From: Eukaryota sp. TZLM1-RC
Lineage: Eukaryota > Protista > Metamonada: BaSk clade
DNA: 64,000 nt
Direction of reading: 5' to 3'
Assembly (NCBI GenBank): GCA_040285825.1
Contig: JAUPSS010000003.1
Span: forward strand, 2,790,001-2,854,000
In this document: positions 1 through 64,000 of the stretch, one piece after another
Layout of the letters: each line of letters begins with the position of its first letter
How positions within the stretch are numbered: position 1 is the first letter of the stretch
Program-made: the position numbers and the translations under genes
The notes under the pieces: model-generated
Told to the model about the DNA's origin: nothing
The model's input: the letters and a program-made list of their open reading frames with translations, nothing else
Databases searched by the model: none

Positions 1-3000
1 ATCTCTCTAAGTCATCGAAGTAAACGCCAGAAGAACCAGATCAATAAGGGTTGTACATGACAATTTTCTGAGGTTGAATTTGACCATCGAATTTCCCAAG
101 TTTCAAATGTCATCAACGTTGCCAAACGTTGTTTGGATCACATTCAGTCAACTGTTGTTTCTATCAACCTTGACAATGATAACGATAACAAGACGTTGTT
201 TTTTGTACTCAAAAAGGTCGAAAAGACATTCACGTTAAAGTTGCATGAGGACGGGATTGATTGTCCACCCATGGAAATCAACTTTTATAATGAAAGTGTT
301 CGAGTCAGGAGACCACCTCGTAGGTTAAACCCTGAGAAGCAGAAAGTCGCTAAAAAAATTTTCGTCTAACTCGTCCAATCTGGATTCGCTGTTCAATAGA
401 ACCATAACTTCAGCTTTCCAGTGTGTTTAGTGGTATACCTATTGATCGTAAGCTTCGTTTTATCAAGTGTTTACAGTGGGAAATACGGCATCAATGCTGA
501 CAGCATACCCGTTAAATAAAATTTTTCAAGAATATCTGATGTGCTTGTCTTCCTTTCGGAAGCAAACTATATAGGCACCTTAGATCTCGACAAAGCCTTC
601 TTGCCAGTGAAGATTGTAGAGAAGAGCATTGAGAAAACAGCACTGAACAATCCTGGCAATAGCATTATGTTCAAACGAACAGCTTTTGGCCTCAAAAACG
701 TGCCAGTTGTGTTTCAAAACGTCATGTCTGAAAACTTTTTCCGGTGATGGAATTTTAATCTTGATAGACTATCATCATTATCGGTAGTTACTTCAATGAG
801 CTCGTCGATCGTTTAAGACGTTTCTTCGAGCAAGATCGTATTTATAGAGTTAGGTTTGGCCTGATCAAGTGTCATTTCGTGTCTTCAAGACACCCAATAT
901 ATATTTGGCAGCAGCTTCCAAAACAAGACCAGAAAGAAAGACCCTACACACACTGACTTTTTTCTGAATTTTCCAAGACCGAAGACATTGAGAGACGCCC
1001 AAAGACCTATTGGTTCAGTCAACTTCATTAGGGAATGGCTTCCTCAAGTAACGAAGCATCTTGCACCTATCATCAAATTAACCCATGGAAAGCACCTGTC
1101 GCCTGCAGTGGACAGACACCTGGGAAATATCAAACGCCTATTAACTGAGCACATGCCCCTCAACTTACCTCTTACAGAGAACCAAGTCTCGATTAGTTGT
1201 GAAACTTCCGATAACGCTGTTCGCAGTGTCATTTGAGAACAAATCGAACTTGTAGAGTACCCTGATACAACCTTGTTTAACAAGAAATGCAGGCCAATCA
1301 GCTTTTTCAGCCATTAGTTAACAAACTCACAACAGAACTGGCCTTAAAGTTAGAAAAAGCTTTACGCTATATTTCGGTTGTTGACCGAAAATAGCTTCGA
1401 AAACTGCCTCAAAAAAAGGCGACTGATCATGTTTACATGTAATCAACACCTGATTTACAAGGTCACCGCACACAACAATCCAACAAGAACAGAGTAGTAA
1501 AAGGGTGGCTACCAATCTTCTCTGTGTTTCTATTCGACATTGTTCACACCAAAGGGGAAGAAAATCACTGTGTTGATTTGTTATCTAGAATAGTCCCGCC
1601 CCAAGACACGCACTCGGAAAAGATTGGCTCAGTGAACGAGATGGAGTTTCATCCAATCTTTTACACTGAAAGGATTGACGAAACAGTGCCCGAAACATGC
1701 TTCGTGAAAATCCTCGACACCTTCGAGAAGGTTTTTATCCTTCAAGACAGATGCTCCAACGGCCTTCCGCTATTTGAGCCATAGCTACGCAGGATCAGGT
1801 CCGAACAACAGCGCGCTGCCCCTTCTAAGGACACCTAGTTCAACAACTGTACTCTGTACAGCCGTTGAGGTCTTTATCTAACCCCCGAACACAAGATAGT
1901 GATTCCGGAATCACTGGGCGAGGAAGCGCTTAATTTTCTGAACGGACTCCCTTATGATTATTACCCCAGCAAATCTGAGTGTCTTTTCAGACTTCAAAAC
2001 AGTAATATTGGCGGTTCAACATGGTCTCTAGTATGACCAAGCACGTTCAAGAATGCCCGTCCTATCAGAAGACAGCAACAGTACTTGCACTGCATGTTTC
2101 CACTAGTGATGCCTTGTAGCCTGACAGACCATTGGCTAGAGTTAACGTTGACGTTATTGGTCCTCATTGCGAGGACTAAAACGGTCACAAGTACATTCTA
2201 GTATTTTTAGACAAACTCGCGAGATCCACGGTTATCACACTTCTGAAGGAAATCTGTCCCAACCTGACCGCTGACGCTCTATGGAAGGTTTGTGTTATAT
2301 CTGAATTTCCGTTTTTAGTCCATTGCGAGATCGGTCTTAAATTGTCCAAAGCCGTAATCGACGCTCTTTGGGAATTTCTGGGCATAAAGATCCCCAACTA
2401 CGTCCTTCACTTCTCTCAGCCCAACGGTTTAGTTGAGCGCCGTCACCGTGGCATTCTACAAAATCTAAGGAAGCTGCTAGTACACTTTAACGCCTATAAC
2501 GCTTGGTCTGATTACCTTTTATTTTTACAATTGCTGATCAACTCATCCCAGAGTTCAATCACTGGACACTCACTATAGGAGCTCATGTCTGGGTCGACTA
2601 CTAGTTCCATGTCAGACCCAGAAAGTATCCTTACAACCCTTGAAAGCTCAACGTTTGCTTCGTCCTACATCAACGAGATTAATTTAAATTGCTAGATTGA
2701 ACAAAAAGCAGAAAGAGGCTGAGTGCCGTTAAGCTTCCACAGCTGCTTCCATAAAAAACTCACCTAAAGCCAAGGTCTTTCTCTCCAGGTCAACTGGTCA
2801 AATGAGCTTATTCAACCATTGCTAAACTGCATGGTAACTATAAAGGATCATTTCTTGTAATTGACGCCCCTTCCACCTCCACAGCCAACATTAAGAACCT
2901 GTGTACTGAAATGGTGGTCAAGGCCAGCTGTCATCACCTTCAGCCTTAATTTCCAAAACTCTCACCTAATGATCAATTTCATTCCTGGCTGGATGTTGGT

Positions 3001-3270
3001 GATGTTGAATAACACGTCATTCAGAAGGTTCTTAGCTAAACAGTCATTACTGCAGGGTTCAATGACCAGATAATCATGTCACTAACTGAGCTGATCTCTA
3101 CCCATCGGAATAATGCCACCTATAAAGCTTTCTCCAAGGCTTCATCTAGTATTCGCTCCTCACTCTCCCGTCGTCACCGTCGTTTTGATCGTCATTACAA
3201 TAGTACGATTACTTCTGCCTCGTCTAGGCCTCGACGCTTGAAATGGAGAAATGGCAGTCTTCGCCTTGGT
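1..3270 (+). mobile_element. Decayed Ty3/Gypsy pol (RT, RNase H, integrase remnants), same family as 24989-31977
   Basis: Fragments 'GTLDLDKAF...MFKRTAFGLKNVPVVFQN', 'GSVNFIREWL', 'SQPNGLVERRHR' are colinear with and similar to pol at 28088-31783; many stops and frameshifts; no LTR seen. Confidence 0.9.
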
Positions 3271-4289
3271 TAGCTTTATAAATAATCTTTGTGTTTATTA
3301 TATAGTCTATTATAGTTTACATGTATATGTGCCCTAGCACTTTAGTCGAAAGAAAATTTTTTGCCTTTGTAATAACTTTCTTTACATTTACCTTGGTATA
3401 AATTCGCACCACAGATATCACATGTGGTATATTTGAAATTGGTATTTTTGACAGAACAAGGTATCATCAGAAAAAACAAGACCACCATTACTTTTGGGTA
3501 AATACGGATAATCCATTTTAGCAGTTCTAATGACACAAAGCCATGACTTAAACAACCTACTCAACAGCAATGTAGTAGTAGCTTCAATTAATGTGCACGG
3601 TAATTCATGTAGTTGTAAATACCAATGTAAAAATTATGGAACAAATAATTCAATTATTTGGGTCTTCATAGTGGGTAATGATGTTTGATTCTGTAGATAT
3701 CTTATCAAATCTTCAATTTTTTACAAAACATAATTGGAGATACTAACGGCATGACACTTATCTCTTGGGGATTGTTTACCTAAAACCCTGAAACCCTTCT
3801 CTTTGCTTGTCAACATAGTAAGTTCGAAATCATTTATTCGTCAAAACGGATTGGTTATTGTAAATTTGTGGTTAATTTTTGAATAACAGAGAACACCTGA
3901 TTTTATTACAATTGAAACTATACAATTAGTCCATTCGAGACCAGAAAATAATATTTGGGAGCAAAAGGAGAGATGATTCTGATCTACTGAATAAATTAAG
4001 GTCATTAGCAAAAGTAATATTTGTTTTACCAATACCTAATGTAATTGCTATCCCGTGTTACGTGATAATTTTAGCAGAACATCAAGGGTTAATGAAATTT
4101 TAATAACATTAACAAATAAAATAGGGGACAACAAGATCCCTTGCAAGTTTTTTTATATAATTTAGGTTGTACCAAACTGAGACAACCAAAATAAACAACT
4201 AAATATTCAAAACTGTCTAAATACACAAAATTCAAACAAAATGTTTAGATTAAAAATGTAGATGTGGTGCTTGTGCTTCTCTTAATCAC

Positions 4290-4790
4290 ATTATTTGCTA
4301 CTGTGAATTCACTCAAACTTTCACTCTGGTTTTTGGATCAATAAAAGCCACTGCTGTCCGTGATTGTATAAACGATTTCGTAAAGTGTGCTTATGATCCA
4401 GTTCGTTTAGAACCACTGTTTGATGCATTGAGTTTGAGCCAAAAACGAAATGACATTCAATGTGCATGGTCTACTGGAACAGAACAAATCAATGATTGTA
4501 CCACTTTATCTCCGTGAATAAAGAGTTCCATTTCTGGCATTCAACATTTACTCAAAGCTCCAGAACATTTGAAGAAATCAAATTTCGAAATTGTTATTCA
4601 ATAATAAAATGGACCAAGAGGCAGAAAAGGCAAAATAGTCCCTCTTAGGATGTCAATTTTTGGTACTTTTGGAAGTGAAGGCCTACTCTGTTAGATAATT
4701 TAGAAAAACTTCTCCAAGAAGGTGAGAGAATTATTTATTTATTTATCTAAGAGAATTGTTGAATTATTTCATCGTCAGAGAATCGTACAT
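4290..4790 (+). pseudogene. Highly decayed non-LTR retrotransposon endonuclease (RLE) remnant
   Basis: Broken reading gives 'LEPLFDAL..KRNDI' and 'MSIFGTFGSEG', resembling the C-termini of the RLE elements in this window. Confidence 0.45.
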
Positions 4791-4901
4791 GTTGACTATT
4801 TATGATGATAATATAATAATATAATCACTAATTGTATACATTTTCTATTCATAATTACTAATAGATATTTATTGTTTCAATTGAAATATTGGACACTAAA
4901 A

Positions 4902-5842
4902 CTAAACCTTACTGTGAGATGATTCTGGAATTAGCAGGCTTTTGTGCTGTGCTAGTTCCTTTGAGGTACTAATCACTGTTGGTTCGGCAACATCGCAAAC
5001 TTGAACTAGATGATGCATGGAAATATCCTTATTGAGTTGTTGGCAGACAAAATGGATAACAGCAGACGCCACAGTAGAAGGTTGTCTATTCATACAGATA
5101 CGATGACGTTGGCACTCCTTCACTGCATACAGAATTGCTGCAGTCACAGATTTTTCAAGACGCAAATTATTACAGAATCTAGGAACAAGATGTGAGGCAG
5201 AAGTGCCACACGGAATATCGAGTCCAGCTACCTTTCGGACAAACTTAACATTCTTCCCAATTTCATTAGGACTCAAGGTAGTAGCACAAGAAATTTCCTT
5301 GTAACTCCTGCTGAGTTCATGTTCTGCAAAAGAATGGTACAGACACGCAGCAATAATACCTTCTTGAGGTCTACCACGTATACTCTGTTTAGACCTTACC
5401 AAATGAAAGATCTCAAGGGCCCTGTTCTTGATATTGTCATTACAACCCAAGCGAGTACCCATTTTTTCCATTTCGTTATTTGCCTTCACTAGGGCTCGTT
5501 GAATTGAAGACTGTGTGGAAGATAAATGTGGGCGACGTCCCCTTTGTTGCTCGCCTTCTCCAATAGTTGTTGTCAGGTTTCCGTGACCAAATAACGTATT
5601 ACTGGGTCCTCCAACACGGTTTCCAGTGTCACTTGTCGAATCTGAGAAGCTTCTCCATTCAGAACCAGTATCTATAATTCCCCGCTGTGAGACAAGTCCA
5701 CATAGCTTGCAGACAAGGTTTCCGTGGCGGTGGTCTATAGTGAGGTGTTGATGCCGAAGAGAGAGTTTGGTAGGAACACTGACATACCTTCTACAAGTGA
5801 AGGCACTTTTGGTTTACATTCAACACAATACAGAAGTGACAT
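4902..5842 (-). CDS. TFIIB: Transcription initiation factor IIB; exons 5842-5788 and 5734-4902, 53-nt intron 5735-5787
   Basis: Spliced N-terminus MSLLYCVECKPKVPSLVEDHRHGNLVCKLCGLV (Zn ribbon), B-reader SEWRSF, RVGGP, two cyclin repeats; intron GTATGT...TATAG. Confidence 0.95.
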
Positions 5843-5912
5843 CGGCTAGCTGCACAAAAATGTCAAATAGTAGTAACCCGTTGAGATTACTGGAATATGA
5901 AGATGAAATGAA

Positions 5913-7130
5913 TCAAAATCTTTTCAAAACTTGAGGACTTTCATTTCCTTTGATATACTCATCCACAACATGATTCATATTAAGAACAGCATTGACATTA
6001 CGATTCCATAGACATCCACACTTTTTGCAAGTGAGTTATCCATGTCTAAGGACCGTTGGAATCTTTACTCTCCTGTAAGGTCTTGGATTAGGTACTCGAT
6101 GTTTCTTTACATTTTCGCCTTCTTTTCTCTCGACTACCCATGCATGACATTGACAACTTGTTCTATATTCATCCAGCAGCAATCACCAGAAGTTGCGTTT
6201 TTTAAACATCTTTCGATAACCAACATTCTTTGTAGGTGCTTGATGTTTAAAATTGGTATGCCTCCAATCACCCATCACTACAATGTTTTTTTGGACCTCC
6301 AAACTTATTTTCAAATTCAATCATCCATTTTGCTTCAAACCTCTCTGTGGCCATGAATTTTCGTTGTTTCATCACTCTCAATTCTTTGTTAATGTAAACC
6401 CTCCAATATGCATAGATAAGTTGTTTTTTGCCTAGTTTAGGAATTCTTCATGATCCAGAGTTTTCTTTGAAAATTGTTTTAATTCTTCTTCCCATTCCTT
6501 TACAGTTTTGTTTTGATAAATCTATGATTCTTTAGCATCCTTATAGAATTTTTGATGGTCTTTGTTCAGAGTTTCGCTTCTTCTTTGAGGAGCAGTGATC
6601 TTCTCAAATGTAAATTTCTTTAGTGTTGTTTTCTTGTTTTCATCTGGTGGAGGAGGATTTTGTTTTGGCCCCTGAAAAGAAAAAGCTGAAGTCTAGAATC
6701 TTTTGTTTTGTCTTTTTTTCATTCAGTTAATAAATGCTCTATTTCTTCCTTTGTTTTCTTCATGGCGCAATTCGTACCATTCTTATCTTGAATCTGTTGG
6801 GTTCAGTTAACCTGTTTGGATTTCGGCAATTTAATTTTCGTTTCCTAGCCATCAATAGGTCCTTAATGAAAAAATTAAAGCAGTAATCTTTCTGTTGGAA
6901 AGCTCTTTTACCCGTTCGAAAATCCCATTTCCAATATTGATGTTGGATTTTTTCCATATTTTCTCCAAGAAGAGCTTCAGAATTTCTCCAGTAAAGGGAT
7001 TCATCGGGGATCAGAATTCAGTAAATTGCCTGTGTGTACCAGAAAGCATGCCTAGGTATTTCAGTTGTCTGAAATGGAAATAACTTCTTTCTAATTGGAT
7101 GTGACTTTGGCAATTTCAAATTAATATTTG
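5913..7130 (-). pseudogene. Fanzor1-like (eukaryotic TnpB) RNA-guided nuclease pseudogene, copy 1
   Basis: Manual translation across stops and frameshifts: LFPFQTTEIPRH...QRRSET...TVKEWEEEL...FGGP..IVVMGDW...APTKNVGYRKMF...LLDEYRTSCQCH...NPRPY..RHG*LTCKKCGCLWNRNVNAVLN (RuvC-II, Zn finger, RuvC-III). Confidence 0.85.
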
Positions 7131-7399
7131 TCTTATATCCGCAAAAACTAGAGCCTCAGCATTTCAGAGCGTCATCCATTAAAATGTAATTAAATCTTTG
7201 AATTAAACGCAAATGTACCATTACATTGGGCAAAAAGAAATGTAGATTATGAAACAAATATATGGTTCTAGCCCACTAGAACCGACTAGAACAAGCAACA
7301 ATAACTGTTTCAAATCATCAACGATCCCGGCTCGATTTGAAAAACTTGTCTTCAGTTTATAAAAAATATCAATTAAAACAAATAAATCTATGAAGAGAT

Positions 7400-10300
7400 T
7401 TTTTGTATTTATTGAATTTGCACACTTGATTAAATTAAATCATAACTAATGGGACGACTATCATTAAACCAAGATTTCCTCTACAAAATCTTGATTTGCT
7501 TGCTGTCTAGCTAAAGCTTCTCTAATTCGATTGAAAAACCGCGGTAATCTATTAATAATGGCAAATTGAATCCGTGAACGCCATAAAAAAAATATCAAAT
7601 CTTTTCATTGTTTTTTCTTTCACCATTTTTTGGAAGTCATCCAAAAAAGTTTCTGCTTCAACTGATAATCTTCCATTTATCGAAAATGGGAAAGCAATGA
7701 AAACCAGCTGTGTATTTCTATCGACATTTGCATCTTCAATATCTTTATCATATTTTCTATGTTTCTCTTTTGTTTTAAAATCCAGAGCAGCCACAGGATT
7801 AAGTTTTCTTCTGTGAACCAAAGTATAATTTGCAACATTACATGAGACAAAGTCAACAATAGCTTCAGAATTATCAATCCAATCACAGTATACATCACCT
7901 CTATCATCAGAACCAAAATTATTCAGAGAAAGTGTTTCCTTCAGCAGGGGCTCTTTGATACACGATATTCTTGCAGTTTGTGCCATATTGAAAACAGTGT
8001 CTCTAACAGCATCATGTAATGAAGAACGATAAGTTATCAATTTAGAGCAATTTAGAGCATGGCGCAAAGTGAGTTGAGGTGAATTCGAACAAATACATTT
8101 TTCTTTTGATAATAATTGGTTAATGGGGATGTTCAAATATAATCTCATTTTTGTTACAAATGCTTCATTAGTGGCACACAATCCAAATCTTCGTGGTACA
8201 ATGGTTACAAAAAGTGAAGAATCTGACGCCTTGTTTGCACAAACACCCTTTTCCAATAACAATGAGTGAAGATCTTGATTTATAACAGCCGAGCTGCAAA
8301 TATTATTATAAAGATCTTTTTCATACATTCCAGTCAATCTTTTCTGTAATGTTCGAAGAGTGTACTTCAAATTTAAAACATTTTTTTCTGGAATATTGCC
8401 ATTGAATGATTGGGGAAAACATCGACCCCATTTTTCTACATCAATTCTTGAAATTTCTTCATTTAATGCAAAAACAGTGGAACTTTGCGTTGTCATCAAT
8501 AAATCTTCCCAATCTGCAAATCTTTCGGAAAACTCAAAGATTGCATTTCTGCATCCACCAACAAAAGCACACGAGGTAAGAATAGAAGCCTTCGTCTACC
8601 CTAAACCGCCATAATGTGGACTAAGGTATGCATGATCTGGAATTTGAAACATTTTACATCCCAGTAATTGAGACAGAACTTTTGCACGTAACTCATTAAA
8701 CTTCTGAGCCAAAGGTCTAGTGACGAGAGGATTTGTAGATCGAAATATATGATTAAAATTGGAACTAAAACACAGTCTTATAATGGTAAATTTGATGTGT
8801 TTTTTTATATCTAAATTTATCATTCGGTCAATTTTGTCAGAAATTGAGTTCAACTTTTCAAACAATTTTGTGGTAATTTCATCATTATTTCCTAAAAACG
8901 AACCCAAATGACGAATAGCATCAATTGAACATAATTTGGCTTGAACTTCAATATCATCAATTATTGTGGAAACTGGAGAATTCGATAACAAAACACACTT
9001 AAGTAAATTAAGTCGGAGACCAATTTTGGTAAATAATTCTTTAAAACATACAGTTGCTTTTTTCACAATATTTAAATCACCAATAAGCACAACATCATCC
9101 ATATATGCAATCATTTTTAGTGAAGGAAACATCTCTTGAATTTGCAGTAGAATAGGATGAATGGCCAAACAAAACAAAAGAGGTCCTAACGGATCTCCTT
9201 GCTTTACGCCACTTGATGAACTCAAAATGTTGTTACCAAAATGTAAATTAGAATATGTGCAATATGTTGATTGAAAATATGATAACTAATTCCGGCATAT
9301 ATTACAATAGAGCACCATGGATACTGCGACGACTTAGTGAATTGAAAGCATTACTAAAATCCAATAATGACATGCAAACATTGGATTCATTTTGACGAAA
9401 TAAGACATCAGTAGCAAAAATCGCTGAAGAGACTCCATCTGTAGTATTTATACCATATTGAAAGGGTAATAAGATCTTTTTAGCTTTTTCATTGAACCTG
9501 CTTAAGCAACACGCAGAAAAAATATTGTGTAAGCTCTCAGAGACTGCAATAGGACGAACATCCATTTTTGAATTTTTGACAAGTGCAGTCAAACGAGAAC
9601 TTCTTAATTCTTCTGGGTATTTGCGTTGACCAGATAATATTTGGTTGAAAAATTTGGTCAATAAACCAAGGCAATCTTCTGAAGAAATAATCGCGGCTTT
9701 TACATGATCAATAGTAATACCAGAAAGTCCGGCAGACTTACCACGAGGTCTCTTTTTGATAACCGAAAAAACTTCTGATGGCATCAATGGAAAATTTTCC
9801 CAGTATGTGCCGTAAAAATTTTGATCCATTATAGGGTCTTCATAAGGATGAAGTATTTTCAGTTTATCTATTGTATTTTCATTGTTCGGTGCTTTAACTC
9901 CGGGACTTAAAGCTGACAAAGCCTTGGACCATTTGTTGTCAAAGCATTTGTCTTCAAAAATTTTACTTAATTTCTCGGATGACTGATTTCTCGGTGCTAT
10001 ATTAGTTAAATCTTCGGAAATATTAACGAAATTTTGTTCAAAAGGAGGACAAAAAGAACCAAAAAATTCCCAAATAATATTGATAGCATACTTTCCTTTA
10101 CATAATTGATCCAAAAATCTTTGAAAAACGAAAGCAAATTCATTGCATTTGGTCGGATGAATTTCTTGAGGTATTCTTATAGGAGGATGGTAGTTATCAA
10201 CTATGCGGCATTTCAAGCAGCGGTCAGAAGTTTTTCCTTTGCATTTTTTCTAAAAGAAATACCACAAGTGTTGCAAGTTTTGTGCTTTAATCGGTTGCAA

Positions 10301-10743
10301 ACTGGTTTTGCAACAATTTGTGGAGCATTATTTATGGGTTCTACCTTAGACTCTTTCCTTCTAATAAATTTTCTTTTACATTTTGTTTCAGAATTTGCCG
10401 CATCATTTTTTCCAACATTGGGGCATGTTCGAGCATTATGTCCCTGTTGTCGACACTTTGAGCATCTGTAGGAGCGTGGCTTTGTTTTTGAACAAACTTT
10501 GTTTTTATCGTGATTGTCTAAAAATTCTTGATCAAATTTTTTTTGTCCAAAAATGAAGAGAGAAGAGGTTGAGGAGGAGAGGTGGAAAGGACGTCTTGAG
10601 CATCTTGTTGACTATCGTTCTTTCTTTTGACTCTATTAGAATCAGAAACTGATTCAGGCATCAACAAGAAAGAATAGAAGCAATGATCTCGGTTCAGCCA
10701 GGTTTTAAGTTAAACGGTTATATGTAGAGGAAGAAAAAAAAAT
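7400..10743 (-). mobile_element. Full-length RLE-type (CRE/R2-like) non-LTR retrotransposon, family A
   Basis: Zn knuckle CSKCRQQGHNARTC, RT (RPIAV, QGDPLGP, YMDD), CxC..HxxxC, RLE motifs (HD, RGD..D, KxxKY); 9-bp TSD TGAAGAGAT at 7391-7399 and 10744-10752; near-identical to 45730-49069. Confidence 0.95.
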
Positions 10744-10967
10744 TGAAGAGATGAATAGAATATACTTCAAAGAAGCAAAGGAATCTCAATATTCTGAAAC
10801 ACTATAGCTTGTGATCATTCCATTAGATTTAAGATAAAAATTTGGGACACCATCAGGTAGTGACTTGCAAGAAGTGGTAATCCAATAAAAAATATAAATT
10901 ATTAATATTTATTTTTCAGTCTTTTGGAATGATTAAGATCAATACTACTGAAGTAGGTCTTAGAAAT

Positions 10968-10998
10968 CCGAATGTTCGGACACTACCCGAATGTTCGG
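10968..10998. repeat. Two copies of near-palindrome CCGAATGTTCGG
   Basis: At 10968-10979 and 10987-10998; resembles the CCGAACGTTCGG subterminal motifs of the element at 41134-41718. Confidence 0.6.
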
Positions 10999-11067
10999 CT
11001 GACCTGGTTAAGTAATGCTATCATTGAATGATGTATTAAGAAAAAAGTAAATTCAACCATTATTTCA

Positions 11068-11661
11068 ATGGATGTGATTACTGACTTCTTTATAGCCCAT
11101 CAGTTCACCTTGGATACTCACAAAAAGGATTTAGATATCATTTCTGACCGACAAACGTTAGTTTACTCATTTAAGGAGTTTCTAGAGGAGTATATATATG
11201 TAGTCGTTGCCTCTGGATTCAAAGGCCTTATTGCAGCTAAACTAACTCCACGACTATTCGAATGTGCTCATTCTACCTCCCAAATGTTGACTATATTTAA
11301 GAACACTCGTAAGGTCAATGCCATTCACAAAGTATTTAATATGCAAAATGACTGGACTAAAATAAGACATTCATTGAAATCTGCAGATGATCTAACGTTT
11401 CTGCCTTACATTGGGGACATAACTAAACACCACTTGGCAAGGAATATAGGCTTAGTCAGTGGAGTCAAACCAGACCTTCATCTAGTGAGATACTCTGGTA
11501 GTATAGGATTCGATAATGTTGAAGACATGATCAACACAGTTCAAACAACAACAAATACTGATCTTGCTAGAGGCAGTATTGACTTTTGTTTCTGGGTTTG
11601 GTTGTCCCATGACAAGGGTTCCATTAAACAGTGCTGTAATTCGTGTTATAGATTGAGATAA
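11068..11661 (+). CDS. Helix-hairpin-helix (HhH-GPD superfamily-like) protein
   Basis: Intact 197-aa ORF with HhH-like LTFLPYIGDITKHHLARNIG followed by KPDLHLVR. Confidence 0.65.
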   Translation: MDVITDFFIAHQFTLDTHKKDLDIISDRQTLVYSFKEFLEEYIYVVVASGFKGLIAAKLTPRLFECAHSTSQMLTIFKNTRKVNAIHKVFNMQNDWTKIRHSLKSADDLTFLPYIGDITKHHLARNIGLVSGVKPDLHLVRYSGSIGFDNVEDMINTVQTTTNTDLARGSIDFCFWVWLSHDKGSIKQCCNSCYRLR

Positions 11662-11856
11662 GTTGAGTTTATTCTGGAAGCTGATACTTCCTCACTAAGT
11701 TTGTGATGGTGGTTATTTCAACACCAATGGATAATAAAGCAATGCCATGTGAAGGGATTAAATGAATAAATAAGAACAAAAATATAAATACATAAATAGA
11801 AAATTGACTACAATAGACAATGAGTCTTTGAAATAACTTTTGAATCCTGTACAACG

Positions 11857-12903
11857 CTATTTCAATGATTTTGCACTTTTTCTTGACTGCCCGATACCTC
11901 TTATCTTCTCTAATCTTTTTTTATGTTCTTCAGCAACTGTTTTCCTCAACGGATTTTCTATTTCTACAAACTTTTTTAATTCAGACACTGTGGTAATTCC
12001 ATTTTGAACACCCATAATAATATCCTCAAACTCAGCCCGTAGCTTACGCTCCTCTCTGAACAAATCTAAAAGGGCCTCAAACTCCGAATGGTCTTCATGT
12101 GGGAAGAATTGAGCAAAAATTCTAGTTTCTTCAAAAAGAGCACGTTCCCAATTATCATCATTCTTATTTCGCCATTCCCTGCGATTGATGGGAAGAAGAT
12201 TTCTTTTCATCACAAAATCCTTTCTATAAGCTCGTTGTTCAACAATGTCACTGTATGCAGAGAACAGCTCCATTTGGAGCTCTTCTAGCAGAGCGGAATT
12301 GTCCTTTATAGTGGAAAAGGCAACTAAAACCTTGTCTGCATCATTTCTGTACTCCTCAACAAAGTCATGACGGAGGGGATTGTAGAGCACTTCTTGTTGT
12401 AGCTTCCGTTCTTCTTCTTCCTCTTTGGACTTTGGGTCAGGCAGTTCAGAAGGTGCCTTATCTGACGGTGGGGGAAGTTCTTCCACATGGTGGGGTGGGG
12501 GAGACTGTGTGCGGTGAGGAGGAACATAAGACAAATCAGGTAGATTGTTGGGTCCTTTGCAGTATATATCAATATAATGACGCTTTACTTCTGATGGAGT
12601 TACTTTACCAATGTGTTCAGCTATTCCTTCCCAATTACAAAGTCCATAAAGATCAATAGCTTCCATTAGAAGAAGTTCGTCCTCAGCGGACCAATGGTTT
12701 TCAAATAAAGGTCGAGACTGGAAGTCCACAACACGGTAACAGTGAGTTTTGCGGTGGTTTTCAAGTTCCACTCCTACAGAGAAACAGTTTACACAAAGGT
12801 CAAAGTCAGCACATTCAGCACAACGAATATGAACATCAGCACTGATATTAGTCCGACAGTTGTTACAGTGGTAGTCACGACTAGCAGTGACAACTGTACT
12901 CAT
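11857..12903 (-). CDS. ADA2: Transcriptional adaptor ADA2 (SAGA)
   Basis: ZZ finger CNNC..IRCAECADFDLCVNCF; SANT WSAEDELLLMEAIDLYGLCNW; YNPLRHDFVEEYRNDA motif. Confidence 0.92.
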   Translation of the reverse strand: MSTVVTASRDYHCNNCRTNISADVHIRCAECADFDLCVNCFSVGVELENHRKTHCYRVVDFQSRPLFENHWSAEDELLLMEAIDLYGLCNWEGIAEHIGKVTPSEVKRHYIDIYCKGPNNLPDLSYVPPHRTQSPPPHHVEELPPPSDKAPSELPDPKSKEEEEERKLQQEVLYNPLRHDFVEEYRNDADKVLVAFSTIKDNSALLEELQMELFSAYSDIVEQRAYRKDFVMKRNLLPINRREWRNKNDDNWERALFEETRIFAQFFPHEDHSEFEALLDLFREERKLRAEFEDIIMGVQNGITTVSELKKFVEIENPLRKTVAEEHKKRLEKIRGIGQSRKSAKSLK

Positions 12904-12954
12904 TGGTGAAGAGGTGCAATTTTTGTACTTATGTCAGTTTAATAATTGCTCTAT

Positions 12955-13767
12955 ATTTATTGAACATGTACACTTAATTAAATTAATTCATAACTAATGG
13001 GGCGACTATCATTGAACCAAGATTTATTCTACAAAATCTTGATCTGCTTGCTGTCTAGCTAAAGCTTCTCTTATTCGATTGGAAAACCGAGGTAATCTAT
13101 TAATAATGGCAAATTGAATCCGAGAACGCCATAAAAAAATATCAAATCTTTTCATTGTTTTTTCTTGAGCCATTTTTTGGAAGTCATTCAAAAAAAAATT
13201 TCTGCTTCATCTGATAATCTTCCATTTATCGAAAATGGGAAAGCAATAAAAACTAGCTGTGTATTTCTATCAGCTTTAGCCTCTTCAATATCTTTACCAT
13301 ATTTTCTATGTCTTTCTTTTGCTTTAAAATCAGGAGCACTCACAGGATTAAGTTTTCTTCTGTGAACCAACGTATCATTTGCAACATTATATGAGACAAA
13401 GTCAACAATAGCTTCAGAATTATCAATCCAATCACAGTATACATCACCTCTATCATAAGAACCAAAATTATTCAGAGACAGTGTTTCCTTCAGCAGAGGC
13501 TCTTTGATACACGATATTTTTGCAGTTTGTGCCATATTAAAAACAGAGTCTCTAACAGCATCATGTACTGAAGAAGGATAAGTTAACAATTTAGAACAAT
13601 TCAGAGCATGGCGCAAAGTGAGTTGAGATGAAGTCGAACAAATACATTTTTCTTTTGATAATAATTGATTAATGTGGATATTCAGATATAATCTCATTTT
13701 TGTTACAAATGCTTCATTAGTGGCACACAGTTCAAATCTTCTTGGTACAATGGTTACAAAAAGTGAA
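12955..13767 (-). mobile_element. 3' fragment of family-A non-LTR element
   Basis: Close match to 48256-49064 including the 3' UTR and AATAAA end. Confidence 0.93.
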
Positions 13768-13784
13768 TACAGAAGTGAGCCTGT

Positions 13785-14012
13785 TCAATGGGAAATTCCC
13801 GTAAGTACACGCTCAATTTTCGTGACGAATAATGACAAAAACTGTCTACTAGACAGGTACTGAGGCCTTTCATTACCACTCATTCTGGCTTCAGCAATTG
13901 TAAACATAATCAGACAAGCCTGCTTATTTCTATTGAAAATCTTTGTTGAGCCTTTGTTGTTAAATTTACAACTCTCACCGTTACAAGCTAATAAACCATG
14001 ACACGTAGTGAC
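13785..14012 (-). pseudogene. Fanzor-like C-terminus (copy 3)
   Basis: CHGLLACNGESCK...FNRNKQACLIMFTIAEARMSGNERPQYL aligns with copy 2 RHGLTMCKSC..WNRDRNASLN...EARVNGGDRPEYL. Confidence 0.8.
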
Positions 14013-14666
14013 AATGGGGTTGATGATTACCAATAATGTTAAAAAACCTACGAAGCAAGTTTTTTCCGTCAGACAATATTTCTGCCTGAATATCCATGTC
14101 AATGTCAGGTAATCTGGTAATTTGAGGACTCATTTTCGATATAAGTGAACATTCACTCACCAAAAAGAAATTATGGTGATCAAACCTTCCTACAACAATT
14201 GAAATTAAAAAGATTTTTTGACCTGAAATCCATTCATCCTTATGCTTATCAGTTTTTCTTTTAAAAAAATTTGCACAATCTTTTTTTATTTTATCACTAG
14301 TCTTATCAGGTTTAATCAAATGGTTCTCATTGTTTCTGTAAAGCTGACCATCCTGATAGGTTTCAAGATCAAAGCACATAACAGTGGAAAGATTTTCATT
14401 TGTGGGCATTGATTTGAATTGAATCAAAGGATCAGGCTTGAAGCCACTACGTCTTGGGTCAATAATTTTGACCATACTCGGTTTCAATTGTTTTTTTGTC
14501 AAAATCTTCCTGTTCTCGAAAATCACCATTGTATTCTCAATAGAAATTTCACGGTTCAATAAGTTTTGTTGTTTCTTTCGCTGACGCTTTGATGTTTCAT
14601 TGTCAAAAATCTCTTGTCGAATAGTTTTTGATGGAGGAATTGACTTACAATTGGATCTTCTTTTTT
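14013..14666 (-). pseudogene. Family-B DNA polymerase 3'-5' exonuclease-like fragment
   Basis: ExoI-like VMCFDLETY (14356-14382), KIFLISIVVG, then NLLRRFFNIIGNHQPH resembling the PolB 'ExxLLxxFxxxIxxxxPD' segment; truncated before ExoII. Confidence 0.65.
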
Positions 14667-14693
14667 GGGACCAGGATTTGCTTCAACATCTCC
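14667..14693 (-). other. 2A/StopGo ribosome-skipping motif GDVEANPGP within ORF 14556-15017
   Basis: LFAVALTMDGDVEANPGP fits the consensus (G)D-[V/I]-E-x-N-P-G-P exactly. Confidence 0.85.
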
Positions 14694-16032
14694 ATCCATT
14701 GTTAAAGCAACAGCAAATAAGTTTGTTGACAGGAGATGTTGGAAGCTACTGGATTCAAAACATAAATTATAAACATAATCATAAAACTGAACATTATCAA
14801 AATAATAATTTAAGACAAAACATCCCATATCCAAAGTGCAAGTACCTAAACCACAAAAAGCAACAAACTCAAAAGCATCAAAATGACAACAATATAAAAC
14901 AAAACACAAACAAGAAAAACTCCCCAAATCTAAAGTGATTAAAACCATGGCTGATTCAACAACACCCATATCATGACTCACATGGTGACTCAAAAAAGTG
15001 CAATACTCTACCCCCACGGAAGGATTAGAACGACGCTCTGACCGAGGCTCTGACCTTTCGTTTATTTCTATATAGCAGATTGCCTGTTCCCCACTGAGAA
15101 TTCTGGGAGGAAGAACTCTGCTGTTCTGTTAAGAACAGATTGAAGAAGGAGGCGGGAACTGAGTACGTTACCTCGTTATACTTGTTTTCTCGCCTTGCTG
15201 CATGATGTTAGAAGAATGGGAAGAGTCGAGGTAATTTCGCTGGCTGACACGATCTCTGACACGCTGATTGCAATTTCAAATTGATTGCTTATTTTCACAA
15301 TTTTTTCAAATGCCTATCCAATGTATCTCTATTAGTGGCCATCAGCATCAGCTGGATTTACCCTCTAGCTGTTCTGGTACCTGGTAAAAATATACTATAG
15401 TATCTGTATACCTGAACCTTTCATTACCGTCATCCAAGTTCTACATTGTGTCATCTTTTCCCTTCAACCTAGCTCAAGAAGTAAAAAGGAACAATACCAC
15501 AACATTTCAATCATTCATCTGAACTTCCATGTTAATGCGAATGTCAAGGCTAATGATCTGGAGGTTTCTGACAAGAACACTGAATACTTCTATATTTGAT
15601 TCTACCCTTTAGACAAGAGAATTATATGAATCTTCTTCCAGCAGATCAGACTGATAAAACTTTTTAATATGAAATTTGTTTATGACAATTTCAATAAATG
15701 ACCATGATAGTTAGTAACAATTTGCGCATTCAATTTTTATTACAGACATATATGTATTCAGAGCAACAGAGGAACTTTACAAATGAAAACACTGCACAAA
15801 AAAATATATGAAGGGACAACACAACAGGACATAAACAGTCAAATAGTATAGCAACTTTGAGTCTTGACAAACCACTTAAAGATCTTGTAAAAACATGGTC
15901 ATAAAATAGTGTTTATTGGTAAAAGAAATTTAGGAAATTTTTTTTTACCATTCATCACAACAACTGAAACTAACAATGCTTATGATGACTTATGACAACT
16001 CTACAATACAAACCGCATATTATACAAAAACC

Positions 16033-16650
16033 TTACAAAATCCCATTCCTGCAAACATTTTCCAAATCCCATCGACTCTCAAACTGATCAATCAAATCTA
16101 AATCAGTCACATCATCATCTTCTTTTACTCCCTTCCTCATGGTATTGTTCATCTTCCTACTTAATTTTAGTCTCTGTTGATCAAGACCAATACTTGACTC
16201 TAAGTACTCTCTCTGTTCTTTTCTCCTTTTAAAGGCTTCTCTTATGCAGTCTCGTTTGTAATGAATATCTGCCAACCTTTCTTGTTCCTTGATGCGCTCT
16301 TCAGTTATTGCTTTCATTTCCATCGTTTGTGCAAAAGCTTCCAGATCAGGTCGTTCATGTAGTTTGCGTCTGGAGGTAGGTTCAGCTGATTGTTGTCTAG
16401 TCCAGTAGAAAAGGAAATTCTTCTTTACTGAATTTGGTCGTGTTTCATTTTGCTGATAAACACTAGTACTAGTGGGAGGAAAAGGATGATTTGAAGTGGT
16501 TTCTTGATGTAACGTTTTGATGCAAGAGGATGAATCAGGAATGGTAGAATTAGTGTGACAAAGTTTATCTAAAAGACCAGTGTTCTGTAGCTTTTCTAGA
16601 ACAACAGTGGGATCTGTGGTAGAACTATCAAATGTGAGATGGTCTGTCAT
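16033..16650 (-). CDS. Hypothetical protein (coiled-coil C-terminal half)
   Basis: Intact 205-aa ATG ORF; no recognised domain. Confidence 0.6.
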   Translation of the reverse strand: MTDHLTFDSSTTDPTVVLEKLQNTGLLDKLCHTNSTIPDSSSCIKTLHQETTSNHPFPPTSTSVYQQNETRPNSVKKNFLFYWTRQQSAEPTSRRKLHERPDLEAFAQTMEMKAITEERIKEQERLADIHYKRDCIREAFKRRKEQREYLESSIGLDQQRLKLSRKMNNTMRKGVKEDDDVTDLDLIDQFESRWDLENVCRNGIL

Positions 16651-16691
16651 TCTTACAGATGATGTCTATAACAATGAAATAAGTGTCCTTT

Positions 16692-17384
16692 TTACTCCAA
16701 TGTAGAGGGTTTAAGTTTTTGAGAGGTGGAAGATTTTCTCCTTAATACCTTTTTCTTTGAACCTTCAACAACCTTGACTCTCTGTAGGTATTCCGGCCTA
16801 TCTCCACCATTTACACGTGCTTCCATCACTGCCAACTTATTCAACGAAGCATTTCGATCTCTATTCCACAAACTTTCGCATGATTTACACATGGTAAGCC
16901 CGTGACGAATAGACATCTCATGCCTCTTCCATGGCCTTGGATTTCTGCACCATCGGAATGTTTCAACTGTTTTCTCCTCTTTCTTACAGTTGAAACAACA
17001 GCAACTGGTTCGAAACTCATCAATTAAAAAGACCTTATAACCAGCCTTTTTAAATTAAATTCTCAAACCTTTTCCTTTTGTAGGTTCTTTGAATTTCATG
17101 TGTTTTCGTTGTTCCCAGTCTCCGATTCCAATAACCACTTGACCTGGATCACCAATTACTGATTTGAATCTCTGTATCATCTTCGCCTCAGATCTTGTGC
17201 GATTAATCTCAGCCCACCATCTTAGTTTCCTAAATATTTTTTGATAATAGACTTCACCAACAATACTATTCACAAAATTCTTTTGTTTAATATATACCAT
17301 TAATCTATCAAACCTGCAGTTTTTGGAATTGAATTGGGATAAAGTTGCTTCCCATTCTGCTACACATTTAGTTTTTTTGATCAT
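16692..17384 (-). pseudogene. Fanzor1-like nuclease, 5'-truncated (copy 2), single internal stop at 17055-17057
   Basis: One continuous frame: EWEATLSQFNSK...FRKLRWW...IGIGDW..KEPTKGKGLRI*FKKAGYKVFLIDEFRTSCCCFNC...NPRPW..RHGLTMCKSCESLWNRDRNASLN...RPEYL. Confidence 0.92.
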
Positions 17385-18739
17385 TATTACTCAAATTGAA
17401 TGAGTAATGAGCAGTTCAATATCTGTCATTCTTACAGGTTTTTACACCAATATAGAGGGATTCCCTTTTGCATTCCCCTCCTTTCTTTTTTCTTTTCTAC
17501 ATTATCACTGTCTTTTCCTGCAGAATACTACGCCACAGCTGAAACAAAAATGTTGACTTTCATGAGACCGACTGGAGTATTCTTGATGGTGTACTACCAA
17601 TGCAGTCCAGTTCAGTGCTTACCTCACTAAATGACATACTTACCTCCTATGCGACTCACTTTTGAAATAAAGGAAGCAGAAACATTGGAAGAAACACTCT
17701 CAGCCCCGGGTGCATGCTCTTCTACTAATACTATTGATTATTTCCTCTTTTGTTGATTATTTCAGTTGGTGCAGTGTGGATAACTGGGCAAAACGTAAGT
17801 GGCTATGTAAAATATAAGTCTTATGCCTCATTTTTCTATGAAGAGGATGGTAGATTTTGGTTCACTCGTCTTGATGAGTTTGTCAAGTTCTTGTTCTGCT
17901 CATTTTATTGAACAGACCAAACTAAATAATATCAGAATCTTCACCAAAAATTGGAGGTCTTTATCAGATTTGTCTTTCAAAAATGGCTGAAAGATGATAG
18001 TAACTGTTTCATCAAAGTGTTCCCCAACATGGATAGGTCTCAATATGAACTCGATTTAGAGAAGCACAGGTTGAAAATCGCTCGTGCTATAAGCATTGAC
18101 AGTCCGCAGCAACTTCATCCCAATCTTGCTTTATAACCCAGGGCTACTGAAGGATGGGTGTTGTTCAAAACATTTAATGAAAATAATCAAAAATGATCTG
18201 AGTGTTGTGCCAGCTACAGTGTCAAAATTTCGATTACTCAAGGTTTTGTCTGAAATCACTGCCAAAACTAAAAAATTAGTCTGAAGAATAGATTTTTGGT
18301 TAATAGAGAACATAATTGAATGAAGACTTGGTCAATTGCAAGAAGGTTTTAATAGAGAAAATTGATATTGAAATTGTAGAATTTATTCACCCTATACTTG
18401 TCTCGCCTCACTGTCCAAAGCAACTTTCCGAAGATGCAGAGGAACTGTTCTATTACAGCAATAAATATAACAAATCAAGGTATATCTTAGTTTATTTCTG
18501 CAATTCAAAATGTTTCATTTTGTTGAGCATAACAGTTTGAAATTATCTCTAAAATTCTATTTTATTGCAATTCATATGAAGATAGAAATCAACAACAAAT
18601 TCAGCTATTCTATTCGACATAAACCGCTAGTTTTGGATCAGACAACCATGGTGACTTATGACATTCACCATGAACCCTCCTATCCTTCCAAAAAGTGATG
18701 AATTTTTGTATTTGCGTGGAGATTCGAGCGATAAGCTGA

Positions 18740-19520
18740 TAAGACATATAGCAGGAGCTTGTGGGTAAGGTTGTACCTCCGTTGGAACTTTTTTCGAATT
18801 TCCTTCATTTACACAATTTAATTATTCAACATCCTAAAAGCTGTCCTATAGAATTATGTTTTTCAAGATTGATCCCTTTAGCGAAGGTAAACGATGGTGC
18901 TCGTCCCATTTTAATTAGTGAAGTGATTTCTCGTCTCATATCCCCACTGGTTTTCAACCGTATCAAGAAAAATCCTAAAAAGTTTCTTGGTGCTTTTCAA
19001 TTGGGCATAGGAACATGTGATAGAGTAAGTGCTGCTCCTCTTGATGTTGATGTATTTATGAATTTATCAAGATAAAATGTTGCAGTTGTCTTTGAGTTCA
19101 AAAATACTTTTTATTCAGTGAAACGTGGTGCTGATGTTGAAGCACTTCACCATTCCCCTGTGTTTGCAGAAGTCGCTCCTTTGTTTGAATTTTTATTCTC
19201 TACTCATTCACATTTGGTTATGAAAACTGATTCTATTTGCTTGTCTTCAGGTGTAAACCATGATGATCCAATCAGTCCTTTCCTTTTTTGTCTTTCTCTT
19301 CATCCAATTTTTCGTTCATCTTTTCTATCAAATGCTGCGTTTTTAGGTGGAACCAAAAACTTCTTGCATGAAGTTGCTTAAAGGTGGTTTTCATCAATGG
19401 ATTGACTTTGCGTATAACTCTTCTTCAGTTGCAATAAAATGTTTACGTATTTTCTTGGAAGAATGTTCTGGTGATTTCTGGAACTCGTGATTATCTTCAA
19501 ATGTTGACTTCTTCTAGACC
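18740..19520 (+). pseudogene. Decayed non-LTR RT remnant (divergent family)
   Basis: SRLIPLAKVNDGARPILISE, FQLGIG, SSGVNHDDPISPFLFCL. Confidence 0.75.
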
Positions 19521-20679
19521 AAAATTAAAGATTTACCAAACTTTTCAAGAACTGTTTTTAATTACAGGAAAAAATTATTAATTATTTAGAAACAGAATAA
19601 CTGAACAATCAAATTAGCATGGTTAACAACTCAGGTGATTCTTCTCGGAAGCTTTGTAGCGGTGAAGGAAAGAGCTGAATGTTTCGTCATTTTTAATGCT
19701 GTGTTTATGAAGCGATTTGCCGCTGGTATTGCTCCTCAAAGACTTGCTGAATCCCTTGTCTCCCGTATGAATGACCAATTGATTCCTGATTTCAAACCAT
19801 TGTGCAGGTTCCTACCGACGAAATTGTTGTTCATCATAGATTCAAGGTTTAATTAGGATCAATATGTATCCCAAATACCCGTTCAGCTGCCAGAGAAACA
19901 GATATTGCTGATAAAACTTGCAATGGATAAAATAAGCCAGGTCATAATGCTGTTAATTGTCCACTTTGCAATGATTATGTCCACAAATTATGATAGAAGA
20001 TCCGCTTATGTTCACAGTATTATAAAACTAAAAAATTTGAACACCGTTCTTTGTGCTGTTAGTCAAACAGATGTCCATAACAGATGCTCTGACTTATGTT
20101 TGTAAGACGTGCTGAAAGTTTACGATAGTGATTTCTCAGATGAAGAGCCGTGTTAAGTTGTAATCAAACCCTTAACAAAGAATTTGCCATCACTATTGAC
20201 GAAAAGTGAAAAAGGGGTAGTTTTAGATGTTGAATAACATCAAACCACTTGTGATGATGTGGCAATAGGTGAAGTTTATTTTTTCGTTAATTAGCAAAGC
20301 TTTTCCTTTGGTCATGGCAGTGGAACCCAACATATGCTTCTTTTCATCACATTATTTTCTGCTGTAAACTCACTCAAAATAGGTCAATTATCCTCAATGA
20401 TGTGCCAAATTGTACTTATGATCTGTTCAAATGTGCTCATCACCCAGTTTGTTCAGAATCTCTATTGGATGAATTAATCTTCAGTTTGAGCCAAAAATGA
20501 GGTGATATCCGATGTTCATGGCATGCTGGAAATGAAATACATTTTTTCGGTGTTTTTTCGTTTTTATACTGTTGTAGTAAAGTTTATGATAAAATTTCTC
20601 TATATTTATCACTTTTTGTCTTAATTTGTTCTTCATTATCCAATTCGGATCACCTATTCAAGTTTTTTTCGCTTTGACC

Positions 20680-20985
20680 TTCGCTTTGACTTTGCCATCT
20701 ACTCACACAGGACAATTACCAAACCAGCTGATTCAGTTGTAATCGAGAAGAGCATGGAAGTTTGAACGAAGAAATGTGAGCGCGAAAAGTTGCGAATGAT
20801 TACTGACCAGAACTGGGGTAAATCTGGAATGCTCAAAAATCCTGGTAAGCAATATTTTTTTAAACCTAGCGACAACAAGTATTAAAAAAGTCAACAAAAT
20901 CCGAAATGAAGACGGTTTGACCTACGCAAAAAAGGCCATGATCCGCTGTGTACTTGCACTTAATGTTACAGGTCGTTGGGAAGTA
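20680..20985 (+). mobile_element. pogo/Tc1-like transposase C-terminal remnant
   Basis: KPADSVVI...SGMLKNPGKQYFF...DGLTYAKKAMIRC matches SGKLPNPGKQFF...DGISYARAAMIRC of 42493-43017. Confidence 0.7.
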
Positions 20986-20987
20986 AT

Positions 20988-21470
20988 TTTACCATATTTT
21001 ACATGTTTCTCTTTTGCTTTAAAATCAAGAGCAGTCACAGGATTAAGTTTTCTTCTGTGAACCAAAGTATCATTTGCAATATTACATGAGACAAAGTCAA
21101 CAATAGCTTCAGAATTATCAATCCAATCACAGTATACATCAACTCCATCATCAGAACCACAATTATTCACAGAAAGTGTTTCCTTCAGCAGAGGCTCTTT
21201 GATACACGATATTCTTGCAGTTTGTGCCATATTGAAAACAGTGTCTCTAACAGCATCATGTAATGAAGAACGATAAGTTATCAATTTGGAACAATTCAGA
21301 GCATGGCGCAAAGTGAGTTGAGGTGAATTCGAACAAATACATTTTTCCTTTGATAATAATTAGTTAATGGGGATATTCAAATAAAACCTCATTTTTGTTA
21401 CAAATGCTTCATTAGTGGCACACAATCCAAATCTTCGTGGTACAATGGTTACAAAAAGTGAAGAATCTGA
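20988..21470 (-). mobile_element. Family-A non-LTR fragment
   Basis: Near-identical to about 48247-48725. Confidence 0.9.
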
Positions 21471-21474
21471 TCAC

Positions 21475-22830
21475 TGGTTTGATAAGTTGAAATTAATTTC
21501 TGAGACAATTGACCAAATGATGAAATTGGATGTACAGAAACATATCAAATTTGCCATTGCTACAATTCCAACTTTAATCATAACTTTCGATCTACAAATC
21601 ATTTTATCTTTAGGCCTTTGGCTTAGAAGTTCAATGAATTACGTGCAAAAGTTTTGTCACAATTACAAGGATGTAAAATGTGCCAAATTTCTGATTATGC
21701 TTATCCTAGTCCACACTATGGCGGTTTTGTTTGGACAAAAGCTTCAATTCTTAATTAGTGTGCTTTTATCGGTGTATTTAGGATTTGCAGAAAGTGAAGT
21801 TGTATGTGACAACGCAAAGTTCAACTGTCGTTACTTTAAATGAATAAATTTCTAGAATTGATGTAGAAAAATGGAATCGATGCTTTTCTCAATCACTCAA
21901 TGGCAATATTCCCGAAAAGAATTATTTAAATTTAAAATACACTTGTCGAACATTAAAAAAAACGACTGACTGGAATGTATGAAATTGATCTTAATAAAAA
22001 TATATGGAGCTCGTCTGTTTTAAATCAAGATCTTCACTCATTGTTATTGGAAAAAGGTGTTTGTGAAAATCAGTCATCAGATTCTTCACTGTTTGTGACC
22101 ATTGTGCGGCAAAGCTTTGACTTTGTGCTAATTATGAAGCGTTTGTAACAGAAATGAGATTATATTTGAATATTCCCACTACAGGTCACTTTGCACCATG
22201 CTCTGAATTGTTCGAAATTGATAACTTATCGTTGTTCATTACATGATGTTGTTAGAGACACTCATATCAATGAGGAATGAAATGCAAGAATCTCGTGTAT
22301 CAAGGAGTCTCTGATGAAAGAAACACTGTCGTTGAATAATTTTGGTTCTGATGAAAGAGGTGATGTATACTGTGATTGGATTGAGAACTCTCAACCTGTT
22401 GCTGACTTCGTCTCCTGTAATGTTACAAATGACACTCTGGCTCAAAGAAGAAATTTTATCCTGTAGGTGCTCTTGATTTTAAAGCTAAAGAAAAACATAG
22501 AAAATATGACAAACATATCGAAGAGGCTAATGCTGGTAGAAATACACCACTAGTTTTTATTGCTTTCCCATTTTCGATAAACGGAAGACTATCACTAGGA
22601 ACTTTTTTGATCGATTTCCAAAAAATGGTTCAAGAAGAAACAATGAAAAGATTTGATTTTTTTATGGCTCTCTCGAATTCAATTTGCCATTATTAAAAGA
22701 TTACCTTGGTTTTTCAATCGAATTAGAGAAGCTTTAGCTAGACAGCAAGCAGGTCAAGATTTTGTAGAGGAAATCTTGGTTCAATGAATTTCGTCCCATT
22801 AGTTATCAGTTTATATTGTTAAGTGTGGAA
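21475..22830 (+). mobile_element. Decayed 3' half of family-A non-LTR element
   Basis: Similar to about 47610-49050 including the 3' UTR. Confidence 0.88.
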
Positions 22831-22917
22831 GTTTAGATCAAAATTATTTTCATTAGAAATGCATACAAAAGAATCTTGCAAGAAAATTCTTGTTTTGAAT
22901 ACAAAAACCAGTTCCTG

Positions 22918-24054
22918 ATGCCTGCTAAATCCAAAAGGCGAGCTTCTTCATCTACTGCCCCCAAAAAACCCAGAGTCAAAATAGATCCAGATGACATTTC
23001 ACGTAATACTGGAGGACGTCTTTTCAGTGCAGGTGATGATATTGCCATTAAAGAAGCCATGGAAGCAGGCGACTCATTTGCTTCACTCGCCACTTCTGGT
23101 AAACTCTCACAGTCCTTTCCTACATCTATACTACAGCAGAGATGGCATACAATGCTATATGATCCAGACTTCATAAAACTTGCTTCCAAAGCTATGACCA
23201 AAGCAATGTCTCTGGGTAAACGTGCTAAGTGGACAGATGTGGAAGAAAAACTCCTCATTGATGGGGTAGCTCATAACTTTATCTCCTTTTCCAACATTCT
23301 TTCTACACACAAGGCCAAGTTTCACCCCACTAGAACTCCGAAATCACTGGAAGCACATTATTACAAACTCAAAAGAGCCGGGAATCTCCCTGCGGCTGTT
23401 CCCATGAGTTCCCAGCCTCCCCCTCCCTCTGCCCCCTCTACTTCTTCAACCTCAATGACGTTGTACGAAACGGCAGCTGAGATTGAGCAAGGTAAGATTC
23501 CAAAGGAAGAACCAAAACCCGAACCCCAAATGCCTGCTTCTGTAGTTTTAAATCTTGAACACTTTTTGAAGCCAAACCCAGACCATCTAGGGTATTCTTC
23601 TCCAGCAGCCATTTTGATGGGAAGGGTCTGTAGCTTTCCTATCGTCTCCCAGGTTACTTCAATTGGAAGACTGGTGAGGGGAAGTAGAAAAGTAGATGTA
23701 GATGTAAGCAAAGAAGCTTGTTCGACTAGTGTTTCCAGAATTCAGGCGTATTTATTTATTGATGATAGGAAAGAGGTAACTGATGCCAATCAATCACGTG
23801 TGTCTATTAAAAATGTAGGTAAAAACCCTATCATTGTTGATGGGAATGTAGTTATCAATGGAGAGTCATTTAGAGTGTTGGACAAGAGCTTAATTGAATT
23901 TGGCTCGGCGAGGTTTATCTTTTTCTTATATGAAGAAAATATTTATAATTTACCAAAGCAAAGTAACATTATTGAGGATCAGGTGATGGAGGTCGAACAC
24001 GTCAAAGAAGAGGATGCTAGTCCCTTAGTAAAAGAAGAGGATGATGAAATGTAG
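22918..24054 (+). CDS. MCRS1: Microspherule protein 1-like (MCRS N-terminal + FHA)
   Basis: QRWHTMLYDP, FHPTRTPKSLEAHY, FHA motifs IGR..VDVDVS..VSRIQA..NVGKNPIIVDG; first ATG at 22918. Confidence 0.85.
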   Translation: MPAKSKRRASSSTAPKKPRVKIDPDDISRNTGGRLFSAGDDIAIKEAMEAGDSFASLATSGKLSQSFPTSILQQRWHTMLYDPDFIKLASKAMTKAMSLGKRAKWTDVEEKLLIDGVAHNFISFSNILSTHKAKFHPTRTPKSLEAHYYKLKRAGNLPAAVPMSSQPPPPSAPSTSSTSMTLYETAAEIEQGKIPKEEPKPEPQMPASVVLNLEHFLKPNPDHLGYSSPAAILMGRVCSFPIVSQVTSIGRLVRGSRKVDVDVSKEACSTSVSRIQAYLFIDDRKEVTDANQSRVSIKNVGKNPIIVDGNVVINGESFRVLDKSLIEFGSARFIFFLYEENIYNLPKQSNIIEDQVMEVEHVKEEDASPLVKEEDDEM

Positions 24055-24135
24055 AGTAATTGGGTTAATAAATTTCACAATTTCAACAATTTTTATTGAT
24101 AAATATCTTTGGTGAATCATAATAACTACTGTTCA

Positions 24136-24633
24136 TTATGGTGATATGGACTCTACTGGAAAATATAATTCCGTATGTAACTCAGAGTCGTCCATGACTA
24201 CCTCTGGTGAGTTATCGTATTTTTCAAAGCAATTATCTACAACTTCAAGGTTGTTGTCTTTTATGAAGGTCATGGCAGTGTTCCAGGCCACTGAGAGATC
24301 CTCATAGCAGCCTTTGTGAACATATCGTACAGTTTTCCCAGCACGAAAGACAATTTCTTCTATTCCCTTGGTATCTTGGAGGTTAAAGTCATTGAGGGCG
24401 ACCCAACAATCGAACTGTCCATCCTTATCCATATTATGGTTGCCGTATATAACATAGAGACTACTGTCTGAGGAGAATTTGACATAACACAGTATAGTGG
24501 GAATAAGCGATTCTAGTGCCCCTTTAAGTGTCTTCATGGTAACAGTTCGCTTCAACCCATATAGAATGGTCCCAGGAAAATCAATAATATGAGGTTCAGA
24601 ATCATCCAGAGACTTGAGGATAGAATCGTCCAT
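24136..24633 (-). CDS. GyrI-like small-molecule-binding domain protein
   Basis: HKGCYEDLSVAW...FEKYDNSP...ELHTELYFPV is typical of GyrI-like/AraC effector domains. Confidence 0.8.
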   Translation of the reverse strand: MDDSILKSLDDSEPHIIDFPGTILYGLKRTVTMKTLKGALESLIPTILCYVKFSSDSSLYVIYGNHNMDKDGQFDCWVALNDFNLQDTKGIEEIVFRAGKTVRYVHKGCYEDLSVAWNTAMTFIKDNNLEVVDNCFEKYDNSPEVVMDDSELHTELYFPVESISP

Positions 24634-24988
24634 CCTTTAGTAGAACAGGACACGATATATCAGAGTCTATGTGTCTTGGAGTGGAAGGAAAAGGAAAGTA
24701 ATCAATTAACTTTGGCAATGTGTTCTAGGTGCCATGACGTCATAACATGCTGTTATCTCTGTATGCTGTTCAACTTCATTTTACTTGAAGTTTATCACTG
24801 CTTCTTTGGTCACAATAAACTCCTCTCTACCAAAGTTTCAATGGTTTGTGATTGAATAATATGTAAGCTATTTTTGATGGAAATTCCATGACAAACCCAG
24901 TACACAGCGGAAGAGTGTTGTTGAAAGGGTGTGCAACTTCGAGATTTTCTGTAACCACATACATTGGGGTTGAAGAGCCTTTCACTTG

Positions 24989-25069
24989 TGTTGGCGCCCT
25001 TAGGCTTTTATAATATGAATAAAAAATAAATTATCTTTATCTCAACCGCTTTTGCAACCTAAGGCAACA
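24989..25069 (+). repeat. 5' LTR (81 bp)
   Basis: 78/81 identical to 31897-31977. Confidence 0.95.
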
Positions 25070-25153
25070 ATAATTATTGGTCATATTAGGTTATAGGTAT
25101 ACCGCTTACACAACTTACAGCTTTTCATTCAGAGGATATCTTCAGCAGATATC

Positions 25154-28100
25154 ATGTCAGTCTCTCCTCACCAGGACACTGACTCTTTTAAGATTTTCAT
25201 GCAACAGCACGACAGAGATGCATGTAATACATTCACAACAATAGGAGAAGAAGTAAAGAGTGAGGATTCGGTCTCGAGACCACCCTCCACCCCCCCCCCC
25301 CCAAGAGAAACCAATGGAACCAGACACGGAACCAGGCACGGAACCACCTCCCCCCTCTTCCAAGTCCAACAAACCAGAAAAGGTTTCAGGAACGGGACCA
25401 CCCCCCTCCTCACCTAAAGATAAAAATGTTGGGTCAAGCTCAGAAACTTCGTCTGTTCTGAAGGACTACGAAGAACTTCAGTCCGTTTTAGAAGAAATAG
25501 CCGTCGAAGAGAAAGAATTTCGCCAACAGATAATAAAGGACGCGGAAGCCCACCTCGAACCTACAGATTATTGTTTGTTCGAGCAGCTCCCTCCCCTTTG
25601 GAAACAAATGACAAAATCTGGTAGAAACGTGGGATTCTAGACTCTGGGCCATAAAGGGGACCCTAATAGAGTCTACGAAATCCCTCAAAGCGAGAGAAGA
25701 GAACTAATTAACGCTTTGGACGCCCTGAGTAGAGAAACCTACGGATGCGGGGCAGAACGCCGTCCTAGGATAACCGGTATGGACAGAGAAATCCATGTGA
25801 TTCTGGCAAATCCAATCAAAGATAGACCTGATTGGGAAGCCATTCACTTGGACCAGTTCGGGAGAAGGATCAGGTTCTTAGCCATCGAACGAAGGAGTAG
25901 AACCGATAGCGACGCCATCCTGGAAACCAAATTGTCGGCATGGATGGACTCGTACTTTGATACGATCATCCATAACTACTCAGAGGTAACGGATGGGGCT
26001 CCTACTTGTTTCAGGGAGTATATGGAACAAGCAGAAAGCACAAATTTAAGCAAGGTGGAACCCTGCAGTGACTTTTTTGACGTGGACGCCCTAAATAATA
26101 TACTTACAGAACGTTCAAGCGTCTCCACATTTAGGAGCCGCCCAAACAACTTTATTCAGCATTTCGGGGAATCTACAACAAGGAAGAAGAAGTTCAGATT
26201 CATGGTCACGGGCGATCAATCAACAGAGCTCCACCAGAGACCTAAACTTCCAGTAATTGCCCCCATTATATCTGAAAAAGAGCAACCAGTACACGTCTGT
26301 TCTATCGATGTACTTCCTGGCCACATCCCAACAGTAGATGTAACAGAACGAGCAAACAGACCTACCAGAGTGGTTCAGGAACCATCAAGTTCCTCCCAAC
26401 CTATGCTCACTAGTGCATCAGAAGACGATGTCGAGTTGAGAGGACCTAGTTTAGATGAAACACCTCCTCCTCAACCCTTTCGTAGAAGAATTTCTTCTGA
26501 GGAGCCTCTTCGTTTGGAAGACCTCCAAGCTCCAAGCAATATTTTGGACATGAGTATAGCGAGTAATCTTCAAAGACATGTGGACTCTCAGCCTAGGTCA
26601 GATGAATACAAAGCTCCTCACCTATCTGAGAAGGACCCACTCAACAAAATGTCTCTCGTCTCCTTCCTTCTCAAGTTCCAAACATGGGATAAATACGGGC
26701 GCAAGATAGCTAATAGAAGCTTCCAAGTCCCTGGTCAATCTGATTGGTCTCGTGCTATGTTGATAGAAACTCAAATATTCAGTGAATGAAAGACCCAGAT
26801 TACCCCTGAACTCTTATCATCTCTCCCATCTCACATAAGGGAAGAAATTGATAGGGACATGAAGCAGCCTTTTATTAAGGATCGACCCAGAACTGACGAA
26901 ACGTTTGGGACCTCCTATTCATCATTACGACTTATCTAGAAGTATGATGATCAGTACTTGTCCGTCTGGCTTATCAAATATGGTTGACCCCCTCCTTATC
27001 TCTAGATGGCAAAGTCAAGAACTCTTAAGACCGGACTTCTCTGATGCAAATATAGTGGTATTTCTGCTACGCAGGACACAATTTACCTCTTATCACAAGG
27101 CCTGTTCCGCCCTAGCAAAACCTTGCATTAATTGGAGAAACATACACAACACAATGGAAGCTGACAAAGAATTTGGTCGGTTCGTCGAAGATTTTGGAAA
27201 CGTTCTGAGGATAACCACTTACATGGTTGATCATTCTATATCTACATCGATTAGGGGAAGTAATGGTTTAATAACCCCCTCACCCGCCCTCATTGCAGAA
27301 TATTTTCTCTTGGGTATAGATAATTTCGCCATTACCAAGGAGCTGGCAAGCCATTGGACAAGAGAAGATTTCTGGGACCCTTCAACAAGTACAACTTTGT
27401 TAGACCTGATTTCGACCACCAGAAGACACTTTTTAGCTTGGTGCCAAACAACAGGAAATAGGCACACCATGGAACTTTTGAGAAAACAAGCTGAAAGAGA
27501 AGAAGATATTCCATTAGGCCTTTCGACCATGAGAACGTACTCTAGAGGAGCAATTCCATCTAGTCCAGGTGCTCAACGTCGCTCGGAGGGCGGACCCAAA
27601 GGAACTCCCCAAAACAAATATGTCCCAAAAAGACATGAACGGGAGGGATCTAAGTTTTGTACATTATGCAACGTCACCGAAGGAAATAACCCTATTGGTC
27701 ACTCGGTCTTTGAATGTAAAGACCCCCGTTGTACCAGGAGCAAGGTACCTAAAGAATTAAGGTTTAAGATCGGCGAGGCTGATCAGCCTGCGAGAAATGG
27801 CAGTGTAGTCAGGGGCCGAGGTGGCCGTGGTAGACGTGTATCTAGGTTTAGAGGTAGGGTCCGAGGTGGCCATTTTAGAGGACATAAAGGCAGAGGTCAG
27901 TATAGACCTATTTATTACATAAACACACAAGAGGAAACATCATCAACATCATCCCCTTCTGAGAACGTGTCAGCTAGTTCGAGCATGACCACTCACAGAC
28001 GGATTGACCGTTTCAGCAACAGGGTCAGAAACACAGGAAACTTTCCCAATCGGAAACAAATCAACGTAATCAATCATAATCAATCAATTGCCGATTTCGG

Positions 28101-28176
28101 AAACCCAGTCAACAACTCCCCCAACAGCTCAACAATTCTTACTAAATCCTCTACAATTCCACAAACCCAGCTCTGA
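25154..28176 (+). pseudogene. gag-like region (frameshifted)
   Basis: Successive ORFs downstream of the LTR; C-terminal CTLC-x10-H-x4-C and RG-rich nucleocapsid-like tract. Confidence 0.75.
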
Positions 28177-31100
28177 TATCAATAGTATTTTTGGTATAAA
28201 TTCTACGGTTAGTGAGAACCACATCAGATCCCAGCGTTCTCCATTTCTAAGATTGGAGATTTTAATAAATAATATAAAAATGATTGTAACTATTGATTCG
28301 GCAGCGTTTTGTTCGGTTAAAAAAGAAGATTTGGCTAACAAATGCAACATGTCAATTAATAGAGATGATACAATTGAGTTCTTACCAGCCAATAACGTAT
28401 CAAGTGAATCGCTAGGGAGTGCAAATGGTATTCTGTCGTTCAACGTAGGAAGCATTGCGCACCAGGTACATTATAGACATACTCTTCCCATAATCCCGGG
28501 TTCGAACAAACAATTAATAGGGATAGACATGTTAAAAACACTTGGGCTTCAGATGGATGATGGTCTTTTCATTAGATTAGACAAAGAACACCACATTTTG
28601 TTAAATGAAGAATCTGAATTCGACTCTAGAATCGCTCAACATTCGATTGGGAACTTAGATAACCAATCATCGAGTCCTTCCGATTTTGAGGAGCAGTTAA
28701 CTAGATCTGGTTGTGAGATAAATTTAGATGATAGTAATAATAAATTAAAATTAACGAGTTTATTGAAATTGTTCAGCGATGTTTTTAGTGAAACTCCAAG
28801 TAAAAAAGGTATTGATTGTAGTCCTCTTACAATCCCCTTTCGCGATGAAAACGCTATTGTACATAAACCTGCTAGACGGTTAAACCCAAGCAATCTAGAA
28901 ATAGCCAACAAAATATTCGACGAATTGATAGAAATGGGTTATGCAGTTGAATCCAATTATAGATTCAGCTCTCCTATTGTCCTAGTTATCTACCCAGATG
29001 ACCTAGATTAACCTAGATTAACTGGCGACTTTAGTGGTACAGACGGTGTTAATGCCCATACAATTTCTGTCGAACCAAATTTACCGCGGATTAGTGACAT
29101 ATTAGAATTTTTGAGCAGAGCTGACTACATTGCCACGCTTGATTTACCAAAAGCTTTCTGGCAAATGAATGTAGCAAAAAAGGGTATTGAAAAAACATCA
29201 ATTTCAATACCTGGAAGGTCCATTATGTTCAAAAGAGCCTGCTTCGGTTTAAAGAATATCCCAGCAGTATTTCAAAATGTAATGATGGAAATTTTTCAAT
29301 AGACGGCGTTTTCATATACATAGACGACATTATAATAGTCGGTTCTTCATTTGATGAATTCTGCAAACAACTACAAAGAGTCCTCGAATGCGCCAGGAAA
29401 AGACGGGTCAACATTGGTTTACGAAAATGCAAATTCGTCACAGCCAAACACCCCATTGACATATTAGGGAAGTACCTTCCAGAACAAAACTAGGTTCATC
29501 AGCAAGAAAAAAATAGAAGCCCTTATGAGAATACCCAGACCAAAAACATTGAAAGAGGTTCGCTCCTGGGTTGGATCAATTAATTACATAAGAGATTGGC
29601 TTACTGGAATTTCTGAATTAATAGCTCCAATTAACGAGTTAATAAAAGGAAAACCTAGAACTATCAAATGGACCAATGTGCATGACGAGTATCTTAAACA
29701 AATCAAAGATTTAATAGTAAACCACATGCCTCTTGAATTACCAGCTCCGGGCAAGCGAGTATTAATAAGTACTGACGCTTCAGATGTAGCAGTAGGAGGT
29801 GTAATTTGGCAAGAAATTGAACCCTACTCCCCTGCAGGAACCCCGCTAAATAAAAGGAAAGTGCAACCTTTGTCATTCTATAGTAGATTACTTACAGAAA
29901 CACAATCAAAATGGTCCACCTTACAAAAGGAATTATATGCAATACTTTTGATTTTAACTGAAAGTTGTTTAGAAAGCTACCTTTTGACTAGACATCTAAC
30001 AATTTTCACTGATCACAAAAATATTGCATTCCTTGCCACAGCCCCAGAGAAAAACAGAATTGTAAAGAGATGGCTGCCGATACTATTTGAATTCGACTTT
30101 GATATAGTCCATGAACCAGGTGAAGATAACCACTGGGAAGATATGCTATCGAGGAATATTGATTTAGATCAAAACAAGGAAACTTCTTCTATATGTAGTA
30201 TAAATATACCAGATACTTTACTTTCGAATTACGAGATACCTTCAATAGACGATGATTCTGATTCGGACTTCGAAGACATCCCATCAATTTCATCCCTAAG
30301 TAGACACCAGGACTTACCTATTTTTTCTTCTTGGTTCTCTAAAATAAGATCTGAACAACAAATAGCCAAAAATCACAATGACCCTCTATTTGAGAATGCA
30401 ATTCTAGATGAAAATACTTAAATTTGGAAAAACAATAAAAATAAAATTTTAATTCCAAAAAGCCTCAGAAAACAGGCTCTACTATTAATACATGGATTGG
30501 TTCAATCAGGCCACCCCAGCAAAAACGACAGTCTACATAAACTGTGCAAAAGCGACTTTTTCTGGCCTAGTATGAGAAAGGACCTCATAAACCACATCAA
30601 AAGATGCCCAACTTGTCAAAAAACGGCACCAGTTTCCCTTTGGGCAGATCGTCCTTTTGCTAGATTAAATGTCGACACAATACTGATAGTGATGGTAATA
30701 AATACTTATTAGTATTTGTAGATTCTTTAACTGGATATTCAATATTCAATTTTAGTCCCTCTGAAGGAACTCAATGCCTTAGAGACCGCAGACGCTTTAA
30801 TTTGGAACGTTTGCGCAATTTTGGCATACCTATGTTAATTCATAGTGATAATGGTCCTGAGTTCACCAATGAGACCTTTAAGATAGTGTGTAATAGATTA
30901 GCTATTGAGATGAGTAACTCAATACCCCACTACTCTAAAAGTAATGGACTCGTAGAACGAAAACATAGAGACGTTCTACAATGCTTGAGGAAATTATTAA
31001 TAGATTTAAATGATTATGGAAATTGGTCTACTTATGTACCCATATCCCAACTATTAATAAATTCCACTAAAAGCAGAAAGACAGGTTTTACACCTTACAA

Positions 31101-31783
31101 ACTAATGTTCGGATCTTCGATTAGTCCAAGATCGGACCCTGCAAACATATTAGGAAACTTATCAAAATTTTGATTCCGATATCCCTTTATTAGACGATAT
31201 TAAATTGAAAAATACTCGTCTGCAAGAAAAAAGGGAAGAAGCAGAGCGTCATCAATCATTAAATACTCCGATTACAGTAGACAATACTAATTCGCGTTCT
31301 ATAGTATTTAATATTGGTGACTATGTCCTACGTAAAACCAAACAGAATAATAAATTACATGGATCTTGGGACGGACCCTTTTTAGTAATAGATCATCCTT
31401 CCAACTCTACTTTATTATTGAAGAATCTTACCACTGGCACCGAATTAAAGGCTGCTAAGAAAGATTGCAAAATCTATAACGCTGAGAATCCACAGGATAT
31501 CGAATTTCTCAAGGCAGTCGCAGCAGGCGATGCTGAGAAACACGTTATAGAGAAAATCCTCTCAGAATATAATTCTGGCTCAGGTAGTTTCTGTACTGTT
31601 CAATGGTTTGGCGGTGAGACAACAGAAGAGCCTCTCCATTCAGTTAAACATTCAGAAGCTTACAAGTTGTTCAGTAGGAATAACAAGAAAATTGGAAAAC
31701 GTACTACTAGTCAACGTAAAAGTACCTCCAATAACTCTACGCCTTACAAGAGGCCTAGACGCAGTACTAGAATTAGGAAGTGA
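28088..31783 (+). pseudogene. pol: protease, RT, RNase H, integrase, chromodomain (disrupted)
   Basis: IDSAA (protease), LDLPKAFWQ / FGLKN / YIDD (RT), TDASD (RNase H), GH..CPTC, HSDNGPEF, NGLVER, WDGPF, HVIEKIL..VQWFG..EEP. Confidence 0.92.
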
Positions 31784-31896
31784 TGCCAATTCTTAGTTTA
31801 GATTAGTTTAGATTATTTGTAGTTATTTAGTTATTGGTTTATAGTTTAATTCATATTTATATAAGCATATTATCTTTGAAAACGGGGAAGAAGCAG

Positions 31897-31977
31897 TGTT
31901 TGCGCCCTTAGGCTTTTCTAATATGAATAAAAAATAAATTATCTTTATCTCAACCACTTTTGCAACCTAAGGCAACA
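31897..31977 (+). repeat. 3' LTR (81 bp)
   Basis: Direct repeat of 24989-25069. Confidence 0.95.
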
Positions 31978-32089
31978 CTTGGAGAAGACTGCATAGTGGA
32001 AGATTTTATACTAATCCTGAAAGTACAAGAAGACTCATCCTTGATTAAGACATACTGTGAAAAGTTAAAACATGTTGTATTCTTCTATG

Positions 32090-32357
32090 TTGAACTCAAT
32101 TTCCGATAAAATTGACCAAATGATGACTTTAGATATACAGAAACATATCAAATTTACCATTATAAGACTGTGTTTTAGTTCCAACTTTAATCATATATTT
32201 CGATGCACCTCTTATCACTAGACCTTTGGCCCAGAAGTTTATTGAGTTACGTGCAAAAGTTTTATCACAATTACTGGGATAACAAATGTTCCAAATTCCA
32301 GATCATGCCTATCTTAGTCCACATTATGGCGGTTTAGTTTGGACGAAGGCTTCTATT
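32090..32357 (+). mobile_element. Family-A non-LTR internal fragment
   Basis: Matches about 47620-47892. Confidence 0.85.
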
Positions 32358-32751
32358 CAAGGTCTTGTAATGTCCTTAATTTTGTCAAAAATGTTTTTTT
32401 AAAGATTGAAGATTTGATGCAACAGCTCCAAGATCAAGCATTATTACTAACTATGACGGCTCAAATAGTACATTTTTGCTTACCAAAATATTTTTTCATC
32501 TTACCTTGTATAACGAATGTCAAAACCATATTTACCAAATTTTGGATAATTCTTGTCCTGACTGGTGAACTTCATTAAAAATTTAACAACAAACCAGATG
32601 CATTAGGGAACGGTAGTATAAGTCAAGTGACCAGTTCAAAAAATGTTTTGTACCAATGGAAGAAACAAATAGATTGGCAAATACCCATTACAAAATTGAG
32701 ACATGGTTCAATTTTAAATAATGTTCTTGACTTGCTAGCTGATGTTCTTAA

Positions 32752-35700
32752 TTTTTTTTATTTATTTATTGTTAAAACTGGAATAATTATTGAGATAAAA
32801 CCCATCTAGAATTCAATATCCTCCAAACAAGCGTCACTATTACTGAACCTCACAGCATTACGTTCATATTCTACACCAATAGCTAAAAGTGCCTTTGAAA
32901 TCATTGTTGGAATAGACTTGAAAATGCAAAAAACAATTCTATTTAACCAGAAAGTGGAGTTAATTGTTTTACCAGACCTATTCAGTAACACTTTTTTGAA
33001 ATTTTCAAAAAAGTGCAACCCTGAAGGTCCAATATTGCCAAAAAGAGAAATTGCAAACGGCACAAACTGATATTTCACATGTTCCACTCTACCTAACTGT
33101 GCCAAAGGTTCTTCATATTTTTTTATCTTCTTTTTTTCGGCGTTAGATAACGGCGAATCAGCGGAATACACTAAACGAGCAGCAAAATTTTTGCAAACAT
33201 CCGCTGAGACAACGTCTACAACATTGAGAACACCATCGATCCCTGGATCTGCTAAATCTGCCCTTCTTTTACCAAAGGAATCATCAGTTTGATCTGAAGA
33301 CAGCTTACGTACTAGTGGCTCAATAAATGCCACTATATTGAAACTTTTGCACATGGCATATAATTGATCACGAACTGAGTCATGAACAAGTGAGCGATAA
33401 GTTATAAAATACTTACAGTTTAAAATATGGGAAAGCGTAACAACACTCTTGCAGAGACAATTTAAATCATTTGGTAATGAACAAGGCCATAGAAAACATC
33501 TCATTCTCATTGCAGTGGTCCATTGGTGATCATTAAGTAGAAGGCCATAAATGTTGGGAATTTGGGAGATTAGGCAACTTGAGCAACTGTCTTCAAGATC
33601 AATCAAAAAGTTTGCAAAAACGGGATTTTTTTCCTTAGCCAAGCTAAGACGTACAATATAATCCAAGTTTTCTAAAACTTTCAAGATTTTTTTCTGCAAT
33701 TTTGCAAAAGTCAGTGGTAAGGAGAGCAAGCTTCTTGAAGGAAGTTCCACAATATCAGAGGGGAAACATTTAGCCCAAATATTGGGTGAAAGAGTTTCAA
33801 TTTCCTGTTGCAATGAAATAAGATAAGAGCTGCCACAATTTTCAATGAGATGAATTTTTTCAGGAAAACGATTCACAAATTCATAAATAAAATTCTTTCC
33901 ACCTCCAATAAAGGCAGCTTTACAAAGGTAGCTTGATTTAGGAAAATCAACACCACCAAAATTTGTACCACAAAAAATGTGGCTTCGTAACTGAGATGCA
34001 TCAATTTCCAATAATTTTGCTAAAAAATTGGTTCTTTGTTCATTAAAAATGCGACACAACTCCAAAGAAATTGATGGTGATGTTGATCTCAAAATATGAG
34101 TAAATTTTCCAGAATAACAGATTTTTAGGAAAAAGAATTTCAAATGTTTCTCAATATTTAAATTTTCTATTGATTCTAATTCTTTTCCAAATTGAGTCAA
34201 CAGAGTCGAAAGTTGGCTTTTGACTTCATCAATATTTCCGAGATAACAACCCAAAAAACGAAAACCAGACTGATCATAATTGATAAAGGGGACATTGACA
34301 TCATTAATGGAAAAATCAATTGGCTCATGGCCAATAATCAAACATTTGGAGATATTCAATGAGAGACCAATATCTTCATAACGCTGTTGAATAAAGGTTG
34401 CTATTTGTTTCAGAATTGTAATAGGAGCAATTACAGAAATTTATTACTGTAATTGAAGTTCTTAAAGCTATTCAAAAATTGCCAAAGGGGAAAGCAGCAG
34501 GCCCATCTGGAATTTCTTTTGATCTGTTAAAAATAGCGTGTTCCAGTGCCCCCGAAATTGCTGATGATCTGGCCCATTATTTTCAACAATTAATTGTTTT
34601 GAAAATTAATCCCCCTTTTGAATTACTTGCTGCACGTCTGATTGCTTTGGTAAAGCCTGGTAATGGAATTAAACCTGATGGAATACGCCCAATTGCTGTT
34701 GGTGAATCTCTTTCTCGTTTGCTAGCATCAATTGTCTTCGATCGTGTCAAAGACAAAGCTTCTACATTTTTGAATCCTCATCAATTTGGAATCAAAACAA
34801 TTGATGGTGCTTCTGTTGCTGCTATTGCCTCTGATACCTTTTTTAATGCAGAGGAAAATAATTTTATTTTTAATCTCGACTTTAAAAATGCCTTTAATTC
34901 TGTAAAGCGAGAAGCAATTTTTAAAGTTATTAAATCTGATTTTCCTGAGCTATCGAGTTTTTTCTACCATTTTTATGGGAAAGAATCGGATTTAATTTTT
35001 AATTCATTTGGTCTTAAATCATCTTCTGGTGTGAAGCAAGGTGATCCTTTAGGCCCGTTATTGTTTTGTTTAGCTATTCACAAAACTTTAAATATCATTA
35101 AGCAAAAATACCCTTCTATAAAAATAGTTGTTTATATGGATGATATATCCTTGATTGGTTCATTTGATTTACTAGAATTGGTTGCTCAAGAAATTGCCGA
35201 TTCATATGAAAATATTGGGCTTCATCTTAATGCCAGCAAATGCCTTCTGATTGGATCTTCTGCTCAAGATCTCGTGATAAACGATTCTATTGTCCCTTTT
35301 ACTAATTATAGTAGTGATGCTTTTAAGTTCCTTGGCTGTTGGTTAGGAAACGTGCCTCAAATTCAGAATGAATTACAAGTTATTTTGGAAAAAATGAAAA
35401 TTGAACTTGATTCAATTTCTTCTTTAGATATAGAAAAGCATATTAAATTTTTCATGCTTAAAATTTGCTACACTGGGAGAGTAACCCACATTTTGAGATC
35501 TTGTGCTCCTTCCACAGCATTAGATTTTTGTCGTTCATTTAATTCATTGAGAACAGAATTTTTTGCTGATTTATTGGATGTTGAACCAGGAATGTTGAAA
35601 AGCCATTTATTTTCTTCAGCAAATTTGGGTGGTATTGGATTTACTAAATCTTCAATTTTGTGTCAATCAGCATTCTTGGGTGGTGGCAAATATTTTGTTT

Positions 35701-37290
35701 ATGAATTTTCTCGTAGATTTCCTGATGATTCTCATCTGTTAGTTCCCAATTGCAGTCCCTATTTGTATGAGTTATCTTGTGAACTTGAAAATTGCCGCCA
35801 CAAATTTGGACCAAATGTTTTCCTCAATCAATTCAAAAAATTCTAAACCGATCTCTTTTTAATTTACAGTTTTGCTGTAAAAAGCTTCAACAAAAATTGT
35901 CAAAGATTTTTGAAAGCTTGGATTTTGATGTTAGACTTGGCTTGGCCAAGAAACAGAATCCCGCTTTTGCAAATCTTTTACAAGATATGTGTGACAGTAC
36001 TTCTTCTGCCTTAGTAACAACAATTCCACAAGTTTATGGTACTCTCTTAACCGATTCTGCTTGGACTCTCAATATGAGATTTGGTTCCTTTATCTGGCCT
36101 GATAATTTACCTCATAATTTAATTTGTAAATGTTCTCGAGAAATTACAACTACTCATTTGTTAAATTGTAAACATTTTATTACTTTTAGAAGCAAGGTTC
36201 ATGATGCTGTAAGATACCAGTTATATTGTATGTGTAAGTCTCATAGAATCGAATCCTTTTTGGAACCTTTGTTGTCAAATCTGTTTGATGCTGAAGATGA
36301 TTTTCGTAAGAATAATAGAGGTGATGTTATATTACCTGGATTAGATGGAAGTTTCATTTTATTGGATGTAATGTCTGTTGATCCTTGTAATGCCTCAAAT
36401 GAAAGGCTAGTTAATTCTGAAATTCATAATCCCCTTTCAAATGCTGAAAATTTTAAATTCAAAAAATACAATGAACCTTTGTCCAAATTGGCCAGTCTAC
36501 AGCATGCAAAATACAATTTGTATCCATTTGTATTTTCCCTTTTTGGTTCACTTGCACCAACTGCTTTACGTTTTTTGGATGATTTTGAAATGATTGTAAA
36601 GAGAAGAACTGGCAGAAATTTCAACAGATTGCTTTGGCAAAATAGAATTGTGTTTTCTATTTTTAAGGGTATGTTGAAGATGGTTTCTGATGCTTTGCTT
36701 TCTCTTGGATCTCACTATGAGAGAGTTGCATCTAGTGTTTTTGTTCTGGGAGAGATGGATTTTTTTAGATGTTGATTTATAGGTTTTTAATAAAATTAAA
36801 ATTTTGGTAAAAAAAATTACAGAAATGTCACCCATATATGCCACAATATCTATTTCTGGGAATTTTTCTTTCAATTCGCACATTAATGGATGAATTGCCA
36901 GACAAAAGAAAAAAGGACCAAGTGGATCACCTTATTTAACACCTGAAGACGAAAGCAGGTCAAAGTTTTCATAGACCAATGTGGATGATTTTCCATAAAA
37001 TGAATAGAAAAAAGGTTCAACTTCAGGAAAATGCTTTTGCAGCACAGGTAAAATGGAAGAACGAGATACAGAATTGAAAGCATTCTTAAAATCTAAATTG
37101 AAGATGTAATTAGAATCACTAGAATTAAAAAACACATCCGACAAAAGAGCAGCAGAAGAAGCACCATCATATTGTCTTGATTCCAAATTGAAATGGACGG
37201 AAAAATTCCTTGGCTTTTTTCCCAATTCTATTGAAAACAAGAGACGCAAGAATTCTTGAAAACGATTCTCCAATTGCAATTGGATGTTCT
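32752..37290 (-). mobile_element. RLE non-LTR element, family B, split by a nested insertion (parts 36815-37290 and 32752-34440)
   Basis: RT part ends YMGDISVI at about 36815 and resumes ISVIAP at 34440; 517-aa ORF with CLC..HILNC, HDSVRD, RRAD, KIKKY; A-rich tail at about 32752. Confidence 0.88.
34441..36814 (+). mobile_element. 5'-truncated RLE non-LTR element, family C, nested in family B
   Basis: RT (RPIAVGE, QGDPLGP, YMDD) and RLE ORFs; A-tail; 12-bp TSD AATTACAGAAAT at 34429-34440 and 36815-36826. Confidence 0.92.
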
Positions 37291-38089
37291 TAATTGTAAT
37301 TTGATTTATAATGCTAGTCCCATTTTGTCGGTTTGGGTTGAGTTGAGACTTGATTCTATTCTCATCACAAGAAACACAGAAGAAGAAGAACAGTGTTGGT
37401 CAGTGAACTAACATTTCCAATGGACCTATTTTTAACCAATATGTACTACAGAGTAACGAAATGAGAGAGTCTTGATTTGCAATTGCCTAATTAAAGTTGT
37501 GTGAAAATGGGTCATTTTCTTTTCAAGTTTCTACAAAAAAATAGTTGCCAATAGCTGTATTTCATTCAGGAAAAGATAACTTATTTGAAGGTTTACAAGG
37601 AAAAGAACTACAAGAACTTAGCTCTTCAAGCTGTTTAATGCTCATACCTCTGCGTTTCCGTTAGATAATATCACATATATTTGTTTGTTGCAAATGCAAT
37701 AAGATCATCATTTTGGTATGTTGGCTCACAAATATTCCTCTAACTATTCTATTTTGCCCAAAAAACCACAAAATTATTGGTGCTTGTCGTTCAAATAATT
37801 AATGGAAAAATGATCAACATTGGGAGAGAAGCATCATCTTCTCCTTGTATTATTGATTTGTATATTGACAATGTCGATTCTAGATTATTTTAGGTAGGTT
37901 ACAAGAATCTGTAAATCCTTTGTTAATTTGTAATGATGGCTAGTGACGTTCCGGAATTCCAGCACGTTGATCACCATCTACAAAAACTTAATTCGATAAT
38001 TTATGGAATTTTTGTTGGAATTCTGGCAATCGACTTTGAAATTCCGTATCAATAAGGCATTCCAGTAGTGACTACTGAAATACTTGTAA

Positions 38090-39440
38090 TTATTATATAT
38101 TTTGATATCTCAATTATTGGTCCTTTAAATATTTTAAATGAAATTGCTTCTGAAGCCTCACTATTTTACAGAGATATTGGACTTTTGCTTAATGCCGACA
38201 AATGTCTCCTCATAGGAAATGTAAAAGATTGATTAACGATTGATGGTGTGGAAATTCCTTTCCTTAACTATTCCTCAGATGCTTTTTGTTTCTAGGATGC
38301 TGGCTTGGAAATGTTCCAAAGATTACAAGATCTTTTAACGATTTTGAAATTCTGAACTTGACACAATTTCGTCATTTGAAATTGAGAAACATAGTAAGTT
38401 TTTTATCTTGAAAATTTGTTACTGCGGTAAAATTACTCACTTTTAAATAATAACATCTCATGATATTTCACGTGAGTTTTGCCGCTCATTTAATTATTTG
38501 AGAACAAATTTTTTGCATCTTTGATTGATGTCAATCCTGAACTAATTCGAAATCATGTATTTTCATCATCTAATTTTGCTGGAATTAATTTCACTAAATC
38601 GTCTATTCTCTGTCTAGTTGCTTATTTTGGTGAAGAGAAAAATTCTGTTTTTGAATTTTGCAACCGTTTTCCCAATGTTAATTTATTGAATTTTACAAGC
38701 AATAATTATCTAAGAGACCTACCAAATGCTCTTGAATGTTTGCCCGCTTAAATCTAGAGTAAATGTTTTCCCGACAATGTACAGAAAATACCATCTAGAA
38801 CACTAGTTAATTTGAGGTATTGTGTTAAAAAATTGCAACAAAAGTCAACAATAATTTTTGAAGGCTTGGATTTTACTGTTCATCTTAGCTCGGCCAAAAA
38901 AGATAATCCCACATTCGCATCTTTTTTGTTAGATGTCCAAAACAGTTCCTCTTCGTGTTCAATTACTCACATTCCTCAAATTGATGGTCTTCTTTTAGAT
39001 GATACCGAATTTTTTTGTACAATGAGCCTTTGTTGTCTCATTTGGCCTGATTAGGTGCCTCATAATTTGATTTGCAAATGTGGATCATAAATTTCTCCAA
39101 ATCATTGATTCAATTCTAAACATTTTATTACTTTCCGATCAAAAGTTTATGATGCAGAAAGAGATCAACTCTATTGTATGTCAAATTCACATAGAATTGT
39201 TTCCTGTTTAGAACCATTACTCTCCCGTTTGGTTGATGAAAATATTTTGAATTCGTTTGGCCGAAGTATGTGTGATTTGATGTGTGAAGGTCTTGAAGGT
39301 ACTACCATTATTACAGATGTGAGATCCACTGATGTCTGTAATAATTGTTTTATTCCAATGGCTCAATCATAATATAGGGACTCCTTAACTGTTTCTGAAC
39401 AAGCCAAAATTGACAAATATAAAGCAAAATTGTTATCTAA
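38090..39440 (+). mobile_element. Decayed RLE non-LTR 3' part (family C-like)
   Basis: Similar to 35140-36480; many stops. Confidence 0.85.
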
Positions 39441-39942
39441 AAAGATTCAGAAATAAAGGGATATATTTAATGTCACTAGAGAGGTACCTACAATAGTGTA
39501 AAATGGTGTGGGCTTGACCACTGGTTTCCAATCATCCATTCTGAAATGCGGACAACAATCATTATCGTTCTTCCTCATCTGTCTTCCTAGTGGAGCACAG
39601 AAGGAATTACAAACGTGTCATATTGTGCAATAGGTGCGACCATCATTGGTTAGGTAAAATACAATAAATGATAAGGAAAGTAACACTTGAACAGTAGACG
39701 GACATTACTAACTCTTGCTAAACTGACATTCTATAATTAAATAAATAATTTAACAAATTATCCTGTATAATCTTAACCAATAAATAAAAAATTAATTTAA
39801 CTCGAAATACTATGCATATTACAAAAAATTTGTTTGCAATTTTCCGGTGTCACAAGAAAAATAAACAGAAAATAGAATAATAAATATAAGAAAAATAAAC
39901 CAAAAAATGTTTAACTAAAATTTCGAAAAAACCTCACAAGCA

Positions 39943-41058
39943 CTATCGAGTAATTCTAATTTGCTTGACTCTTTGTAGTAGTTGCTTCGCTTCTTTGTCA
40001 TTAGTGAAGCGTTCCCGAACAGGTGCTAAAAGCCTATTAATTTCAAAAACCAAACAGCTCTTCACATCACCAGGATGCAACAGCTCAGCAGCATAGTCTC
40101 TTTCAAAATCTTCATAATTAGAAAAGGAAACATCCCCACCATTCTCTTGACTTCTCCTGACTATCACGTCATCATCCACAGCTAAACCAGCTAAACCAAC
40201 AGACCGTGCAGGGAAAACGATATGTTTGAAGTAATCCAAAACTGGGTTATCTTGAACCACACCTGGGGGGCAAAATGCCTTCTTGATCTTTAATTGAACA
40301 TCCTTTTCAGAATCTTCCATAAAAATAGCGCTATCAGGATGGCTCTTGGACATTTTCGCTTGCCCTTCTCGCAGACCCATCAACATGTGATTAGATACGA
40401 CAATGGGCTTCAATCTTTTGGTCTCGGTGGCGTACTCTCGTGCTAACATATTAACCTTTCGTTGGTCTAACCCCAGCTGACAAATATCAGCTCTAAGAGC
40501 AAAAATATCAGCAGCCTGCATACAAGGGTACATAATCTGGGCTGCGGTAAGCTCTTCCTCCTCTCCCCTTCCCATGATGGTACAGCATCGCTTAATGCGA
40601 GTAACAGTGTTACGACGGGCAATGTCCATGACTAACTTCCAATAAGATTCGTGGTGTTCATTAATAAATTCAGAGGACCAAATAAAGTCCATGCCATCTA
40701 CATCCATCCCGACACTTTTCCATACCTCGACCATGTATTTGCCAATGGTTTGAATTTTGTCGAGCTTACCGTTGCACTTATTGTTAAGCATGGCAAAGTA
40801 ATCGGCGACATAGTAGACCACCTTGACACCAGCACGGATAAGCTTATTCACGTTGATGGCCTTCATCAAACCTTGAGCAATGTGCATTCGTCCTGAAGGT
40901 TCAAATCCATCATAAGCAACTGGGAATGGTTTTTTTTCGAGAAGATTACGGAGTTCTTCAGGTTGGACAACCTCTTCTCCCATCGACATGACAAGAGCAA
41001 CACGTTCATCAAGACTAAGGCAAGACTGTGGATGTGAAGATGAAGAAGGATCAGACAT
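39943..41058 (-). CDS. TyrRS: Tyrosyl-tRNA synthetase (cytosolic, short archaeal/eukaryotic type)
   Basis: YDGFEPSGRMHIAQG, YPCMQAADI, LGLDQRK, KMSKS. Confidence 0.96.
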   Translation of the reverse strand: MSDPSSSSHPQSCLSLDERVALVMSMGEEVVQPEELRNLLEKKPFPVAYDGFEPSGRMHIAQGLMKAINVNKLIRAGVKVVYYVADYFAMLNNKCNGKLDKIQTIGKYMVEVWKSVGMDVDGMDFIWSSEFINEHHESYWKLVMDIARRNTVTRIKRCCTIMGRGEEEELTAAQIMYPCMQAADIFALRADICQLGLDQRKVNMLAREYATETKRLKPIVVSNHMLMGLREGQAKMSKSHPDSAIFMEDSEKDVQLKIKKAFCPPGVVQDNPVLDYFKHIVFPARSVGLAGLAVDDDVIVRRSQENGGDVSFSNYEDFERDYAAELLHPGDVKSCLVFEINRLLAPVRERFTNDKEAKQLLQRVKQIRITR

Positions 41059-41133
41059 CTCTTACAATACACAAAGATGGTCAATCAAGGAGGAGGTGGG
41101 AGGATTAGGTTATTTAATTACAATGTTTTTGAT

Positions 41134-41718
41134 CAATGTTAGAATTGCTGAACTAGTTCGGCCGAACGTTCGGCACCTACTGATATTCGGTTAGTTCGGC
41201 ATCTGGTTTTGATTCATTAATAATAAAACGCTGTTTATCTCCTCCTTCCTTATACTATTACACTCACTATCAACCAACAAAGTAAACTTTTATTCAGAAA
41301 GTTCTACAACATCTAAATCTAGGTCATTAACCTAGGACAGTGTTTATATCCTTGACAGAAATGGTGGATTATTGAGTACATAAGGCATATCCAGCTCTAT
41401 ACTCCTTAATGAAATGGGAGGAAAAACGACGGGCTGAACCTTTTAGCATTTTACTGCAGCAGCGGCACTGTGAAGTAATATTTTTGGACACTTTATCGTA
41501 ATTAACGTTGTCCAGAAGTTTGTAAACAGGGTGCTTTGGCATTGAAGAAAGTTGATGTAAAGAAGGGGATTTATGTATGAATACAGATTTTTAAACAATG
41601 AAATCTATTGTATAGTAGTTGAAATAGGGATTTGGGAAAACATCTTTAAACAAAACTGTCTTGACACGTGTAAATGAACAAAAACTAGTTCGGCCAAACG
41701 TTCGGAATTCTAACATAG
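41134..41718. mobile_element. Non-autonomous hAT-like TIR element (MITE)
   Basis: TIR CAATGTTAGAATT / AATTCTAACATAG (12/13), subterminal CCGAACGTTCGG-type palindromes at both ends, 8-bp flanks TTTTTGAT / TGTTTGAT (7/8). Confidence 0.7.
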
Positions 41719-41867
41719 TGTTTGATTGACCTCAAAATTAACTTATTCTTCCGTAGCACAAATGATCCTCTAAGATACTGAACTGTATAAGTACCTTGTA
41801 GTTAGGTTTGTGGAACTCACAAAGAATTGCTATCGAAAAACCTCAAATTTTGAAGGTAGATTAGCTA

Positions 41868-43203
41868 CACTTATGCCTGTAATTAGTCTCAGTGCAAAAT
41901 TAGTCTCAGTGCACAATTAGTCTCACTGAGACTAATATTGTCCAAGAAGTGTCCAAAACTCCACAAGTGAGACTAATATTGTCCAAAATATTTGCCATTT
42001 TATAAAATTTGCAACGGATGTTATAGCTCAACAGTAAACACGATCTCTTTTTCAGGGAACATTCACCTATGAAAACGTAACTATAGTGTGGTATTATACA
42101 GACGGGAAAATTGTCACTAAGTCCCCTCAAACAAGAAGAAATCGAACGAGCTGTTGCATATCATTTGGGTTATGTGTCAAGATTGTTTGACGAAGGTCTT
42201 GAAGAAGACTTGATCTGCAATTTTGACGAAACACATTCTCGTATAAATTTGGATAACGGAAAGACTCTTGGATTTATTGGAGATGACGAAGTACGTTACT
42301 GTGACGTCGTTAGCGGATCACAAGGTATAACAATGGTTGTGAAACTCACAGGAGGACGTGGGGCCAAAATTGATGTTCCATTTCTTATTTTCCAGAACCA
42401 AAACGAAAATTACCCAATAAGAAATCTCCCTGATGTTGATTCTAAGGTGGCATATCGCACTGCCAACAAAGGATTCATGACTTCAGTGAAATTTGCTGAA
42501 TTTTTTGAAGAATATAATAATGTCTATGTCTTTTATAATGTCTATGATTAAGAAGGTATGGACGAATGCCTGGGATCAGAAGAAGTTGGAAATGATCCAG
42601 AGTGCTGCTCATCATAACATACCGTCCGGCAAACTACCGAATCCAGGCAAACAGTTCTTTCTGGATCTTGCAAAAGAGACAGTAGAAAAGATCAACAGTA
42701 AAACCAACAATGATGGAATTTCTTATGCGAGAGCAGCTATGATTCGCTGTGATCTAGGTGTTAATGATGAAAATCAATGGTCAGTGTCACAATTATCCCC
42801 TGAACTGCAGCGTATTGTTGCTAAATACTCAAGTAACTTTCAAGGAGAAAAACCTGAACATTTCGATGATGACTTGTGGGACGATTTGAGTGATGATGAG
42901 GAATCCTTACAAAACCACGTTCATGAAGACAGTGGAGATGATTATCTGGAGAACGTGACAAGCAATGAGTTAGAAGACTTGCAAGGAGATGATGATGATT
43001 GCTATGTATTAGAATAGTTCGACCAAATAAAATGTTTTTATTACTTCAGAACATCAGGACAAATTTAGTCTCAGTGCACAATTAGTCTCAGTACAGAATT
43101 AGTCTCAGTGCACAAATAGACTCACTGAGACTAATATTGTCCTGGACATTGAAAATGCTGAGTACAAAATTAGTCACAGTGAGACTAATTACAGGCATAA
43201 GTG
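41868..43203 (+). mobile_element. pogo/Tc1-mariner-superfamily DNA transposon, internally deleted
   Basis: Perfect 24-bp TIR CACTTATGCCTGTAATTAGTCTCA, TA TSD on both sides, transposase remnant with NFDETH and PFLIFQN. Confidence 0.9.
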
Positions 43204-43801
43204 TAGTTTGCTTCATTTGAAATTGAAATTTGATTAAGATTCCATGTAAATCACTCTCCCTCCTGCTTGTCAAAACGACGTATAATTTTGTAGAATTTTC
43301 CCTTGAAACCAGATGGGACCTTAGAATAATCGCTCCTTGTAATCCGTGAGAACGTTCCGTGAGAACAAGTAGTTTCAGTGAAACAACTCACTTAATGCAG
43401 CAGAAGCACAGTACAAGTTGTATTAAGTTGATATTTTTGTCAGTGCAAAATAGTGTTCGAAATACAAGTGGCCAACTGTCAAATGAACGATCAAACCACC
43501 AAATTTGCGCAACGTTAAATCTTACAATAGACGGAATACCATTCTCCTTCCACACAACAATTCCTGCTCTTTGAATGTCGAATATTTTGACGCAAATCTC
43601 CATCATTAGATGGATTTGGCTTCAGCAGATAAACAGTTTAGTTTAGGTATATTTTTAAATTTAATTGTTCATACAATAAACTTTATCCTCACCTACATCA
43701 TGGGGCTACTTAATGACAAGTTTTGAGGATCAATTTTATGATAAATTGAGCACAATGTTTAAATGTTTATTCAAAATAATAAAGACTAACACTATTAAAC
43801 A

Positions 43802-44329
43802 CTATTGCTGAGCTGCCGCCGAACCTGCCATTGTAAGTTCTTGAGGCAGTTTGGGTGGTTGGAATCCAAAGTACTTGACAATATTGGCCCTTAGAGAAGC
43901 TGAGCACAAGGCATAGATAAATGAAAACGAGCAGTCAGTCCAGTCAGTTCCCTCAAGTCTTCGATGACTGAGACCACGAATCATTTTGATAGGTTCGAAT
44001 GGAAGCTTGGCTACCACAACACCGAGAAAGCGCTTAGATAGAACACGATAAGCTACTATCATAATAATGCCAAGAAAGAAGGTGCCTTTGAACTTCATCA
44101 TTTGCACCTGTTGGTTTTCTTGCTTGATGGTGTCTTCTAACTTTTTTAGTTTTTTTTGGTCAGTGGGAGGTTTTTCCTGCCATTCTTTGAGTTTAGCGGC
44201 TAATCTTTCCTTTTGAGAACGATATTTTGAAGTACGATATACAAAAAGCCATCCCAGAAACTCAGAAAGACTGCTTACAGTGATAGAAAAGAGAACAATG
44301 AGAAGAACAGGTGGAATAATGTCGATCAT
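43802..44329 (-). CDS. TMCO1: TMCO1 (Oxa1-superfamily ER membrane protein)
   Basis: GWLFVYRTSKY, VVAKLPFEP, GLSHRRLEGTDWTDCSFSFIYALCS; ATG at 44329. Confidence 0.93.
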   Translation of the reverse strand: MIDIIPPVLLIVLFSITVSSLSEFLGWLFVYRTSKYRSQKERLAAKLKEWQEKPPTDQKKLKKLEDTIKQENQQVQMMKFKGTFFLGIIMIVAYRVLSKRFLGVVVAKLPFEPIKMIRGLSHRRLEGTDWTDCSFSFIYALCSASLRANIVKYFGFQPPKLPQELTMAGSAAAQQ

Positions 44330-44386
44330 TTGGGCAGGAAAAAAAAGAAAAAAAAAAGAAATCTTTGCTAAAAGTGCACATCTTAC

Positions 44387-45589
44387 ATGGAGCAAGATTC
44401 TCAAACATCTGCAGCTGAACAGTTACTTAAAGCTGTTCAAGACCATGCCAATATACGTCAGCAGCTTAAATCTTTTCAGGAAAAATATGATAAACAGAAA
44501 CACATCTACGATCGATCAGAAGCTCATCTACGTGCCCTTCAATGCTGTGGTCAGTTAATTGGAGAACTCCTCCGACAGATCGACGAAGATAGATTTGCAG
44601 TTAGAGCCCTATCGGGTTCTCGATATGTTGTTGGATGTCGCAAGAACCTAGATCGCTCCCAACTGACTTCTGGTGCCCGTGTTGCTCTGGATATATCGAC
44701 CCTTACCATCATGCGGATACTTCCTAGAGAAGTAGATCCTTCAGTACACCACATGATTACTGAAGACCCTGGAAAGGTAGGTTTCTCCTCAGTTGGTGGC
44801 TTGGCTGAGCAGCTCCGTCAAGTCCGAGAAGTTGTAGAACTCCCTCTCACCAACCCAGAACTCTTCCTCAAAGTAGGTATTAAGCCCCCAAAAGGAGTAC
44901 TAGTATACGGCCCGCCCGGAACAGGTTTGTAGTGTTGTATCTCATTAACTTTAGGCAAAACCCTTATGGCAAGAGCAATCGCTGCAACCACTGACGCTCA
45001 CTTCCTGAAGGTTGTCGCTTCATCTGTTGTTGATAAGTATATTGGTGAGTCTGCCAGGATTATACGAGAAATGTTCCAATGGGGAAAGGATCACTCGCCT
45101 TGTATTATCTTTATAGATGAAATTGACGCAATTGGTGCAAAAAGAAATAGTGAAGGATCAAGTGCAGACCGTGAGATTCAGCGGACATTGATGGAATTGC
45201 TCTCTCAACTAGATGGTTTTGATCCACTAGGTCAAGTAAAGGTTATTATGGCCACCAACCGTCCTGACACTCTTGACCCCGCACTTCTCAGACCAGGTCG
45301 TTTAGATCGTAAGGTGGAGATTCCTTTACCAAATGAAGCAGGCAGAGTGGAAATTTTGAACATTCATTCAGCTAAAATGAACGTGCAAGGTGATGTTGAT
45401 ATGGAAGCAGTGGCTCGTTTGGCTGACCGCTTCAATGGAGCTGATTTACGGAATGTTTGTACAGAAGCAGGAATGTTTGCGATTAGGTCTGATAGAGATT
45501 ATGTTACACAGGAAGATTTTATCAAGGCTACTAGGAAATTAGCGGATATTAAAAGGCTGGAGACTAATTTGGAATACAAAAAAGTGTAG
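44387..45589 (+). CDS. PSMC6: 26S proteasome AAA-ATPase Rpt4 (10B); 30-nt intron 44925-44954
   Basis: [26 protein letters not shown]; splicing restores Walker A GPPGTGKT; IFIDEID. Confidence 0.95.
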
Positions 45590-45729
45590 ATAATAAACCA
45601 TTGTTCTTGAAATAATGCTTGTTGATGGACAAAGGTAACAGAATTATTGTTTGAAAATTGTTCAAATCTGTATCTTTAAGTGAATTTTGTGTGAATTTTT
45701 TTCAACAATTTAATTTATTCCAACGAGAA

Positions 45730-48700
45730 ATTTTTTTTTTCTTCCTCTACATATAACCGTTTAACTTAAAACCTGGCTGAACCGAGATCATTGCTTCTAT
45801 TCTTTCTTGTTGATGTATGAATCAGTTTCTGATTCTAATGGAGTCAAAAGAAAGAACGATAGTCAACAAGATGCTCAAGACGTCCTTTCCACCTCTCCTC
45901 TTCAACCTCTTCTCTCTTCATTTTTGGACAAAAAAAATTCTGATCAAGAATTTTTAGACAATCACGATGAAAAAAAAGTTTGTTCAAAAACAAAGCCACG
46001 CTCCTACAGATGCTCAAAGTGTCGACAACAGGGACATAATGCTCGAACATGCCCCAATGTTGGAAAAAATGATGCGGCAAATTCTGAAACAAAATGTAAA
46101 AGAAAATTTATTAGAAGGAAAGAGTCTAAGGTAGAACCCATAAATAATGCTCCACAAGTTGTTGCAAAACCAGTTAGCAATCGATTGAAGCACAAAACTT
46201 GCAACACTTGTGGTATTTCTTTTAGAAAAAATGCAAAAGGAAAAACTTCTGATCGCTGCTTGAAATGCCGCATAGTTGATAACTACCATCCTCCTATAAG
46301 AATACCTCAAGAAATTCATCCGACCAAATGCAATGAATTTGCTTTCGTTTTTCAAAGATTTTTGGATCAATTATGTAAAGGAAAGTATGCTATCAATATT
46401 ATTTGGGATTTTTTTGGTTCTTTTTGTCCTCCTTTTGAACAAAATTTCGTTAATATTTCCGAAGATTTAACCAATATAGCACCGAGAAATCAGTCATCCG
46501 AGAAATTAAGTAAAATTTTTGAAGACAAATGCTTTGACAACAAATGGTCCAAGGCTTTGTCAGCTTTAAGTCCCGGAGTCAAAGCACCGAACAATGAAAA
46601 TACAGTAGATAAACTGAAAATACTTCATCCTTATGAAGACCCTATAATGGATCAAAATTTTTACGGCACATACTGGGAAAATTTTCCATTGATGCCATCA
46701 GAAGTTTTTTCGGTTATCAAAAAGAGACCTCGTGGTAAGTCTGCCGGACTTTCTGGTATTACTATTGATCATGTAAAAGCCGCGATTATTTCTTCAGAAG
46801 ATTGCCTTGGTTTATTGACCAAATTTTTCAACCAAATATTATCTGGTCAACGCAAATACCCAGAAGAATTAAGAAGTTCTCGTTTGACTGCACTTGTCAA
46901 AAATTCAAAAATGGATGTTCGTCCTATTGCAGTCTCTGAGAGCTTACACAATATTTTTTCTGCGTGTTGCTTAAGCAGGTTCAATGAAAAAGCTAAAAAG
47001 ATCTTATTACCCTTTCAATATGGTATAAATACTACAGATGGAGTCTCTTCAGCGATTTTTGTTACTGATGTCTTATTTCGTCAAAATGAATCCAATGTTT
47101 GCATGTCATTGGATTTTAGTAATGCTTTCAATTCGCTAAGTCGTCGCAGTATCCATGGTGCTCTATTGCAATATATGCCAGAATTAATACCATATTTTCA
47201 ATCAACATATTGCACATATTCTAATTTACATTTTGGTAACAACATTTTGATTTCATCAAGTGGCGTAAAGCAAGGAGATCCGTTAGGACCTCTTTTGTTT
47301 TGTTTGGCCATTCATCCTATTCTACTGCAAATTCAAGAGATGTTTCCTTCACTAAAAATGATTGCATATATGGATGATGTTGTGCTTATTGGTGAATTAA
47401 ATATTGTGAAAAAAGCAACTGTATGTTTTAAAGAATTATTTACCAAAAATTGGTCTCCGACTTAATTTACTTAAATGTGTTTTGTTATCGAATTCTCCAG
47501 TTTCCACAATAATTGATGATATTGAAATTCAAGCCAAATTATATTCAATTGATGCTATTCGTCATTTGGGTTCGTTTTTAGGAAATAATGATGAAATTAC
47601 CAAAAAATTGTTTGAAAAGTTGAACTCAATTTCTGACAAAATTGACCGAATGATGAATTTAGATATAAAAAAACACATCAAATTTACCATTATAAGACTG
47701 TGTTTTAGTTCCAATTTTAATCATATATTTCGATCTACAAATCCTCTCGTCACTAGACCTTTGGCTCAAAAGTTACGTGAGTTACGTGCAAAAGTTCTGT
47801 CTCAATTACTGGGATGTAAAATGTTTCAAATTCCAGATCATGCTTACCTTAGTCCACAATATGGTGGTTTAGGGTGGACGAAGGCTTCTATTCTTACCTC
47901 GTGTGCTTTTGTTGGTAGATGCAGAAATGCAATCTTTGAGTTCTCCGAAAGATTTGCAGATTGGGAAGATTTATTGATGACAACGCAAAGTTCCACTGTT
48001 TTTGCATTAAATGAAGAAATTTCAAGAATTGATGTAGAAAAATGGGGTCGATGTTTTCCCTAATCATTCAATGGCAATATTCCAGAAAAAAATGTTTTAA
48101 ATTTGAAGTACACTCTTCGAACATTACAGAAAAGATTGACTGGAATGTATGAAAAAGATCTTTATAATAATATTTGCAGCTCGGCTGTTTTAAATCAAGA
48201 TCTTCACTCATTGTTATTGGAAAAGGGTGTTTGTGAAAACAAGGTGTCAGATTCTTCACTTTTTGTAACCATTGTACCACGAAGATTTGGATTGTGTGCT
48301 ACTAATGAAGCATTTGTAACAAAAATGAGATTATATTTGAACATCCCCATTAACCAATTATTATCAAAAGAAAAATGTATTTGTTCGAATTCACCTCAAC
48401 TCACTTTGCGCCATGCTCTAAATTGCTCTAAATTGATAACTTATCGTTCTTCATTACATGATGCTGTTAGAGACACTGTTTTCAATATGGCACAAACTGC
48501 AAGGATATCGTGTATCAAAGAGCCCCTGCTGAAAGAAACACTTTCTCTGAATAATTTTAGTTCTGATGATAGAGGTGATGTATACTGTGATTGGATTGAT
48601 AATTCTGAAGCTATTGTTGACTTTGTCTCATGTAATGTTGCAAACGATACTTTGGTTCACAGAAGAAAACTTAATCCTGTGGCTGCTCTGGATTTTAAAG

Positions 48701-49069
48701 CAAAAGAAAAACATAGAAAATATGATAAAGAAATTGAAGATGCAAATATCGATAGAAATACACAGCTGGTTTTTATTGCTTTTCCATTTTCGATAAATGG
48801 AAGATTATCAGTTGAAGCAGAAACTTTTTGGATGACTTCCAAAAAATGGTGAAAGAAAAAACAATGAAAAGATTTGATATTTTTTTATGGCGTTCACGGA
48901 TTCAATTTGCAATTATTAATAGATTACCGCGGTTTTTCAATCGAATTAGAGAAGCTTTAGCTAGACAGCAAGCAAATCAAGATTTTGTAGAGGAAATCTT
49001 GGTTTAATGATAGTCGTCCCATTAGTTATGATTTAATTTAATCAAGTGTGCAAATTCAATAAATTATCA
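45730..49069 (+). mobile_element. Full-length family-A RLE non-LTR retrotransposon
   Basis: Near-intact ORF from ATG 45813; 14-bp TSD TATTCCAACGAGAA at 45716-45729 and 49070-49083. Confidence 0.96.
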
Positions 49070-49109
49070 TATTCCAACGAGAAGCTAAACACAAGAATTA
49101 AATTTCTAA

Positions 49110-49500
49110 ATCTTCATATCCCATTAGTCAACAAAAATCGACTGAATTTTCCTTCATAAATGCGACCAAGAGATAATGAAGCAGAAGACAATAAGGGACC
49201 AACATCTTTGAAAATTGAAAATACTTTTCTGTTCTGCCAAAACGTTGTTTTACATTTTTAACAAAATCATCCAAAAAAGATAAAGCAAGTAGTCCAAGTG
49301 TACCATGTAAGGAAAAAGCAAATGGACAAAGGACATAATGAGTGTGAGATTCAGCATTCAAGGATAGCAACTTTGCTTTATATTTGTCAATTGTAGAATT
49401 TTCGGCAACACACAGCAGATTCTTGTGTTTTGACTGAGCTAATGGTATGAAAGAATCTTTACACACGTCAGTTGATCTCACATCAGTAATGATAGTGGTG
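49110..49500 (-). mobile_element. RLE non-LTR 3' fragment (family C-like)
   Basis: DVRSTDVC..KYK..PFAFSLHG, similar to 39300-39440. Confidence 0.8.
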
Positions 49501-49533
49501 AGCTTTTGTGAGTGAGATAGAAGTTCTTTGTCA

Positions 49534-49607
49534 GCTCTCTTAGCTCAGATGGTTAGAGCGTACGACTGAAGATCGTAAGGTCCCCGGTTCAAATCCGGGA
49601 GGGAGCA
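49534..49607 (+). tRNA. trnF: tRNA-Phe (GAA)
   Basis: Cloverleaf: acceptor GCTCTCT/AGGGAGC, anticodon arm TACGA-CTGAAGA-TCGTA, T arm CCCGG-TTCAAAT-CCGGG; TTTTT Pol III terminator follows. Confidence 0.97.
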
Positions 49608-50526
49608 TTTTTGACCATTCAACAATTCTGCTGATATTTGAAATATCTCACATTTATGTCATGTGCAAATCATATCGAGTAGATTACTTTTGGCATCGAA
49701 ATCAATTTTCGAAGAAGACATCAACATTAATTAAGTTTGTTGAATTAGAGCTCCAATGTGTCTGGCAGGAGGTAATTTGATTGTTCCTAACTGAAGTGGA
49801 AGCTTTACTAATTTGGATGCCTTGTACATGGACCCATGTAATTCTTCTGATGAATTTAATTAATTCTGATGCTATTAATCCTCTTCTGGCTGGAGAAAAA
49901 TACAAAATTGCTGATTTCTGTTAAGGAAATTTCTCATGCCTAATATAATCGATGTCCCTTTGTTTTTTCTATGCTCGGGTTTTTAGGTAAGGCTGCTTTG
50001 CTATTCCTTGAGGATGTCAGTGTAGTTGTGGAGGAAAGGACTGGGAGAATTTCAATCGTGTTTACTGGAAAACAGGTTTGTGTTTTCTGAATGATTTCCA
50101 AAACCATAATGTAATGGTTCAACAAAAAAACAATGGAGAGATTTGATGTCTGTTTATGGCCCTCTCAATTTAAACTTGCAATAATTGGTAGATAATAGAA
50201 TAAGAGAAGCAATGACGAAGAAACAACTAGATCAGAATTCTGTGAAAGAAATCTTGGCTCAATTAACTTCGTCCAATTGGTTCTGAACTTGTTTGTGAAG
50301 TGATGTGGTTCAATAAAATTTAATAGATGATGAATTATCTCATTGTGAATTATAACAACATGACGACACAAATAAATGCTGCAAAACAAAATTGAATTTG
50401 AATTAAGTCCCATATTGATGTTTATTAACAATCTGAGATCCCTGGATGAACTAAATGTATTGAGTAATGAACACGCAAGATTCCAAAAACAAGCTAAAGT
50501 CTGGATATGGTAAACCACTGAGAAGC

Positions 50527-51081
50527 TTAGAAAACACGGGTTGGTCTTTCGGTACGGAAGTTCTTTCTGAAATAGCGATCAGAACTACGGACAATGTTAC
50601 GGACAAGTGGGAACTTGATACCAGAATCATGGAATTCCCTGACATTAGCACGGCGACAGTCTGATGATTTAACTTCTTCAATTCCAAGAATATGGATGGA
50701 AGAGAAGCGAGCACGATGACGACTGGCCATATCAGCATCTGAAATAAATACATGTAAAAAGGACATACACATTTGTTCAATGGCACCTACACGGGTGACA
50801 TCACGGTATTCACGTCTCATGTTGTGAGTACCACTACGTGAGTTGTATCGGACATAGACTACGAAATTCTTGGCGACTGTGGTCTTACCTAGAGGGAGTT
50901 CCTTACAGGCAAGAAGTTGACCAGCAGACTTCTTGACCTTATGTAACTTGTCGAGGTAGTACCAGAAGCGAGATCTGGCAACAACGACATTAGGGGCGAA
51001 AATGGTCATCTTCATGATGGGAGGGTTTTGCTCCTTATCGGAGGGAAGCTTCCTGCCAGCAACAAGGTATTCGTGCAACAT
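50527..51081 (-). CDS. RPL18A: 60S ribosomal protein L18a (eL20); in-frame 30-nt intron 50739-50768
   Basis: MLHEYLVAGRKLP..IFAPN..ARSRFWY, YNSRSGTHNMRREYRD, DMASRHRAR; intron GTATGT..TTTCAG. Confidence 0.95.
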   Translation of the reverse strand: MLHEYLVAGRKLPSDKEQNPPIMKMTIFAPNVVVARSRFWYYLDKLHKVKKSAGQLLACKELPLGKTTVAKNFVVYVRYNSRSGTHNMRREYRDVTRVGAIEQMCMSFLHVFISDADMASRHRARFSSIHILGIEEVKSSDCRRANVREFHDSGIKFPLVRNIVRSSDRYFRKNFRTERPTRVF

Positions 51082-51469
51082 CTCAACGTAGGAAGAAAGA
51101 AAGGAATTTTCATTCAAAAATACACTAACAATATTCAACATTAGTTCCACAATGTTGCTCATTCCAACAAATTCTAGGTCATTACTAGTACTCAATCGTG
51201 TCAAGGATCAACAATCAATCAACTCTCTCAGAAAAACAATTTTCTACCAAATGAGAATTACCAAAGCAGAATTAAATCATCAGGTACGTAATCAATACCC
51301 CATATACATCTTCAGAATAGGAACATAGTAAAAAAATTTCTAGTCTTCAAGGATCAAACCAAAAGCCAGACCTAGCAAAGTGGAAACAACTCCACCACCA
51401 CTTTTGTTTCCAATTTCTTGTTTCATTTTCATTTTCATCTCAAATTCTGATTTGCATATTGTTGATTCT

Positions 51470-52580
51470 ATTATGAAATCATTCAATGGTGTTAAACAAG
51501 GAGATTCTTTAAAACCTCTTTTGTTTTAACTGGCCATTCATCCAATTCTATGACAAATTCAAGCAACGTTTCCTTCCTTAAAAATGATTGCTTATATGGA
51601 TGATGTTGTTCTTATGGGTGACTTAACCGCTGTCAGAGAAGCAACTTTATGTTTTAAAGAACTATTCAACAAAATTGGCATTCGACTTCACTTAAATGTG
51701 TAATATATGGATTACTTTTCTTGCATTCGTTCAGAAAGTACCATCCATAGAGTTGCTAATGAAGATGCTACATTATACCAATCCATAGGTCCTGAGCTGA
51801 ATGTTCAAAAATGTTTTTGTATTTCTAGAAAAAATATTAAGTTAATAATTAATTCCCTGGAATTACCATTGATTGATTGTACTTCAACTAGTTTTTGCTT
51901 TCTTGGTTGTTATTTAGGTTCTGCCGAAAAGACACTTGATAATCTTAATGACTATTTGGGTTCATTTAAGAAAGAGTTTATTTTTAAATGACGATTAATG
52001 GACTACCGCTATGAGAATTTGTTGCTATTTATGGACTTGTAATTTGCCCAATGATCTGTTTTGCAAATGTGGAGCTCGTTTGACATTATCACATTTATTT
52101 AATTGCGACAGATTTATTTCTTATAGCTCCATTTTGCATGATGTTGTCACAATTCCATAAATTGTGTAATTCCTATCATACTGAATCATTTGTAGAGCTT
52201 TTGTTGAGGTTTGTTGATATCAATGAAAACGTAAGAGATTCAAAATATGGAAAACGACGTGCTGATGGTGTTGTTCCCTCATTTGATGATGTCTTGAATG
52301 TTGTTAATGATGTACCAAAGGATGTTTGCAAGAAAATGCCTTGAAAAATGTACAATTCGCAGTATCCCCCCTTGATGATTCATAATTGTATAAGCGGAAG
52401 AAATATGCAACTCCTTTGAAAAAATTGAAACATGCTCGCCATTTGGATTACGAAATTTGCCCATTTGTTATATCTTTGTATGGACGTCCTGGAAAAACTG
52501 TCATGAATTTTATTGACGATTTGGAAAATCTTGTAAAAAGAAGAATGAATAAGTGTTTTAATCGTCGTTTCTGGTGAATT
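51470..52580 (+). mobile_element. Mosaic of decayed non-LTR fragments
   Basis: GVKQGD, AYMDDV, then RRADG and PFVISLYG. Confidence 0.8.
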
Positions 52581-52639
52581 TTTTTTAAGATACATATTTT
52601 ATTCAAACAAGATTATCAAAAACTAAAAGTCAATCTCCT

Positions 52640-53540
52640 CATACTCCACATCTATTATAGAAAACTTACCTACAGCTTTTTCTTCATAAAATTTTCCTAA
52701 TAATAACAACGAGCTAGAAACAATACTATACATTCCCTTAAAAATGGAAAATACAATTCTGTTTTGCCAAAAGGTTCGGTCGAATATTCTTCCAGTTCTA
52801 ATTTTGACAATAGATCAGAAATCGTCCAAGAAAGATAGCGCAGTTTTAACCAAGCTTCCAATTAAAGAAAAAGCAAAAGGAAAAAGAATGTATTGAGTAT
52901 GTGAGTTGGAATTCAGATTATTGATTATTTCTGTATACTTAATAATTTTCGCTTCTTCAGCTCTTCGTAAAGGTGAGTTATAAGATTGTGCCAGTTTTTC
53001 ATTTGAGCTGTTTGATACATCAGTAGATCTGACATCAATAATGATCATTGATCCATCAAGTCCGGGCACTAGCACATCACCACGGCTGTCACCAAAAGAA
53101 TTTCTGCCAGATTCATCAGCCAAATTTGAAAGCAAAGGTCCTAAAAGAAGATTCAATCTTGTAGGATTTAAACATACAATAAAGCTGATCACGAACTGCA
53201 TCATGCACTTTTGATCCAAAAGTAATAAAACAATTACAATTAAATAAATGGGTTGGAGTGACAAACTTTTCTTTTGTTGAAGCTTCTTCACACGATACCT
53301 TAAATTAACTAAATTTCGTGGAGGAATCTCTTGAACTGACTCGGGAAAACATTGACACCAAATTTGTGGTGCAATTTTATTAATGGCAACATCAAGGTCA
53401 TACAAATATTTTGAAAATGATGGACTAAGCAAATGAATATCTTCAGGGAAACGATTGAGAAATTCAAAAATAAAATTTTTGCCACCTCCGACAAAAGCTG
53501 CTTGACAAAGAATTGAGGATTTGGTAAAATGAATGTATAT
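52640..53540 (-). mobile_element. Decayed RLE non-LTR 3' fragment (family C-like)
   Basis: RGDVLVPGLDG, KIIKY, PFAFSLIG. Confidence 0.85.
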
Positions 53541-54430
53541 GTATGAAAATGATCTTTATAATAATATATGCAACTCGTCTGTTTTAAATCAAGATCTCCA
53601 CTCATTGGGATTGGAAAAAGGTGCTTGTGAAAATCAGCCATCAGATTCTTCACTGTTTGTGACCTTTGTACCACGAAGATTTGGACTGTGTGCTAATCAG
53701 TAAGCGTTTGTAGCAAAAAATGGGATTATATTTGAATATCTCCATTAATCAATTATTAAAAGAAAATTGTTTTGTTCGAATTCATTACACCTCATTTTGC
53801 GTCATGCTCTGAATTGTTCGAAATTGATAACTTATCGTTCTTCATAACATAATGCTGTTAGAGACACTGTTTTTAATATGGCACGAACTACAAGAATTTC
53901 GTGTATCAAAGAGCCTCTGCTGAAAGAAACACCGTCATTGTATAATTTTGCTTCTGATGATAGAGGTGATATATACTGTGATTGGATTAAGACCTCTGAA
54001 CTTGTTGTTGACTTTGTCTCCGGTAATGTTGCAAATGAAACTTTGGCTCAAAGAAGAAAAGTTAATCCTGTAGATGCTCTTGAATTTAAAACCAAAGAAA
54101 ACCATAGAAAATATGACAAAGATATCGAAGAAGCTAATGCTGATAGATCTTGACCACTCGTTTTTATTGCTTTTTTATTTTCTATCAACGTAAGACTATC
54201 AGTAAAAGGAAGAAGTTTTTTGAAGAAAAAATAATGAACAGATTTGAAGTCTGTCTCTGGCGCTCTCGAATTCAATTTGCCATAATTTATAGATTGCCTC
54301 GTTTTTTTTTCAATCGAATTGGAGAGGGTTTAGTGAGACAGCAAGTAGATCAAGATTCTGTAGAGGAAAACTTGGTTCAATGAATTTCGTCCCATAAGTT
54401 CAGAGTTTTTGTCACATGTGGAAGTTTAAA
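53540..54430 (+). mobile_element. Decayed family-A 3' fragment
   Basis: Similar to 48145-49040. Confidence 0.88.
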
Positions 54431-54610
54431 TAGATTCATTTTGTCTCACATGTTTTTGAGAAATATGTACTAGATTTTCTATTCTGTCTTTTTGCTCAAT
54501 TTTGCTCAAAATAAACACTATTATTAAAACAAATACATTGACATCTTATTACAATGCTCACTCAATGTCTCTTTTCCATTTTGAAAAATTTACAATATAC
54601 ACTTTTTCAA

Positions 54611-55189
54611 ATGTCACCATTCCATCCTACTCAAGAGCTTTGCTATTTCTGTTTCGATTCTCTCCGCAATTATCTGGATCAGTCTGTAGAAATACGATCT
54701 CCCTCCTTTCCTAATGACTCTTTTTCACTTTTTGTAACCTGGACTAAACGTGGTTCACTCAGGGGATGTATAGGAACTTTCAAGGCACAGCCTTTGCACG
54801 ATACCTTGAAACAATATTCCATTATTTCCTCCCAGCAGGACTCTAGGTTTCCCCCTATTAAATCCAGCGAACTGTCTGATTTGGAAGTCTGCGTATCCTT
54901 ACTAGTTCAATATGAAGACGCATCTGGACCTTTTGATTGGGAAATTGGGAAGCACGGTATCATTGTGCAATTCAATGTAAATTCCATTAAATATCATGCT
55001 ACTTTTCTTCCTGAAGTGGCGGAGGATCAGGGATGGGATAAGAAAACCACACTGGCACATCTTGTGGCCAAGTCTGGTTTCTATGGCAAATTAGATGACA
55101 TCTTGGACCACCTTACCATTGTCCGTTACCAATCAGTCAAAGTAAAGTGTTCGTACCAGGATTATGTTGAAAGCTTTGAATCTTGTTGA
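54611..55189 (+). CDS. AMMECR1: AMMECR1 domain protein
   Basis: LFVTW, LRGCIGTF, DSRFPPI, WEIGKHG, ATFLPEVA. Confidence 0.93.
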   Translation: MSPFHPTQELCYFCFDSLRNYLDQSVEIRSPSFPNDSFSLFVTWTKRGSLRGCIGTFKAQPLHDTLKQYSIISSQQDSRFPPIKSSELSDLEVCVSLLVQYEDASGPFDWEIGKHGIIVQFNVNSIKYHATFLPEVAEDQGWDKKTTLAHLVAKSGFYGKLDDILDHLTIVRYQSVKVKCSYQDYVESFESC

Positions 55190-55332
55190 TTTTGTCTTTG
55201 TTATTTACTTTACTATAATTGTTTTCAATATCACTGTATAAAATCCAATGAAACACAAGTTTAATTTACAAATATTTACGAAAATGAATTGATTAATTGA
55301 ACAAAAAACAAGAAAACCAAAAGAAAAACGGG

Positions 55333-56262
55333 TTAATTTACGGTAAAATCGTCTCCAATACATGCCTTCTTTATCATTGGAGAATCCAAAACCTCACTTT
55401 CTAGGGTCCTACTGAGTTTCGACTTTGAAACAGTCTTTTTTTGCACCACGGGAGTTTTGATCACAGGAGATACCACATTGTTGACGCAAGAAGGAGGTTC
55501 ATCGAGAGGGTCTTCATCCAATAGCGGAGGTGGTGTACCCATAAACCTCTTTCTGAAAGCGGATCCAGAAAGCATAGGACTAGATGTTCCTGGTCTCTTG
55601 GGCGTTCTGTCAAGGCTATTCACAACAGGATTAGGTAGATATGCGGGAGAGTTGGGAGGTTCTCCACTAACTGGCTTATTTCCTACACTTGGTGAAAGAA
55701 GGGGCGTTGATGGTCTACATGGACTACCAAGCTCTGGATTGAGACGCTTGCTTCTGCGAACAGGAGATATAGCTCTTTTTGACCCTATGGATTCTTGGTG
55801 ACGCCGAGGAACTGACCGTTCGGCAAGGACAACCACTGAACCATAACCTTCGAGAGAGGGGTCTGGTTCAACCTGTTGTACTTTTCTACGTAGGTTTTTT
55901 GGTGTTTTTGGTGGTAAATGTGACTTTTTGGCGGAATTCTGCTCTGTGTGTGAGTTTTTTGAGGTTGTCTCAGCAGAAGTTTGTTCTGGTTGTGTTATAA
56001 AATGAGACTTAGCAGTTATTGGAGCTGGAGTTTCGATCGGCATAGAATCAGGAGATCGTCTGTTGTTTGTCTTACTTTCAGTTCTAGTCCTCGACGATGT
56101 AGAAGATACTAAGTGACTGCCTTTGGAGATGGGTGTTGCTTTACTTACAGAGGGAGTTTCCTTGAAACCGAGAGAACCGGCTGGACGTTTGACCCTGCGA
56201 CCCTTTAGCCTTCTCCATTCTTCAAGTTTAAGACGCATTTCATCTTGGACATTGTCAGACAT
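55333..56262 (-). CDS. Basic Ser/Pro-rich protein, possibly CKAP2-like
   Basis: RLKLEEWRRLKGRRVKRP and SPVRRSKRL recall CKAP2 C-terminal motifs; ATG at 56262. Confidence 0.5.
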   Translation of the reverse strand: MSDNVQDEMRLKLEEWRRLKGRRVKRPAGSLGFKETPSVSKATPISKGSHLVSSTSSRTRTESKTNNRRSPDSMPIETPAPITAKSHFITQPEQTSAETTSKNSHTEQNSAKKSHLPPKTPKNLRRKVQQVEPDPSLEGYGSVVVLAERSVPRRHQESIGSKRAISPVRRSKRLNPELGSPCRPSTPLLSPSVGNKPVSGEPPNSPAYLPNPVVNSLDRTPKRPGTSSPMLSGSAFRKRFMGTPPPLLDEDPLDEPPSCVNNVVSPVIKTPVVQKKTVSKSKLSRTLESEVLDSPMIKKACIGDDFTVN

Positions 56263-57700
56263 TATGGAGAAGTGCCAAGATAAAATTTTAAAATTCAAGT
56301 GTTTTTTTAATTTTTGTTGTTATCTTATACTTATTGAATTTAAGTAACAGATGAACGTTGAAATGGTAGCTTGATTCCTTCAAAAATATAAATACAGGGT
56401 TGAAATGAAAATAGTTCTGGTGATGGAACTTTTGTATTTGAAAATACAATTAAATGTGAATACTAATTTCAGGTATCAGAAGAAATAAATCAATTTGTTT
56501 TTTGGCCCATTGTCAAACTTTCAAAATAAAATATGATAAAGAAAATGAAAATCGCGTTGATATTCGGATTTGAGGTAACCGCCGTCAGGGAGATTTCGTC
56601 AGGAAAAGGATGATCAGGATGATTGCGTTTGCAAAGACCCGCACTTTTGAACTTTAGTTTTCTGAAGGAATCAAACTAGATAGAATAATTAGAAATTAAT
56701 ATTAGAAATTTGTGGCGGTCTCTAAGCATAAGGTCAGCCATCAATTTAACAGACCTGGTAAAGGCCATGTGTATAAGAAGCTCGATCGAATCTCTACATC
56801 CTGGCCGTTTGCTGTCTTGTTTTTGTCAAGAACAGGTCGTAATCATGCACTACCCACTAGTAGGCCTCTACAACAACTAGTGGATGCAAAGTGCGGCCAA
56901 CTGCAAGGCAACTACCAGCAGCTCCTGACTGATGGTCTTGTGTCGTGGAAACTTAACTTCTTCCGCTCGTATGCAGTAGGTTATAACTGCCATGCACCAG
57001 TCACTTAACCTTCAGGTCAAGACACTGGATCCAGAATTGATGCTGAGTCAGGAAATGACTGTCTTCAGGGAAGCGCACAGCGAAAACTCTGGCCATCAAA
57101 CTGCCGAGGTGAGCCATGGTGGTCACCTTGGTCAGCTGTCCATCAACGTAACCACACACTGGCCGCTCAAAGAACTGATGAAGGGAGCAGGCACGTGTCC
57201 ATCACTGCATAGTCCTTACTGAAAACGGAAGGTGCAGAGAATCAAAAATGATTCATTTCTCAGTATCAGTTACTTTTGAAATTTGGGGTATTTTCAACTG
57301 CTTACATCCACAAAACAATGAAACATGCACAAACTGATAAATAGACACATTTATGATAGATACTGGACATGCTTTAAGTATTTTCTTTCCTAAAAATAGT
57401 AAATTTGCGAAATTTGACGAAATTGTTGTTAGTCAAAGCAGTTGTTCGTTTGATCAAGGGTGTTGGTAGATTCAAAAAATTCGTAAATTTTCACAATTTA
57501 ATTCCTTTATTCAGAACAAACATGTTACCAAGGGAAGTCACAACACCCGTTTCTTCCTTCCCATTTCTTTCCCTCTTTGACAAAAAACCTTTTGCTCCTC
57601 GTTCAACTATATCTGAGTTCAACATGGATCTTTGTGGAACTGTTGGCTTTTCTATTATAGCGATTATAGGTTTCGTTCAGTGCGCTCACACATTGACTAC

Positions 57701-58365
57701 TTAACCTTCGAGAAATTTAAAGCCAGATATTCCAATATTACCAAAAAAAGAAACAGTAAATGGAACCAGCTGGTACTTTACATGCTCAACACGTCCTAGC
57801 TGAGATAAGGGCTTATTGCACTTTTTGATTTTGCTCTTTTCAGCAAAGCAGAGCAGAGTTTCATCTTTATTGGCAAAATCAATTGCTGAATCCTTATTAA
57901 CATCAACAGTGACAACAGCCACAACTTTGATCACACCATCAGACCAAGGGGTAATTAAATCAGCACGGCATTCCCCAAAAGTATTTTCATCTTCATTTTC
58001 AGGGGACAACCTACGCACAAGTGGTTCAACAAAAGCTTCAATGTGATGATTTTTGCACGTATCGTATAGTTGGTCTCTAACAGTATCGTGAACGTCTGAG
58101 CGATATGTAATATCAAATTTACAAACGAATAAATGATTCAGATTGACAAACTGACCACAACGACAAATCAAATCATTTGGCACACTGCATGGCCACAGAA
58201 AACACTTTATCCTGAAGGCAGTAGTAAATTCATGATCATTTAACAATAAACTATAAACATTTGGAATCTGGGAAATGAGACAACTTGAGCTACTTTCCTT
58301 AAGACCAATTAAAAAGTTCGCAAAAACGCCAACTTTTAGCTTCGACGCCAACTTTTTCCCCAAAT
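57701..58365 (-). mobile_element. RLE non-LTR fragment (family B-like)
   Basis: Similar to the C-terminal part of the 32806-34359 ORF. Confidence 0.88.
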
Positions 58366-58504
58366 TTGAACCGTAAAATAAAATCCCTTTGTTATACCTA
58401 AAATAGTTGTGATTTTTGGTCTGGTTTGTTTGGTGTGTATTGGTGTTGAACCAAACTTACAATCAGTCAATGGTGAAGGAAATTTAGACTATTTCTGTCT
58501 TCGT

Positions 58505-58645
58505 TTTATCGGTTTTTACAATCGAATAAGAGAAATTTCAGCTAGACAGCAAGCAGATCAAGATTTTGTAGAGGAAATCTTGGTTCAATGATATTTGTCC
58601 CATTAGTTATGAATTAATTTAATCAAATGTGCATGTTCAATAAAT
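58505..58645 (+). mobile_element. Family-A 3' terminus
   Basis: Matches 48930-49064. Confidence 0.85.
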
Positions 58646-58762
58646 AATAAAATTTAATCGAAACAGAATATATCTTTTTGCCTTTTATTCTCAAAGCAAA
58701 ACGAAATAGTCTAATATACAGTTTATTACAACTAATAATAAATATTAACAACTAATAACTAA

Positions 58763-61700
58763 TTACAACTTTTGTGGTGGTGAACTGCATTGATAGCCAC
58801 TAAGGTCACTCCTGAAAAGTCTAAAAAAATCAATATTCTTTACTAATTCATATTCCTCTTTGTCTTTAATACGGCATCTCTCCAATGCTAAATTCAATGC
58901 AGCAAGGTTGCTTTTTCTTTGCAAATGACTTATTTTTGGATTGAAAGCTCTTAAACCAAGACTTATCAATAACAATAAAGTTTGCTTTACCCCGAGACCA
59001 GGGTACACAAGGTCTTTTAGCTCATTATTTGTAGTGATTAGGTCAGAAATACGTTGAAAAGGTTCCAAAAACACGTGTTCAATATACTTTCCTATTGGCA
59101 GATTATTGATAGCATCATTGTCAGCAAATAGTAATCCATATTCAGGACAACTTGACAGCTTCTTGAAAAACAAAGAGGACAAATGAACGTATTTGAGGGG
59201 AAATCTCAAGAATTCTGTCAAATTCTCTTCATTAAATAAATCGAAAACGTTGCTATTGAACAAAACTAAAAAGGATTGGTCACCCCTTCTCCACAATCCT
59301 TTGCTAAGTTCAACTGGACATGCGGAATCAAAAATGATTGATGATCGATTGTTACTATTATTAGTAACAACTTGAGGTACTAAAGAGGGAGGCATAGCAA
59401 AAAGGGAAAATCCTTTAATACACGTGATAAACAGGTCAAAATAATCAATTGACACGTCACATAAGAGCTTCCCTCCTTCACTTTCCCTGACCTCGACTGT
59501 AGACGTCTCCCTTGGTAGCACCTGATCAGTTAAGGCAAAATGAACACAACATGCAGGAATGGTGACGAAGCTTTGATCTCTAATCAGTTGAAAAGAGTGT
59601 AGTTTATTTTTAACAAAATAGGTCTCAGAAAAAGAGTTGTCGCCATTGATTAAGTCACCAGGTTGAAAACGTAATTTGTTCAAAACATCAAGCGAAAAAG
59701 ATGAAATAGATTGGTTCTGGTCAAAAATAAAGAAGTCAAGAGACCCCACGTCATCAAAATGATTGATCACGTCAACATTATGACCTACCACCGAAACCTT
59801 GAAAGAAAGAGAGTATTGCTTGACAAGATCAACAACTTTTTCCACCCTGAATCCAGATAACGGATCCAAATGAAGTAATAATACGTTAGAATCAAAATTA
59901 AACAACACTCCCGCTCTCAGTAGGTCAAAAATAAGGTCAAAATCAGAGACGACCCCACAATACTGGTCAAGAATTTGTTTGACTAACTTGTTTGACGGAT
60001 TAGTTTTGAGATCTTTGACAATGACATCCAGGTTGAGAAACTTTGCCTCCATCGAACAAGCCATCATTTTTGATTGATTAGGGTCTAAAAGGCTCAAAAT
60101 CAAATCATTTTTGACCTTTCTATGGAGTTCTTGACGTCTTTTGATCATAAATTTTGGAAATTCACCCGAAAAATTCTTCAAAATTCTGAAGAATGGTTTT
60201 AAACTTTGAGGTTTGAGATTTTTCAAGATAATCCTCTTGGTTTTGAAGCCAAATTCAGAAAAATTGTCCCGACAATGGTCAAATAATTGAGATAAAGATT
60301 GAGAAAAAATAGCATGCTGAGAAGTCAAATTTTCCTTCAAAATGTCAATCTGCTCATCATGAGCTCTTCTCGATGCTTTAATCCAATCAAAATGATTGAT
60401 TAGCTCAAAATCATCGGAAAGTGTCACATCATTGATTGCTGCTGAGGTTGCCAGTCTTCCAAGAAGTGAATTGACATCTTCTTCGAGATAAATCAACATT
60501 GTAACATCAATTACTGAAGAAATCTGACGTAACCAATCATTCGTCCCAATCAAAATTGACTGACCTTCCGAACTGCGGTAAAATGATTTTATTTCATTAG
60601 TTGGTGGTGATAAAAGCACCAAGTTAAGCTTATTTTCAACTAATTTTCCAACCAAATATTGATTAACCTTGTCAAAAAACTCTGAAAATTTACTGTTGAT
60701 CTCCTCTTCTGACAGTTGATCCTTACTGTCTTCCTCATCATTTTGATTGGGATCTGATTGATTGATTGCAGTTAAAAACGTTTTCGAATCACAGTCACTA
60801 ATCACACTATTGTAGTTAATCAATTCAATAGACTTTCCAAAAGTTCGCTTGATTGGACCAGGTAATAACTTAGATTGGAAGTGATTGGAAGTGATGACCA
60901 AGACAGTTCTTTTTGGGGGCTTTAATTTCTTGAATTCTTTCAAAAAAAGATCAGGACTTTCAAGAAATAACTCAGCCATTCTTTTATTATAAAAGGAAAA
61001 AAATTGATTGTTGAATTGGTAGCAAAAGGAAAATTCATGATTCTTGACAATTTTGTTATCAAAAAGCATAGAAACTGGGCAATAACCATTGAATTCAAGT
61101 GAATTCTCCTTGACTTCATCAACTTTGAGCGGAATCACATAATTTTTGACCTTTCCCAAGACTTTTGAAGACCGATAGAACTTACTAAACAGTTTTTCCA
61201 ATTCCTTTTCCAATTTTATTACCAAGACAGTATTGGCAAAGGTTTCATGCTTTTTGGTAATACTGTCTACAAATGTGAAAAAGGACTCTGCTTCTTCATC
61301 AGGATTAACTAGTAAAATTACAGGGTTTAAATTAATTAATTCCGGTAACACAGAACTGATGTTATCGAGAGATATGGTGTTGAAGTATAGGCAAATTGAT
61401 TGATCATCAAATTTTGATTGGGGAAGGTTGTCGTGATCGAGCTGTTGATTGACAATCAAGGTGCAATTCAACTGTGAGGATACGATGTGCTGGTCCAACA
61501 AATTCAATCTTGAATCAGGATCTAAAATCAAATAATTTGATCGATTTGATTGATTGGTTGATTGAGCAGTTTGATTGGTTGCCAGTATGCTACTAATCAA
61601 CTTATGATTGCACACGTATTTTACTCGTTCTTCGTCTGGAACATTTGAATCCAACTTAATCAAACCCCCAGGAAACCAATCCATCAAAAGTTCAGAATAA

Positions 61701-62581
61701 CCAAGACTCACGTCATCATTTTGAGCTAAATCTTGAATGACAATTACGTTATAAGTTGCCAATTCTGTTAATAAGTCCCTATTCAATAAATAAGCCAAAA
61801 GATCAACAAAAACAACGCCTTGACCAGGCTTGACTGAACCGAGAAAGTTCAAGAAGACACGTGTAAAATCCTCACCATCCAGGTCAATCAAACCCCCATC
61901 AGTTGCCTTTTTACCCAACTCTTCATCAATCATAATCAAATCAATCACGTTAACCTTCCCAAACCCCAAAAAGCCACTTAGCCCATCACCAACCGCAGTG
62001 TCAGCGCAAAAAATAATGGTTTTCTTAAAGTTAGTAAACGAAAGTGGAGAGGTATAGTTGAAATGAGGGGGTAAAAGGGAAAGTAAATCGTGTGAAATGG
62101 CGACAGGTGAGCTGGCAGGGGTAGGTATCACGTCATCAAACTTGACATTCGATGACTTTGATTGAAGAAATGACCAAGCTTTTAAAGAGGCTCTGAGTTC
62201 AATAGATTGTTCGGATGGATTAAACAAGTCGTACACCATGGATGGAGTTACAGTCACGGTAGAGAAATCACCAGGAGTAGTAAGAGAGGGTGTGTGTACA
62301 GAAAAGTCAAGGCAAAGGAAGGAAACTAGGATGGGTAGGAGAGATGGATTGAGAGGGGTGAAGTGGAGGAATTCAGTAAACAGTGAGGTGTGGAGAGCAG
62401 AAGAAATGGATTTCGCGGTAATAGGTGATGTTAAGAGAGAACGAAACTCATCCTGACGGTAATTGAGTACAGCATCGTCATCGTTGGGAAAAAGGCATTG
62501 GGATATTGCAGAAAAGAGTAGTTCTACACCACTATCATCATCAGGTAGATTTGGACAGTATGTAGTTATCAACAAAGACAT
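58763..62581 (-). CDS. Large divergent adenylate kinase 9 (AK9)-like protein
   Basis: YHS-like FNGYCPVS..FLESP and CPVEL..FLRFPLKY repeats; C-terminal YPGL..LRAFNPK resembles the AK9 tail. Confidence 0.6.
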   Translation of the reverse strand: MSLLITTYCPNLPDDDSGVELLFSAISQCLFPNDDDAVLNYRQDEFRSLLTSPITAKSISSALHTSLFTEFLHFTPLNPSLLPILVSFLCLDFSVHTPSLTTPGDFSTVTVTPSMVYDLFNPSEQSIELRASLKAWSFLQSKSSNVKFDDVIPTPASSPVAISHDLLSLLPPHFNYTSPLSFTNFKKTIIFCADTAVGDGLSGFLGFGKVNVIDLIMIDEELGKKATDGGLIDLDGEDFTRVFLNFLGSVKPGQGVVFVDLLAYLLNRDLLTELATYNVIVIQDLAQNDDVSLGYSELLMDWFPGGLIKLDSNVPDEERVKYVCNHKLISSILATNQTAQSTNQSNRSNYLILDPDSRLNLLDQHIVSSQLNCTLIVNQQLDHDNLPQSKFDDQSICLYFNTISLDNISSVLPELINLNPVILLVNPDEEAESFFTFVDSITKKHETFANTVLVIKLEKELEKLFSKFYRSSKVLGKVKNYVIPLKVDEVKENSLEFNGYCPVSMLFDNKIVKNHEFSFCYQFNNQFFSFYNKRMAELFLESPDLFLKEFKKLKPPKRTVLVITSNHFQSKLLPGPIKRTFGKSIELINYNSVISDCDSKTFLTAINQSDPNQNDEEDSKDQLSEEEINSKFSEFFDKVNQYLVGKLVENKLNLVLLSPPTNEIKSFYRSSEGQSILIGTNDWLRQISSVIDVTMLIYLEEDVNSLLGRLATSAAINDVTLSDDFELINHFDWIKASRRAHDEQIDILKENLTSQHAIFSQSLSQLFDHCRDNFSEFGFKTKRIILKNLKPQSLKPFFRILKNFSGEFPKFMIKRRQELHRKVKNDLILSLLDPNQSKMMACSMEAKFLNLDVIVKDLKTNPSNKLVKQILDQYCGVVSDFDLIFDLLRAGVLFNFDSNVLLLHLDPLSGFRVEKVVDLVKQYSLSFKVSVVGHNVDVINHFDDVGSLDFFIFDQNQSISSFSLDVLNKLRFQPGDLINGDNSFSETYFVKNKLHSFQLIRDQSFVTIPACCVHFALTDQVLPRETSTVEVRESEGGKLLCDVSIDYFDLFITCIKGFSLFAMPPSLVPQVVTNNSNNRSSIIFDSACPVELSKGLWRRGDQSFLVLFNSNVFDLFNEENLTEFLRFPLKYVHLSSLFFKKLSSCPEYGLLFADNDAINNLPIGKYIEHVFLEPFQRISDLITTNNELKDLVYPGLGVKQTLLLLISLGLRAFNPKISHLQRKSNLAALNLALERCRIKDKEEYELVKNIDFFRLFRSDLSGYQCSSPPQKL

Positions 62582-63065
62582 CGACTAGTAGCACAAAGAT
62601 GCCAAAAAGAATACTGCTGTGGAGGAAAGTAGTTGATCTTTTCAAAAATTGAGTTCTATAATATACTTTAAGATACTCATCATCCAAAACAAAACAATTG
62701 TAATTACCATAAACAGAGATCCAGTGATCTCAGACAGGATAATGTGTGGTAAATAGTATCAATAATATTTGATTCCAAGACTATTCGTATTTGAGATCAT
62801 ATATACTTGCATTTCAAGTGCTCGTAACATCTATTCTTCTCACTCTGTCTCCCGACAATTTAATGTAATCCTGCACATAGATTTAGTTGGAAATCGAATC
62901 GTGATTTATTGAGTTTAATATTCAAAGGCCCAACCAAGCAATTACTAATGGAGGGTACAAAAGCAAGCAAATAAACAAACAAGAACAGATAAAATCATTT
63001 ATCCAAACAAAAAACCTATTAAATAATACAAAATACACGTCTTTACAAACTAAAAACCAACAAAC

Positions 63066-63635
63066 TTATCCACTGTCATTCAAAGGCGGAGACTCCACAC
63101 CCCCTAATACATCACACAACCAATTGAAAGCCTCATCTATACCCTCCCCCGTCAGCACAGAGGTGGGTACCACAGACCATGGACGATTGGAAGGACAGCC
63201 CACGATGGCAGAAGCAACTTGACCAGCAGGAGTAGCATCTGAACAATCCTGTTTATTGGCCAACACCAAGATGGGAACAGACTCAAGGGCGGGTTCAGCA
63301 TAAAGGGCTTCTAATTCAGCTTTGGCAATGGCAAACCTGGACTGGTCAGTACAGTCCACACAAAAAACAACAGCGTCAGTGTCCACAAAATAGGACTTCC
63401 AGTAAAGACGTAAGCTAGACTGTCCACCAAGGTCCCAAGCTGCAAACCTTAGGTTTCGGACAGAGAGAGTTTCTACATTGAAACCGACAGTTGGTACTGT
63501 GCTTATGACTCTTCCGAGTTTAAGTCGGTAGAGAAGGGTAGTTTTACCACTATTGTCAAGACCGAGTAGAAGAAGTTTGCGTTCTCTGTTGGAAGAGAAC
63601 AGACGAGAAAAGAGTGAAGATATGAAGTTGCCCAT
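63066..63635 (-). CDS. ARL1: ADP-ribosylation factor-like GTPase (Arl1-like)
   Basis: MG myristoylation start, GLDNSGKT, PTVGFNVE, WDLGGQSSLRLYW, NKQD. Confidence 0.85.
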   Translation of the reverse strand: MGNFISSLFSRLFSSNRERKLLLLGLDNSGKTTLLYRLKLGRVISTVPTVGFNVETLSVRNLRFAAWDLGGQSSLRLYWKSYFVDTDAVVFCVDCTDQSRFAIAKAELEALYAEPALESVPILVLANKQDCSDATPAGQVASAIVGCPSNRPWSVVPTSVLTGEGIDEAFNWLCDVLGGVESPPLNDSG

Positions 63636-63889
63636 TCCTACCTTGCAGATATTGTATTCAATGGGGAAGGTAAGTTGATAAAAGATGCCTTATACTGTGA
63701 GAGCAAATCCAAATGTATTTACCAAACCTACATCTTTTTTAACAAAATTTTAATTTTATTCAAAACCTATAAATCAACATCTAAAAAATCCATCTCTCCC
63801 AGAACAAAAACACTAGATGCAACTCTCTCATAGTGAGATCCAAGAGAAAGCAAAGCATCAGAAACCATCTTCAACATCCCCTTTTTGGA

Positions 63890-64000
63890 CAAATTTGGAC
63901 CAAATGCTTTCCTCAATCAATTCAAGAAATTCCAAACCGATCTCTATTTAATTTACAGTTTTGCTGTAAAAAGCTTCAACAAAAATTGTCAAAGATTTTT
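63890..64000 (+). mobile_element. Start of another family-C non-LTR fragment
   Basis: Near-identical to 35801-35910. Confidence 0.85.

Follow-up and report, generated by a model that had tools for sequence, protein, structure and literature searches.

We found that three pieces on the minus strand of a 64-kb stretch of DNA from Eukaryota sp. TZLM1-RC (the whole stretch that was analysed, referred to here as the window; we take the organism to be Skoliomonas litria) are, as judged from their sequence, the remains of one gene and not of a polymerase gene beside a Fanzor gene. They comprise a leader that ends in a 2A peptide, a PolB-type 3'-5' exonuclease of which the N-terminal half is left, and the C-terminus of a Fanzor1. 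The family to which they belong very probably has the order leader, 2A peptide, NLS-like stretch, PolB-type 3'-5' exonuclease and full-length Fanzor1 in a single frame, and tiling of overlapping protein records predicts a total protein of ~1,370 aa. The gene family is multicopy and likely mobile, and the window copy is by its predicted lesions a dead, internally deleted member. A Fanzor1 that carries a 2A peptide and is fused to a proofreading exonuclease of the PolB type appears to be new, and this predicted architecture is well supported.

Relatives were collected by searching with the exonuclease ORF of the window (4 kept of 631 candidates, plus 10 representatives), with its tail (7 kept of 20 candidates) and with residues 365-1065 of one relative, P0019 (5 kept of 4,937 candidates), and members of the matched clusters were added. 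The family fragments comprised 25 from Eukaryota sp. TZLM1-RC, 2 from GEM-RC1 and 2 others, one of which is the window's own ORF; P0016 and P0020, two short cluster members unrelated to it, were excluded from the family. All relatives are predicted genes, compared at the protein level. The TZLM1-RC fragments (at least 25) were scattered over at least 9 contigs, and retrotransposon insertions were present in two family fragments. Skoliomonas sp. GEM-RC is described as a free-living metamonad with a long-read assembly corrected by short reads (PMC11316075). The related contigs used for comparison came from one sample and shared a tenth or less of the window's words; because they share so few, they show related copies and not the habitat. 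Pattern scans, which reach only fairly close relatives, found no related loci in viral contigs, metagenome contigs or prokaryote genomes, and a tblastn search of P0029 against plasmids and phages gave no match.

The architecture was read from overlaps, as no single record among the retrieved relatives runs from the exonuclease to RuvC-III. P0019 (1,072 aa) contains a leader, an intact 2A peptide, PRKRR, ExoI (DLE), ExoII (D) and ExoIII (D), and past ExoIII it continues in frame through RIHT..CL, RFIN, PIDTRT and TDG, which are Fanzor-type N-terminal motifs, and reaches the WED domain. P0028 spans from ExoII to beyond RuvC-I (VVCDPGK). The frame is tiled toward the window tail by P0028 and P0023, which overlap over 154 aa with 77% identity; P0019 and P0023 have 37 of 40 residues identical where they overlap, and the C-terminal end of P0023 is the tail present in the window. 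All of the proteins bearing ExoIII (8/8) enter the Fanzor N-terminus directly. Compared by eye, the order of the motifs after ExoIII parallels that of Fanzor1 SPu-2 and MDe-12 from residue one (supplement S3 of PMC3627910), and since the two line up from their very N-termini with this start, a whole Fanzor1 of ~737 aa is predicted after the exonuclease. No intact full-length copy was found among the copies seen, every one being broken. Locus tags of the 7 tail proteins never adjoined that of an N-terminal piece (nearest gap, 39 tags).

The same exonuclease-Fanzor fusion, with an ungapped junction, is present in the GEM-RC1 protein P0029, with 85/215 residues (40%) identical across the exonuclease and 171/395 (43%) across the Fanzor portion. 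Because GEM-RC1 has this fusion, the fusion appears to be older than the species split, with both halves kept. A link between the 2A-exonuclease piece and the Fanzor tail at other loci, expected by the first-pass annotation of this DNA, was recovered in frame in relatives, and its exonuclease-Fanzor part also in a second species. Two of its further proposals, that a DNA polymerase is encoded and that the Fanzor is a separate terminal gene, were not supported: PolB matches end with the exonuclease, and the Fanzor occupies, in the predicted frame, the last two-thirds of the protein that carries the exonuclease. The polymerase catalytic domain (PF00136) was absent from every relative scanned, and the Fanzor stands there instead. 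What follows ExoIII was also considered as a degenerate polymerase palm, a reading dropped because P0019, P0028 and P0029 show Fanzor motifs there.

The exonuclease piece (14011..14376, minus strand) holds ExoI as D-L-E and is cut just before ExoII; in the frame after the 2A peptide it reads ..KRRSNCK..CFDLETY..LLRRFFNIIGNHQPH. Against the Pfam profile DNA_pol_B_exo1 (PF03104), the window ORF scored 18.9 bits (E=0.001), below the cut-off of 23, and the relatives scored 31.7-54 bits, above it (best E 2e-14), which bears out the PolB exonuclease first annotated behind the 2A peptide. The window exonuclease was 64% identical to P0019 over 221 aa. Relatives carry ExoI D-x-E, ExoII D and ExoIII (Y)xxxD in this order, of which the window copy has ExoI only. 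Among the proteins spanning each site, ExoI D-x-E was intact in 11 of 12, the ExoII D in 8 of 10 and the ExoIII D in 7 of 8, the exception being the sole GEM-RC1 copy spanning it, with H for D. The family exonuclease matched the profiles of Pol II (7e-8) and Pol alpha (8e-5), and the Pol II match ended near position 360 of 795, the PolB matches covering the exonuclease only. Atlas neighbours of P0002 were PolB clusters with a score of 0.89, which is below 0.9 and a lead only. Neither the window exonuclease ORF nor P0028 had a sequence match in the PDB, and two AlphaFold models had pLDDT values of 34 and 37 and were unusable, the fold search with the second giving nothing at E<=0.001.

The Fanzor1 C-terminus (13842..14013, minus strand) comprises the second zinc-finger Cys pair, RuvC-III (NRN) and RPQYL; it lies in a third frame, which reads VTTCHGLLAC...FNRN...RPQYL. 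The tail alone had no match in Pfam and was 78-82% identical to 7 named proteins. The top three PDB matches of P0023 were all Fanzor1 (PpFz1, 1.4e-19; SpuFz1, 3.6e-19; GtFz1, 1e-5), and profile A2 reached the WED/RuvC-I region of SpuFz1 at E=0.0098, with REC motifs compared by eye only. Atlas neighbours of P0029 residues 215-680 were DUF8286 clusters, again below 0.9 and a lead only.

The RuvC-I D is kept in 3/3 spanning proteins, the rearranged RuvC-II E just upstream of the zinc finger (MINE.FT) in 6 of 7 tail proteins, and N at the third catalytic site (RuvC-III) in 7/7 relatives and in the window copy. The Fanzor1 C-terminal motif as defined in PMC3627910, D-x(125,275)-[TS][TS]-xx-C4 zinc finger-x(5,50)-RD, fits P0023, but N replaces the final D: the stretches are VVCDPG with the D, FTSAKCPVC..C..C and then RN, and the window copy keeps the last third only. 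N at the third RuvC site is described as active in GtFz1 and as raising the activity of SpuFz1 (PMC11423790), and a reading of NRN as a dead RuvC was dropped as GtFz1 is active with N. The RuvC of the family is, by these predicted residues, D/E/N like that of active GtFz1, and there is a good chance that both nucleases would be active in intact copies.

The 2A/StopGo-type peptide (14667..14708, minus strand) consists of the hexamer ALTMDG directly upstream of the core DVEANPGP (14690-14667). No other NPGP-type match occurs in any of the window's six frames, and the shorter pattern [DGCN][VI]ExNPG arose by chance 3 times in 200 simulated 64-kb windows. The core form (D/G/C/N)(V/I)ExNPGP and the DLTxDG class of upstream hexamer follow the definitions in PMC12846837. 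The core, already recognized in the first-pass annotation, is kept in 8 of the 10 TZLM1-RC proteins spanning the site, a DLTxDG hexamer lies upstream in 7 of 10 relatives spanning the 2A peptide, and 6 of 10 such proteins also hold ExoI in frame with it. A StopGo/2A core, a supportive hexamer and an in-frame downstream protein are thus all present in the sequence. Skipping activity of 2A peptides varies with the upstream context, as described in PMC12846837 and in 2A surveys; here the peptide is probably functional, with skipping at the predicted site.

P0008 has an unrelated leader with repeats of its own, yet DLTEHG-DVEANPGP precedes the same protein; its leader could be partly a gene-prediction chimera. 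Because P0008 keeps the 2A peptide behind an unrelated leader, the peptide seems to matter more than the leader. In P0014 from GEM-RC1, a 2A peptide was absent from the 120 aa before ExoI, so the peptide may be limited to one lineage. The leader coding region of the window copy (14709..15203, minus strand, with an ATG at 15203) was mapped by tblastn of P0012, P0013 and P0019 in three frame segments. It had been described as a hydrophobic leader; it does end in the 2A peptide, but it is T-rich DNA encoding Cys/Phe/Val-rich repeats and not a simple signal peptide. It is shorter than the leader of P0019, in which the repeat period is 32-33 aa. The linker between the 2A peptide and the exonuclease (14377..14660, minus strand; KRR.., KRQRKKQQ) is basic and, by its composition, NLS-like.

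The window copy carries three frameshifts, near 15190, 15040 and 14661. The last is a 1-nt shift relative to relatives at an A6 run (14661..14666, minus strand), where the first-pass annotation had restored the frame by adding one nucleotide; relatives do read on into the basic NLS-like stretch, and one related contig has one more base at the run. A 151-nt contig identical over 14521-14671 has six A, yet it reaches no more than 5 letters past them, which hints that the frameshift may be real and not an assembly error.

The exonuclease homology stops at 14011 and the Fanzor-tail homology starts at 14013, close to the junction near 14012 first annotated between the two. At 14011 and at 14013 the match of related contigs to the window breaks off, each contig running on into other sequence, which on the Fanzor side reads PRFYRREKTP, as in the tail proteins. 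Because the contigs diverge at these positions, ~2.46 kb (~819 codons, a size taken from the tiling) was probably lost at a 3-nt TGT microhomology (14011..14013, minus strand). Relatives tile the missing ~2.46 kb, in agreement with the earlier proposal that this is an internally deleted copy of a larger element. The exonuclease and the tail are out of frame across the junction, and no contig among the matches listed bridges 14011/14013. Third-position differences from related contigs numbered 4/12 in the exonuclease, 1/7 in the leader and 5/12 in the tail (best-supported of the matches listed); in this small sample the lack of a third-position bias is consistent with decay.

Both ends of the copy extend differently from the 13768..15130 given at first. 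That interval covers the core region, but homology reaches to ~15378, the ATG lies at 15203 and homology to the coding sequence of relatives ends at 13842. A 5' flank common to related copies occupies 15204..15378 (minus strand), with the left end or a truncation point near 15378: among the matches listed, related contigs cover up to 15386 and none covers 15387-15540, and one loose end lies at 15378. Relatives have their stop at 13844-13842, which is absent from the window copy, and 13841-13768 is therefore 3' non-coding flank. After these 74 nt, the 3' part of a non-LTR retrotransposon (12955..13767, minus strand) begins at 13767 and runs leftward; it replaces the right end of the element and is not part of it. 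This retrotransposon piece recurs at 7406-8218 and 48255-49064 with 92% identity, its junction has a 4-nt GAAT overlap, and loose ends of related contigs also lie at 13767. The window flanks yielded no element termini, target duplication or partner transposase. Positions 15367-15360 match 16710-16703, beside a second Fanzor, in inverted orientation, but at 8 nt this match was rejected as too short, and also misplaced, for a terminal repeat. The window as a whole contains compact eukaryotic genes (TFIIB, ADA2, Arf, TyrRS and others) amid many retrotransposon and Fanzor relics.

The 3' non-coding flank (13768..13841, minus strand) forms short hairpins and, in its position by analogy to Spu-1, is a candidate truncated guide-RNA (omegaRNA) scaffold. 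Spu-1 are described as Fanzor-only elements with a 75-nt scaffold after the stop and no transposase inside (PMC10432273). The segment 13768-13860 folds at z=-2.0, with 6 of 200 shuffles as stable, a modest signal in a region truncated at 13767; Rfam gave no matches in 12800-18000.

We hold with moderate confidence that the window copy is a dead member of a likely mobile family whose intact copies would make a cut-and-trim nuclease, guided by RNA and serving to preserve the element. Skipping between the G and the P of NPGP would shed the hydrophobic leader and give a ~1,095-aa protein, which would begin P-(R/K)-K-R-R and enter the nucleus. A guide RNA from the 3' flank would aim the Fanzor at the empty insertion site, the RuvC (D/E/N) would cut the target, and the tethered exonuclease would chew the 3'-OH ends, the displaced non-target-strand flap first. 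The trimmed break would not be resealed cleanly, so that it would be repaired from an element-bearing copy or the target would be lost; a transposase encoded elsewhere would move the element. A 3'-5' exonuclease does not produce the 3' overhangs needed for homologous repair, which counts against this mechanism. The impairment of Fanzor2 MmeFz2 by engineered TREX1, TREX2 and T5 fusions, described in PMC12923547, also counts against it. The homing-type mechanism was inferred from known Fanzor biology (PMC10432273, PMC13565253), in which restorative homing is a reviewed role (PMC13565253). End-trimming of Fanzor cuts is, by a slight preference, the job we would assign to the exonuclease. To the wider proposal, that a metamonad Fanzor1 captured a PolB proofreading domain and a viral-type 2A peptide and so became a natural RNA-programmable endonuclease/3'-5' exonuclease that is freed from an exchangeable leader during translation and steers the repair of its own breaks, we would give an even chance.

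A tentative alternative, held as possible at well below even chances, accepts the fusion as real and assigns the exonuclease another role, such as maturing the 3' end of the guide RNA, trimming the element's ends in transposition or repair, or serving only to bind DNA, with a 2A peptide that may be non-functional. The acidic residues are retained in most TZLM1-RC copies and the exonuclease is covalently joined to the nuclease that would create 3' ends, both of which speak against such a role, as do the best profile matches, which are DNA polymerase proofreading domains. Polymerase proofreading domains act on DNA. The GEM-RC1 copy without the ExoIII D speaks for another role, and so do the occurrence of DnaQ/DEDDh exonucleases as accessory domains of other mobile elements (PMC6338049, PMC3627910), the trimming of integration substrates by DEDDh in Cas1-Cas2/DEDDh (PMC10284694) and the impaired exonuclease fusions of MmeFz2 (PMC12923547).

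It is improbable that the family is not mobile and represents a gene in decay, domesticated by the host or duplicated passively. The missing transposase, termini and target duplication would fit it, as would the lack of related loci in viral, metagenome and prokaryote collections, but the fragments are dispersed over the contigs and all broken, two of them carry retrotransposon insertions, and Fanzor1 is described as typically transposon-borne (PMC3627910). Still less likely is an assembly chimera, or unrelated debris brought together by chance where transposons abound: retrotransposon and Fanzor relics are dense here and the junction is unbridged among the matches listed, but one protein family supplies both sides, as its N- and C-terminal parts in the right order and on the right strand, and the fusion recurs in a second species. 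Polintons are marked by a protein-primed or full PolB, an integrase, a packaging ATPase, capsid genes and long inverted repeats. The self-synthesising or virus-like element originally proposed, which would release a nuclear DNA polymerase by skipping and carry a separate terminal Fanzor, fares worst of all, as the PolB type of the exonuclease and the Atlas lead from P0002 are outweighed by the direct passage from ExoIII into the Fanzor, the absence of a DNA_pol_B catalytic domain in any relative, Pol II matches that stop at ~360/795, the lack of related loci in the viral contigs scanned, and 0 matches to capsid, ATPase or integrase among the 35 + 25 sequences scanned.

Returning to the exonuclease-Fanzor1 fusion, its C-terminal RuvC/zinc-finger region resembles that of SpuFz1 (PDB 8GKH), PpFz1 (9CF0) and GtFz1 (9CER), with matches at 1e-19 for SpuFz1 and PpFz1. 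As in known Fanzor1 proteins, the rearranged RuvC-II E precedes the zinc finger, the third site has N as in GtFz1 and the N-terminus is basic; unlike them, the family combines in one frame a repeat leader of 270 aa, a 2A peptide and, N-terminal to the Fanzor, ~260 aa of PolB-type exonuclease, features not found in the texts and supplement rows on known Fanzors that were searched. Like the Spu-1 elements described in PMC10432273, PMC11423790 and PMC3627910, it is multicopy, with no transposase found and a short structured flank after the stop. The exonuclease has ExoI-III in the order of the family B polymerase proofreading domain (PF03104; E. coli Pol II, Pol alpha, phage PolB), but no polymerase domain follows and all donor matches are distant. 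The 2A peptide shares the core D(V/I)ExNPGP and a DLTxDG-class hexamer with those described in RNA viruses and non-LTR retrotransposons (PMC12846837, PMC12338488, PMC13405545), whereas here it stands before an exonuclease-Fanzor in a protist repeat. In the Cas1-Cas2/DEDDh trimmer-integrase, too, a DnaQ-superfamily 3'-5' exonuclease is naturally joined to a protein of the CRISPR world (PMC10284694), but it is a bacterial adaptation module with an integrase, and the partner here is a eukaryotic RNA-guided endonuclease. Engineered TREX2-Cas9, T5-Cas12f exoCasMINI and MmeFz2 fusions, as described, also tether a guided cutter to an exonuclease; the present fusion is natural and conserved in two species, in contrast to the engineered Fanzor2 fusions, which lost activity.

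A fused exonuclease bears on what Fanzors do for eukaryotic elements. Its retention across two species whose proteins are ~40% identical points to cut-end processing as a selected step, and a comparison of exonuclease-dead and wild-type protein would be a one-mutation test of how the repair outcome is steered. Exonucleases have been added to Cas9 and Cas12 to change editing outcomes, and a natural, co-evolved fusion would be a ready design. If the reading is correct, the gene of an RNA-guided nuclease, from a metamonad-type protist, would join those recoded through 2A peptides.

No natural Fanzor with an exonuclease fusion or a 2A peptide was found in the literature searched (full text, with most subscription papers and Repbase outside its scope). 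The main texts of PMC11423790, PMC10530073, PMC10432273, PMC3627910, PMC10711439, PMC13565253 and PMC10691335 do not use the word exonuclease, and those of two surveys of StopGo/2A peptides do not mention Fanzor. In the first 400 characters of each of the 3,655 rows of the PMC10530073 Fanzor list, NPGP occurs twice, neither time in a 2A core, and FDLET/FDIET does not occur; for three looser motifs, 8 places each were viewed, of 12, 14 and 20. One Fanzor row of the same list starts, by eye, with an apparent Ulp1-type protease, and by this row a Fanzor extended at its N-terminus is not without precedent.

Two other Fanzor relics lie in the window, both on the minus strand. The second, at 16692-17460, was recognized by a match to Cas12f1-like_TNB (E=6e-7) and differs from the studied relic, an internally deleted leader-2A-exonuclease-Fanzor1 copy; it shares ~29% identity with P0023, a TZLM1-RC relative that ends in the Fanzor tail of the window. 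The canonical NRD is present in this second relic, which is interrupted by internal stops. Repeats lie on both sides of it (17459-17422 and 16709-16643, minus strand), one imperfect over 21 nt and another exact over 16 nt. On the downstream side, the copy extends into the beginning of an unrelated ORF (16033-16665). These bracketing repeats may represent a target duplication, a repeated end or a duplicated piece of RuvC-I coding sequence. The third relic, at 5925-7080, was identified by sequence comparison. A solitary sequence resembling the 3' end of this third relic adjoins a host gene (62577-62681, minus strand).

The 3' flanks of all three Fanzor relics contain a common motif on the minus strand (13778-13766, 5839-5827 and 16709-16663 for the first, third and second relics, respectively), the first and third relics sharing an identical stretch of 13 nt. 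In one related contig, the studied Fanzor tail is joined to 47 nt resembling the flank of the second relic. Judged from these sequences, the motif is possibly a guide-RNA or right-end element conserved across families.

Outside the window, the TZLM1-RC relative P0008 carries an unrelated leader with 20-aa repeats ahead of the same 2A-exonuclease, and its 2A is of the W..DLT type. This leader and 2A type suggest a second subfamily. Four predicted proteins (P0030, P0031, P0025 and P0010) join retrotransposon or host sequence to fragments of the exonuclease-Fanzor family, indicating that nesting and deletion are frequent. As for other accessory domains, the N terminus of Fanzor50_3203, a Fanzor listed in PMC10530073 Data S1, resembles a Ulp1/SENP protease domain by eye, a possible further accessory-domain fusion to Fanzor.

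A candidate partner transposase lies at 41881-43142 (plus strand), where two ORFs resemble a pogo/Tc1-type DDE transposase relic by eye and gave no Pfam match at E 0.1. On either side of these ORFs are repeats built from a 17-nt unit and containing internal palindromes (repeat family D18). The window also contains several families of non-LTR retrotransposons encoding a reverse transcriptase and a C-terminal endonuclease-like region (7400-10750, 32800-36800, 45700-49100 and others), and near-identical copies (97-99%) occupy 7.4-10.7 kb and 45.7-49.1 kb. A frameshifted LTR-type (Ty3/Gypsy-like) retrotransposon at 25641-31783 (plus strand) showed RNase H matches, together with protease- and integrase-like frames recognized by eye.
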